DNA of 64,000 nt from Octopus sinensis. Its lineage: Eukaryota. Each line of letters starts with the position of its first letter. Within the stretch, counting starts at the first letter, position 1. Under the pieces are notes generated by a model that was given only the letters and a program-made list of their open reading frames with translations, was not told where the DNA came from and ran no database searches. Positions 1 through 64,000 of the stretch are shown in pieces. Position numbers and translations under genes: made by a program. The stretch covers positions 17,856,001 to 17,920,000 of the forward strand of contig NC_043023.1 in assembly GCF_006345805.1 (NCBI RefSeq). Direction: 5' to 3'.

Positions 1-1163
1 TTCAGTGAAATTGCTCGGCGTCTGATTCGGTCCGAACGTCCAGGTAGAGAGAAGAACTGGGACGAGGTAGCGGACAGGGTAGCCAATAACACCCAGAAAT
101 GGGCTGTGAAAAAAAGCACTCCCTGAAAGGACGGCAGCAGAAGTATCGAATATATACATCGCATCCGTCCTCTTCTACCTCCTGGCCGTCGTTCCTTGCC
201 TTAATTCGGGCCTGAACAAACTGGAACAGTTATTTTTGCGCTTACTGTGGAAAGAACACTGCCCGCAGGCCAGGCGCTCTATCTACTGCCAACAGTCACT
301 GAATGGAGGGCTGGGAATGCCGTGGCTAAAGATGCGCAGACATGTGCTGAGGCTGCGACATCTCCAGCTTTACCTTGACGATGAGTAGATGTAGTCACCC
401 TTTCTCAGACTCGCTTTCCCACAGGTCGTCTCTTTCGACGAGCAGAACCCATGGATCAGTGGAGGTTCCACCTTGGCTTTCTATGGACATTTAGTAGCTA
501 ATATGTGCGATGTTATTCTCAGGGAGACTGCGTCGACGATAATGACTCGTTAGTCTGTTCCGGAGGATTTTCGGGCCAGGCTCCATGGATAACAACCATA
601 AATTCCTGGCCTGACGGTGCTACCGGAGGGCACTACCTGTTGATATAAACTATACAGGCACAAAAGGCGGACCAGCCCATGATGCAAACCAAGTGTTGAG
701 ACTTTTCTACACGCGCTCGTCCAGTGCCTAAAATTATCTGAATTGTGGTTTATGTTGAATACCTGCCGTCGCATTTTGGACGATCACAGATGTCAACTGA
801 GTCCATTATAAATATTGCTCCACCGTTTTCCTTTAACCGGGAAAGGCGGGCGGTTTTTCCCTGTCTAGTGGATATCGCACTGGAAGGAGGGGTAAACATT
901 GCATGAATAAATGGGCCTGACTCGAGCATATATATCTAGGCATTTTGTCCTAATTTTGAGGTTGTTTCGTGACTTGTGGGGTTTCCACGACCAACTCAAG
1001 AAACCTCCCCCTTTTGGGGAATTACTGTTGCTGAATATTTCTACATAATCTTTTAAAATCTTTTACTATTGTTAATTTTTTCGTACACGACTTTCATGTA
1101 TGTCCCCACCCGTATGTCCTCTACTGTTCCTCTATGTTGAGTTCTCAATGGCTGAAAAAAAAA
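1..1163 (+). mobile_element. Degraded 3' part of a Tx1/L1-clade non-LTR retrotransposon (element 1): post-RT region, zinc finger, 3' UTR, poly(A)
   Basis: Translation from nt 5 (VKLLGV*FGPNVQV..KNWDEVADRVA...GGLGMPWLKMRRHVLRLRHL...ETFLHALVQC...INGPD) aligns with the C-terminal half of the intact ORF2 at 53858-57292, with stops and frameshifts. The 3' UTR resembles those at 3238-3406 and 53574-53857. A9 run at 1155-1163. The 5' part lies outside the window. Confidence 0.9.
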
Positions 1164-3406
1164 CGTATTTCTTGCTGAACGGACTTGCTTATTTGCGCTC
1201 GGGAGGTTTTAATTTTCACTTTCACCAACTTTGTGAATATTTTGGACCTTTTAAGTCTTTAAAACTGAACCTACTTGACAGGGGAAGTTTCTTTGACCGT
1301 ACAAATTCGCCGTTTTGGGGGTGAATCTCAATCTGGAATTCAATCGTGTATTGGTTTAACTTTAAAACACAAACGACCTCCACCCACCAAATTTGGCAGT
1401 ACGAAAGAATGTTTCCCACTCTTCCGTGTCACAAACAAGAAGAAATTAAAATTTTGCAAATGAAAACACGAGCAACACCACATAGACAAGTTTTCAATGC
1501 CACCGCTACCACAACCAGTAACAGAATTGAACCCAGCGAAGAAACTAAGCAAAATAAATGCAACAGTCGCAGTTTCGCCGCTGTCGTGAAAGTCAATCAA
1601 GAGACAACATAAACGTTGGCAATTTACAGAAATATAAATGATCAACACAAAGAAACGGTAGAAATGTCTTATTAACACCACCATCCTTTTGATATTATAG
1701 AAGAACAGTTCGCAAACCTTACTCCTACAAGACTCTAACGATGAAAATAAATGAACAGGCTACAAAGGAAAAGTTGGAAAATGTTTGCAACCAGTCTAGA
1801 ACAAGATCGCATACATGGCAAGGGGAAGAACATATGGCCCTGTCGAAGTGAGGTCCACCACGGAAGACGAAGCAAGGTAACTCCCCACAGTACCTCTAAA
1901 GACAGAGGAACACGTGCTCTTACCGACTTACCTTGGTCGGTGATTTTCCAAAATAAAAATTGGTTAATTACCCCCATAATTCGACATTTTTGGTTAGTGG
2001 CGTCCGTCCTAATTGACAATGAAGTTAAAGCTGAGACTCTTCAAATACACAATTTACACTATCGTAATTGGTGGGGTCAAGGATCTTAGCTGTTAATTCA
2101 AGTAGACTATCAAACGCTCGGAATAATACCAGATCTCATCCACTTACCGGAAGGCGCAAAGCTGCATTTATCGGCGGGGGGTCGTAAACCAATTTGCTAT
2201 CTCTGCGGCAGAGGGACCACCTCAGAAACTTTTGCCCGGAGTGATCAGTTGGGAAACTTATCCTTCCACCAAAACCATTATCGCAGCATCACCAACAGTA
2301 GCAGAGGTAAACTACAGTAGAAGCAACACCACCTCCACTCAAAACAACAACGTCAACACAATGTATAGAAAATACAACAAAAATAATAGAAGAGAAAACA
2401 ACAACGAAAAACAAACCAGAAAGAGCAACAGTAACAGCAACAGCAACATGACCAATGGGAAGAATAGCAAACACAGCAAAAGCAACAGGACTGGCTGTGG
2501 AAAACACAGCAGAAACCACAACAACGGAACAAAAGAAAAATCAACAACAAAAATATCTCAAAAATAAGCCCTAAAAGGAACACCAAGAGAGACCGACCCA
2601 AGAGAGTTATCCCTTCTCGAGTTTGATTTGGAAATATGGAAAAAGATAAAAACGGACAGAGTGGAAAGAAGTTCCACAAAGAAAGAAAACGAAAGATGGA
2701 CACAACCACAGCACCTCTTCACAACAGAGACACTATCACACAACCTCTACCCATAACACCCACATTACCAACTCCACCAATACCACTCCCAGCATCACAC
2801 ACAGAACAGAAACCAACATTAGAAAGCATAATGAACCTTACTGAAATAAACACAAAAAATACACATACAAGAACACAGCGACATTACCGCAAGAAATGTT
2901 CTTTGTGCACCACCCAAAGAACCACTACACATACAGATCCTCAGCGTTTCAAATAACACGTTCATTGACATACAAGAAAGGTATCCCAATGCGGTGGGCA
3001 AATTTCAGAAAACTATAAGTAAAACTCTTCACATAAATCTGACCGTGAAAGAAGCCACAACCAGCCTGAGGAGTGAGAAAACCACTCACCCTCCCTTCAG
3101 TCAAAACAGTAAGTAGTTTTCGTTTTTTGGCGGGGTATAAATGTTGCAAGAAGAGCTCGAATGAATGGTTCTGACTTGAACATAATTTTTCTAAACAAAG
3201 ACATAGATTTTTGCCCTACAGATCAGGCATCTCTCTGGCTTGTGTGGTTTCCACGACCAGCCCAGGAAACTTACCCCTTTTAGGGAATTACTGCTGTCAG
3301 CATTTTACTATTCTTAATGTTATTCTACACGCTTTTATGTATGACGCTAACCGTATGTCCCGTATAATCTGTCTATGCTGAGCCCTTGTGGCTAATAAAG
3401 AAAAAA
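1164..3406 (+). mobile_element. Tx1-like element 2: 5' UTR, degraded ORF1, last ~20 codons of ORF2, 3' UTR (ORF2 almost entirely missing)
   Basis: ORF1 motifs SFAAVVK, WLVASVL, NWWGQG and GRKPIC match the other ORF1s here. ORF1 ends ...SQNSK* at 3116. A T-rich spacer is followed at ~3140 by NVARRARMNGSDLNI, equivalent to the ORF2 terminus VNCARLACINGPVLRF. The 3' UTR ends GCCCTTGTGGCTAATAAAGAAAAAA. The 5' boundary is approximate. Confidence 0.85.
1480..3116 (+). pseudogene. ORF1 (gag-like, CCHC zinc knuckle) of element 2, disrupted
   Basis: CYLCG-RDHLRNFC (CX2CX4HX4C, one frameshift) at 2195-2235, followed by N/T/K-rich low complexity. The C-terminus YPNAVGKFQKTISK...NSK* is homologous to FPNDVGSLGKSFSK...NSK* at 57333-57480. 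Start approximate. Confidence 0.8.
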
Positions 3407-3524
3407 TATTCTTGACCTACTCCACAGACGATTTGTTTATAGTAATCAAATGTTTGTGTACACATAAGCGTACTCCCTCCATGAAATCGATATTACCTGT
3501 TCAGGTGCACCGTATGCCACATGT

Positions 3525-3625
3525 CAGATGACGAAATGATCGCAGAGCAATGTGAAATGAAGTGCTTTGCTCTTGAACACAACGCAACGCCCGGCCTGAG
3601 AATCGAAGCCCTAATCACTATGCCA
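3525..3625 (-). mobile_element. SINE-like dispersed repeat fragment
   Basis: GATCGCAGAGCAATGTGAAATGAAGTGCTTTGCTCTTGAACACAACGCAACGCCCGG...GAATCGAA resembles an abundant tRNA-derived octopus SINE-type repeat (recognised from memory). Confidence 0.5.
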
Positions 3626-3660
3626 TGCACGTTCATACACACACACACATGTATACTACG

Positions 3661-3806
3661 GGTTTCTTCCAGTTTCCGTCAACCAAATCCACTCATATGG
3701 CTTTGATCACCCCATCAACCTAAGGTTATAGCAAAGACACTTTTTAATGTGCCACCCACGTATGTGGTTGGGAAGCAGAGTTCTTACCACTCAGCCACGC
3801 CAACGC
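3661..3806 (-). mobile_element. SINE-like dispersed repeat fragment
   Basis: CAGTTTCCGTCAACCAAATCCACTCA...ATGTGGTTGGGAAGCAGAGTTCTTACCACTCAGCCAC resembles a very common octopus SINE-type repeat (recognised from memory). Confidence 0.55.
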
Positions 3807-3818
3807 TTCTATATATAC

Positions 3819-3825
<7 letters not shown>

Positions 3826-3852
<27 letters not shown>
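3826..3852. repeat. (GT)n microsatellite
   Basis: Direct reading. Confidence 0.95.
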
Positions 3853-4130
3853 AGAAAGTTGAAAAGGAACACACGAGTTGATATATATGGTAAAAAATAT
3901 CAAGATGGAAAATGCTAAAATAATTTTATAAAACACATTTCAGTACCGGTTTCAGTCATTGAGACTTTTTCATCTGTAAGTATGGAAAAGAATTATATTT
4001 TGGAAAAATTAAAGGAATAGATTTTTAAAAGAATATTTGCATAGTGTTCAAATACAAGTGGCATTTTCTCCTCTCTCTGTCTCTCTTATTTACTCTTGTG
4101 GATTCGAGGTCGTTGTGAATTCTTGGTAGG

Positions 4131-4202
4131 GAAGAAGAAGAAGAAGAAGAAGAAGAAAGAAGAAGTAGAAGAAGAAGAAGAAGAAGATGAAGAAGAAGAA
4201 GA
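4131..4202. repeat. (GAA)n microsatellite, imperfect
   Basis: Direct reading. Confidence 0.95.
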
Positions 4203-4597
4203 AAAATGTGGGAGTGCCATGACAGCAGTATGTTAAATGGACAACTGCCCGGTGTTGATGTTAGTAGAATGGTCAAGTGACCCACTGTGGATGGTAGTTG
4301 TAATTGTTGAATTCCTGAAACATCTCTTTTGAATGCTTCGATTATAAAATTTGTGTAGGTGTTATTCTAAACAGCAATAGTGGTAAAGTTAGGAAGGAGA
4401 AGGAGGAAGACAAAGAAGAAGAAAGAGAAGGGAGAATAAGAAAGGAATGTAGGTAGTATTAAAGTAGTAAGGTGTTAAATAGTCAAATTACTTAAAATTG
4501 GCACGTTAAGGATTATAGCAGTGATTGGGACTGTTTTTAATGAATTCGTGGGAATCTATTGAGTGTATCATTTTTAATATTTGCGTGTGTATTTGTG

Positions 4598-5405
4598 TTA
4601 TTCTAAGGCCGTGGCGGATATATCGTTTGTTGTAGACGCGTTCAAAAGGGGTCTGTATTTTTCAATAAAGAGTGTTTCTTTACTGATTTGTTCCTTGTTG
4701 TAGCGTCCCTGAATTGGTAGAGGGGAAAAGTTCTGATTTTTGTTATTGGCGCAAATGTCTATGTGTTGGCTGAATGCAATTTTTCTGTTATGGGGAATTT
4801 TGATCTGGGATCTGTGCAGAGCCATTCTTCTACGTAGACTTTTTGTTTGGCCCATGTATTGTTCTTGACACCCAGATCAGGTTAGTACATATATCAGGTT
4901 CCCCGAAGCAAATTTGAAGTTGCTTTTCACTGTGAAACGTTGTCCCTGTTCCAAAGAGAACTCTGATCCCTCAATTAAATTGACGAATATCTCACAGTTA
5001 GGTCTTCCGCAGTTTTTCACTGACGGCTTCTGTGTTGTTGAGAGTATTCGAACTTGTGTTAGGAGACTTTTCATAGATTTGGGTTATCTCTTGCTTTTTA
5101 TGATGGTGTGTGTTTGGAGGATTAAGTTCATTCTGTCTATTTTTAGCAGGGGTATGCATTGGAGGATGGTGTCGAAGGCTTCATTGTTGAGAGGGTTGTG
5201 TGTGGAGATCTATGGTAGGGCTTTTGGTTGTAAATCATTCTTTAATTTAGGATGTCTGTGTTGCTGGATGTTGAGTTGAAGAGACTGTTGAAAGCATATG
5301 TCTATTAATGAAGGTGGGTAGTTCCTGGTGATGAGTCTATCCTTTATTTCATGTAGTCGTGTGTCTCCGGTGTTTGCATCTCTTATTATAAAAGGCAGAT
5401 TTTAT
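4598..5405 (-). mobile_element. Penelope-like element fragment: linker plus GIY-YIG endonuclease, pseudogenised, RT domain absent
   Basis: The minus strand reads ...RLHEIKDRLITRNYPPSLI...ISTHNPLNN...IIKSKR*PKSMKSLLT...NCGRPNC...FTVKSNFKFASGNLIYVLT*SGCQEQYMGQTKSLRRRMALHRSQI...KETLFIEKYRPLLN. This gives the IY/Y-G pair, the conserved R and H, the E-xx-FI motif and the PxLN motif of PLE GIY-YIG domains. Confidence 0.85.
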
Positions 5406-5782
5406 CTGCCTCCCTTTGGGAGTTATACAAATCTACAATATAGGATTTCTTCAATTACAATTTACCTAGCAATTTTAAGAGTACAATGCATCGCGTCATG
5501 CCAGGTCCAGTTTTTAAAATTTAAACTCCAATTAAGCAAAATTTACAGAAAACTCACATTCTGGTGTGTGTGTCAAATGCTTTTCTTAGTCTGGTTTACA
5601 CCACACGCAAACGCACACACACAGTGGGCAACGAATAAAGTGAAACTAGATGTAATATTTGTTTCTCTCTATCACGCTGATAGATACATGAGTAAAATGT
5701 ATGGGAAGCTAACACATAAGTGGGAGTGAAAATGTTCTTGGAAGAGAGTAAATAGCCAGAGATAGTGATTTGAGGAACACTC

Positions 5783-6127
5783 ATACATACATACATACAT
5801 ACATACATACACACACACACATACATACATACACACACACATACATACATACACACATACATACATACATATACATACATACATACACACACACACACAT
5901 ACACACACACACAGTATTGAAGCTTGAGAACAATCAGATACACTTGCAACACATCTGTTGAAAATATTATTGTTCACACACATACATATACATATATACA
6001 TACAAACAGACAGACAGATAGACACACACACACATGATCCAGCATGGCCACAACCTCAAGGCTGAAACATATAAAAGAATAACAGAATATAAATGTGTGC
6101 ATGTGTGTGAGAGAGAGAGTGTGTGTG

Positions 6128-6159
<32 letters not shown>

Positions 6160-6190
6160 TGTATGTATGTATGTATGTATATATATATAA
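5783..6190. repeat. Compound (ACAT)n/(AC)n and (GTAT)n/(GT)n microsatellites
   Basis: Direct reading. These tracts are the source of the spurious MYVC/HTYI ORFs. Confidence 0.95.
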
Positions 6191-6364
6191 TAATGCGGTT
6201 TTTTCAACAGCTTGAACTAAAAGTCAGAGGAGAATGGGATAAACTACTTATATTAACTTGCTATAAAAGCAGGTAGTAATTTTATCTTGTCCTTATTCAT
6301 AGTGCAAATTTTGAAGAGTGCATTTCGATTTTAACAGCTATTTTTTTCAAAGCTATATTGGAAC

Positions 6365-6622
6365 AGCCTAGAAGACGAGCCTCATCCTGAAAGATCTGTA
6401 GAACTCGACAAGGAAATCCTGAAAACCCTGGTGGAACAAAATCTCATCGTAACTGTTGAGGAACTAGCAGAGAAGCTTGGATTTGGTCATTCAACCATTC
6501 ATTGAGACCTGTGTGCTATCGGAAAAGTCAGCAAATTGGGTCAATGGGTTCCTTACGAACTTTCCGAGTCTAATTGCATGCAGAGAGTGAATGTATGCTT
6601 TTCTTTGCTGTCACATCTCACC
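6365..6622 (+). mobile_element. mariner transposase fragment (HTH region to WVPxEL)
   Basis: SLEDEPHPERSVELDKEILKTLVEQNLIVTVEELAEKLGFGHSTIH*DLCAIGKVSKLGQWVPYELSESNCMQRVNVC. WVPYEL corresponds to the mariner WVPHEL motif. Confidence 0.85.
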
Positions 6623-6640
6623 ACTACTGCGCTATGTATA

Positions 6641-7277
6641 TCTATATATATAAAACTGTAGTTGTGTGAGTGTCTGTCCCCTTCGATTTAGATTCCTAAC
6701 TACTCCCACATTTTGCGGTGCAGTTTAACCAAATTCGGGAAGCTTATAGTCGTGATTCATATCGAGCCCGTCTGAGTATTAGCGCGCGTCTACGATGAGT
6801 CTACGATTTTAAAAATAATTTAACATCATTTTTTATTCCATTTTAATGCATAATTTTTCGTGTGTCGATGGCGGCGGAGTTGGCGTCCACGCTCACAGCT
6901 GCACCTGTGGGGAAGGGAGTGTAAGGAAATCAACGTCGTAATGCGTTGTCAAGGAGACCAGCGTTCTTTTAGAACAACGACTTCATGGCTTGAAGACACC
7001 AAAACAAAAATGGCTAAGAAAGCGTCTACATGAGTCTACGATTTAAAAAAAAATTTACCATCGTTTTTTTTCCATTTTAATGCATTTTTTCGCTATTATA
7101 TAAGGGAAGTAACTCTCTAAAAATGTCTACGATGAGTCAACGATTTTTCAAAAAATTTACCATCATATTTTTTCCATTTTTAATGCATTTTTTGCTATTT
7201 TTGGGCTATAACTCTCTAAAAATGCTTATATAGTTATTTCCCTTACAAACCCGAGCAACGCCGGGCGATACTGCTAG
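6641..7277 (+). mobile_element. Non-autonomous Helitron (637 bp)
   Basis: Starts TC(TATATATATAAAA) after an A, ends CTAG before a T, with no TSD. Subterminal hairpin CCCG-AGCAACGC-CGGG at 7250-7265, 8 nt before the CTAG. Three internal imperfect repeats start near 6790, 7026 and 7127. Confidence 0.8.
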
Positions 7278-7351
7278 TTAGAAACTATAGTACATACCCC
7301 TTTTGCTAGGTTGAAGAGAATATAGTATATATATGTTATAGTATATATCTG

Positions 7352-7451
7352 NNNNNNNNNNNNNNNNNNNNNNNNNNNNNNNNNNNNNNNNNNNNNNNNN
7401 NNNNNNNNNNNNNNNNNNNNNNNNNNNNNNNNNNNNNNNNNNNNNNNNNNN
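7352..7451. other. Assembly gap (100 N)
   Basis: Run of N. True size unknown, so adjacency of the flanks and the full satellite length are uncertain. Confidence 0.99.
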
Positions 7452-10400
7452 AAATGTAGCTGTGTCTGCTGCTAAAATTATCGAAGGTTCGCCTTCAAAT
7501 GTAGCTGTGTCTGCATGCTTCAATTATTGAAGGTTCGCCTTCAATGTAGCTGTGTTCTGCAGCTAAAATTACTGAAAGGTTCGCCTTCAAATGTAGCTGT
7601 GTCTGCTGCTAAAATTATCGAAGGTTCGCCTTCAAATGTAGCTGTGTCTGCTGCTAAAATTATTGAAGGTTCGCCTTCAAATGTAGCTGTGTCTGTTGCT
7701 AAATTTATTGAAGGTTCGCCTTGAAATGTAGCTGTGTCTGCAGCTAAAATTATTGAAGGTTCGCCTTCAAATGTAGCTGTGTCTGCTGCTAAAATTATTG
7801 AAGGTTCGCCTTCAAATGTAGCTGTGTCTGCAGCTAAAATTATTGAGGTTCGCCTTCAAATGTAGCGTGTCTGCAGCTAAAATTATTGAAGGTTCGCCTT
7901 CAAATGTAGCTGTGTCTGCTGCTAAAATTATTGAAGGTTCGCCTTCAAGTGTAGCTGTGTCTGCTGCTAAAATTATTGAAGGTTCGCCTTCAAATGTAGC
8001 TGTGTCTGCAGCTAAAATTATTGAAGGTTCGCCTTCAAGTGTAGCTGTGTCTGCTGCTAAAATTATTGAAGGTTCGCCTTCAAATATAGCTGTGTCTGCA
8101 GCTAAAATTATTGAAGGTTCGCCTTCAAATGTAGCTGTGTCTGCTGCTAAAATTATCGAAGGTTCGCCTTCAAATGTAGCTGTGTCTGCTGCTAAAATTA
8201 TTGAAGGTTCGCCTCAAATGTAGCTGTGTCTGCAGCTAAAATTATTGAAGGTTCGCCTTCAATGTAGCTGTGTCTGCAGCTAAAATTATTGAAGGATCGC
8301 CTTTCAAATGTAGCTGTGTCTGCAGCTAAAATTATTGAAGGTTCGCCTTCAAATGAAGCTGTGTCTGCAGCTAAAATTATTGAAGGTTCGCCTTCAAATG
8401 TAGCTGTGTCTGCAGCTAAAATATTGAAGGTCCGCCTTCAAATGTAGCTGTGTCTGCAGCTAAAATTATTGAAGTTTCGCCTTCAAATGTAGCTGTGTCT
8501 GCAGCTAAAATTATTGAAGGTTCGCCTTCAAATGTAGCTGTGTCTGCAGCTAAAATTATTGAAGGTTCGCCTTCAAATGTAGCTGTGTCTGCAGCTACAA
8601 TTATTGAAGTTCGCCTTCAATGTAGCTGTGTCTGCAGCTAAAATTATTGAAGGTTCGCCTTCAAATGTAGCTGTGTCTGCAGCTAAAATTATTGAAGGTT
8701 CGCCTTCAAGTGTAGCTGTGTCTGCTGCTAAAATTATTGAAGGTTCGCCTTCAAATGTAGCTGTGTCTGCAGCTAAAATTATTGAAGGTTCGCCTTCAAA
8801 TGTAGCTGTGTCTGCAGCTAAAATTATTGAAGGTTCGCCTTCAAATGTAGCTGTGTCTGCAGCTAAAATTATTGAAGGTTCGCCTTCAAATGTAGCTGTG
8901 TCTGCAGCTAAAATTATTGAAGTTTCGCCTTCAAGTGTAGCTGTGTCTGCTGCTAAAATTATGAATGTTCGCCTTCAAATGTAGCTGTGTCTGCAGCTAA
9001 AATTATTGAAGGTTCGCATTCAAATGTAGCTGTGTCTGCAAAATTATTGAAGGTTCGTCTTCAAATGTAGCTGTGTCTGCAGCTAAAATTATTGAAGGTT
9101 CGCCTTCAAATGTAGCTGTGTCTGCAGCTAAAATTATTGAAGGTTCGCCTTCAAATGTTGCTGTGTCTGCAGCTAAAATTATTGAAGGTTCGCCTTCAAA
9201 TGTAGCTGTGTCTGCAGCTAAAATTATTGAAGGTTCGCCTTCAAATGTAGCTGTGTCTGCAGCTAAAATTTGAAAGTTCGCCTTCAAATGTAGCTGTGTC
9301 TGCTGCTAAAATTATTGAAGGTTCGCCTTCAAATGTAGCTGTTTCTGCTGCTAAAATTATTGAAGGTTCGCCTTCAAATGTAGCTGTGTCTGCTGCTAAA
9401 ATTATTGAAGGTTCGCCTTCAAATGTAGCTTTGTCTGCTGCTAAAATTATTGAAGGTTCGCCTTCAAATGTAGCTGTGTCTGCAGCTAAAATTATTGAAG
9501 GTTCGCCTTCAAATGTAGCTGTGTCTGCTGCTAAAGTTATTGAAGGTTCGCCTTCAAATGTAGCTGTGTCTGCTGCTAAAATTATTGAAGGTTCGCCTTC
9601 AAATGTAGCTGTGTCTGCTGCTAAAGTTATTGAAGGTTCGCCTTCAAATGTAGCTGTGTCTGCAGCTAAAGTTATTGAAGGTTCGCCTTCAAATGTAGCT
9701 GTGTCTGCTGCTAAAATTATTGAAGGTTCGCCTTCAAATGTAGCTGTGTCTGCAGCTAAAGTTATTGAAGGTTCGCCTTCAAATGTAGCTGTGTCTGCTG
9801 CTAAAGTATTGAAGGTTCGCCTTCAAATGTAGCTGTGTCTGCTGCTAAAATTATTGAAGGTTCGCCTTCAATGTAGCTGTGTCTGCTGCTAAAATATTGA
9901 AGGTTCGCCTTCAAATGTAGCTGTGTCTGCTGCTAAAGTTATTGAGGTTCGCCTTCAAATGTAGCTGTGTCTGCTGCTAAAGTTATTGAAGGTTCGCCTT
10001 CAAATGTAGCTGTGTCTGCTGCTAAAATTATTGAAGGTTCGCCTTCAATGTAGCTGTGTCTGCTGCTAAAATATTGAAGGTTCGCCTTCAAATGTAGCTG
10101 TGTCTGCAGCTAAAATTATTGAAGGTTCGCCTTCAAGTGTAGCTGTGTCTGCAGCTAAAATATTGAAGGTTCGCCTCAAATGTAGCTGTGTCTGCAGCTA
10201 AAATTATTGAAGGTTCGCCTTCAAGTGTAGAGCTGTGTCTGCAGCTAAAATTATTGAAGGTTCGCCTTCAAATGTAGCTGTGTCAGCTGCTAAAATTATT
10301 GAAGGTTCGCCTTCAAATGTAGCTGTGTCTGCAGCTAAAATTATTGAAGGTTCGCCCTCAAGTGTAGCTGTGTCTGCAGCTAAAATTATTGAAGGTTCGC

Positions 10401-13400
10401 CTTCAAATGTAGCTGTGTCTGCTGCTAAAATTATTGAAGGTTCGCCTTCAAATGTAGCTGTGTCTGCTGCTAAAATTATTGAAGGTTCGCCTTCAAATGT
10501 AGCTGTGTCAGCTGCTAAAATTATTGAAGGTTCGCCTTCAAATGTAGCTGTGTCTGCTGCTAAAATTATTGAAGGTTCGCCTTCAAATGTAGCTGTGTCT
10601 GCTGCTAAAATTATTGAAGGTTCGCCTTCAAATGTAGCTGTGTCTGCTGCTGCTAAAATTATTGAAGGTTCGCCTTCAAATGTAGCTGTGTCTGCTGCTA
10701 AAATTATTGAAGGTTCGCCTTCAAATGTAGCTGTGTCTGCTGCTAAAATTATTGAAGGTTCGCCTTCAAATGTAGCTGTGTCTGCTGCTAAAATTATTGA
10801 AGGTTCGCCTTCAAATGTAGCTGTGTCTGCAGCTAAAATTATTGAAGATTCGCCTTCAAATGTAGCTGTGTCTGCTGCTAAAATTATTGAAGGTTCGCCT
10901 TCAAATGTAGATGTGTCTGCTGCTAAAATTATTGAAGGTTCGCCTTGAAATGTAGCTGTGTCTGCTGCTAAAATTATTGACGGTTCGCCTTCAAGTGTAG
11001 CTGTGTCTGCTGCTAAAATTATTGAAGGTTCGCCTTCAAATGTAGCTGTGTCTGCAGCTAACATTATTGAAGTTTCGCCTTCAAATGTCGCTGTGTCTGC
11101 AGCTAAAATTATTGAAGGGTCGCCTTCAAATGTAGCTGTGTCTGCAGCTAAAATTATTGAAGGTTCGCCTTCAAATGTAGCTGTGTCTGCAGCTAAAATT
11201 ATTGAAGGTTCGCCTTCAAATGTAGCTGTGTCTGCAGCTAAAATTATTGAAGGTTCGCCTTCAAATGTAGTTGTGTCTGCAGCTAAAATTATTGAAGGTT
11301 CGCCTTCAAGTGTAGCTGTGTCTGCAGCTAAAATTATTGAAGGTTCGCCTTCAAATGTAGTTGTGTCTGCAGCTAAAATTATTGAAGGTTCGCCTTCAAG
11401 TGTAGCTGTGTCTGCTGCTAAAATTATTGAAGGTTCGCCTTCAAATGTAGCTGTGTCTGCAGCTAAAATTATTGAAGGTTCGCCGTCAAGTGTAGCTGTG
11501 TTTGCAGCTAAAATTAAAGGTTCGCCTTCAAATGTAGCTGTGTCTCTGCAGCTAAAATTATTGAAGGTTCGCCTTCAAATGTAGCTGTGTCTGCTGCTAA
11601 AATTATTGAAGGTTCGCCTTCAAATGTAGCTGTGTCTGCAGCTAAAATTATTGAAGGTTCGCCTTCAAATGTAGCTGTGTCTGCAGCTAAAATTATTGAA
11701 GGTTCGCCTTCAAATGTAGCTGTGTCTGCAGCTAAAATTATTGAAGGTTCGCCTTCAAATGTAGCTGTGTCTGCAGCTAAAATTATTGAAGGTTCGCCTT
11801 CAAGTGTAGCTGTGTCTGCTGCTAAAATTATTGAAGGTTCGCCTTCAAATGTAGCTGTGTCTGCAGCTAAATTTTATTGAAGGTTCGCCTTCAAGTGTAG
11901 CTGTGTCTGCAGCTAAAATTATTGAAGGTTCGCCTCCAATGTAGCTGTGTCTGCAGCTAAAATTATTGAAGGTTCGCCTTCAAATGTAGCTGTGTCTGCA
12001 GCTAAAATTATTGAAGGTTCGCCTTCAAATGTAGCTGTGTCTGCAGCTAAAATTATTGAAGGTTCGCCTTCAAATGTAGCTGTGTCTGCAGCTAAAATTA
12101 TTGACGGTTCGCCTTCAAGTGTAGCTGTGTCTGCTGCTAAAATTATTGAAGGTTCGCCTTCAAATGTAGCTGTGTTTGCAGCTAAAATTATTGAAGTTTC
12201 GCCTTCAAATGTCGCTGTGTCTGCAGCTAAAATTATTGAATGTTCGCCTTCAAATGTAGCTGTGTCTGCAGCTACAATTATTGAAGGTTCGCCTTCAAAT
12301 GTAGCTGTGTCTGCAGCTAAAATTATTGAAGGTTCGCCTTCAAATGTAGTTGTGTCTGCAGCTAAAATTATTGAAGGTTCGCCTTGAAGTGAAGCTGTGT
12401 CTGCAGCTAAAATTATTGAAGGTTCGCCTTCAAATGTAGATGTGTCTGCAGCTAAAATTATTGAAGGTTCGCCTTCAAGTGTAGCTGTGTCTGCTGCTAA
12501 AATTATTGAAGGTTCGCCTTCAAATGTAGCTGTGTCTGCAGCTAAAATTATTGAAGGTTCGCCGTCAAGTGTAGCTGTGTCTGCAGCTAAAATTATTGAA
12601 GGTTCGCCTTCAAATGTAGCTGTGTCTGCAGCTAAAATTATTGAAGGTTCGCCTTCAAATGTAGCTGTGTCTGCTGCTAAAATTATTGAAGGTTCGCCTT
12701 CAAATGTAGCTGTGTCTGCAGCTAAAATTATTGAAGGTTCGCCTTCAAATGTAGCTGTGTCTGCAGCTAAAATTATTGAAGGTTCGCCTTCAAATGTAGC
12801 TGTGTCTGCAGCTAAATTATTGAAGGTTCGCCTTCAAATGTAGCTGTGTCTGCAGCTAAAATTATTGAAGGTTCGCCTTCAAATGTAGTTGTGTCTGCAG
12901 CTAAAATTATTGAAGGTTCGCCTTCAAATGTAGCTGTGTCTGCTGCTAAAATTATTGAAGGTTCGCCTTCAAATGTAGCTGTGTCTGCTGCTAAAATTAT
13001 TGAAGGTTCGCCTTCAAATGTAGCTGTGTCTGCAGCTAAAATTATTGAAGGTTCGCCTACAAATGTAGCTGTGTCTGCAGCTAAAATTATTGAAGGTTCG
13101 CCTTCAAGTGTAGCTGTGTGTCTGCAGCTAAAATTATTGAAGGTTCGCCTTCAAATGTAGCTGTGTCTGCAGCTAAAATTATTGAAGGTTCGCCTTCAAA
13201 TGTAGCTGTGTCTGCAGCTAAAATTAATGAAGGTTCGCCTTCAAATGTAGCTGTGTCTGCAGCAAAATTATTGAAGGTTCGCCTTCAAATGTAGCTGTGT
13301 CTGCAGCTAAAATTATTGAAGGTTCGCCTTCAATGTAGCTGTGTCTGCTGCTAAATTATTGAAGGTTCGCCTTCAATTGTAGCTGTGTCTGCAGCTAAAA

Positions 13401-16400
13401 TTATTGAAGGTTCGCCTTCAAATGTAGCTGTGTCTGCTGCTAAAATTATTGAAGGTTCGCCTTCAAATGTAGCTGTGTCTGCTGCTAAATTATTGAAGGT
13501 TCGCCTTCAAATGTAGCTGTGTCTGCAGTAAATTATTGAAGGTTCGCCTTCAAATGTAGCTGTGTCTGCTGCTAAAATTATTGAAGGTTCGCCTTCAAAT
13601 GTAGCTGTGTCTGCTGCTAAAATTATTGAAGGTTCGCCTTCAAATGTAGCTGTGTCTGCTGCTAAAAGTATTGAAGGTCGCCTTCAAATGTAGCTGTGTC
13701 TGCTGCTAAAATTATTGAAGGTTCGCCTTCAAGTGCTGTGTCTGCAGCTAAAATTATTGAAGGTTCGCCTAAATGTAGCTGTGTCTGCTGCTAAAATTAT
13801 TGAAGGTTCGCCTTCAAATGTAGCTGTGTCTGCAGCTAAAATTATTGAAGGTTCGCCTTCAAATGTAGCTGTGTCTGCAGCTAAAATTATTGAAGGTTCG
13901 CCTTCAAATGTAGCTGTGTCTGCAGCTAAAATTATTGAAGGTTCGCCTTCAAATGTAGTGTGTCTGCAGCTAAAATTATTGAAGGTTCGCCTTCAAATGT
14001 CGCTGTGTCTGCAGCTAAAATTATTGAAGGTTCGCCTTCAAATGTAGCTGTGTCTGCTGCTAAAAGTATTGAAGGTTCGCCTTCAAGTGTAGCTGTGTCT
14101 GCAGCTAAAATTATTGAAGGTTCAACTTCAAATGTAGCTGTGTCTGCTGCTAATGTTATTGAAGGTTCGCCTTCAAGTGTAGCTGTGTCTGCAGCTAAAA
14201 TTATTGAAGGTTCGCCTTCAAATGTAGCTGTGTCTGCTGCTAAAATTATTGAAGGTTCGCCTTCAAGTAGCTGTGTCTGCTGCTAAAATTATGAAGGTTC
14301 GCCTTCAAATGTAGCTGTGTCTGCAGCTATAATTATTGAAGGTTCGCCTTCAAATGTAGCTGTGTCTGCTGCTAAAATTATTGAAGGTTCGCCTTCAAGT
14401 GTAGCTGTGTCTGCAGCTAAAATTATTGAAGGTTCGCCTTCAAATGTAGCTGTGTCTGCTGCTAAAATTATTGAAGGTTCGCCTTCAAGTGTAGCTGTGT
14501 CTGCAGCTATAATTATTGAAGGTTCGCCTTCAAATGTAGCTGTGTCTGCTGCTAAATTTATTGAAGGTTCGCCTTCAAATGTAGCTGTGTCTGCAGCTAA
14601 AATTATTGAAGGTTCGCCTTCAAATGTAGCTGTGTCTGCAGCTAAATTTATTGAAGGTTCGCCTTCAAATGTAGCTGTGTCTGCTGCTAAAATTATTGAA
14701 GGTTCGCCTTCAAATGTAGTTGTGTCTGCAGCTAAAATTATTGAAGGTTCGCCTTCAAGTGTAGCTGTGTCTGCTGCTAAAATTATTGAAGGTTCGCCTT
14801 CAAATGTAGCTGTGTCTGCAGCTATAATTATTGAAGGTTCGCCTTCAAATGTAGCTGTGTCTGCTGCTAAAATTATTGAAGGTTCGCCTTCAAATGTAGC
14901 TGTGTCTGCAGCTAAAATCATTGAAATTTCGCCTTCAAATGTAGCTGTGTCTGCTGCTAAAATTATTGAAGGTTCGCCTTCAAATGTAGTTGTGTCTGCA
15001 GCTAAAATTATTGAAGGTTCGCTTTCAAATGTAGCTGTGTCTGCTGCTAAAATTATTGAAGGTTCGCCTTCAAATGTAGCTGTGTCTGCAGCTAAAATTA
15101 TTGAAGGTTCGCCTTCAAATGTAGCTGTGTCTGCAGCTAAAATTATTGAAGGTTCGCCTTCAAATGTAGCTGTGTCTGCTGCTAAAATTATTGAAGGTTC
15201 GCCTTCAAATGTAGTTGTGTCTGCAGCTAAAATTATTGAAGGTTCGCCTTCAAATGTAGCTGTGTCTGCAGCTAAAATTATTGAAGGTTCGCCTTCAAAT
15301 GTAGTTGTGTATGCAGTTAAAATTATTGAAGGTTCGCCTTCATATGTAGCTGTGTCTGCAGCTAAAATTATTGAAGGTTCGCCTTCAAATGTAGCTGTGT
15401 CTACTGCTAAAATTATTGAAGGTTCGCCTTCAAATGTAGCTGTGTCTGCAGCTAAAATTATTGAAGGTTCGCCTTCAAATGTAGCTGTGTCTGCAGCTAA
15501 AATTATTGAAGGTTCGCCTTCAAATGTAGCTGTGTCTGCAGCTAAAATTATTGAAGGTTCGCCTTCAAATGTAGCTGTGTCTGCAGCTAAAATTATTGAA
15601 GGTTCGCCTTCAAATGTAGCTGTGTCTGCAGCTAAAATTATTGAAGGTTCGCCTTCAAATGTAGCTGTGTCTGCAGCTACAATTATTGAAGGTTCGCCTT
15701 CAAATGTAGCTGTGTCTGCTGCTAAAATTATTGAAGGTTCGCCTTCAAATGTAGCTGTGTCTGCTGCTAAAATTATTGAAGGTTCGCCTTCAAATGTAGC
15801 TGTGTCTGCTGCTAAAATTATTGAAGGTTCGCCTTCAAATGGCTGTGTCTGCTGCTAAAATTATTGAAGGTTCGCCTTCAAATGTAGCTGTGTCTGCAGC
15901 TAAAATTATTGAAGGTTCGCCTTCAAATGTAGCTGTGTCTGCTGCTAAAATTATTGAAGGTTCGCCTTCAAATGTAGCTGTGTCTGCAGCTAAAATTATT
16001 GAAGGTTCGCCTTCAAATGTAGCTGTGTCTGCAGCTAAAATTATTGAAGGTTCGCCTTCAAATGTAGCTGTGTCTGCTGCTAAAATTATTGAAGGTTCGC
16101 CTTCAAATGTAGCTGTGTCTGCAGCTAAAATTATTGAAGGTTCGCCTTCAAATGTAGCTGTGTCTGCTGCTAAAATTATTGAAGGTTCGCCTTCAAATGT
16201 AGCTGTGTCTGCTGCTAAAATTATTGAAGGTTCGCCTTCAAATGTAGCTGTGTCTGCTGCTAAAATTATTGAAGGTTCGCCTTCAAATGTAGCTGTGTCT
16301 GCTGCTAAAATTATTGAAGGTTCGCCTTCAAATGTAGCTGTGTCTGCAGCTAAAATTATTGAAGGTTCGCCTTCAAATGTAGCTGTGTCTGCTGTTAAAG

Positions 16401-19400
16401 TTATTGAAGGTTCGCCTTCAAATGTAGCTGTGTCTGCTGCTAAAATTATTGAAGGTTCGCCTTCAAATGTAGCTGTGTCTGCTGCTAAAATTATTGAAGG
16501 TTCGCCTTCAAATGTAGCTGTGTCTGCAGCTAAAGTTATTGAAGGTTCGCCTTCAAATGTAGCTGTGTCTGCTGCTAAACTTATTGAAGGTTCGCCTTCA
16601 AATGTAGCTGTGTCTGTAGCTAAAGTTATTGAAGGTTCGCCTTCAAATGTAGCTGTGTCTGCTGCTAAAGTTATTGAAGGTTCGCCTTCAAATGTAGCTG
16701 TGTCTGCTGCTGAAATTATTGAAGGTTCGCCTTCAAATGTAGCTGTGTCTGCTGCTAAAATTATTGAAGGTTCGCATTCAAATGTAGCTGTGTCTGCTGC
16801 TAAAGTTATTGAAGGTTCGCCTTCAAATGTAGCTGTGTCTGCTGCTAAATTATTGAAGGTTCGCCTTCAAATGTAGCTGTGTCTGCTGCTAAAATTATTG
16901 AAGGTTCGCCTTCAAATGTAGCTGTGTCTGCTGCTAAAATTATTGAAGGTTCGCCTTCAAATGTAGCTGTGTCTGCAGCTAAAATTATTGAAGGTTCGCC
17001 TTCAATGTAGCTGTGTCTGCAGCTAAAATTATTGAAGGTTCGCCTTCAAATGTAGCTGTGTCTGCAGCTAAAATTATTGAAGGTTCGCCTTCAGTGTAGC
17101 TGTGTCTGCAGCTAAAATTATTGAAGGTTCGCCTTCAAATGTAGCTGTGTCTGCTGCTAAAATTATTGAAGGTTCGCCTTCAAATGTAGCTGTGTCTGTA
17201 GCTAAAATTTTGAAGGTTCGCCTTCAGTGTAGCTGTGTCTGCAGCTAAAATTATTGAAGGTTCGCCTTCAAATGTAGCTGTGTCTGCTGCTAAAATTATT
17301 GAAGGTTCGCCTTCAAATGTAGCTGTGTCTGCTGCTAAAATTAAGGAAGGTTCGCCTTCAAATGTAGCTGTGTCAGCTGCTAAAATTATTGAAGGTTCGC
17401 CTTCAAATGTAGCTGTGTCTGCTGCTAAAATTATTGAAGGTTCGCCTTGAAATGTAGCTGTGTCTGCTGCTAAAATTATTGAAGGTTCGCCTTCAAATGT
17501 AGCTGTGTCTGCTGCTAAAATTATTGAAGGTTCGCCTGAAATGTAGCTGTGTGTGCTGCTAAATTATTGAAGGTTCGCCTTCAAATGTAGCTGTGTCTGC
17601 TGCTAAAATTTTGAAGGTTCGCCTTCAAATGTAGCTGTGTCTGCTGCTAAAATTATTGAAGGTTCGCCTTCAAATGTAGCTGTGTCTGCAGCTAAAATTA
17701 TTGAAGGTTCGCCTTCAAATGTAGCTGTGTCTGCTGCTAAAATTATTGAAGGTTCGCCTTCAAATGTAGCTGTGTCTGCTGCTAAAATTATTGAAGGTTC
17801 GCCTTGAAATGTAGCTGTGTCTGCTGCTAAAATTATTGAAGGTTCGCCTTCAAATGTAGCTGTGTCTGCTGCTAAAATTATTGAAGGTTCGCCTTCAAAT
17901 GTAGCTGTGTCTGCTGCTAAAATTATTGAAGGTTCGCCTTCAAATGTAGCTGTGTCTGCTGCTAAAATTATTGAAGGTTCGCCTTCAAATGTAGCTGTGT
18001 CTGCTGCTAAAATTATTGAAGGTTCGCCTTCAAATGTAGCTGTGTCTGCTGCTAAAATTATTGAAGGTTCGCCTTCAAATGTAGCTGTGTCTGCTGCTAA
18101 AATTATTGAAGGTTCGCCTTCAAATGTTGCTGTGTCTGCTGCTAAATTATTGAAGGTTCGCCTTCAAATGTAGCTGTGTCTGCAGCTAAAATTATTGAAG
18201 GTTCGCCTTCAAATGTAGCTGTGTCTGCTGCTAAAGTTATTGAAGGTTCGCCTTCAAGGTAGCTGTGTCTGCAGCTAAAATTATTGAAGGTTCGCCATCA
18301 AATGTAGCTGTGTCTGCAGCTAAAATTATTGAAGGTTCGCCTTCAAATGTAGCTGTGTCTGCTGCTAAAATTATTGAAGGTTCGCCTTCAAATGTAGCTG
18401 TGTCTGCAGCTAAATTATTGAAGGTTCGCCTTCAAATGTAGCTGTGTCTGTCTGCTGCTAAAGTTATTGAAAGTTCGCCTTCAAATGTAGCTGTGTCTGC
18501 AGCTAAAATTATTGAAGGTTCGCCTTCAAATGTAGCTGTGTCTGCAGCTAAAGTTATTGAAGGTTCGCCTTCAAAGTAGCTGTGTTTGCAGCTAAAATTA
18601 TTGAAGGTTCGCCTTGAAATGTAGCTGTGTCTGCAGCTAAAATTATTGAAGGTTCGCCTTCAAATGTAGCTGTGTCTGCAGCTAAATTATTGAAGGTTCG
18701 CCTTCAAATGTAGCTGTGTCTGCAGCTAAAATTATTGAAGGTTCGCCTTCAAATGTAGCTGTGTCTGCTGCTAAAATTATTGAAGGTCGCCTTCAAATGT
18801 AGCTGTGTCTGCAGCTAAAATTATTGAAGGTTCGCCTTCAAATGTAGCTGTGTCTGCAGCTAAAATTATTGAAGGTTCGCCTTCAAATGTAGCTGTGTCT
18901 GCAGCTAAAATTATTGAAGGTTCGCCTTCAAGTGTAGCTGTGTCTGCTGCTAAAATTATTGAAGGTTCGCCTTCAAATGTAGCTGTGTCTGCAGCTAAAA
19001 TTATTGAAGTTCGCCTTCAAATGTAGCTGTGTCTGCAGCTAAAATTATTGAAGGTTCGCCTTCAAATGTAGCTGTGTCTGCTGCTAAAATTATTGAAGGT
19101 TCGCCTTCAAATGTAGCTGTGTCTGCAGCTAAAATTATTGAAGGTTCGCCTTCAAATGTAGCTGTGTCTGCAGCTAAAATTATTGAAGGTTCGCCTTCAA
19201 GTGTAGCTGTGTCTGCTGCTAAAATTATTGAAGGTTCGCCTTCAAATGTAGCTGTGTCTGCAGCTAAAATTATTGAAGGTTCGCCTTCAAGTGTAGCTGT
19301 GTCTGCTGCTAAAATTATTGAAGGTTCGCCTTCAAGTGTAGCTGTGTCTGCAGCTAAAATTATTGAAGGTTCGCCTTCAAATGTAGCTGTGTCTGCAGCT

Positions 19401-22400
19401 AAAATTATTGAAGGTTCGCCTTCAAATGTAGCTGTGTCTGCAGCTAAAATTATTGAAGGTTCGCCTTCAAATGTAGCTGTGTCTGCAGCTAAATTATTGA
19501 AGGTTCGCCTTCAAATGTAGCTGTGTCTGCTGCTAAAATTATTGAAGGTTCGCCTTCAAATGTAGCTGTGTCTGCAGCTAAAATTATTGAAGGTTCGCCT
19601 TCAAGTGTAGCTGTGTCTGCAGCTAAAATATTGAAGGTTCGCCTTCAAATGTAGCTGTGTCTGCTGCTAAAATTATTGAAGGTTCGCCTTCAAATGTAGC
19701 TGTGTCTGCTGCTAAAATTATTGAAGGTTCGCCTTCAAATGTAGCTGTGTGCAGCTGCAAAAATTATTGAAGGTTCGCCTTCAAATGTAGCTGTGTCTGC
19801 TGCTAAAATTATTGAAGGTTCGCCTTCAAATGTAGCTGTGTCTGCTGCTAAAATTATTGAAGGTTCGCCTTCAAATGTAGCTGTGTCTGCTGCTAAAATT
19901 ATTGAAGGTTCGCCTTCAAATGTAGCTGTGTCTGCTGCTAAATTATTGAAGGTTCGCCTTCAATGTAGCTGTGTCTGCTGCTAAAATTATTGAAGGTTCG
20001 CCTTCAAATGTAGCTGTGTCTGCTGCTAAAATTATTGAAGGTTCGCCTTCAAATGTAGCTGTGTCTGCAGCTAAATTATTGAAGGTTCGCCTTCAAATGT
20101 AGCTGTGTCTGCTGCTAAAATTATTGAAGGTTCGCCTTCAAATGTAGCTGTGTCTGCTGCTAAAATTATTGAAGGTTCGCCTTCAATGTAGCTGTGTCTG
20201 CTGCTAAAATTATTGAAGGTTCGCCTTCAAATGTAGCTGTGTCTGCTGCTAAAATTATTGAAGGTTCGCCTTCAAATGTAGCTGTGTCTGCTGCTAAAAT
20301 TATTGAAGGTTCGCCTTCAAATGTAGCTGTGTCTGCTGCTAAATTATTGAAGGTTCGCCTTCAAATGTAGCTGTGTCTGCTGCTAAAATTATTGAAGGTT
20401 CGCCTTCAAATGTAGCTGTGTCTGCTGCTAAAATTATTGAAGGTTCGCCTTCAAATGTAGCTGTGTCTGCTGCTAAAATTATTGAAGGTTCGCCTTCAAA
20501 TGTAGCTGTGTCTGCTGCTAAATTATTGAAGGTTCGCCTTCAAATGTAGCTGTGTCTGCAGCTAAAATTATTGAAGGTTCGCCTTCAAATGTAGCTGTGT
20601 CTGCTGCTAAATTTATTGAAGGTTCGCCTTCAAATGTAGCTGTGTCTGCAGCTAAAATTATTGAAGGTTCGCCTTCAAATGTAGCTGTGTCTGCAGCTAA
20701 AATTATTGAAGGTTCGCCTTCAAATGTAGCTGTGTCTGCTGCTAAAATTATTGAAGGTTCGCCTTCAATGTAGCTGTGTCTGCAGCTAAAATTATTGAAG
20801 GTTCGCCTTCAAATGTAGCTGTGTCTGCTGCTAAAGTTATTGAAGGTTCGCCTTCAAATGTAGCTGTGTCTGCAGCTAAAATTATTGAAGGTTCGCCTTC
20901 AAATGTAGCTGTGTCTGCAGCTAAATTATTGAAGGTTCGCCTTCAAATGTAGCTGTGTCTGCAGCTAAAATTATTGAAGGTTCGCTTTCAAATGTAGCTG
21001 TGTCTGCAGCTAAAATATTGAAGGTTCGCCTTCAAATGTAGCTGTGTCTGCAGCTAAAATTATTGAAGGTTCGCCTTCAAATGTAGCTGTGTCTGCAGCT
21101 AAAATTATTGAAGGTTCGCCTTCAAATGTAGCTGTGTCTGCTGCTAAAATTATTGAAGGTTCGCCTTCAAATGTAGCTGTGTCTGCAGCTAAAATTATTG
21201 AAGGTTCGCCTTCAAATGTAGCTGTGTCTGCAGCTAAAATTATTGAAGGTTCGCCTTCAAATGTAGCTGTGTCTGCAGCTAAAATTATTGACGGTTCGCC
21301 TTCAAGTGTAGCTGTGTCTGCTGCTAAAATTATTGAAGGTTCGCCTTCAAATGTAGCTGTGTCTGCAGCTAAAATTATTGAAGTTTCGCCTTCAAATGTC
21401 GCTGTGTCTGCAGCTAAAATTATTGAAGGTTCGCCTTCAAATGTAGCTGTGTCTGCAGCTAAAATTATTGAAGGTTCGCCTTCAAATGTAGCTGTGTCTG
21501 CTGCTAAAATTATTGAAGGTTCGCCTTCAAATGTAGCTGTGTCTGCAGCTAAAATTATTGAAGGTTCGCCTTCAAATGTAGCTGTGTCTGCTGCTAAAAT
21601 TATTGAAGGTTCGCCTTCAATGTAGCTGTGTCTGCAGCTAAAATTATTGAAGGTTCGCCTTCAAATGTAGCTGTGTCTGCAGCTAAAATTATTGAAGGTT
21701 CGCCTTCAAATGTAGCTGTCTGCAGCTAAAATTATTGAAGGTTCGCCTTCAAATGTAGCTGTGTCTGCAGCTAAAATTATTGAAGGTTCGCCTTCAAGTG
21801 TAGCTGTGTCTGCAGCTAAAATTATTGAAGGTTCGCCTTCAAATGTAGCTGTGTCTGCTGCTAAAATTATTGAAGGTTCGCCTTCAAGTGTAGCTGTGTC
21901 TGCTGCTAAAATTTGAAGGTTCGCCTTCAAATGTAGCTGTGTCTGCAGCTAAAATTATTGAAGGTTCGCCTTCAATGTAGCTGTGTCTGCAGCTAAAATT
22001 ATTGAAGGTTCGCCTTCAAATGTAGCTGTGTCTGCAGCTAAAATTATTGAAGGTTCGCCTTCAAATGTAGCTGTGTCTGCTGCTAAATTATTGAAGGTTC
22101 GCCTTCAAATGTAGCTGTGTCTGCAGCTAAAATTATTGAAGGTTCGCCTTCAAATGTAGCTGTGTCTGCAGCTAAAATTATTGAAGTTCGCCTTCAAATG
22201 TAGCTGTGTGTCTGCAGCTAAAATTATTGAAGGTTCGCCTTCAAATGTAGCTGTGTCTGCAGCTAAAATTATTGAAGGTTCGCCTTCAAATGTAGCTGTG
22301 TCTGCAGCTAAGATTATTGAAGGTTCGCCTTCAAATGTAGCTGTGTCTGCAGCTAAAATTATTGAAGGTTCGCCTTCAAATGTAGCTGTGTCTGCTGCTA

Positions 22401-25400
22401 AAATTATTGAAGGTTCGCCTTCAATGTAGCTGTTTCTGCTGAGCTAAAATTATTGAAGGTTCGCCTTCAAATGTAGCTGTGTCTGCAGCTAAAATTATTG
22501 AAGGTTCGCCTTCAAATGTAGCTGTGTCTGCAGCTAAATTATTGAAGGTTCGCCTTCAAATGTAGCTGTGTCTGCTGCTAAAATTATTGAAGGTTCGCCT
22601 TCAAATGTAGCTGTGTCTGCAGCTAAAATTATTGAAGTTTCGCCTTCAAATGTCGCTGTGTCTGCAGCTAAAATTATTGAAGGTTCGCCTTCAAATGTAG
22701 CTGTGTCTGCAGCTAAAATTATTGAAGGTTCGCCTTCAAATGTAGCTGTGTCTGCTGCTAAAATTATTGAAGGTTCGCCTTCAAATGTAGCTGTGTCTGC
22801 AGCTAAAATTATTGAAGGTTCGCCTTCAAGTGTAGCTGTGTCTGCTGCTAAAATTATTGAAGGTTCGCCTTCAAGTGTAGCTGTGTCTGCAGCTAAAATT
22901 ATTGAAGGTTCGCCTTCAAATGTAGCTGTGTCTGCAGCTAAAATTATTGAAGGTTCGCCTTCAAATGTAGCTGTGTCTGCAGCTAAAATTATTGAAGTTT
23001 CGCCTTCAAATGTAGTTGTGTCTGCAGCTAAAATTATTGAAGGTTCGCCTTCAAGTGTAGCTGTGTCTGCAGCTAAAATTATTGAAGGTTCGCCTTCAAA
23101 TGTAGTTGTGTCTGCTGCTAAAATTATTGAAGGTTCGCCTTCAAGTGTAGCTGTGTCTGCTGCTAAAATTATTGAAGGTTCGCCTTCAAATGTAGCTGTG
23201 TCTGCAGCTAAAATTATTGAAGGTTCGCCGTCAAGTGTAGCTGTGTCTGCAGCTAAAATTATTGAAGGTTCGCCTTCAAATGTAGCTGTGTCTGCAGCTA
23301 AAATTATTGAAGGTTCGCCTTCAAATGTAGCTGTGTCTGCTGCTAAAATTATTGAAGGTTCGCTTCAAATGTAGCTGTGTCTGCAGCTAAAATTATTGAA
23401 GGTTCGCCTTCAAATGTAGCTGTGTCTGCAGCTAAAATTATTGAAGGTTCGCCTTCAAATGTAGCTGTGTCTGCAGCTAAAATTATTGAAGGTTCGCCTT
23501 CAAATGTAGCTGTGTCTGCAGCTAAAATTATTGAAGGTTCGCCTTCAAATGTAGTTGTGTCTGCAGCTAAAATTATTGAAGGTTCGCCTTCAAATGTAGC
23601 TGTGTCTGCTGCTAAAATTATTGAAGGTTCGCCTTCAAATGTAGCTGTGTCTGCTGCTAAAATTATTGAAGGTTCGCCTTCAAATGTAGCTGTGTCTGCT
23701 GCTAAAATTATTGAAGGTTCGCCTTCAAATGTAGCTGTGTCTGCAGCTAAAATTATTGAAGGTTCGCCTTCAAATGTAGCTGTGTCTGCAGCTAAAATTA
23801 TTGAAGGTTCGCCTTCAAATGTAGCTGTGTCTGCAGCTAAAATTATTGAAGGTTCGCCTTCAAATGTAGCTGTGTCTGCTGCTAAAATTATTGAAGGTTC
23901 GCCTTCAAATGTAGCTGTGTCTCTGCTGCTAAAATTATTGAAGGTTCGCCTTCAAGTGTAGCTGTGTCTGCTGCTAAAATTATTGAAGGTTCGCCTTCAA
24001 ATGTAGCTGTGTCTGCTGCTAAATTATTGAAGGTTCGCCTTCAAATGTAGCTGTGTCTGCTGCTAAAATTATTGAAGGTTCGCCTTCAAATGTAGCTGTG
24101 TCTGCAGCTAAAATTATTGAAGGTTCGCCTTCAAATGTAGCTGTGTCTGCAGCTAAATTATTGAAGGTTCGCCTTCAAATGTAGCTGTGTCTGCAGCTAA
24201 AATTATTGAAGGTTCGCCTTCAAATGTAGCTGTGTCTGCAGCTAAAATTATTGAAGGTTCGCCTTCAAATGTAGCTGTGTCTGCTGCTAAAATTATTGAA
24301 GGTTCGCCTTCAAATGTAGCTGTGTCTGCTGCTAAAATTATTGAAGGTTCGCCTTCAAATGTAGCTGTGTCTGCTGCTAAAATTATTGAAGGTTCGCCTT
24401 CAAGTGTAGCTGTGTCTGCTGCTAAAATTATTGAAGGTTCGCCTTCAAATGTAGCTGTGTCTGCTGCTAAAATTATTGAAGGTTCGCCTTCAAATGTAGC
24501 TGTGTCTGCTGCTAAAATTATTGAAGGTTCGCCTTCAAGTGTAGCTGTGTCTGCAGCTAAAATTATTGAAGGTTCGCCTTCAAATGTAGCTGTGTCTGCT
24601 GCTAAAATTATTGAAGGTTCGCCTTCAAATGTAGCTGTGTCTGCTGCTAAAATTATTGAAGGTTCGCCTTCAAATGTAGCTGTGTCTGCAGCTAAAATTA
24701 TTGAAGGTTCGCCTTCAAATGTAGCTGTGTCTGCTGCTAAAATTATTGAAGGTTCGCCTTCAAGTGTAGCTGTGTCTGCAGCTAAAATTATTGAAGGTTC
24801 ACCTTCAAATGTAGCTGTGTCTGCAGCTAAATTATTGAAGGTTCGCCTTCAAATGTAGCTGTGTCTGCAGCTAAAATTATTGAAGGTTCGCCTTCAAATG
24901 TATTGTGTCTGCAGCTAAAATTATTGAAGGTTCGCCTTCAAATGTAGCTGTGTCTGCAGCTAAAATTATTGAAGGTTCGCCTTCAAATGTAGCTGTGTCT
25001 GCAGCTAAAATTATTGAAGGTTCGCCTTCAAATGTAGCTGTGTCTGCAGCTAAAATTATTGAAGGTTCGCCTTCAAATGTAGCTGTGTCTGCTGCTAAAA
25101 TTATTGAAGGTTCGCCTTCAAATGTAGCTGTGTCTGCTGCTAAAATTATTGAAGGTTCGCCTTCAAATGTAGCTGTGTCTGCAGCTAAATTATTGAAGGT
25201 TCGCCTTCAATGTAGCTGTGTCTGCTGCTAAAATTATTGAAGGTTCGCCTTCAAGTGTAGCTGTGTCTGCAGCTAAAATTATTGAAGGTTCGCCTTCAAA
25301 TGTAGCTGTGTCTGCAGCTAAAATTATTGAAGGTTCGCCTTCAAATGTAGCTGTGTCTGCAGCTAAAATTATTGAAGGTTCGCCTTCAAATGTAGCTGTG

Positions 25401-28400
25401 TCTGCAGCTAAAATTATTGAAGGTTCGCCTTCAAATGTAGCTGTGTCTGCAGCTAAAATTATTGAAGGTTCGCCTTCAAATGTAGCTGTGTCTGCAGCTA
25501 AAATTATTGAAGGTTCGCCTTCAAATGTAGCTGTGTCTGCTGCTAAAATTATTGAAGGTTCGCCTTCAAATGTAGCTGTGTCTGCAGCTAAAATTATTGA
25601 AGGTTCGCCTTCAAATGTAGCTGTGTCTGCAGCTAAAATTATTGAAGGTTCGCCTTCAAGTGTAGCTGTGTCTGCTGCTAAAATTATTGAAGGTTCGCCT
25701 TCAAATGTAGCTGTGTCTGCAAATAAAATTATTGAAGTTTCGCCTTCAAATGTCGCTGTGTCTGCAGCTAAAATTATTGAAGGTTCGCCTTCAAATGTAG
25801 CTGTGTCTGCAGCTAAAATTATTGAAGGTTCGCCTTCAAATGTAGCTGTGTCTGCTGCTAAAATTATTGAAGGTTCGCCTTCAAATAGCTGTGTCTGCAG
25901 CTAAAATTATTGAAGGTTCGCCTTCAAGTGTAGCTGTGTCTGCTGCTAAAATTATTGAAGGTTCGCCTTCAAGTGTAGCTGTGTCTGCAGCTAAAATTAT
26001 TGAAGGTTCGCCTTCAAATGTAGCTGTGTCTGCAGCTAAAATTATTGAAGGTTCGCCTTCAAATGTAGCTGTGTCTGCAGCTAAAATTATTGAAGGTTCG
26101 CCTTCAAATGTAGTTGTGTCTGCAGCTAAAATTATTGAAGGTTCGCCTTCAAGTGTAGCTGTGTCTGCAGCTAAAATTATTGAAGGTTCGCCTTCAAATG
26201 TAGCTGTGTCTGCTGCTAAAATTATTGAAGGTTCGCCTTCAATGTAGCTGTGTCTGCTGCTAAAATTATTGAAGGTTCGCCTTCAAATGTAGCTGTGTCT
26301 GCAGCTAAAATTATTGAAGGTTCGCCTTCAATGTAGCTGTGTCTGCAGCTAAAATTATTGAAGGTTCGCCTTCAAATGTAGCTGTGTCTGCAGCTAAAAT
26401 TATTGAAGGTTCGCCTTCAAATGTAGCTGTGTCTGCTGCTAAAATTATTGAAGGTTCGCCTTCAAATGTAGCTGTGTCTGCAGCTAAAATTATTGAAGGT
26501 TCGCCTTCAAATGTAGCTGTGTCTGCAGCTAAATTATTGAAGGTTCGCTTCAAATGTAGCTGTGTCTGCAGCTAAAATTATTGAAGGTTCGCCTTCAAAT
26601 GTAGCTGTGTCTGCAGCTAAAATTATTGAAGGTTCGCCTTCAAATGTAGCTGTGTCTGCAGCTAAAATTATTGAAGGTTCGCCTTCAAATGTAGCGTGTC
26701 TGCTGCTAAAATTATTGAAGGTTCGCCTTCAAATGTAGCTGTGTCTGCTGCTAAAATTATTGAAGGTTCGCCTTCAAATGTAGCTGTGTCTGCTGCTAAA
26801 ATTATTGAAGGTTCGCCTTCAAATGTAGCTGTGTCTGCAGCTAAAATTATTGAAGGTTCGCCTTCAAATGTAGCTGTGTCTGCAGCTAAAATTATTGAAG
26901 GTTCACCTTCAAATGTAGCTGTGTCTGCAGCTAAAATTATTGAAGGTTCGCCTTCAAATGTAGCTGTGTCTGCTGCTAAAATTATTGAAGGTTCGCCTTC
27001 AAATGTAGCTGTGTCTGCTGCTAAAATTATTGAAGGTTCGCCTTCAAGTGTAGCTGTGTCTGCTGCTAAAATTATTGAAGGTTCGCCTTCAAGTGTAGCT
27101 GTGTCTGCTGCTAAAATTATTGAAGGTTCGCCTTCAAATGTAGCTGTGTCTGCTGCTAAAATTATTGAAGGTTCGCCTTCAAATGTAGCTGTGTCTGCAG
27201 CTAAAATTATTGAAGGTTCGCCTTCAAATGTAGCTGTGTCTGCAGCTAAAATTATTGAAGGTTCGCCTTCAAGTGTAGCTGTGTCTGCAGCTAAAATTAT
27301 TGAAGGTTCGCCTTCAAATGTAGCTGTGTCTGCAGCTAAAATTATTGAAGGTTCGCCTTCAAATGTAGCTGTGTCTGCTGCTAAAATTATTGAAGGTTCG
27401 CCTTCAAATGTAGCTGTGTCTGCTGCTAAAATTATTGAAGGTTCGCCTTCAAATGTAGCTGTGTCTGCTGCTAAAATTATTGAAGGTTCGCCTTCAAATG
27501 TAGCTGTGTCTGCTGCTAAAATTATTGAAGGTTCGCCTTCAAATGTAGCTGTGTCTGCTGCTAAAATTATTGAAGGTTCGCCTTCAAGTGTAGCTGTGTC
27601 TGCTGCTAAATTATTGAAGGTTCGCCTTCAAGTAGCTGTGTCTGCAGCTAAAATTATTGAAGGTTCGCCTTCAAATGTAGCTGTGTCTGCTGCTAAAATT
27701 ATTGAAGGTTCGCCTTCAAATGTAGCTGTGTCTGCTGCTAAAATTATTGAAGGTTCGCCTTCAAATGTAGCTGTGTCTGCAGCTAAAATTATTGAAGGTT
27801 CGCCTTCAAGTGTAGCTGTGTCTGCTGCTAAATTATTGAAGGTTCGCCTTCAAATGTAGCTGTGTCTGCAGCTAAAATTATTGAAGGTTCGCCTTCAAAT
27901 GTAGCTGTGTCTGCAGCTAAAATTATTGAAGGTTCGCCTTCAAATGTAGCTGTGTCTGCAGCTAAAATTATTGAAGGTTCGCCTTCAAATGTAGCTGTGT
28001 CTGCAGCTAAAATAATTGAAGGTTCGCCTTCAAGTGTAGCTGTGTCTGCAGCTAAAATTATTGAAGGTTCGCCTTCAAATGTAGCTGTGTCTGCAGCTAA
28101 AATTATTGAAGGTTCGCCTTCAAGTGTAGCTGTGTCTGCAGCTAAAATTATTGAAGGTTCGCCTTCAAATGTAGCTGTGTCTGCTGCTAAAATTATTGAA
28201 GGTTCGCCTTCAAATGTAGCTGTGTCTGCTGCTAAAATTATTGAAGGTTCGCCTTCAAATGTAGCTGTGTCTGCAGCTAAAATTATTGAAGGTTCGCCTT
28301 CAAGTGTAGCTGTGTCTGCTGCTAAAATTATTGAAGGTTCGCCTTCAAATGTAGCTGTGTCTGCAGCTAAATTATTGAAGGTTCGCCTTCAAATGTAGCT

Positions 28401-31400
28401 GTGTCTGCAGCTAAAATTATTGAAGGTTCGCCTTCAAATGTAGCTGTGTCTGCAGCTAAAATTATTGAAGGTTCGCCTTCAAATGTAGCTGTGTCTGCAG
28501 CTAAAATTATTGAAGGTTCGCCTTCAAGTGTAGCTGTGTCTGCAGCTAAAATTATTGAAGGTTCGCCTTCAAATGTAGCTGTGTCTGCAGCTAAAATTAT
28601 TGAAGGTTCGCCTTCATATGTAGCTGTGTCTGCAGCTAAAATTATTGAAGGTTCGTTTTCAAATGTAGCTGTGTCTGCTGCTAAAATTATTGAAGGTTCG
28701 CCTTCAAGTGTAGCTGTGTCTGCAGCTAAAATTATTGAAGGTTCGCCTTCAAATGTAGCTGTGTCTGCAGCTAAAATTATTGAAGGTTCGCCTTCAAATG
28801 TAGCTGTGTCTGCTGCTAAAATTATTGAAGGTTCGCCTTCAAATGTAGCTGTGTCTGCAGCTAAAATTATTGAAGGTTCGCCTTCAAATGTAGCTGTGTC
28901 TGCAGCTAAAATTATTGAAGGTTCGCCTTCAAATGTAGCTGTGTCTGCAGCTAAAATTATTGAAGGTTCGCCTTCAAATGTAGCTGTGTCTGCAGCTAAA
29001 ATTATTGAAGGTTCGCCTTCAAATGTAGTGTGTCTGCAGCTAAAATTATTGAAGGTTCGCCTTCAAATGTAGCTGTGTCTGCTGCTAAAATTGAAGGTTC
29101 GCCTTCAAATGTAGCTGTGTCTGCTGCTAAAATTATTGAAGGTTCGCCTTCAAATGTAGCTGTGTCTGCAGCTAAATTATTGAAGGTTCGCCTTCAAATG
29201 TAGCTGTGTCTGCAGCTAAAATTATTGAAGGTTCGCCTTCAATGTAGCTGTGTCTGCAGCTAAAATTATTGAAGGTTCGCCTTCAAATGTAGCTGTGTCT
29301 GCAGCTAAAATTATTGAAGGTTCGCCTTCAAATGTAGCTGTGTCTGCTGCTAAAATTATTGAAGGTTCGCCTTCAAATGTAGCTGTGTCTGCTGCTAAAA
29401 TTATTGAAGGTTCGCCTTCAAATGTAGCTGTGTCTGCTGCTAAAATAATTGAAGGTTCGCCTTCAAGTGTAGCTGTGTCTGCTGCTAAAATTATTGAAGG
29501 TTCGCCTTCAAATGTAGCTGTGTCTGCTGCTAAAATTATTGAAGGTTCGCCTTCAAATGTAGCTGTGTCTGCAGCTAAAATTATTGAAGGTTCGCCTTCA
29601 AATGTAGCTGTGTCTGCATAAAATTATTGAAGGTTCGCCTTCAAATGTAGCTGTGTCTGCAGCTAAAATTATTGAAGGTTCGCCTTCAAATGTAGCTGTG
29701 TCTGCAGCTAAAATTATTGAAGGTTCGCCTTCAAATGTAGCTGTGTCTGCAGCTAAAATTATTGAAGGTTCGCCTTCAAATGTAGCTGTGTCTGCTGCTA
29801 AAATTATTGAAGGTTCGCCTTCAAATGTAGCTGTGTCTGCTGCTAAAATTATTGAAGGTTCGCCTTCAAGTGTAGCTGTGTCTGCTGCTAAAATTATTGA
29901 AGGTTCGCCTTCAAATGTAGCTGTGTCTGCTGCTAAAATTATTGAAGGTTCGCCTTCAAGTGTAGCTGTGTCTGCTGCTAAAATTATTGAAGGTTCGCCT
30001 TCAAATGTAGCTGTGTCTGCAGCTAAAATTATTGAAGGTTCGCCTTCAAATGTAGCTGTGTCTGCTGCTAAAATTATTGAAGGTTCGCCTTCAAATGTAG
30101 CTGTGTCTGCTGCTAAAATTATTGAAGGTTCGCCTTCAAATGTAGCTGTGTCTGCAGCTAAAATTATTGAAGGTTCGCCTTCAAATGTAGCTGTGTCTGC
30201 AGCTAAAATTATTGAAGGTTCGCCTTCAAATGTAGCTGTGTCTGCTGCTAAAATTATTGAAGGTTCGCCTTCAAATGTAGCTGTGTCTGCAGCTAAAATT
30301 ATTGAAGGTTCGCCTTCAAATGTAGCTGTGTCTGCTGCTAAAATTATTGAAGGTTCGCCTTCAAATGTAGCTGTGTCTGCAGCTAAAATTATTGAAGGTT
30401 CGCCTTCAAATGTAGCTGTGTCTGCAGCTAAAATTATTGAAGGTTCGCCTTCAAATGTAGCTGTGTCTGCTGCTAAAATTATTGAAGGTTCGCCTTCAAA
30501 TGTAGCTGTGTCTGCTGCTAAAATTATTGAAGGTTCGCCTTCAAATGTAGCTGTGTCTGCTGCTAAAATTATTGAAGGTTCGCCTTCAAATGTAGCTGTG
30601 TCTGCTGCTAAAATTATTGAAGGTTCGCCTTCAAATGTAGCTGTGTCTGCTGCTAAAATTATTGAAGGTTCGCCTTCAAATGTAGCTGTGTCTGCTGCTA
30701 AAATTATTGAAGGTTCGCCTTCAAATGTAGCTGTGTCTGCTGCTAAAATTATTGAAGGTTCGCCTTCAAATGTAGCTGTGTCTGCAGCTAAAATTATTGA
30801 AGGTTCGCCTTAAATGTAGCTGTGTCTGCTGCTAAAATTATTGAAGGTTCGCCTTCAAATGTAGCTGTGTCTGCAGCTAAAATTATTGAAGGTTCGCCTT
30901 CAAATGTAGCTGTGTCTGCTGCTAAAATTATTGAAGGTTCGCCTTCAAATGTAGCTGTGTCTGCTGCTAAAATTATTGAAGGTTCGCCTTCAAATGTAGC
31001 TGTGTCTGCAGCTAAAATTATTGAAGGTTCGCCTTCAAATGTTTGTGTCTGCAGCTAAAATTATTGAAGGTTCGCCTTCAATGTAGCTGTGTCTGCAGCT
31101 AAAATTATTGAAGGTTCGCCTTCAAATGTAGCTGTGTCTGCAGCTAAAATTATTGAAGGTTCGCCTTCAAATGTAGCTGTGTCTGCTGCTAAAATTATTG
31201 AAGGTTCGCCTTCAAATGTAGCTGTGTCTGCTGCTAAAATTATTGAAGGTTCGCCTTCAAATGTAGCTGTGTCTGCTGCTAAAATTATTGAAGGTTCGCC
31301 TTCAAATGTAGCTGTGTCTGCAGCTAAAATTATTGAAGGTTCGCCTTCAAGTGTAGCTGTGTCTGCTGCTAAAATTATTGAAGGTTCGCCTTCAAGTGTA

Positions 31401-34400
31401 GCTGTGTCTGCAGCTAAAATTATTGAAGGTTCGCCTTCAAATGTAGCTGTGTCTGCAGCTAAAATTATTGAAGGTTCGCCTTCAAATGTAGCTGTGTCTG
31501 CAGCTAAAATTATTGAAGGTTCGCCTTCAAATGTAGCTGTGTCTGCAGCTAAAATTATTGAAGGTTCGCCTTCAAATGTAGCTGTGTCTGCAGCTAAAAT
31601 TATTGAAGGTTCGCCTTCAAATGTAGCTGTGTCTGCAGCTAAAATTATTGAAGGTTCGCCTTCAAGTGTAGCTGTGTCTGCTGCTAAAATTATTGAAGGT
31701 TCGCCTTCAAATGTAGCTGTGTCTGCAGCTAAAATTATTGAAGGTTCGCCTTCAAATGTAGCTGTGTCTGCAGCTAAAATTATTGAAGGTTCGCCTTCAA
31801 ATGTAGCTGTGTCTGCAGCTAAAATTATTGAAGGTTCGCCTTCAAATGTAGCTGTGTCTGCTGCTAAAATTATTGAAGGTTCGCCTTCAAATGTAGCTGT
31901 GTCTGCAGCTAAAATTATTGAAGGTTCGCCTTCAAATGTAGCTGTGTCTGCAGCTAAAATTATTGAAGGTTCGCCTTCAAATGTAGCTGTGTCTGCAGCT
32001 AAATTATTGAAGGTTCGCCTTCAAATGTAGCTGTGTCTGCAGCTAAAATTATTGAAGGTTCGCCTTCAAATGTAGCTGTGTCTGCAGCTAAAATTATTGA
32101 AGGTTCGCCTTCAAATGTAGCTGTGTCTGCTGCTAAAATTATTGAAGGTTCGCCTTCAAATGTAGCTGTGTCTGCTGCTAAAATTATTGAAAATTTCGCC
32201 TTCAAATGTAGCTGTGTCTGCAGCTAAAATTATTGAAGGTTCGCCTTCAAATGTAGCTGTGTCTGCAGCTAAAATTATTGAAGGTTCGCCTTCAAGTGTA
32301 GCTGTGTCTGCAGCTAAAATTATTGAAGGTTCACCTTCAAATGTAGCTGTGTCTGCAGCTAAAATTATTGAAGGTTCGCCTTCAAATGTAGCTGTGTCTG
32401 CTGCTAAAATTATTGAAGGTTCGCCTTCAAATGTAGCTGTGTCTGCTGCTAAAATTATTGAAGGTTCGCCTTCAAGTGTAGCTGTGTCTGCTGCTAAAAT
32501 TATTGAAGGTTCGCCTTCAATGTAGCTGTGTCTGCTGCTAAAATTATTGAAGGTTCGCCTTCAAATGTAGCTGTGTCTGCTGCTAAAATTATTGAAGGTT
32601 CGCCTTCAAATGTAGCTGTGTCTGCAGCTAAAATTATTGAAGGTTCGCCTTCAAATGTAGCTGTGTCTGCAGCTAAAATTATTGAAGGTTCGCCTTCAAA
32701 TGTAGCTGTGTCTGCAGCTAAAATTATTGAAGGTTCGCCTTCAAATGTAGCTGTGTCTGCAGCTAAAATTATTGAAGGTTCGCCTTCAAATGTAGCTGTG
32801 TCTGCAGCTAAAATTATTGAAGGTTCGCCTTCAAATGTAGCTGTGTCTGCTGCTAAAATTATTGAAGGTTCGCCTTCAAATGTAGCTGTGTCTGCTGCTA
32901 AAATTATTGAAGGTTCGCCTTCAAATGTAGCTGTGTCTGCTGCTAAAATTATTGAAGGTTCGCCTTCAAATGTAGCTGTGTCTGCTGCTAAAATTATTGA
33001 AGGTTCGCCTTCAATGTAGCTGTGTCTGCTGCTAAAATTATTGAAGGTTCGCCTTCAAATGTAGCTGTGTCTGCAGCTAAAATTATTGAAGGTTCGCCTT
33101 CATGTAGCTGTGTCTGCTGTGTCTGCTGCTAAAATTATTGAAGGTTCGCCTTCAAATGTAGCTGTGTCTGCTGCTAAAATTATTGAAGGTTCGCCTTCAA
33201 ATGTAGCTGTGTCTGCAGCTAAAATTATTGAAGGTTCGCCTTCAAATGTAGCTGTGTCTGCAGCTAAAATTATTGAAGTTTCGCCTTCAAATGTAGCTGT
33301 GTCTGCTGCTAAAATTATTGAAGGTTCGCCTTCAAATGTAGCTGAGTCTGCAGCTAAAATTATTGAAGGTTCGCCTTCAAATGTAGCTGTGTCTGCTGCT
33401 AAAATTATTGAAGGTTCGCCTTCAAATGTAGCTGTGTCTGCAGCTAAAATTATCGAAGGTTCGCCTTCAAATGTAGCTGTGTCTGCAGCTAAAATTATTG
33501 AAGGTTCGCCTTCAAATGTAGCTGTGTCTGCTGCTAAAATTATTGAAGGTTCGCCTTCAAATGTAGCTGGGTCTGCTGCTAAACTTATTGAAGGTTCGCC
33601 TTCAAATGTAGCTGTGTCTGCTGCTAAAATTATTGAAGGTTCGCCTTCAAATGTAGCTGTGTCTGCTGCTAAAATTATTGAAGGTTCGCCTTCAAATGTA
33701 GCTGTGTCTGCTGCTAAAATTATTGAAGGTTCGCCTTCAAATGTAGCTGTGTCTGCTGCTAAATTATTGAAGGTTCGCCTTCAATGTAGCTGTGTCTGCT
33801 GCTAAAATTATTGAAGGTTCGCCTTCAAATGTAGCTGTGTCTGCAGCTAAAATTATTGAAGGTTCGCCTTCAATGTAGCTGTGTCTGCTGCTAAAATTAT
33901 TGAAGGTTCGCCTTCAAATGTAGCTGTGTCTGCAGCTAAAATTATTGAAGGTTCGCCTTCAAATGTAGCTGTGTCTGCTGCTAAAATTATTGAAGGTTCG
34001 CCTTCAAATGTAGCTGTGTCTGCTGCTAAAATTATTGAAGGTTCGCCTTCAAATGTAGCTGTGTCTGCTGCTAAAATTATTGAAGGTTCGCCTTCAAATG
34101 TAGCTGTGTCTGCTGCTAAAATTATTGAAGGTTCGCCTTCAATGTAGCTGTGTCTGCAGCTAAAATTATTGAAGGTTCGCCTTCAAATGTAGCTGTGTCT
34201 GCTGCTAAAATTATTGAAGGTTCGCCTTCAAATGTAGCTGTGTCTGCTGCTAAATTATTGAAGGTTCGCCTTCAAATGTAGCTGTGTCTGCAGCTAAAAT
34301 TATTGAAGGTTCGCCTTCAAATGTAGCTGTGTCTGCAGCTAAAATTATTGAAGGTTCGCCTTCAAATGTAGCTGTGTCTGCTGCTAAAATTATTGAAGGT

Positions 34401-37400
34401 TCGCCTTCAAATGTAGCTGTGTCTGCAGCTAAAATTATTGAAGGTTCGCCTTCAAATGTAGCTGTGTCTGCTGCTAAAATTATTGAAGGTTCGCCTTCAA
34501 ATGTAGCTGTGTCTCTGCAGCTAAAATTATTGAAGGTTCGCCTTCAAATGTAGCTGTGTCTGCAGCTAAAATTATTGAAGGTTCGCCTTCAAATGTAGCT
34601 GTGTCTGCTGCTAAAATTATTGAAGGTTCGCCTTCAAATGTAGCTGTGTCTGCTGCTAAAATTATTGAAGGTTCGCCTTCAAATGTAGCTGTGTCTGCTG
34701 CTAAAATTATTGAAGGTTCGCCTTCAAATGTAGCTGTGTCTGCTGCTAAAATTATTGAAGGTTCGCCTTCAAATGTAGCTGTGTCTGCTGCTAAAATTAT
34801 TGAAGGTTCGCCTTCAAATGTAGCTGTGTCTGCTGCTAAAATTATTGAAGGTTCGCCTTCAAATGTAGCTGTGTCTGCAGCTAAAATTATTGAAGGTTCG
34901 CCTTCAAATGTAGCTGTGTCTGCTGCTAAAATTATTGAAGGTTCGCCTTCAAATGTAGCTGTGTCTGCTGCTAAATTTATTGAAGGTTCGCCTTCAAATG
35001 TAGCTGTGTCTGCTGCTAAAATTGAAGGTTCGCCTTCAAATGTAGCTGTGTCTGCTGCTAAAATTATTGAAGGTTCGCCTTCAAATGTAGCTGTGTCTGC
35101 TGCTAAATTATTGAAGGTTCGCCTTCAAATGTAGCTGTGTCTGCTGCTAAAATTATTGAAGGTTCGCCTTCAAATGTAGCTGTGTCTGCTGCTAAAATTA
35201 TTGAAGGTTCGCCTTCAAATGTAGCTGTGTCTGCTGCTAAAATTATTGAAGGTTCGCCTTCAAATGTAGCTGTGTCTGCTGCTAAAATTATTGAAGGTTC
35301 GCCTTCAAATGTAGCTGTGTCTGCTGCTAAAATTATTGAAGGTTCGCCTTCAAATGTAGCTGTGTCTGCAGCTAAAATTATTGAAGGTTCGCCTTCAAAT
35401 GTAGCTGTGTCTGCTGCTAAAATTATTGAAGGTTCGCCTTCAAATGTAGCTGTGTCTGCTGCTAAAATTATTGAAGGTTCGCCTTCAAATGTAGCTGTGT
35501 CTGCTGCTAAAATTATTGAAGGTTCGCCTTCAAATGTAGCTGTGTCTGCTGCTAAAATTATTGAAGGTTCGCCTTCAAATGTAGCTGTGTCTGCTGCTAA
35601 AATTATTGAAGGTTCGCCTTCAAATGTAGCTGTGTCTGCAGCTAAAATTATTGAAGGTTCGCCTTCAAATGTAGCTGTGTCTGCTGCTAAAATTATTGAA
35701 GGTTCGCCTTCAAATGTAGCTGTGTCTGCTGCTAAAATTATTGAAGGTTCGCCTTCAAATGTAGCTGTGTCTGCAGCTAAAATTATTGAAGGTTCGCCTT
35801 CAAATGTAGCTGTGTCTGCTGCTAAAATTATTGAAGGTTCGCCTTCAAATGTAGCTGTGTCTGCAGCTAAAATTATTGAAGGTTCGCCTTCAAATGTAGC
35901 TGTGTCTGCTGCTAAAATTATTGAAGGTTCGCCTTCAAATGTAGCTGTGTCTGCTGCTAAAATTATTGAAGGTTCGCCTTCAAATGTAGCTGTGTCTGCT
36001 GCTAAAATTATTGAAGGTTCGCCTTCAAATGTAGCTGTGTCTGCTGCTAAAATTATTGAAGGTTCGCCTTCAATGTAGCTGTGTCTGCAGCTAAAATTAT
36101 TGAAGGTTCGCCTTCAAATGTAGCTGTGTCTGCAGCTAAAATTATTGAAGGTTCGCCTTCAAATGTAGCTGTGTCTGCTGCTAAAATTATTGAAGGTTCG
36201 CCTTCAAATGTAGCTGTGTCTGCTGCTAAAATTATTGAAGGTTCGCCTTCAAATGTAGCTGTGTCTGCAGCTAAAATTATTGAAGGTTCGCCTTCAAATG
36301 TAGCTGTGTCTGCTGCTAAAATTATTGAAGGTTCGCCTTCAAATGTAGCTGTGTCTGCAGCTAAAATTATTGAAGGTTCGCCTTCAAATGTAGCTGTGTC
36401 TGCTGCTAAAATTATTGAAGGTTCGCCTTCAAATGTAGCTGTGTCTGCAGCTAAAATTATTGAAGGTTCGCCTTCAAATGTAGCTGTGTCTGCAGCTAAA
36501 ATTATTGAAGGTTCGCCTTCAAATGTAGCTGTGTCTGCAGCTAAAATTATTGAAGGTTCGCCTTCAAATGTAGCTGTGTCTGCAGCTAAAATTATTGAAG
36601 GTTCGCCTTCAAATGTAGCTGTGTCTGCAGCTAAAATTATTGAAGGTTCGCCTTCAAATGTAGCTGTGTCTGCAGCTAAAATTATTGAAGGTTCGCCTTC
36701 AAATGTAGCTGTGTCTGCTGCTAAATTATTGAAGGTTCGCCTTCAAATGTAGCTGTGTCTGCAGCTAAAATTATTGAAGGTTCGCCTTCAAATGTAGCTG
36801 TGTCTGCTGCTAAAATTATTGAAGGTTCGCCTTCAAATGTAGCTGTGTCTGCAGCTAAAATTATTGAAGGTTCGCCTTCAAATGTAGCTGTGTCTGCTGC
36901 TAAAATTATTGAAGGTTCGCCTTCAATGTAGCTGTGTCTGCTGCTAAAATTATTGAAGGTTCGCCTTCAAATGTAGCTGTGTCTGCTGCTAAATTATTGA
37001 AGGTTCGCCTTCAAATGTAGCTGTGTCTGCTGCTAAAATTATTGAAAGTTCGCCTTCAAATGTAGCTGTGTCTGCAGCTAAAATTATTGAAGGTTCGCCT
37101 TCAAATGTAGCTGTGTCTGCTGCTAAATTATTGAAGGTTCGCCTTCAAATGTAGCTGTGTCTGCTGCTAAAATTATTGAAGGTTCGCCTTCAAATGTAGC
37201 TGTGTCTGCAGCTAAAATTATTGAAGGTTCGCCTTCAAATGTAGCTGTGTCTGCAGCTAAAATTATTGAAGGTTCGCCTTCAAATGTAGCTGTGTCTGCT
37301 GCTAAAATTATTGAAGGTTCGCCTTCAAATGTAGCTGTGTCTGCAGCTAAAATTATTGAAGGTTCGCCTTCAAATGTAGCTGTGTCTGCTGCTAAAATTA

Positions 37401-39515
37401 TTGAAGGTTCGCCTTCAAATGTAGCTGTGTCTGCAGCTAAAATTATTGAAGGTTCGCCTTCAAATGTAGCTGTGTCTGCAGCTAAAATTATTGAAGGTTC
37501 GCCTTCAAATGTAGCTGTGTCTGCTGCTAAAATTATTGAAGGTTCGCCTTCAAATGTAGCTGTGTCTGCTGCTAAAATTATTGAAGGTTCGCCTTCAAAT
37601 GTAGCTGTGTCTGCTGCTAAAATTATTGAAGGTTCGCCTTCAAATGTAGCTGTGTCTGCTGCTAAAATTATTGAAGGTTCGCCTTCAAATGTAGCTGTGT
37701 CTGCTGCTAAAATTATTGAAGGTTCGCCTTCAAATGTAGCTGTGTCTGCTGCTAAAATTATTGAAGGTTCGCCTTCAAATGTAGCTGTGTCTGCAGCTAA
37801 AATTATTGAAGGTTCGCCTTCAAATGTAGCTGTGTCTGCTGCTAAAATTATTGAAGGTTCGCCTTCAAATGTAGCTGTGTCTGCTGCTAAATTTATTGAA
37901 GGTTCGCCTTCAAATGTAGCTGTGTCTGCTGCTAAAATTATTGAAGGTTCGCCTTCAAATGTAGCTGTGTCTGCTGCTAAAATTATTGAAGGTTCGCCTT
38001 CAAATGTAGCTGTGTCTGCTGCTAAATTTATTGAAGGTTCGCCTTCAAATGTAGCTGTGTCTGCTGCTAAAATTATCGAAGGTTCGCCTTCAAATGTAGC
38101 TGTGTCTGCTGCTAAAATTATTGAAGGTTCGCCTTCAAATGTAGCTGTGTCTGCAGCTAAATTATTGAAGGTTCGCCTTCAAATGTAGCTGTGTCTGCTG
38201 CTAAAATTATTGAAGGTTCGCCTTCAAATGTAGCTGTGTCTGCTGCTAAAATTATTGAAGGTTCGCCTTCAAATGTAGCTGTGTCTGCTGCTAAAATTAT
38301 TGAAGGTTCGCCTTCAATGTAGCTGTGTCTGCTGCTAAAATTATTGAAGGTTCGCCTTCAAATGTAGCTGTGTCTGCTGCTAAAATTATTGAAGGTTCGC
38401 CTTCAAATGTAGCTGTGTCTGCAGCTAAAATTATTGAAGGTTCGCCTTCAAATGTAGCTGTGTCTGCTGCTAAAATTATTGAAGGTTCGCCTTCAAATGT
38501 AGCTGTGTCTGCTGCTAAAATTATTGAAGGTTCGCCTTCAAATGTAGCTGTGTCTGCAGCTAAAATTATTGAAGGTTCGCCTTCAAATGTAGCTGTGTCT
38601 GCTGCTAAAATTATTGAAGGTTCGCCTTCAATGTAGCTGTGTCTGCAGCTAAATTATTGAAGGTTCGCCTTCAAATGTAGCTGTGTCTGCTGCTGAAATT
38701 ATGAAGGTTCGCCTTCAATGTAGCTGTGTCTGCTGCTAAAATTATTGAAGGTTCGCCTTCAAATGTAGCTGTGTCTGCTGCTAAAATTATTGAAGGTTCG
38801 CCTTCAAATGTAGCTGTGTCTGCTGCGCTAATTATGAAGGTTCGCCTTCAAATGTAGCTGTGTCTGCTGCTAAAATTATTGAAGTTCGCCTTCAAATGTA
38901 GCTGTGTCTGCTGCTAAAATTATTGAAGGTTCGCCTTCAAATGTAGCTGTGTCTGCAGCTAAAATTATTGAAGGTTCGCCTTCAAATGTACTGTGTCAGC
39001 TAAAATTATTGAAGGTTCGCCTTCAAATGTAGCTGTGTCTGCAGCTAAAATTATTGAAGGTTCGCCTTCAAATGTAGCTGTGTCTGCAGCTAAAGTTATT
39101 GAAGGTTCGCCTTCAATGTAGCTGTGTCTGCAGCTAAAATTATTGAAGGTTCGCCTTCAAGTAGCTGTGTCTGCTGCTAAAATTATGAAGGTTCGCCTTC
39201 AAATGTAGCTGTGTCTGCAGCTAAAATTATTGAAGGTTCGCCTTCAAATGTAGCTGTGTCTGCTGCTAAAATTATTGAAGGTTCGCCTTCAAATGTAGCT
39301 GTGTCTGCAGCTAAAATTATTGAAGGTTCGCCTTCAAATGTAGCTGTGTCTGCAGCTAAAATTATTGAAGGTTCGCCTTCAAATGTAGTTGTGTCTGCTG
39401 CTAAAATTATCGAAGGTTCGCCTTCAAATGTAGCTGTTTCTGCTGCTAAAGTTATCGAAGGTTCGCCTTCAAATGTAGCTGTGTCTGCAGCTAAAATTAT
39501 TGAAGGTTCGCCTTC
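7452..39515. repeat. 45-bp tandem satellite, about 32 kb, roughly 710 monomers
   Basis: Consensus AATGTAGCTGTGTCTGC(A/T)GCTAAAATTATTGAAGGTTCGCCTTCA repeated head-to-tail with no spacers. Stop-free in one frame on each strand (SAAKIIEGSPSNVAV and ILAADTATFEGEPSI). Copy number is length divided by 45. Confidence 0.99.
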
Positions 39516-40862
39516 GAAAGTGAAACAAGCTAAAACGTACAACTTCGCAGCCGCCGCTGGACGGAAGACGGAAGAGATTAAAATGGAGGACACAGAATAC
39601 AAAAAATACAAATATATGTTTGTAAGGGAGGAGAATAATATAAAAGCCACCCTCCCAGAAGATATTAAAAATGAAACACAAAGAAGGATAGTGATTTACA
39701 AATCATTTGTAATAAAAGAGAAAAAATCGAAGAAGTAACAAAAGAACAGGCAGAGAAGTGCCTGCAACCATATGGCAAGACATAGATTTCGTGACATGGG
39801 GCAAAAAGTACGCCACAATAATGGTCTATTTTAAGAGCGAGCAAATGGCATGAAAGCACTCGCTAACCCCATTTCAGGCTAGTGATATTGTTCTCTTGCT
39901 TTTTCTTATTTGGGGCAGAGGTCAGCCAAAATAAGAATCGAGGAAATACCTCCAGAAATCGAGGTAAAGTGGTTGCTTCCAGCCTTGCTAATAGGGCTGG
40001 AAGAAAAAATAAGTGTTATATAGAGATAACAAAGATCAGGATGGAAAACTGGAGAGGTCAAACTCTTCAAGTGACAGTACAGGCGGCCCCAAAGACATTG
40101 GAGGAGGTCGCAGAAAATATCAATTTCAGCAATGAAATAAATTTGCGCGTGGTGGTGGAGGCCCGAAAGCCTCGATGCTACGGATGTGGTGAGAAAGGCC
40201 ACATCCGTATAGACTGCTCCACCCGCAAGAAAGAAGAAGAAGAGAAAAAAAGGACGGAAGCAGAGGAGAAGAGGAAAAAAGAGACGGTGGAAGAGAAAAC
40301 AACAGAAGAAAATGCCTTCACACTGGTGAAGCAAAAAAAAAACACCAAAAGGAAAAAAATGAAGACTTAAACCTACCCACCCCATGCACAAGCAAAAAGA
40401 AAAATAACACACAGGGGAGAACATTTACCCCACCCAACCACGGTTCCCCACAAAAGAAAAGAAAGAAAAGACCCTCCCAACCCAACCCGAACAACCACTC
40501 CCACCCCTACCTCCCAGTGTCGAACAATTCCCTCCCCTCCCAAACTACTCCCCACCGTCCACCCCATCACCCCCACGAAGCCCAAAGAAAAAATGGAAGG
40601 TTTAGAGATGGTGTACATCTCAATAAACAAAGATAATGATAGGTTGGTGAAACTTATTGATGAAGTCCCAACAGCGGAAAAAATTCAAACTTACAGGGTA
40701 TTGCCCAAAAATGTAGAAGTGTGTAAGATCGACATGTTAAATTACAACATTATACATGAGGAATACCCAAAATACATTAAAGGTCCGCGTCTCGACTTGC
40801 ATGAGTCGTTGTATAAAGCGGACTTCCCCCCACGACCAATGGAAAAAAGGAAAACCAACTAA
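39516..40862 (+). pseudogene. ORF1 (gag-like, CCHC) of element 3, frameshifted, N-terminally in frame with the satellite
   Basis: KTYNFAAAAGRKTEEIKMED...ETQRRIVIYKSF...IPPEIEVKWL...NWRGQ...VVEARKPRCYGCGEKGHIRIDC (CX2CX4HX4C at 40176-40217). Homologous to the ORF1 at 57333-59040. Confidence 0.88.
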
Positions 40863-40872
40863 AAGGTAGGTG

Positions 40873-41991
40873 ATGGCTCGTATTCATGTAGGGTGCATAA
40901 ATGTGCGTCGCCTGGTGTCGAATTGGAAGCAAGGGCGCCTCCTAAACGACATCAGGTCACGGGATTTAGATGTTGTTGTTGCCACAGAAACCTGGTTAAA
41001 GGGGCCAAGAGATCCACTCCCGCTGTTCGGCGGTTACGAGAGAATTATCTCTCCGAGCCGTCTGTCCGGCGGAAGCGGGGTGTTGGTCCTGTGTAAAAAG
41101 AACCGGGTTTCTGAGAAAAAGTAGATTTTTTTCAGATCCAGAAGGGAGACTGGTCTTCGTTGATTTGACGTTCAGTAGTCGTAAGACAATCAGACTGGTT
41201 GCGGTTTACGAACCCCACAGTCAAGGGGAACAAAGTGATTATTTTCGGAACCTTGGAAAGTTTCTGAGTACATTGCATCCTTTAGTTGTTTTAGGAGACT
41301 TCAACACAGTCTACGATGTGCGGGTAGACTGTGAGGGCTCGCGAAGGAAAGGAAATGCTTGCTTCCAGGATCTACTAAGACGTTTCGAGCTGGTAGATCC
41401 ATATAGACTGGAACATTCGAACGCTCCATTGTGGACATGGTCAAACAGCGACGGATCTATCAAGTCGTACATAGACAGGATATTAATTAGAAAAGTAGAT
41501 AAGACACTAGCTAGGAGTCCACAGCTCCACATGGTCAGCTACAGTGACCACAAGATGGTCACCTTAGGCTAGACATAGATAGGACGAATAGAGGTCCTGG
41601 TTACTGGAAACTTAATACGTCCCTTTTGGCGATTAAGGATAAGGTTAATGATTCAGAGGGCTTTGACCGGAACAATAATTAACAACATATGGTGGTATGC
41701 CCTCAAGCGAGCCATCAGATATGAGTCCATTAGATATAGTATAGATCTAGTAGCTAGAGAAGCTAGAAGGGAATCAGCACTAGTTAAGGACTTAGAGCAA
41801 GCAATACGAACTGGCACGGCAGCCCAGGTGAAGGTCAAGAGACTGGTTTTAAACCAGCACCTCGAAGCCAAACACATGGGTTGCATTGTCAGGGCTAGAC
41901 AACGTGCAATGGGGAGCGAAGGAATTAATGCCGCGAGATGGGCCGCAGTGGTGGAAGCCCAACGTGGCAACGATGCCACAATTCGATCTTT
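40873..41991 (+). pseudogene. ORF2 N-terminus (APE-type endonuclease plus linker), disrupted and truncated before RT
   Basis: MARIHVGCINVR...ATETW...VVLGDFN...WTW...SYIDRIL...YSDHKMV...GPGYWKLN...WWYALKRAIR, with frameshifts and stops. Confidence 0.92.
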
Positions 41992-42476
41992 GAAATTAAT
42001 GAGCTCTATTCCTTCTTCAAAACGCAGAAAGTAAAATCAAGTGGGTTTTAAACTTAAAATGCAAAGAGCTACAAAATTCCCATACGAGACCCAGTCCCAT
42101 ATCCCTACACTTTGTCTAGTCCACTGGCCTCTTTAGGTACGCAAACAGCCTTAAGTTAAGGATGTCCTCGGCTAGATTTTAAGTCAGAATATCGAATGCA
42201 AGATTAAATAACACAAGGTGTCACTCAACTCGACGGCCTGCAGGTTCGGCCAATTTTTGAATAAATGATGAATGAAATTAAGAACATTTTAAATTTCTAA
42301 ATAATATATATCGTATATTCACCATCTGCAGATATACGGATTTCTATTTAATTCAGACAATCCCAAATGAGTAGAGAAGCAAGTGAATTCGCTTGAATCG
42401 ATCGAATGTAGTATTGAAATAGTTTATTTAAACTGGAAACTTGAAATATTTAATGCCATATAATTTTATCTACTGT

Positions 42477-42607
42477 AGGCACAAGACCCGAAATTTTGGA
42501 GGAAGGAGAGTCGATGAGATCGACCGTAGTACGAAACTGTTACTTAATTTGTCGACCCGAAAGGATAAAAAGCAAAGTCGACTTCGGCGGAATTTGAAGT
42601 AAGAACG
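42477..42607 (-). mobile_element. SINE-like repeat fragment (copy 1 of 3, carried within the duplication)
   Basis: AGGCACAAGACCCGAAATTTTGG...GTCGACCCGAAAGGAT...AAAGTCGACTTCGGCGGAATTTGAA resembles an abundant octopus tRNA-derived repeat (recognised from memory). Confidence 0.6.
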
Positions 42608-44775
42608 ATTAATACAAATTTAATATAAATCCATTAATCTGAAATAATACTCAGGAATAGTCTAACCCACTCTGTACAATCTAGGGTACTTTTCAGTTGA
42701 ACTGTAACAGACAGATCAGCTAAATCTTAAGCTTAAAGAATTTTGTAGAATTATAACTAATGTGTTTTTATTTCTAAAAAGGTATCGGGTTTATGATATC
42801 AACCTAAATTTTACTGATGACGTCTTTAATAAAAATAAGTTTCATAATACCGGACTATTGTACATGTTTCATTTACATAATATCAGATTCAGGCAATTTA
42901 AGCGGATCTCGTAATTATCTGCAGTTTAATTAGTCTAACAATATCACTTTTAATTGTAAACGTAATATAGACATGCAATAATTAACTGTCATTCTGTTAC
43001 TAAATCAGCTAATATCAATATAACTGTAACAATAAACATCTTAAATTTAGGAAATGATGTTGCGAAATGCGGCACCCGGGGGGCAGCCCAGCAAGCCAAT
43101 TTGATTAAAGTGGAGGAAGTAGGCATACCCGGCCGGATTATTTGCGTAATGTGGTTCTTCGTTGCCAGGTTCATTTCGACTCCTCACATGGCATCATTAC
43201 ACCGATGTCTTCGTTGACAAATCCACACTGTATGCAGTTCTTCGTCGTCTGACCTCACACCAACTGTTCACATCACCCAACTCTCATCTCTAACTCTTCC
43301 CATCGCCCAACTCTTATCCGATTTTTAATTACCCATAAGGGTCTAACATAGAGGGACAATACGCACATTTGGGGACAATTAACATATGAAAGAAGAAGAA
43401 GAAGAAGAAGATGAAAAATGAGCAAGTGCAGGACGATAAGATGTAGAAGAAGTGAAAGAAAAACAAGATTGGTAGGACAAAAACAACATCAAATCAGCAA
43501 CATTAAAACAATAAGTAGAGGAAGTAGAAGAAGAAAACGGAGACGAAGAATATGTAGATGGAGATAATAACTAATACGATGAAACGAAGGAAACGAAAAT
43601 GACGAAAAGAAGGAGAAGACGAAGAAAAAGAGGAGGAGTAAGAAGGAGAAGAGCAAGGAAGTGGAGGAGGAGGTAATGAAGTTGAAGTGGAAGTAGAAGT
43701 TAAAGAAGAAGAGGAAGGAGGTGAAAAATAAGTAGGAGAAGAAAAGAAGAAGAAAGGAAGAAGAATTAAGTACAAGAAGAATTTTATAAATGAGTTTTAT
43801 AAATGACGTAGTTCTAAATGTACAAATGCCATCGGTATTGAAGCATGTTAATTAGCGTAAACACCAGACATAATATCCATACCGAATGATAGACACAGGT
43901 GAATAGGGATTTGTATGTTTATAGTGATGATGAACATAGTGTTGATGCTGATGATGATGGTGGTGAAGTTTCTCTTGTCGATGATGATGAACATATAATA
44001 CCGTGTGAAAGGAAAATGACGAGAGTGAGCGAAATTACAAACATGGAAATATATCGGCAATGATATCCTATAAATGAAGATTGATTTAACTTACAGAGAT
44101 TTTAAATTGGTCAAATATTGGAAGGTTTCTGGTTGGATTTCTTTCAGGTTATTATGGTGCAAATACCTGGAACATGAAATTGAGTTAAGATGAAACTTTA
44201 TGGAACAGGTTTTTGGAAGTATATAACATATTCCAAGTAAGGAATTAAACTATGGAAATCATGAAGAGTTGATAACGGTTCTGTTGAAATTGATAATGAT
44301 GATGATGATGATGTTCAAGTGGGTGCAACTAACTGCGGTTGTCTATGGTAATGAATGAACTTGATGAACCTGACAATGTTGACGGCTGAGAGAAAGAATA
44401 GTGTTGGAGAGAATAGTCTCGGTAACAATGATGGGATCGAAGAACGTTTCGGGGACCACTACTCTGGGTTGATCATGAAGCAAGCAAGCGTGTGTTTATG
44501 CACGCACGTGTGTATGTAAGCATGTGTGTATGTATGTGTGTTTCTGTATGCGTGTGTGTGTTAACTCAATAGTTGAACATGAATAATGAAGAAGATTACA
44601 TCTTCATAATTTATTTGTCGAAGCATTTTCTTCATATTACATTCATTGGTTAATCAGCCCAAGATTTCCTCAGGATGGTAAAAATTATATGCTCGGATTT
44701 CAAATCTTTATTCCATTACGTTACATATGTGTGTGTGGCTGTGTGTATATATGTATGTATATGCATATGTATATA

Positions 44776-45584
44776 CGAGGGGATACACAAAAGTAACCGT
44801 AAATGTTCTCTGTAAGACAAACCCGTTGTAGTTCAGGTTTCCGTCGCCAAACTCCACTTGATGCGACTGTCAGGCATCAGTCAGCCAACCGGCGTTATCC
44901 GCTAGTGTTGTACTGCCGCGTAGTTCGTCTTTGTTTTGACGTGTTTCTGCTCAGTTCGTATGTTTTTTGCAATGGCTGGAACGAAGGAACATTGTGCTTC
45001 TGTGAAATTCTGTTTACTGCTGCTGAAAACTGCAGATGAAACAATTTTCATGCATCCCATCGCAAGGATAATGCAATGGGCAAAGCACAAGTTTATAAAT
45101 GGTTTTCACGATTTAGGAATGGTCACTTGTCGCTTGAAAACCAACCTCATTCATGACAACCGTCGACCTCCCGGCCATCATGAAAATTCATGATCTGATA
45201 CTGGAGGACCGTTACCGAGCAATTGATGAACTTGTTGACACGTCGGTTTTGCCCGGAGCTCCTGCCAATGAATTTTGTGCGAGGAATTGTGAATGAAAAG
45301 CGTTCCAGCAAAATCTATGCCTCGTTTGCTCACGGAATGTCAAAAATAGTCACGGCTGAATGCGTGTCGTGAGCTAGAAGAACGGTTATGAGGTAATCCG
45401 AATGTTTTTTCGAAGGTCATCACTGGTGACGAAAGCTGGTACTACGGAATTTGAAGATGTTGAAGTGAGGAAAGAAAACGATGGAGGCATTAAAAAGCAT
45501 CACTTCGGAATAGGTCCAACACTGATTCCAGTAGCTGAAAAGGCGCCTGGAACGATGCATTGATTAAAATGGAGAATAATTTGA
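44776..45584 (+). mobile_element. Internally deleted mariner element, right end lost
   Basis: TA-CGAGGGG left TIR. Transposase remnants SVKFCLLL, QVYKWFSRFRNG, KVITGDESWYYG, then a jump to the C-terminal FEDVE...RRLERCID*NGE. Confidence 0.88.
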
Positions 45585-46120
45585 TATTTAGGATGTCGGT
45601 TGGCAAGCTAAGACTTCATAGTTTTTATCTTACAGAATATGGCTTATTGTACTCTGTACCTTATATATCTTCACCTTTGCAACTATACTCCACATAACAA
45701 GGTGTTCTACACCCACAACCCTTTAATTACTAGATTTATTTTGATTGTGAAATGATGTTAGACTTGCTAATCATCAATTTGTAGGGAAGATTTGATAATT
45801 GTGTTGTTATCACTTTTCATTAGTCAAATATTGAATTGATTTGTCTTTGTTGGTCCATTTCGTTATACCTAGTTTTATTACATTTTCATGCTGTTATATA
45901 TCTATAATTATAGACATATCGTTATATGTCGTCACTAATTACAATAGTAATTATACATAAATGATGCTACCGATTCACATATTAATGATAATATAGAGCT
46001 CAGGCATTCAAATCAGATATTATTTCTGTGTGTTTGCATGTTTGTAATGATGAGTTTTCAGGTTGGCGCTGTTGATTAATTTTTGAATGATGGGCCATAT
46101 TTTGTGCCACAACCGATTGT

Positions 46121-46917
46121 GCTCAAGATGAAACGTTATGGAACAGCCATGTGGAAGTATATAACATATTTCGAGTAAGGAATTAGACTATGGAAATCAT
46201 GAAGTGTTGATTACAGTTCTGTTGAAATTGATAATGACGATGATGATGATGTTCAAGTGGGTGCAACTAACTGCGGTTGTCTTTGGTAATGAATAAAGTT
46301 GATGATGAACCTGACAATGTTGACGGCTGAGAGAAAGAATAGTGTTGCGGAGAATAGTCTCGGTAATGAGGATGGGAACAAAGAACGTTTCGGGGAACAC
46401 AATCCTGGGATGATCATGAAGCAAGCAAGCGTGTGTTTGTGCACGCACGTATGTATGTAAGCATGTGTGTATGTACGTGTGTTTCTGTATGCACATGTGT
46501 GTTAACTCAATAGTTGAACATGAAGAACGCAGAAGATTACATCTTCATAATTTATTTGTTGAAGCATTTTCTTCATATTACATTCATTGGTTAATCAGCC
46601 CAAGATTTCCTCAGGATGGTAAAAAGTATCTGCTTGGATTTCAAATCCCTATTCCATTACTTTACGTATGTGAGTGTGTGTGGCTGTGTGTATATATGTT
46701 TGTATATGCATATGTATATACGAGGGGATACACAAAAGTAACCGTAAATGTTCTCTGTAAGACAAACCCGTTGTAGTTCAGGTTTCCGTCGCTAAACTCC
46801 ACTTGATGCGAATGTCAGGCATCAGTCAGCCAACCGGCGTTATCCGTAGTGTCGTATTGCCGCGTAGTTCGTCTTTGTTTTGACGTGATTCTGCTCAGTT
46901 CGTATGTTTCTTGCAAT
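46121..46917. repeat. Partial duplication copy (matches 44185-44970 and 48910-49700), ending in a mariner left-end fragment at 46721-46917
   Basis: Direct similarity, including TATA-CGAGGGGATACACAAAAG at 46717. Confidence 0.88.
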
Positions 46918-47139
46918 TTTTGATTAAATTATGAATTAAATATAGAAAATTAAATATTTATAAATAATATATATCGTATATTCACCACCGACTGATTTAC
47001 GGATTTCTATTTAATTCAGACAATCCCAAAAGTGTAGAGAAGCAAGTGAATTCGCTTGAATCGATCGAAAATAGTATTGGAATATTATATTTAAACTGGA
47101 AACTTGAAATATTTAATGCCATATAACTTTTTCTACTGT

Positions 47140-47267
47140 ACGCAAAAGACTAGAAAGTTTGTAGGAAGGAGAGTCGATTAGATCGATCCTAGTAATTGTT
47201 ACTTAATTTATCGACCCCGAAAGGATGAAAGGCAAAGTCGACTTCGGCGGAATTTGAAGTCAGAACG
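47140..47267 (-). mobile_element. SINE-like repeat fragment (copy 2 of 3)
   Basis: Same repeat as 42477-42607. Confidence 0.6.
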
Positions 47268-49508
47268 ATTAATGCAATATAATACAAATCCTTTAATCTG
47301 AAATAATACTCAGGAAGAGTCGAACCCACTCTGTACAATCTAGGGTACTTTTCAGTTGAACTGTAACAGACAGATCAGCTAAATCTTAAGCTTAAAGAAT
47401 TTTGTAGAATTATAACTAATGTGTTTTTATTTCTAAAAAGGTATCCGGTTTATGATATCAACCAAAATTTTACCGATGACGTCTTTAATAAACGTAACTT
47501 TCATAATACCGGACTATGTTACACGTTTCATTTACGTAATTTCAGAGTCAGGCAATTTAAGCGGATCTCGTAATTATCTGCAGTTTAATTAGTCTAACAA
47601 TATCACTTTTAATTGTAAACGTAATATAGACATGCAATAATTAACTGTCATTCTGTTACTAAATCAGCTAATATCAATATAACTGTAACAATAAACATCT
47701 TAAATTTAGGAAATGATGTTGCGAATTACGGTACCCGGGGGGCAGCCCAGCAAGCCAATTTGATTAAAGTGGGGGAAGTAGGCATACCCGGCCGGATTAT
47801 TTGCGTAAAGTGGATCTTCGTTGCCCGGTTCATTTCGACTCCTCACATGTCATCATTACACCAATGTCTTCGTTGACAAATCCACACTGTATGCAGTTCT
47901 TCGTCGTCTGACCTCACCCAACTCTCATCTCTAACTCTTCCCATCGCCTAACTCTTATCCGATTTTTAATTACCCACAAGGGTCTAACATAGACGGACAA
48001 TATGCACATTTGGGGACAATTAACATATGGAAGAACAGAAGAAGAAGAAGAAGAAGAAGAAGAAGGGGAAGAAGAAGAAGAAGGGGAAGAAGAAGAGGAT
48101 GAAGAAGAAAAAGAAGAAGAAGAACAATAAGAAGAAGAAGAAGAAAATGGAGAAAGTGCAGGACGATAAGATGTGGAAGAAGAGAAAGTAAAACAAGAAT
48201 GGTAGGACAAAAACAACATCAAATCAACAACATTAAAACAATATTAGAGGAAGTAGAAGAAGAAAACGGAGACGAAGAATATGTATATGGAGATAATAAC
48301 TAATACGATGAAACGAAGGAAACGAAAATGACGAAAAGAAGAAGAAGACGAAGAAAAAGAGGAGGAGTAGGAAAAAGAATAGGAAGGAAGAGGAGAGGAG
48401 GTAATGAAGATGAAGTGGAAGTAGAAGTTAAAGAAGAAGAGAAAGAGGTGATAAATAAGTAGGAGAAGAAAAGAAGAAGAAAGGAAGAAGAATAAGTCCA
48501 AGAAGAATTTTATAAATGAGTTTTATAAATGATGTAGTTCTAAATGTACAAATGCCATCGGTATTGAAGCATGTTATTTAGCGTAAACACCAGACATAAT
48601 ATCCATAACGAATGATAGACACAGATGAATAGGGATTTGTATGTTCATAGTGATGATAAACATGGTGTTGATGCTGATGATGTTGGTGGTGAAGTTTCTC
48701 TTGTCGATGATGATGAACATATAATACCGTGTGAAAGGAAAATGACGAGAGTGAACGAAATTACAAACATGGAAATATATCGGCAATGATATACTATAAA
48801 TGAAGATTGATTTAACTTACAGATAATTTAAATTAGTCAAATATTGGAAGGTTTCTGGTTTGATTTCAGTGAGACCATTAGCCGACAAATCCCTGGAACA
48901 TAAAATTGAGTCAAGATGAAACTTTATGGAACATGTTTTTGGAAGTATATAACATATTTCGAGTAAGGAATTAGACTATGGAAATCATGAAGAGTTCATT
49001 ACGGTTCTGTTGAAATTGATAATGACGATGATGATGATGTTCAAGTGGGTGTAACTAACTGCGGTTGTCTATGGTAATGAATAAAGTTGATGATGAACCT
49101 GACAATGTTGACGGCTGAGAGAAAGAATAGTGTTGCGGAGAATAGTCTCGGTAATGATGATGGGAACGAAGAACGTTTCGGCAACCACTACCCTGGGATG
49201 ATCATCAAGCAAGCAAGCGTGTGTTTATGCACACACGTGTGTATGTAAGCATGTGTGTATGTATGTGTGTTTCTGTATGCGCGTGTGTGTTAACTCAATA
49301 GTTGAACATGAAGTACAAAGAATATTACATCTTCATAATTTATTTGTTGAGGCATTTTCTTCATATTACATTCATTGGTTAATCAGCCCAAGATTTCCTC
49401 AAGATGCCACAAAGTATCTGCTCGGATTTCAAATCCCTATTCCATTACGTTACATATGTGTGTGTGTGTGGCTCTGTATATATATGTATGTATATGCATA
49501 TGTATATA

Positions 49509-50398
49509 CGAGGGGATATACTAAAGTAACCGTAAATGTTCTCTGTAAGACCAACCCTTTGTAGTTCAGGTTTCCGTCGCTAAACTCCAATTGATGCGAC
49601 TGTCAGGCATCAGTCAGCCAACCGGCGTTATCCGCTAGTGTTGTACTGCCGGGTAGTTCTTCTTTGTTTTGACGTGATTCTGCTCAGTTCGTATGTTTCT
49701 TGCAATGGCTGGAACGAAGGAACATTGTGCTTCTGTGAAATTCTGTTTACTGCTGCTGAAAACTGCAGATGAAACAATTCTCATGCATCCCATCACAAGG
49801 ATGATGCAATGGGCAAAGCACAAGTTTATGAATGGTTTTCACGATTTAGCAATGGTCACTTGTCGCTTGAAAACCAACCTCATTCATGACAACCGTCGAC
49901 CTCCCAAACATCATGAAAATTCATGATCTGATCCTGGAGGACTGTCACTGAGCAATTGATGAACTTGTTGACATGTCAGTTTTGTCCTCGAGCTCCTGCC
50001 AATGAATTTTGTGTGAGGAATTGTGAATGAAACACGTTCCAGCAAAATCTGTTTCTCGTTTGCTCACGGAATGTCAAAAACTGTCATGGCTGAATGCGTG
50101 TCGTGAGGTAGAAGAACGGCTATGAGGTAATCTGAATGTTTTTTCGAAGGTCATCACTTGTGGCGAAAGCTGGTGCTACGGAATTTGAAGATGTTGAAGT
50201 GAGGAAAGAAAACGATGGGGGCGTTAAAAAGCATCACTTCGGAATAGGTCCAACACTGATTCCAGTAGCTGAAAAGGCGCCTGCAACGATGCATTGATTA
50301 AAATGGAGAATACTTTGAACACAATAAAAGTGTAAATATGTAAAACTAAGTCAATAATATATTATATCAAAATTACGTTTCTTTTGGGCAGCCCCTCG
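49509..50398 (+). mobile_element. Internally deleted mariner element with both TIRs (890 bp)
   Basis: TA|CGAGGGGATATACTAAAGTAACCGTAA ... TTACGTTTCTTTTGGGCAGCCCCTCG|TA: imperfect ~27-bp TIRs with TA TSD. Transposase N-terminus to KVITCGESWCYG is joined directly to the C-terminal ...RCID*NGEYFE. Confidence 0.9.
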
Positions 50399-50905
50399 TA
50401 TGTATGTACACACAAGCGGCTAAGGCCGAGCTTCCCTGGGATTATTAATACCTAAAATAGATATCATCTCATCATTTCCTGATATTTTGTGTAAACCGTT
50501 GTTTAAAAGATGCCAAGATGCAGAAAATCCTCAGTTTGTCTGTGAATGTTAATTCACTGAGAATTGTAAATAAACAGAACATAAGAAAAAACTAAAATAC
50601 ACTTTACTTTTATATTTATATTTTCTGTGGTAAAGGTTTTTATAACGTACGCTACACATTTTCAAAATATCTTTAAAGTAATTGTTTTTCTAACAAGTAA
50701 ATTTTACTATGACTAACGTAGTGCTTGAAGTATACAATGTTCTTATTTTGCCCTTGGTTGCAGACAAGGGATGAAGATCTCACATTTGATAATTAGGATG
50801 TCGGTTGGCAAGCTAAGACTTCATAGTTTTTATCTTACAGAATATGGCTTATTGTACACGGTACCTTATATATCTACGCCTTTGCAACTATACTCCACAT
50901 AACAT

Positions 50906-51050
50906 GAAGAAAAAGAAGAAGAAGAAGAAGAAGAAGAAGAAGAAGAAGAAGAAGATGAAGAGAAGAAGAAGAAGAAGAAGAAGAAGAAGAAGAAGAAGAA
51001 AAAGAAGAAGAAGAAGAAGAAAAAGAGGAAAAGAAGAAGAAAAAGAAGAA
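50906..51050. repeat. (GAA)n microsatellite
   Basis: Direct reading. Further GAA-rich tracts lie at about 43389-43780, 48038-48500 and 53300-53549. Confidence 0.97.
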
Positions 51051-52446
51051 AAAAATATTTATAATAATAATAATATTTTGGGCCACAACCGATTGTGCCC
51101 TTTGTTTATCCCCGCAAGAATCGATGCCAGATGAAGAAATAATTATAGTTATAAGTCATTTGCATTATTCGGTAGCTTCATAACAACGATGTTAACTAAG
51201 TCTAAAAGGGTTAGAGTTAATACATTTCGGAAACTACATAGAAGCCCCTTTGTCTAACTTCGGATCATTGACACCATTGGCCAATGAATGACTTTCTCAC
51301 TGAGACTACACCGCTGTCATATTGTCTCCCACGGCTTCGCCTGTAACCCTAGATTGAATGGAAGATGGGTGATACGCTGAGCCAAAGGGCAGCTGTGTTT
51401 GCGCCAACAAAGTATTCCCTTATTTGACGTAATCCCTATATTTAAAGGCTGTTCCATTGTCCACCGCCTGGTAACCTACCGAATAGTAGATACTCACACA
51501 AGATTTACTCATTCACACACACATTCATAGCCATCCTTAAATTGAGAGAGAGAATGTCTTGGCAACATATCTAATGCTTTTACTAATTGCTTCAGGTGCC
51601 TAAGTATTTCGAGTAGGCATAGATACGCTTTTATATCTCCAAACCTTACCCTAACCCAGCTGTCGCATCCAATAATTTACTGGTACACATTTACAGCTGA
51701 GTAGACTGGATCATTCCTGATCAACGTCCCAAACACCGAGATTAGTTCAAGAACTGAACCAATCACATTATGATCGTGCAGCGACATGCTAATCACTGTA
51801 TCATATCTTTCACACACACTGAGGTACTACAAGTAGAAACTGATACCAACAGCTCAAATGCTGGATCCACGCTCAAATCACATCCAGTGCTATGGCAGTT
51901 TTAACAGTCGAAACATATCAGCTCAGATTTAATCTATTGGCTGAGGCTAAAGTCACAGAGATGGGAAAATGATAGAATATCATCAAATGCCTGACAAGAA
52001 ATTCAAAGTTGTCTCTTGAATAACGTCCAACTTCTTTTCACGCAAAAACAATCTAAAAATCTAAGGATTCTGGCAGCCATAAAGAATTCTCTTTTGTTTT
52101 CTTTGGATCATGAAGGAAGTCTCTTTTGAAGAAAAACAGTACTAAAAGTTGATCCCGTGTATATCTAGGACTGAATTTAAAAGACAATTATTTTTCTTTT
52201 TAGAACCAGAACATATTTCACCCCTCAACAACTCCCACTTTTTGACGCTCAAGTAACCAAAGTAAGACCACTCTTTTTTTTAACATTCCTTCAGTAATAT
52301 TAACCGCTATGTTTAGTTCTTCATCCTCAGAACATCGGATTCCGGAATGTCCTCCATGTTCCTGTCTTCTTTCCGGCGGGAATTTATCTGTAACAACTTA
52401 AACGGAGCATTACCATCATCACTCTCACCCATATCACACAACCAGC

Positions 52447-53297
52447 GAAATTAATGATCTCTACTCCTTCTTCAAAACGCAGAAAGTAAAAACAATTGGG
52501 ATTTGAACTTAAAATACAAAGAACTAGAAAATTTCCATACGAGACCCAGTCCCACATCCCTACACTTTGTCTAGTCCACTGGCCTCTTTAAGTACGCAAA
52601 ACCTCGTACGTTAAGGACGTCCTCGGCTAGATTTTAAGTTAGAATACCGAATGCTAGATTAAATACCACAAGGTGTCACTCAACTCGACGGCCTGCAGGT
52701 TCGGCCAATTTTTGACTAAATTATGAATTAAAATTAAGAAAATTTAAAATTTCTAAATAATATATATCGTATATTCACCATCTGCAGATATACGGATTTC
52801 TATTTAATTCAGACAATCCCAAATGTGTAGAGAAGCAAGTGAATTCGCTTGAATCGATCGAATATAGTATTGAAATAGTTTATTTAAACTGGAAACTTGA
52901 AATATTTAATGCCATATAACTTTTTCTACTGTAGGCACAAGACCCGAAATTTTGGAGGAAGGAGAGTCGATTAGATCGATCCTAGTACGCAATTGTTACT
53001 TAATTTATCGACCCCGAAAGGATGAAGGCAATGTCGACTTCGGCGGAATTTGAAGTCAGAACGATTAATGCAATATAATACAAATCCTTTAATCTGAAAT
53101 AATACTCAGGAAGAGTCGAACCCACTCTGTACAATCTCGGGTACTTTTCAGTTGAACTGTAACAGCGAGATCAGCTAAATCATAAGCTTAAAGAATTTTG
53201 TAGAATTATAACTAATGTGTTTTTATTTCTAAAAATGTATCGGGTTTATGATATCACCCTAAATTTTACCGATGATGTCTTTAATAAAAATAAGTTT
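52447..53297. repeat. Local segmental duplication, copy C (matches 41992-42840)
   Basis: Begins GAAATTAATGATCTCTACTCCTTCTTCAAAACGCAG, versus GAAATTAATGAGCTCTATTCCTTCTTCAAAACGCAG at 41992. Contains SINE copy 3 at 52933-53063. Confidence 0.9.
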
Positions 53298-53857
53298 CAC
53301 GAAGAAAACGAAAATGATGAAAAGAAGAAGAAGACGATGACAGATGCAAAGTAGAAGATAAAAAAAGGAAAATGAATAAGAGTGGCAAAAAATATTAGTG
53401 TGCAGATAGTGCAAAAGGAACATCTAGAAGAAGAAGAAGAAGAAGATGACGAAGAAGCAGAAAAAGAAAAAGAAGAAGAAGAAAAAGAAACAGAAAAAGA
53501 CGTAGGAGAAGAGGAAGAAGAAGAAGAGGTAGTAGAAAAGAAGAAGAAAAATAATAATAATAATAATAATAATCAATTCTTTTTTATTGGCCACAAGGGC
53601 TGACACGCATGATTACATAAAGGGACAAGACAGGACGAAAGGTTACAAAGGGTTTTGCCGTTTTTTTTAAAAACATCGAGTAAAAATCTTTATAACAACT
53701 TATAAAATTCAACAATGAAAAACTCCCAAAAGGGGGAGACGTCTCGAAAGGTTCCTGGTGGAAAAAACCCTACAAAAGCCAACGGGAGCCTGGTCAAAAA
53801 AAAGGGGGTGTAGAGAGTCCCCCTTCTTCTCCTTTTACATTACCTTTTTCTTTGAAA

Positions 53858-56800
53858 TCACAGGCGAAACCTGAGAACTGGTCCATTTATACAGGCCAGT
53901 CTCGCACAATTCACCCACCTTTCATAAAACTTGCTATCGGACAGCACTTTCCTCTCTAACCTCATCTTCCTTTTCAAGTGAAACTTGAAAAAGTTGATGA
54001 GGCCTTGACCAAAGAGGAAAGTGTCTGTCTTTAGTCCTTTCAAACGAGTCCACCACACCACCTCTTTCGCCACAGCCACTAGGCACAAGAAAACGGCCTC
54101 GCCCTCCTTGTTAAAGGAGGTCGGCGGGGCAATCTTCACTATGGATTCGGCCGATAGTCGGATCCGTCCTACACGTGACAGTAGCTGTTCGACATAAACC
54201 CATATTTCAGCAATACTCGGGCACTGGACGAGTGCGTGCAGGACGGTTTCGTCGTCCTGGCAACACCTCGGGCAGGCCCGGCTGACGGCACTTCCGTGCC
54301 GGTAGAGTTTATCTCGAACAGGCAGAGCCCCTCGGTAGCACTGCCAAGCGAGAGACCTCTGGAAATTATCCATCGGCCCCGGCCCGAAAGTCCTCCCGAA
54401 CAGACCGCACAGTTCGTCATCTTCAACGCCTAGAGTTTCCCCGAGAACGTCGTCGCATTTTTCCTCCACTAACCCTCTATAGAACGCTAGAGTGGAGCTG
54501 TAACCGACCGCATTGCCCGCCTGGCGGAGGGCGGAGAGGGCTTGACGGCACTCGAGGTGCCAAGCGCCCTTTCTCGGTCTACGTTTGATCCAGGTCTGCA
54601 GCTCCGTCAAAGAGACGAGCTGCGGAAAATCGCGTCTGACAAAAGACGACCACACCTGTTCACCGTCTAGGAAGCGCTTGAGATGCCGCAGCCTGAGCGC
54701 ATGTCTGCGCAACAGCAACCACGGCATTCCAAGGCCTCCGTTCAGCGGTCGTTGACAGCAGATGGATCGCCTGACCAGTGGCACCTGACCCTTCCACAAA
54801 AAGTCGAAGAGCAGACGTACCAGCTTGGCCAACCAGCGGTCGGGACAAGGGACGACGGTCAAGCGGTAATAGATGACGGATGCGATGTACGCATTCGCCA
54901 CCTCCACTCGACCTTTCAGGGACAGCTTCCTCTCGGCCCATTTCTGGGTGAGACGTGCCACCCTGCTCGTCACCTCTTCCCAGTTCTTATCCACCTGGAG
55001 GTCCGGACCGAACCAGACCCCGAGCAGTTTAACGGGTCCGTCTGTCCAGCGCCCTACGACGCTGTTGGACGGCATGGGCTTGCCTCTCCAGGTGCCCAGT
55101 TGCAAGCCCACAGACTTTTCCGCGTTAATCTTTGCTCCTGTCACCGCTTCGTACTGGTTTAGCGTCTCGCCAATCAGGCCAATGTGCCTGTGGCTCGACA
55201 CCACCACGGTGACGTCGTCGGCATAGGCAGACACGCTGTTTCCGCCTCCTAGATCGCGCGGGATACCCCTCAAAGCCTCCAACTTGCGCAGTAATGGCTC
55301 GAGAGTCAAAATGTACAAGAGGGAGGAGAGAGGGCATCCTTGGCGGACCGAACGCGAGATGTCGAACGGTTCCGAAAGGTGACCGTTCACCCGTATCACC
55401 GAGCAGATGTTGCTGTATAAAGCAGCGATCCACCCGCGGAAGACTGGACCGAAGCCGGCTGCCCTGAGGACAGCTGCCAGGTACCGATGGTCGACCCTAT
55501 CGAAGGCTTTACTCTGATCCAAGTTGATCAAAGCCCCACCCGCGCCAGCGTCGTTACCCACCCTCTCTATGATGTAGCGCATGAGATGGAGGTTGTCGTG
55601 TATCGACCTGGTCGGCACGGCGCATGTCTGCGTCTTGCCGACCAGCTTGTCCACGACAAGCGCCAATCTCTTGGCTAGCACCTTGGCCAAAATCTTCAAC
55701 TCTGCATTGAGCAGAGTGATGGGCCGGAAATTCCCTATAACGTCCCCCTTGTTTGGGTCCTTCTTTAGCAAAGCCACCACCCCTCGACAGACAAAAGCAG
55801 GAATTCTCCCGTTTTGCTGCCAGTTGCAGTAGACGTTTGCCAACAGGTCCGCAAACAAGTCTGGCATTGAAAAGTAAAGCTCGTAGGGCAGACCATCCAA
55901 ACCCGGCGATCTACCTCTCGTGCAACTCTTCATCGCTTCCTGTACTTCCCAGGCAGATATCGGTCCTTCGCAGCACTCTGCCTCGCTGTCCGAGAGTTGC
56001 GGCAGTCCGTCCAGGTACACACCGAAGTCTGTACCGTTGGTGTCCGTTCCACCGCTCGTCCCAAACAGTTGAGCAAAGTGCCGCTGAAGCACCGTACACA
56101 TCTGCTTCGGTTGGGTAACCTCGCGCCCGTTCTGGTCCACCAAAGACCGAATGGTTGCTCTGTTGCCTCGCTTCGCCTCCGCCACGCGGGCCCATCGAGC
56201 GGCTCTAGTCCCCTCCCCGCTTAGCGAGCGTGCCTTAGCTCTGACAACGCAGCCCTCGTGTTTGGCGTCGAAGTGTTGGTCGAGGGCCAACCTTGCCGCC
56301 AACACGTCGGTCGCGATGCCAGTGTCAAGAGCCTCGTCTAGTTTCTTAACTAAATCCCGCTCTCTCTTCCTACGTTCAATAGCTAGAGTCTTACTATACC
56401 TAATCGACTCTACTCTAATTGCTCTCTTGAGGGCAAACCACCAGTTGTTGTTGATGATTGCCCCCGTGAGCGCCCGCTTAACTTGTAAACTAATCCGGTC
56501 TCTGTAAGCTTTGCACGCCGTTAACGACGCGTTCAGCTTCCAGTAGCCGGGTCCCTGTCTATGTAGCCTATCTAAGTCGACCGTACAGATCACTAATTTG
56601 TGGTCCGTATATTCGACTAGGTGGAATTGTGGACACCCTACGCTGTCCTTATCCGCTGGCCTACAAAACACTCTATCTAAGTACGATCTAGACGACCCGA
56701 TGCGGTTTGTCCAAGTCCACATTGGCACATTCGGGTTGTCTAGTCGAAACCTGTCGGACAGCTGAAAGCGGCCGAGTAGGTTGGCGAGGCTCTTGCACCC

Positions 56801-57292
56801 TCCCCCTCTCCTATCAGACGCTCCCCTGCCCACCCGATCGAAACGTTCGTCTAAGACAGCGTTCCAATCCCCAACTAGCACTAGAGTGCGTGACGTTCCC
56901 AGGAAAACTTCCAGACGTTTGAAATAATCCGACTGCCCTGCTCCTGTCGGAGCGTAGGCAGCCAGCAGTCTGAAAGCACCGCCGTCACTACCGTCGACGT
57001 CGAGGACCACCAACTTACCTTCCGGATCTAAGAAGACTGTCCTTATTTTCAGGTCCAGACCCTTCCGAAACAACACCGCAGTACCACCACCGCCCGCTCC
57101 CGGCCGACACGGAGATAGAAATATCTCGTATCCGCCGAAAAGGGCTGCGAGTTCCTGCGGGTGGGAGAGCCTGGTTTCACTGATGGCTGCTACATCCACA
57201 TCATGAAACCTCAGGTCGTTTAACAGGTGACCCTGTTTCCAAGGTGACCCGAGGCCTCTCACATTCAAGCAACCGATTCTAAGATTTGCCAT
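53858..57292 (-). CDS. ORF2p, 1144 aa: APE endonuclease, reverse transcriptase, C-terminal zinc finger
   Basis: Uninterrupted ORF. EN motifs: GCLNVRG, ISETR, LVGDWN, SYLDR, TDHKLV. RT motifs: SPGLDGL, FRPITLLN, DQSKAFDRV, VRQGCPLS, AYADD, LGVWF. Zinc finger: CPRCCQDDETVLHALVQC. Confidence 0.97.
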   Translation of the reverse strand: MANLRIGCLNVRGLGSPWKQGHLLNDLRFHDVDVAAISETRLSHPQELAALFGGYEIFLSPCRPGAGGGGTAVLFRKGLDLKIRTVFLDPEGKLVVLDVDGSDGGAFRLLAAYAPTGAGQSDYFKRLEVFLGTSRTLVLVGDWNAVLDERFDRVGRGASDRRGGGCKSLANLLGRFQLSDRFRLDNPNVPMWTWTNRIGSSRSYLDRVFCRPADKDSVGCPQFHLVEYTDHKLVICTVDLDRLHRQGPGYWKLNASLTACKAYRDRISLQVKRALTGAIINNNWWFALKRAIRVESIRYSKTLAIERRKRERDLVKKLDEALDTGIATDVLAARLALDQHFDAKHEGCVVRAKARSLSGEGTRAARWARVAEAKRGNRATIRSLVDQNGREVTQPKQMCTVLQRHFAQLFGTSGGTDTNGTDFGVYLDGLPQLSDSEAECCEGPISAWEVQEAMKSCTRGRSPGLDGLPYELYFSMPDLFADLLANVYCNWQQNGRIPAFVCRGVVALLKKDPNKGDVIGNFRPITLLNAELKILAKVLAKRLALVVDKLVGKTQTCAVPTRSIHDNLHLMRYIIERVGNDAGAGGALINLDQSKAFDRVDHRYLAAVLRAAGFGPVFRGWIAALYSNICSVIRVNGHLSEPFDISRSVRQGCPLSSLLYILTLEPLLRKLEALRGIPRDLGGGNSVSAYADDVTVVVSSHRHIGLIGETLNQYEAVTGAKINAEKSVGLQLGTWRGKPMPSNSVVGRWTDGPVKLLGVWFGPDLQVDKNWEEVTSRVARLTQKWAERKLSLKGRVEVANAYIASVIYYRLTVVPCPDRWLAKLVRLLFDFLWKGQVPLVRRSICCQRPLNGGLGMPWLLLRRHALRLRHLKRFLDGEQVWSSFVRRDFPQLVSLTELQTWIKRRPRKGAWHLECRQALSALRQAGNAVGYSSTLAFYRGLVEEKCDDVLGETLGVEDDELCGLFGRTFGPGPMDNFQRSLAWQCYRGALPVRDKLYRHGSAVSRACPRCCQDDETVLHALVQCPSIAEIWVYVEQLLSRVGRIRLSAESIVKIAPPTSFNKEGEAVFLCLVAVAKEVVWWTRLKGLKTDTFLFGQGLINFFKFHLKRKMRLERKVLSDSKFYERWVNCARLACINGPVLRFRL

Positions 57293-57332
57293 GTCTCAAA
57301 GTAGGGGAAAAAAAAAGGAGAAAAAAAAAGCT

Positions 57333-58118
57333 CTACTTACTGTTGTTGGTGGTGGGGGTGGCTCCCTTGTGCTTTTGCACGGGTGCTTCCACAATGTTTT
57401 TATAAAGTTTCTTCGAGAAACTTTTCCCTAGCGATCCCACATCGTTAGGGAATATTTGTTTGATTTCATCATATGTTTTTGCATTTATTTTATTGTGAGA
57501 ATGTGTGCTGGTGGTGTTTTGTGTTGGTATGATGAAATGTTATATTTGTACTAGTTTTGTTTTTTAAGTACTCACTAGTTTTTGGTTCTTTGTGTATTGA
57601 TGTAATTGTGTCTGTGTGGTTTGTGTGTGTGGCAGTGGCAGTAGTGGTGTCGAAAGTGTTGTTGTTGTTTGTTGTTGTGAGTGTGTGTTGTTGTTGTTGT
57701 TGTTGATGTTGGGAAGCACTATTTGTTCGTGCTTCCCCTGTAAATCTTTTTGTTTTTTCCTCCTTTTCTTTTTGGAGGCACTATACTCCATTCTCCTTTG
57801 TTGGAATCAGAGCTCGCACAATCCGACTCTTCATCCGGCAAAGGAATGGTTGAGGGGTCTGCTTCAGTAGCAGGACGAAAAGTTTCTGGTTCCCCGGTAT
57901 CGGTGGTGCCGCTGCTCCTGTTACTGTTGATGTCGCTGCTGTCGACCTTCGAGGTACTGGTGTCGGTGTTGGTTTGGTGGTGGTTGTCGGTGGTTGGTGG
58001 TGGTGTGTGGTTGTTGTTGGTGGAGTGGTGTTGTTCGTCTTGGTGCTGGTGTTGGTGATGGTGTTGGTGGTGTGGCAGCCTTTGGTTTTTCTTGCTGTTT
58101 TTGTTGTTTCTGTTTTGT

Positions 58119-58153
<35 letters not shown>

Positions 58154-59040
58154 GCTGCTGCCTCTTGCTATACTCCTCCATTCTCTTTTTTTGAATGGGG
58201 CAGTCCCTTTTTAGGTGGCTTTCGCTACTGCAGAGGAAACATTTTGGCTTTCGCCCCTCTACACATTTAGCCTGGTCCCATCCAGCAAGATGACAAAGTC
58301 AGGTATGGCATTGATGTTTTCCTGTTGGATCTGTACCAGCAGTTGAATACCCATGCCTGACCAGTTCTTTTCTCGTACCCTCCGAACATTCAGAATAGTG
58401 GCAGTGTCCTCTATGCCATAGAGGACAGCCGCCACTAGCCATGAGATTTTCTGTTCGGGGGGTATTGTGCTTATAGTTATTTTTTGTACCTTACCCGAGG
58501 TACGTCGGGACGAGGAACAAATGTTCATTTTGCAAGGCGAAATGGCGTTCGCCCTTGCAAGCTCCTCTGTTGGGAAGCGAACCTCCACGGTTCCAAATCG
58601 CTTCCCTCTTGTCACATAGCTCTTCTGGCCCCAAATGGGCTTCAGAGCCATCTCCAACTGTTGTGGTGTGGCGTTAAACAATCTTTTAGTTTTCTTTTCG
58701 AAGACTTTATAAAAGATTGTTCTTTTGTTTGTCTCTTGTGTGAGTTGTTGAGGTGTGTTGAGGAAAACACTGTTCCCCTCCTTTCTCAACAAATCTTGTG
58801 CCATTTTTATGTCCTCCATTGTAATTTCTACATCTTCCGAAATTTGCTTCGCAGCAGAAGCAAAATCGTTAGAAGCTTTTACAGTTTTTTGTTGGTTCTT
58901 GTCTGTGTTTGTGTCTGTTATAATTTTCTTTACCTCCCCCTTCGGTACAGCATCACTTGTTGAAGGCAGAGGGGGGAAATCAAGAGTGACGTCGAACGCG
59001 ACGTCCTGGCATGCATTCTCCTTTTGAACCGAGCGCGTGC
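57333..59040 (-). pseudogene. ORF1 (gag-like, CCHC) of element 4, with a few single-base frameshifts (may be sequencing errors)
   Basis: DFPPLPS...ASNDFASAAKQISEDVEITMEDIK...IPPEQKISWLV...KNWSG...EGRKPKCFLCSSESHLKRDC (CCHC at 58200-58241), a Q/T-rich tail, and the end ...TTNNSK*. Start not determined. Confidence 0.88.
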
Positions 59041-59689
59041 TCCGGTTCGGAAGGAGGATCTTTGTTGCCTTTTACGGCTTGAAATGGGTTGTACGTAACC
59101 CGTGACGTTATTTTTTTTTGTTTGTGGAGGGGGGGGTGTTGCAAGAAGGAGGGAAGAGCCAGCAGCTCGTTTCAAGCCATTTTGTAAATATTGTGTGCAA
59201 AAATGTCAATTTCAAAATAAAAAAACAGCAATTTCACCCCGAAGGGGCAAAATTTTCGCCCAACCGACGAGCTCCGCAAGAAGCCGGTCGGTTTGGCTAC
59301 AAAATATTAAAAATATTCAAGCTTATTAAAAAATTCCAATAAAATTGGCCAAAACTCACAGAGCTGATTCACGTACGTCCATCGGCGTCGGAAGGAATAA
59401 TAATAATAATAATCAATTCTTTTTATTGGCCACAAGGGCTGACACGCATGATTACATAAAGGGACAAGACAGGACGAAAGGTTACAAAGGGTTTTGCCGT
59501 TTTTTAAAACATCGAGTAAAAATCTATAACAACTTATAAAATTCAACAATGAAAAACTCCCAAAAGGGGGAGACGTCTCGAAATGTTCCGGTGGAAAAAA
59601 CCCTACAAAAGCCAACGGGAGCCTGGTCAAAAAAAGGGGGTGTAGAGAGTCCCCTTTCTTCTCCTTTTACATTACCTTTTTCTTTGAAA

Positions 59690-62600
59690 TCACAGGCGAA
59701 ACCTGAGAACTGGTCCATTTATACAGGCCAGTCTCGCACAATTCACCCACCTTTCATAAAACTTGCTATCGGACAGCACTTTCCTCTCTAACCTCATCTT
59801 CTTTTCAAGTGAAACTTGAAAAAGTTGATGAGGCCTTGACCAAAGAGGAAAGTGTCTGACTTTAGCCCTTTCAAACGAGTCCACCACACGACTTCTTTCG
59901 CCACAGCCACTAGGCACAAGAAAACGGCCTCGCCCTCCTTGTTAAAGGAGGTCGGCGGGGCAATCTTCACTATGGATTCGGCCGATAGTCGGATCCGTCC
60001 TACACGTGACAGTAGCTGTTCGACATAAACCCATATTTCAGCAATACTCGGGCACTGGACGAGTGCGTGCAGAACGGTTTCGTCGTCCTGGCAACACCTC
60101 GGGCAGGCCCGGCTGACGGCACTTCCGTGCCGGTAGAGTTTATCTCGAACAGGCAGAGCCCCTCGGTAGCACTGCCAGGCGAGAGACCTCTGGAAATTAT
60201 CCATCGGCCCCGGCCCGAAAGTCCTCCCGAACAGACCGCTCAGTTCGTCGTCTTCAACGCCTAGAGTTTCCCCGAGAACGTCGTCGCATTTTTCCTCCAC
60301 TAACCCTCTATAGAACGCTAGAGTGGAGCTGTAACCGACCGCATTGCCCGCCTGGCGGAGGGCGGAGAGGGCTTGACGGCACTCGAGGTGCCAAGCGCCC
60401 TTTCTCGGTCTACGTTTGATCCAGGTCTGCAGCTCCGTCAAAGAGACGAGCTGCGGAAAATCGCGTCTGACAAAAGACGACCACACCTGTTCACCGTCTA
60501 GGAAGCGCTTGAGATGCCGCAGCCTGAGCGCATGTCTGCGCAACAGCAACCACGGCATTCCAAGGCCTCCGTTCAGCGGTCGTTGACAGCAGATGGATCG
60601 CCTGACCAGTGGCACCTGACCCTTCCACAAAAAGTCGAAGAGCAGACGTACCAGCTTGGCCAACCAGCGGTCGGGACAAGGGACGACGGTCAAGCGGTAA
60701 TAGATGACGGATGCGATGTACGCATTCACCTCCGCTCGACCTTTCAGGGACAGCTTCCTCTCGGCCCATTTCTGGGTGAGACGTGCCACCCTGCTCGTCA
60801 CCTCTTCCCAGTTCTTATCCACCTGGAGGTCCGGACCGAACCAGACCCCGAGCAGTTTAACGGGTCCGTCTGTCCAGCGCCCTACGACGCTGTTGGACGG
60901 CATGGGCTTGCCTCTCCAGGTGCCCAGTTGCAAGCCCACAGACTTTTCCGCGTTAATCTTTGCCCCTGTCACCGCTTCGTACTGGTTTAGCGTCTCGCCA
61001 ATCAGGCCAATGTGCCTGTGGCTCGACACCACCACGGTGACGTCGTCGGCATAAGCAGACACGCTGTTTCCGCCTCCTAGATCGCGCGGGATACCCTCAA
61101 AGCCTCCAACTTGCGCAGTAATGGCTCGAGAGTCAAAATGTACAAGAGGGAGGAGAGAGGGCATCCTTGGCGGACCGAACGCGAGATGTCGAACGGTTCC
61201 GAAAGGTGACCGTTCACCCGTATCACCGAGCAGATGTTGCTGTATAAAGCAGCGATCCACCCGCGGAAGACTGGACCGAAGCCGGCTGCCTTGAGGACAG
61301 CTGCCAGGTACCGATGGTCGACCCTATCGAAGGCTTTACTCTGATCCAAGTTGATCAAAGCCCCACCCGCGCCAGCGTCGTTACCCACCCTCTCTATGAT
61401 GTAGCGCATGAGATGGAGGTTGTCGTGTATCGACCTGGTCGGCACGGCGCATGTCTGCGTCCCGCCGACCAGCTTGTCCACGACAAGCGCCAATCTCTTG
61501 GCTAGCACCTTGGCCAAAATCTTCAACTCTGCATTGAGCAGAGTGATGGGCCGGAAATTCCCTATAACGTCCCCCTTGTTTGGGTCCTTCTTTAGCAAAG
61601 CCACCACCCCTCGACAGACAAAAGCAGGAATTCTCCCGTTTTGCTGCCAGTTGCAGTAGACGTTTGCCAACAGGTCCGCAAACAAGTCTGGCATTGAAAA
61701 GTAAAGCTCGTAGGGCAGACCATCCAAACCCGGCGATCTACCTCTCGTGCAACTCTTCATCGCTTCCTGTACTTCCCAGGCAGATATCGGTCCTTCGCAG
61801 CACTCTGCCTCGCTGTCCGAGAGTTGCGGCAGTCCGTCCAGGTACACACCGAAGTCTGTACCGTTGGTGTCCGTTCCACCGCTCGTCCCAAACAGTTGAG
61901 CAAAGTGCCGCTGAAGCACCGTACACATCTGCTTCGGTTGGGTAACCTCGCGCCCGTTCTGGTCCACCAAAGACCGAATGGTTGCTCTGTTGCCTCGCTT
62001 CGCCTCCGCCACGCGGGCCCATCGAGCGGCTCTAGTCCCCTCCCCGCTTAGCGAACGTGCCTTAGCTCTGACAACGCAGCCTTCGTGTTTGGCGTCGAAG
62101 TGTTGGTCGAGGGCCAACCTTGCCGCCAACACGTCGGTCGCGATGCCAGTGTCAAGAGCCTCGTCTAGTTTCTTAACTAAATCCCGCTCTCTCTTCCTAC
62201 GTTCAATAGCTAGAGTCTTACTATACCTAATCGACTCTACTCTAATTGCTCTCTTGAGGGCAAACCACCAGTTGTTGTTGATGATTGCCCCCGTGAGCGC
62301 CCGCTTAACTAGTAAACTAATCCGGTCTCTGTAAGCTTTGCACGCCGTTAACGACGCGTTCAGCTTCCAGTAGCCGGGTCCCTGTCTATGTAGCCTATCT
62401 AAGTCGACCGTACAGATCACTAATTTGTGGTCCGTATATTCGACTAGGTGGAATTGTGGACACCCTACGCTGTCCTTATCCGCTGGCCTACAAAACACTC
62501 TATCTAAGTACGATCTAGACGACCGATGCGGTTGTCCAAGTCCACATTGGCACATTCGGGTTGTCTAGTCGAAACCTGTCGGACAGCTGAAAGCGGCCGA

Positions 62601-63118
62601 GTAGGTTGGCGAGGCTCTTGCACCCTCCCCCTCTCCTATCAGACGCTCCCCTGCCCACCCGATCGAAACGTTCGTCTAAGACAGCGTTCCAATCCCCAAC
62701 TAGTACTAGAGTGCGTGACGTTCCCAGGAAAACTTCCAGACGTTTGAAATAATCCGACTGCCCTGCTCCTGTCGGAGCGTAGGCAGCCAGCAGTCTGAAA
62801 GCACCGCCGTCACTACCGTCCACGTCGAGGACCACCAACTTACCTTCCGGATCCAAGAAGACTGTCCTTATTTTCAGGTCCAGGCCCTTCCGAAACAACC
62901 ACCGCAGTACCACCACCGCCCGCTCCCGGCCGACACGGAGATAGAAATATCTCGTATCCGCCGAAAAGGGCTGCGAGTTCCTGCGGGTCGGAGAGCCTGG
63001 TTTCACTGATGGCTGCTACATCCACATCATGAAACCTCAGGTCGTTTAACAGGTGACCCTGTTTCCAAGGTGACCCGAGGCCTCTCACATTCAAGCAACC
63101 GATTCTAAGATTTGCCAT
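59690..63118 (-). pseudogene. ORF2 of element 5, broken by about five single-base indels
   Basis: Same protein as 53858-57292, split across frames. Indels at about 59812, 61095, 62524, 62533 and 62898, all in short homopolymer runs, so they may be read errors. Confidence 0.9.
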
Positions 63119-63158
63119 GTTTCAAAAGTTAGGGGAAAAAAAAAGGAGAAAAAAGGCT

Positions 63159-64000
63159 CTACTTACTGTTGTTGGTGGTGGGGGTGGCTCCCTTGTGCTT
63201 TTGCACGGGTGCTTCCACAATATTTTTGTAAAGTTTCTTCGAGAAACTTTTCCCTAACGATCCCACATCGTTAGGGAATATTTGTTTTATTTCATAATAT
63301 GTTTGTTTATTTTTATTGTGAGAATGTGTGCTGGTGGTGTGTTTTGTGTTGGTATTATGAAATCTGTAATGTTTGTACTTGTTTTGTTTTTAAAAACTCC
63401 ACAGTTTGGTTCTTGTGTTATGCTGTAATGTGTCTGTGTGTGTTGTGGTGTGTGGCAGTGGCAGTAGTGGTGTCGAAAGTGTTGTTGTTGTTGTTGTTGT
63501 GAGTGTGTGTGTTGTTGTTGTTGTTGTTGTTGATGTTGGGAAGTACTATTTGTTCGTGCTTCCCCTGTAAATCTTTTGTTTTTTCCTCTTTTCTTCTTTG
63601 GAGGCACTATGTTCCATTCTCCTTTGTTGGAATCAGAGCTCGCACAATCCGACTCTTCATCCGGCAAAGGAATGGTTGAGGGGTCTGCTTCAGTAGCAGG
63701 ACGAAAAGTTTCTGGTTCCACCGGTATCGGTGGTGCCGCTGCTCCTGTTACTGTTGATGTCGCTGCTGTCGACCTTCGAGGTAGGTGTTGGTGTGGTGTG
63801 TTGGTGGTGGTTGTCGGTGTTGTTTGGTGGTGGTTGTTGTTGTTGGAGGTGGTGTGTTTCTTGGTGCTGGTGTTGGTGATGGTGTTGGTGGTGTGGCAGC
63901 CTTTGGTTTTCTTGCTGTTTTTGTTGTTTCTGTTGTTGTTGCTTGTGTTGTTGTGGTTGTTGTGTTGTTGCTGCTGCCTCTTGCTATACTCTCCATTCTC
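63159..64000 (-). pseudogene. 3' part of ORF1 of element 5
   Basis: Colinear with 57333-58190 and ends ...TTNNSK*. Confidence 0.85.

Follow-up and report, generated by a model that had tools for sequence, protein, structure and literature searches.

The window, the entire 64,000-nucleotide stretch of octopus DNA analysed here, holds a 32-kb array of a 45-bp satellite that leads directly into ORF1 of a dead, 3'-truncated LINE, copy C (39516-41992; Table 1). Very likely, in our view, this satellite arose by extreme expansion of a coding minisatellite native to the LINE itself. Tandem amplification of a 15-codon ORF1 segment had been proposed in an earlier note on this DNA and is borne out by sister copies of the LINE in Octopus vulgaris, which bear homologous 45-bp units at the equivalent position. 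The amplified segment does come from ORF1, as the note held, but it is not the ASNDFASAAK / NFAAAA motif named there; the amplified unit, EGSPS-D-E-A-V-K-A-A-K-V-I, is found immediately upstream of that motif.

Table 1. Features of the satellite, its junction with ORF1 and LINE copy C in the window.
Feature	Positions	Strand	Basis or remark
Assembly gap, 100 N	7352..7451	.	Abuts the left edge of the array
45-bp satellite, ~715 units (a minimum)	7452..39515	+	TRF (96% matches), monomer census, unit homology, block duplications
Junction ORF, 175 aa; last ~7 monomers continuing into the ORF1 N-terminal segment	39211..39738	+	Mechanical ORF
Last satellite unit; position-equivalent of the sisters' 3'-most ORF1 unit (L002 8196-8240)	39471..39515	+	Alignment with sisters
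ORF1 N-terminal segment KVKQAKTYNFAAAAGRKTEEIK, between repeat and conserved Met	39516..39582	+	The NDFASAAK / SFAAVVK motifs of the window's other elements find their true homologue here
Decayed ORF1 body of copy C	39583..40370	+	Several frameshifts and stops
Putative CCHC knuckle CYGCGEKGHIRIDC in the ORF1 body of copy C	~40176-40217	+	
Pro-rich ORF1 tail and inter-ORF region, copy C	40371..40872	+	
ORF2 remnant of copy C: APE endonuclease and linker start	40873..41992	+	
ASNDFASAAKQISED in element A	58830..58875	-	Homologue of copy C's TYNFAAAAGRKTEE, not of the monomer

The sister copies comprise six loci (L001-L006), all from the assembly of a single species, Octopus vulgaris; sister proteins, likewise all from O. 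vulgaris, were reached with the junction sequence (P0001) and then by exhaustive phmmer search (P0002, P0003, P0007 and P0008). Full-length sisters share 76-80% identity with the window copy: positions 39400-41993 align with L002 8139-10700 at 80.0% over 2630 nt, and with L003 and L004 at 78.7% and 76.2%, the alignments to L002 and L003 beginning about 115 nt within the array. The tandem units of the sisters, 45 bp or 15 amino acids long, are located in ORF1, starting about 100-135 nt past its ATG and about 330 bp from the 5' end of the element, and a codon-by-codon reading places them in frame in all unit-bearing copies. There are 3 units in L002, 2 in L003, about 5 in L004, about 1 each in L001 and L006, and none in L005; the one to few units that the note had suggested seeking at the 5' ends of sister copies are therefore present in five copies (~1-5) and absent from the sixth. 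In L002, TRF detects 3.5 copies of a 45-bp repeat at 8097-8254, and the ORF1 reading frame runs for 347 aa across the units and into the body before meeting a stop in the putative CCHC knuckle region. In the sisters the units have the form xxEGSPSD(E/K)AV(K/I)(A/T)AK, followed by VIEGSPSK...KTYNFAAAAGRKTEEIKME, one example being VIEGSPSDEAVKAAK as compared with IIEGSPSNVAVSAAK in the satellite.

The start of ORF1 in this LINE family is a hypervariable, Ser-Pro-rich N-terminal region in which the units are embedded. More distant subfamilies carry different N-terminal repeats at the equivalent place, and N-terminal hypervariability is therefore a property of the LINE. Since the units lie downstream of the ORF1 ATG, the repeat is a coding minisatellite and not a 5'-UTR monomer array; a monomer array of the mouse type is thereby ruled out, and of the two family types envisaged in the note, the expandable N-terminal repeat stands while the monomeric 5' end does not.

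The satellite monomer matches the ORF1 units of L002, L003 and L004 at 32-37 of 45 nucleotides, against a background maximum of 28/45 over 235,396 positions. The 14-mer GAAGGTTCGCCTTC occurs exactly in L001, with matches of up to three mismatches confined to ~150 bp of the ORF1 N-terminus, and monomer-like sequence is absent both from the sister flanks outside the element and from the sister elements outside ORF1. At the junction, the last four monomers of the window align unit for unit with those of L002 in a multiple alignment, with a downstream flank in common; the end of the array coincides exactly with the end of the repeat in the sisters, and homology to the sister LINEs already covers GTTCGCCTTC (39506-39515). 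The open frame of the satellite passes unbroken into ...SPSKVKQAKTYNFAAAAGRKTEEIKMEDTEY... and ends at a stop at 39736-39738. The array and the unbroken frame described in the note are real, but the in-frame fusion concerns only the last ~7 monomers. The frame common to satellite and ORF1 is due to descent, not chance, and the apparent in-frame fusion would result from it, the monomer being itself ORF1 sequence, 15 codons long.

Among LINEs, 5' truncation is the rule. Copy C lacks a visible 5' UTR and the first ~33 codons found in the sisters (the left end of the array being behind the N gap), and no monomer is present 3' of the copy, which is compatible with an ordinary 5'-truncated LINE inserted in or beside an unrelated, older satellite, the open junction frame being a 1-in-3 coincidence. 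Such an insertion is nevertheless extremely improbable given the homology of the monomer to the sisters' units, well above background, the exact stop of the array at the end of the sisters' repeat, with a common flank, and the absence of monomer-like sequence from sister flanks outside the element. A target-specific LINE residing in a tandem repeat (of the Tx1L/PTR-1 or R1/R2 type) was also considered and rejected, there being no monomer 3' of C and none outside the sisters' ORF1.

Homology between monomer and LINE unit by itself gives no direction, and the process might have run in reverse: a LINE master copy would have acquired an older genomic satellite in its 5' part, through an event such as template switching or 5' transduction, and retrotransposition would then have dispersed it at low copy number. 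Units at the same position are 41/45 identical across elements (L002_u1 vs L003_u1; L002_u3 vs L003_u2), whereas first-type and last-type units inside one element share 36/45. As same-position units across sisters are more alike than neighbours in one sister, the repeat has been inherited with the LINE, and these sequence comparisons indicate that the direction of origin is from LINE to satellite. Identity between monomer and unit is 80%, and that of the flanking LINE sequence is 80-83.5%, values that we take as equal. Capture of an older satellite is quite improbable in view of this pattern of inheritance and of the matching divergence of monomer and flank. The location of the units within ORF1, past the ATG and in frame in every unit-bearing copy, also speaks against it, as do the other repeats at the equivalent place in distant subfamilies and the 96% homogeneity of the array, which is therefore young or homogenised.

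In a further scenario the array would have originated at a different family member, or would belong to a dispersed satellite family, and would have been joined to copy C by homologous recombination via C's own units. The window data fit this history and growth in situ equally, and the 3' end of copy C and the left end of the array are rearranged or hidden. Birth elsewhere requires an extra event, however, and the divergence of the monomer from L002_u3 matches that of C from L002, as if the monomer were C's own unit; we regard it as improbable.

The satellite consensus is GAAGGTTCGCCTTCAAATGTAGCTGTGTCTGC(A/T)GCTAAAATTATT, which translates as EGSPSNVAVSAAKII, and one frame of the + strand is open, reading NVAVSAAKIIEGSPS. 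According to the monomer census, monomers of 41-44 bp make up ~14% of the array, chiefly through 1-bp losses in A-runs, and the longest stretch without a stop is 523 codons. Substitutions at the three codon positions number 29/87/24, with one dimorphic site excluded. No coding constraint on the array is seen: contrary to what characterises a protein-coding repeat, the frame is broken and substitutions are not concentrated at third positions. The 1-bp indels in homopolymers, in the array as well as in copy C, may be errors of long-read assembly, and because they are many, both the copy number and the broken frame are less sure than they appear. The length of the array and its left flank are likewise uncertain, because the 100-N gap conceals the left end.

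Within the array there are an exact 670-bp repeat at an offset of 7054 bp and an exact 510-bp repeat at an offset of 2916 bp, multi-kb block duplications that fit with unequal exchange. A gradient of monomers more diverged toward the junction was looked for at the edge of the array, and none was found. Five satellite units, run in a word-indexed search against 5.8 billion predicted proteins, gave no match, and the 45-bp monomer was not found in JGI metagenome contigs. Look-ups of the exact products of the junction ORF and of the ORF2 of element A likewise gave no record. That the contig begins in the array directly after the gap, and that the 1-bp deletions in some 14% of the monomers are of the homopolymer type typical of noisy long reads, would suit an assembly artefact, whether a mis-join at the junction or an inflated read collapse. 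A random mis-join is unlikely to fall exactly on the homologous boundary between repeat and flank of independent sisters, and the variant patterns and block duplications resemble those of a real array, so that an artefact is very improbable.

The LINE family is ~5.4 kb long, with a putative CCHC knuckle in ORF1 and with APE, RT and zf-RVT domains in ORF2. Exo_endo_phos, RVT_1 and zf-RVT were found in element A and in the ORF2 of L004; copy C retains the APE part only. A CX2CX4HX4C pattern is visible in ORF1, with zf-CCHC scores of 19.2 and 18.7 bits that fall under the 20.8-bit Pfam cut-off. The features found are only those general to L1-superfamily elements, namely an ORF2 with APE, RT and zf-RVT and an ORF1 with the putative CCHC knuckle, and the Tx1 label given in the note is provisional. 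When compared with intact sister ORF1, copy C has frame-breaking indels that include those at 39726, 39771, 39834/39837, 39900 and 40017, and stops at 39851, 40368 and 41122; frameshifts at 41126, 41565 and 41636, together with the stop at 41122, interrupt its ORF2 remnant. The copy ends at 41992, corresponding to L002 10700 and approximately to ORF2 residue 380, and an unrelated repeat comes next. The ORF2 fragment of copy C, once repaired, found no match in a protein search at the strict cut-off of 1e-20.

The origin of the monomer had been sought in the note in a different ORF1 motif, ASNDFASAAKQISED of element A, on the strength of 27 identities in 42 nucleotides. On recounting, the alignment has 21/36 identities ungapped, or 26/42 with one 3-nt gap, which is at the level of chance: 223 of 101,706 background positions score 21/36 or better, or ~0.16 per target of that size, and monomer versus ASNDFASAAKQISED scores 23 under BLOSUM62 (shuffle p=0.17). 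Two motifs of other elements cited in the same connection, FAAAA and SFAAVVK, are homologous to each other but not to the monomer, and the equation of the monomer with ASNDFASAAKQISED, FAAAA or SFAAVVK is rejected as chance at both the nucleotide and the protein level.

Under the favoured scenario of in situ expansion, the unit adjoining the ORF1 body would have been amplified within a single retrotransposed copy, now dead and 3'-truncated, initially perhaps by replication slippage and later by unequal exchange of multi-monomer blocks between sister chromatids or homologues. The likely reason for the expansion is that the length of the ORF1 protein would no longer have been under selection. 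The array is not kept as a coding sequence, and in all likelihood it serves no function in the LINE element. A wider extrapolation, which we consider doubtful, would make the LINE family a genome-wide disperser of satellite seeds, the 45-bp minisatellite of each copy being independently expandable; the ORF1-derived satellite would then be a major octopus satellite, possibly heterochromatic or centromere-associated, and would comprise several arrays that originated at different LINE copies.

Satellites are often suspected to derive from transposable elements (TEs), the link consisting mostly of weak similarity among old sequences. Here the marks of a TE-internal tandem repeat turned satellite were found together, namely homology, a low and variable copy number in dispersed copies, a long homogenised array and inheritance with the TE. 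All the intermediates are visible, from the low-copy coding minisatellite in sister ORF1s to at least 715 units in one dead copy, still joined to their parent. A protein-coding repeat of a LINE, and not only UTRs, LTRs and TIRs, is thus able to seed a satellite, and the locus offers a concrete place to study how a minisatellite becomes a satellite once selection is lifted. Cephalopod satellites have barely been described, and the locus supplies a first characterised example of TE-to-satellite birth in the group. A literature search on octopus satellites or on the LINE family of copy C returned nothing relevant, the one octopus LINE paper dealing with RTE elements only.

The octopus case adds a new variant to the known routes by which TEs give rise to satellites. 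In pea, the PisTR-A satellite derives from a hypervariable tandem-repeat region in the 3' UTR of the Ogre LTR retrotransposon (as summarised in PMC9659126). In both systems a short, copy-number-variable repeat native to a retroelement has become a long homogenised satellite; the pea source is a UTR repeat of an LTR element, whereas the octopus source is an in-frame coding repeat at the ORF1 N-terminus of a LINE, and the octopus array, unlike PisTR-A, has remained joined to its parent copy in the homologous place. The LINE-related satellites covered by the same review are PROsat and Pvc20 (L1 ORF2), the common cetacean satellite (L1 3' end), chicken HinfI (CR1) and Drosophila 18HT (HeT-A/TART) (PMC9659126). 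They resemble the octopus satellite in having monomer sequence in common with a non-LTR retrotransposon, but in them the TE fragment is part of a longer monomer, and neither ORF1 nor a minisatellite already present inside the element plays a part in any of them; the term ORF1 occurs nowhere in the review.

Variable numbers of tandem units toward the 5' end occur in other LINEs as well. The 5' UTR of mouse L1 bears tandem A, Tf and Gf monomers, promoter units of ~200 bp upstream of ORF1, whereas the octopus units are 45 bp long and downstream of the ORF1 start codon. In mouse and rat, ORF1 of L1 has a length polymorphism region (LPR), with in-frame units of 66 bp and 42 bp in 1-3 copies (PMC3600994). 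As in the octopus LINE, these are N-terminal ORF1 tandem units whose number and arrangement vary between family lineages; there is no sequence homology, and the LPR is part of a coiled coil, whereas the octopus units, being Ser-Pro/Ala-Lys-rich, are probably disordered. We know of no expansion of the LPR into a satellite. The octopus family documents a hypervariable, repeat-built ORF1 N-terminus in an invertebrate LINE, in parallel to the length polymorphism region of mouse L1.

On the plus strand, a single frame of the 45-bp monomer is open; it reads NVAVSAAKIIEGSPS and passes unbroken into ...SPSKVKQAKTYNFAAAAGRKTEEIKMEDTEYKKYKYMFVREENNIKATLPEDIKNETQRRIVIYKSFVIKEKKSKK* of the adjoining LINE copy C. 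The array and its in-frame junction with ORF1, as described in the earlier note, are real (mechanical ORF 39211..39738), but only the last ~seven monomers are in frame with ORF1; the longest stop-free stretch across the whole array is 523 codons. Since a run of N lies directly at the array's left edge, the contig starts within the array, and the copies counted are those of the assembled array to the right of the gap, into which its left end falls. One minus-strand frame of the monomer is open too (FEGEPSIILAADTAT), as it is in units of sister copies, e.g. L002 7829-8290 (minus). Copy C is dead, with frameshifts and stops in both ORFs: compared with an intact sister ORF1, its ORF1 carries frame-breaking indels at 39726, 39771, 39834/39837, 39900 and 40017, among others; further breaks fall in ORF2, at 41126, 41565 and 41636; and stops lie at 39851, 40368 and 41122. 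The copy breaks off at roughly residue 380 of ORF2 and gives way to an unrelated repeat. A ~4.7-kb block, present in two to three copies at 91-93% identity (42251-45584, 46914-50318, 52447-53299), begins right where C ends.

Coordinates of the array, the adjoining LINE copy and the intact ORF2 of element A
Feature	Position	Strand	Description	Source
Run of N	7352-7451		exactly 100 N, adjoining the array's left edge	
45-bp tandem array	7452-39515		715 copies, 96% matches, 1% indels	Tandem Repeats Finder
LINE copy C	from 39516 rightward, cut at 41992	+	ORF1 remnants and partial ORF2	
CCHC knuckle in C's ORF1 remnants	~40176-40217	+		
C ORF2	start 40873	+	APE endonuclease domain at its beginning	
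Element A ORF2	53858-57292	- (opposite to C)	intact, 1144 aa, APE+RT+zf-RVT	

The conceptual ORF1 of C, used as a query, matched a single protein, P0001 of Octopus vulgaris, and an exhaustive phmmer run, with P0001 as query and 1.84 billion representatives as target, yielded more proteins of that species, from which every sister copy found derives. The locus of P0001 (L001) contains an exact copy of the satellite 14-mer GAAGGTTCGCCTTC, which has only four matches at up to 3 mismatches in 20 kb of the locus, all clustered within ~150 bp of ORF1 N-terminal sequence; the alignment of C with L001 begins 10 nt within the last monomer. The N-terminus of P0002 reads ...KLK VAEGSHSDKAVITAK VAEGSPSDKDVITDK VVEGSPSDEAVKAAK VIEGSPSKGKQNDKTITYNFAAAAGRKTEEIKMEE..., P0003 has two units of this kind and P0008 about five, and their counterpart in the window is (IIEGSPSNVAVSAAK)n IIEGSPSKVKQAKTYNFAAAAGRKTEEIKMED. 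Window positions 39400-41993 are 80.0% identical to L002 8139-10700 over 2630 nt, 78.7% to L003 and 76.2% to L004, the L002 and L003 alignments starting ~115 nt within the satellite. The sisters are full-length elements of ~5.4 kb (L002 7770-13181 is 86.6% identical to L003 and 82.7% to L004) with a ~230-nt 5' UTR, and the units lie downstream of the ORF1 ATG. ORF1 of L002 stays open over 347 aa, crossing the units and continuing into the body, with a stop in the CCHC knuckle region, and ORF2 of L004 is intact (1130 aa).

When the sister 5' ends were inspected for a few 45-bp units, as the earlier note had proposed, such units were found in frame inside ORF1 of L002, L003 and L004, matching the monomer at 32-37/45 nt, against a background maximum of 28/45 among 235,396 positions. 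TRF independently detects 3.5 copies of a 45-bp repeat at L002 8097-8254, and in a multiple alignment the window's last four monomers correspond one-to-one to the L002 units and share their downstream flank. The proposal that a 15-codon ORF1 segment was amplified into a LINE-derived satellite is thereby supported, by evidence other than, and much stronger than, the alignment originally offered for it. That alignment, which pairs the monomer with ASNDFASAAKQISED from element A, another LINE copy (58830-58875, minus), is at chance level: recounted by hand it gives 21/36 without gaps and 26/42 once a 3-nt gap is admitted, and at least 21/36 is attained at 223 of 101,706 background positions with every monomer rotation allowed, or ~0.16 matches expected per target of that size, before any correction for having looked at three or four elements. 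As protein, the pair has a BLOSUM62 score of 23 (shuffle p=0.17). For the monomer's 31 nt outside EGSPS, comparison with the 5' regions of A, C, copy D and the first sister gave no significant match (p=0.18-0.74). NDFASAAK, NFAAAAGRK and SFAAVVK are mutually homologous; they are located in C past the junction, at 39540-39580, and the monomer does not derive from them.

Same-position units of different elements (L002_u1 and L003_u1, 41/45; L002_u3 and L003_u2, 41/45) are closer than first-type and last-type units inside one element (36/45), so the repeat was already in the master elements and was passed on by retrotransposition. L002_u1 and u2 are identical at 41/45 positions and L003 lacks a counterpart of u2, which exemplifies copy-number change through unit duplication in a LINE lineage. 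The satellite consensus is nearest to the 3'-most unit type (L002_u3 36/45, L003_u2 33/45; upstream types 31-32/45), with which it shares the codons GTG, GCA and terminal ATT that are diagnostic of that type, and the monomer's 80% identity to L002_u3 equals that of the adjoining LINE sequence (80-83.5%). All these patterns are as predicted were the monomer C's own terminal unit; had the LINE captured a satellite, the opposite would be predicted. A target-specific LINE inserted in its own target repeat is excluded, because the monomer is missing 3' of C and from the sisters' flanks. Instead of birth in situ, C may have recombined with an array born elsewhere. With descent from C's own unit, the in-frame "fusion" would simply follow, since each unit amounts to 15 ORF1 codons; the locus clearly exemplifies a satellite that arose from a coding minisatellite of a LINE ORF1 and is still attached to it.

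Loss of function in C probably left the minisatellite free to grow, by slippage first and by unequal exchange of multi-monomer blocks later. The array contains exact internal repeats of 670 bp (offset 7054 bp) and 510 bp (offset 2916 bp); it lacks a third-position excess of substitutions (29/87/24 by codon position, one 50:50 A/T dimorphic site excluded), and no divergence gradient toward the junction was seen among its monomers. One monomer site is GCA in about half of the monomers and GCT in the other half, with long runs and recurring block patterns. Anchor-to-anchor intervals are 45 bp in 538/676 cases and 41-44 bp in ~95/676, the short ones mostly missing one base from an A-run; part of the indels may be long-read homopolymer errors.

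N-terminal repeat turnover seems general across these ORF1s. At the repeat position, the full-length sister L005 has a 22-aa duplication, the full-length sister L006 about one unit, and a distant-subfamily copy (L003 ~17990-18700) KNxKQxCEKSA units (KNDKQICEKSAKTDSE / KNKQTCEKSASE), upstream of NVAAAAGQK; given these different repeat architectures, the ORF1 N-terminus of C's family is generally hypervariable and repeat-built. The first ~100 aa of P0006, annotated "C-type lectin domain-containing" (L005 3001-20088, OX597814.1), are this N-terminus; the full-length element occupies 2828-8125, and the gene model afterwards splices to the lectin domain. Either the LINE 5' end drives a chimeric transcript, or the P0006 model is an artefact of annotation.

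Satellite formation from tandem repeats internal to transposable elements is an established process, and the nearest known case in mechanism is pea PisTR-A, which derives from Ogre's hypervariable 3' UTR (summarised in PMC9659126). The LINE-related satellites in that review come from ORF2 or 3' ends (PROsat, Pvc20, a cetacean satellite, HinfI/CR1, 18HT), and ORF1 is nowhere mentioned. In mouse L1, the length polymorphism region of N-terminal ORF1 has in-frame variable units of 66 and 42 bp in 1-3 copies (PMC3600994). The octopus units resemble it in being in frame, variable in copy number and located N-terminally in a LINE ORF1; mouse-type 5'-UTR monomers were rejected as a match, since in octopus the units are found within ORF1. 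We know of no report of the mouse region as a satellite source. Our search of the octopus LINE literature retrieved a single study, on RTE elements.

C and A are colinear as protein at only 30-60% identity, and no nucleotide-level match between them was found; the domain content fits the L1 superfamily. A and B (53556-64000, minus) belong to one LINE family, different from C's, and are 97.4% identical over 4.6 kb. They are arranged head-to-tail with a period of 5840 bp, B's (ATT)n tail (~59396-59415) directly abutting A's 5' end and a (TTC)n microsatellite (53426-53548) following A's own tail; ORF2, intact in A, is split in B. A second head-to-tail arrangement joins the 3' part of another LINE's ORF2 (5-1040, plus; 53-60% aa identity to A) and, ~300 bp or less past it, ORF1 of copy D with its SFAAVVK motif (1346-2220, plus). 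A short interspersed repeat at 6635-7278, left of the N gap, gives the strongest hint that the window stems from O. vulgaris or a very close relative: it is 97-100% identical to copies in the O. vulgaris loci L001 and L002.
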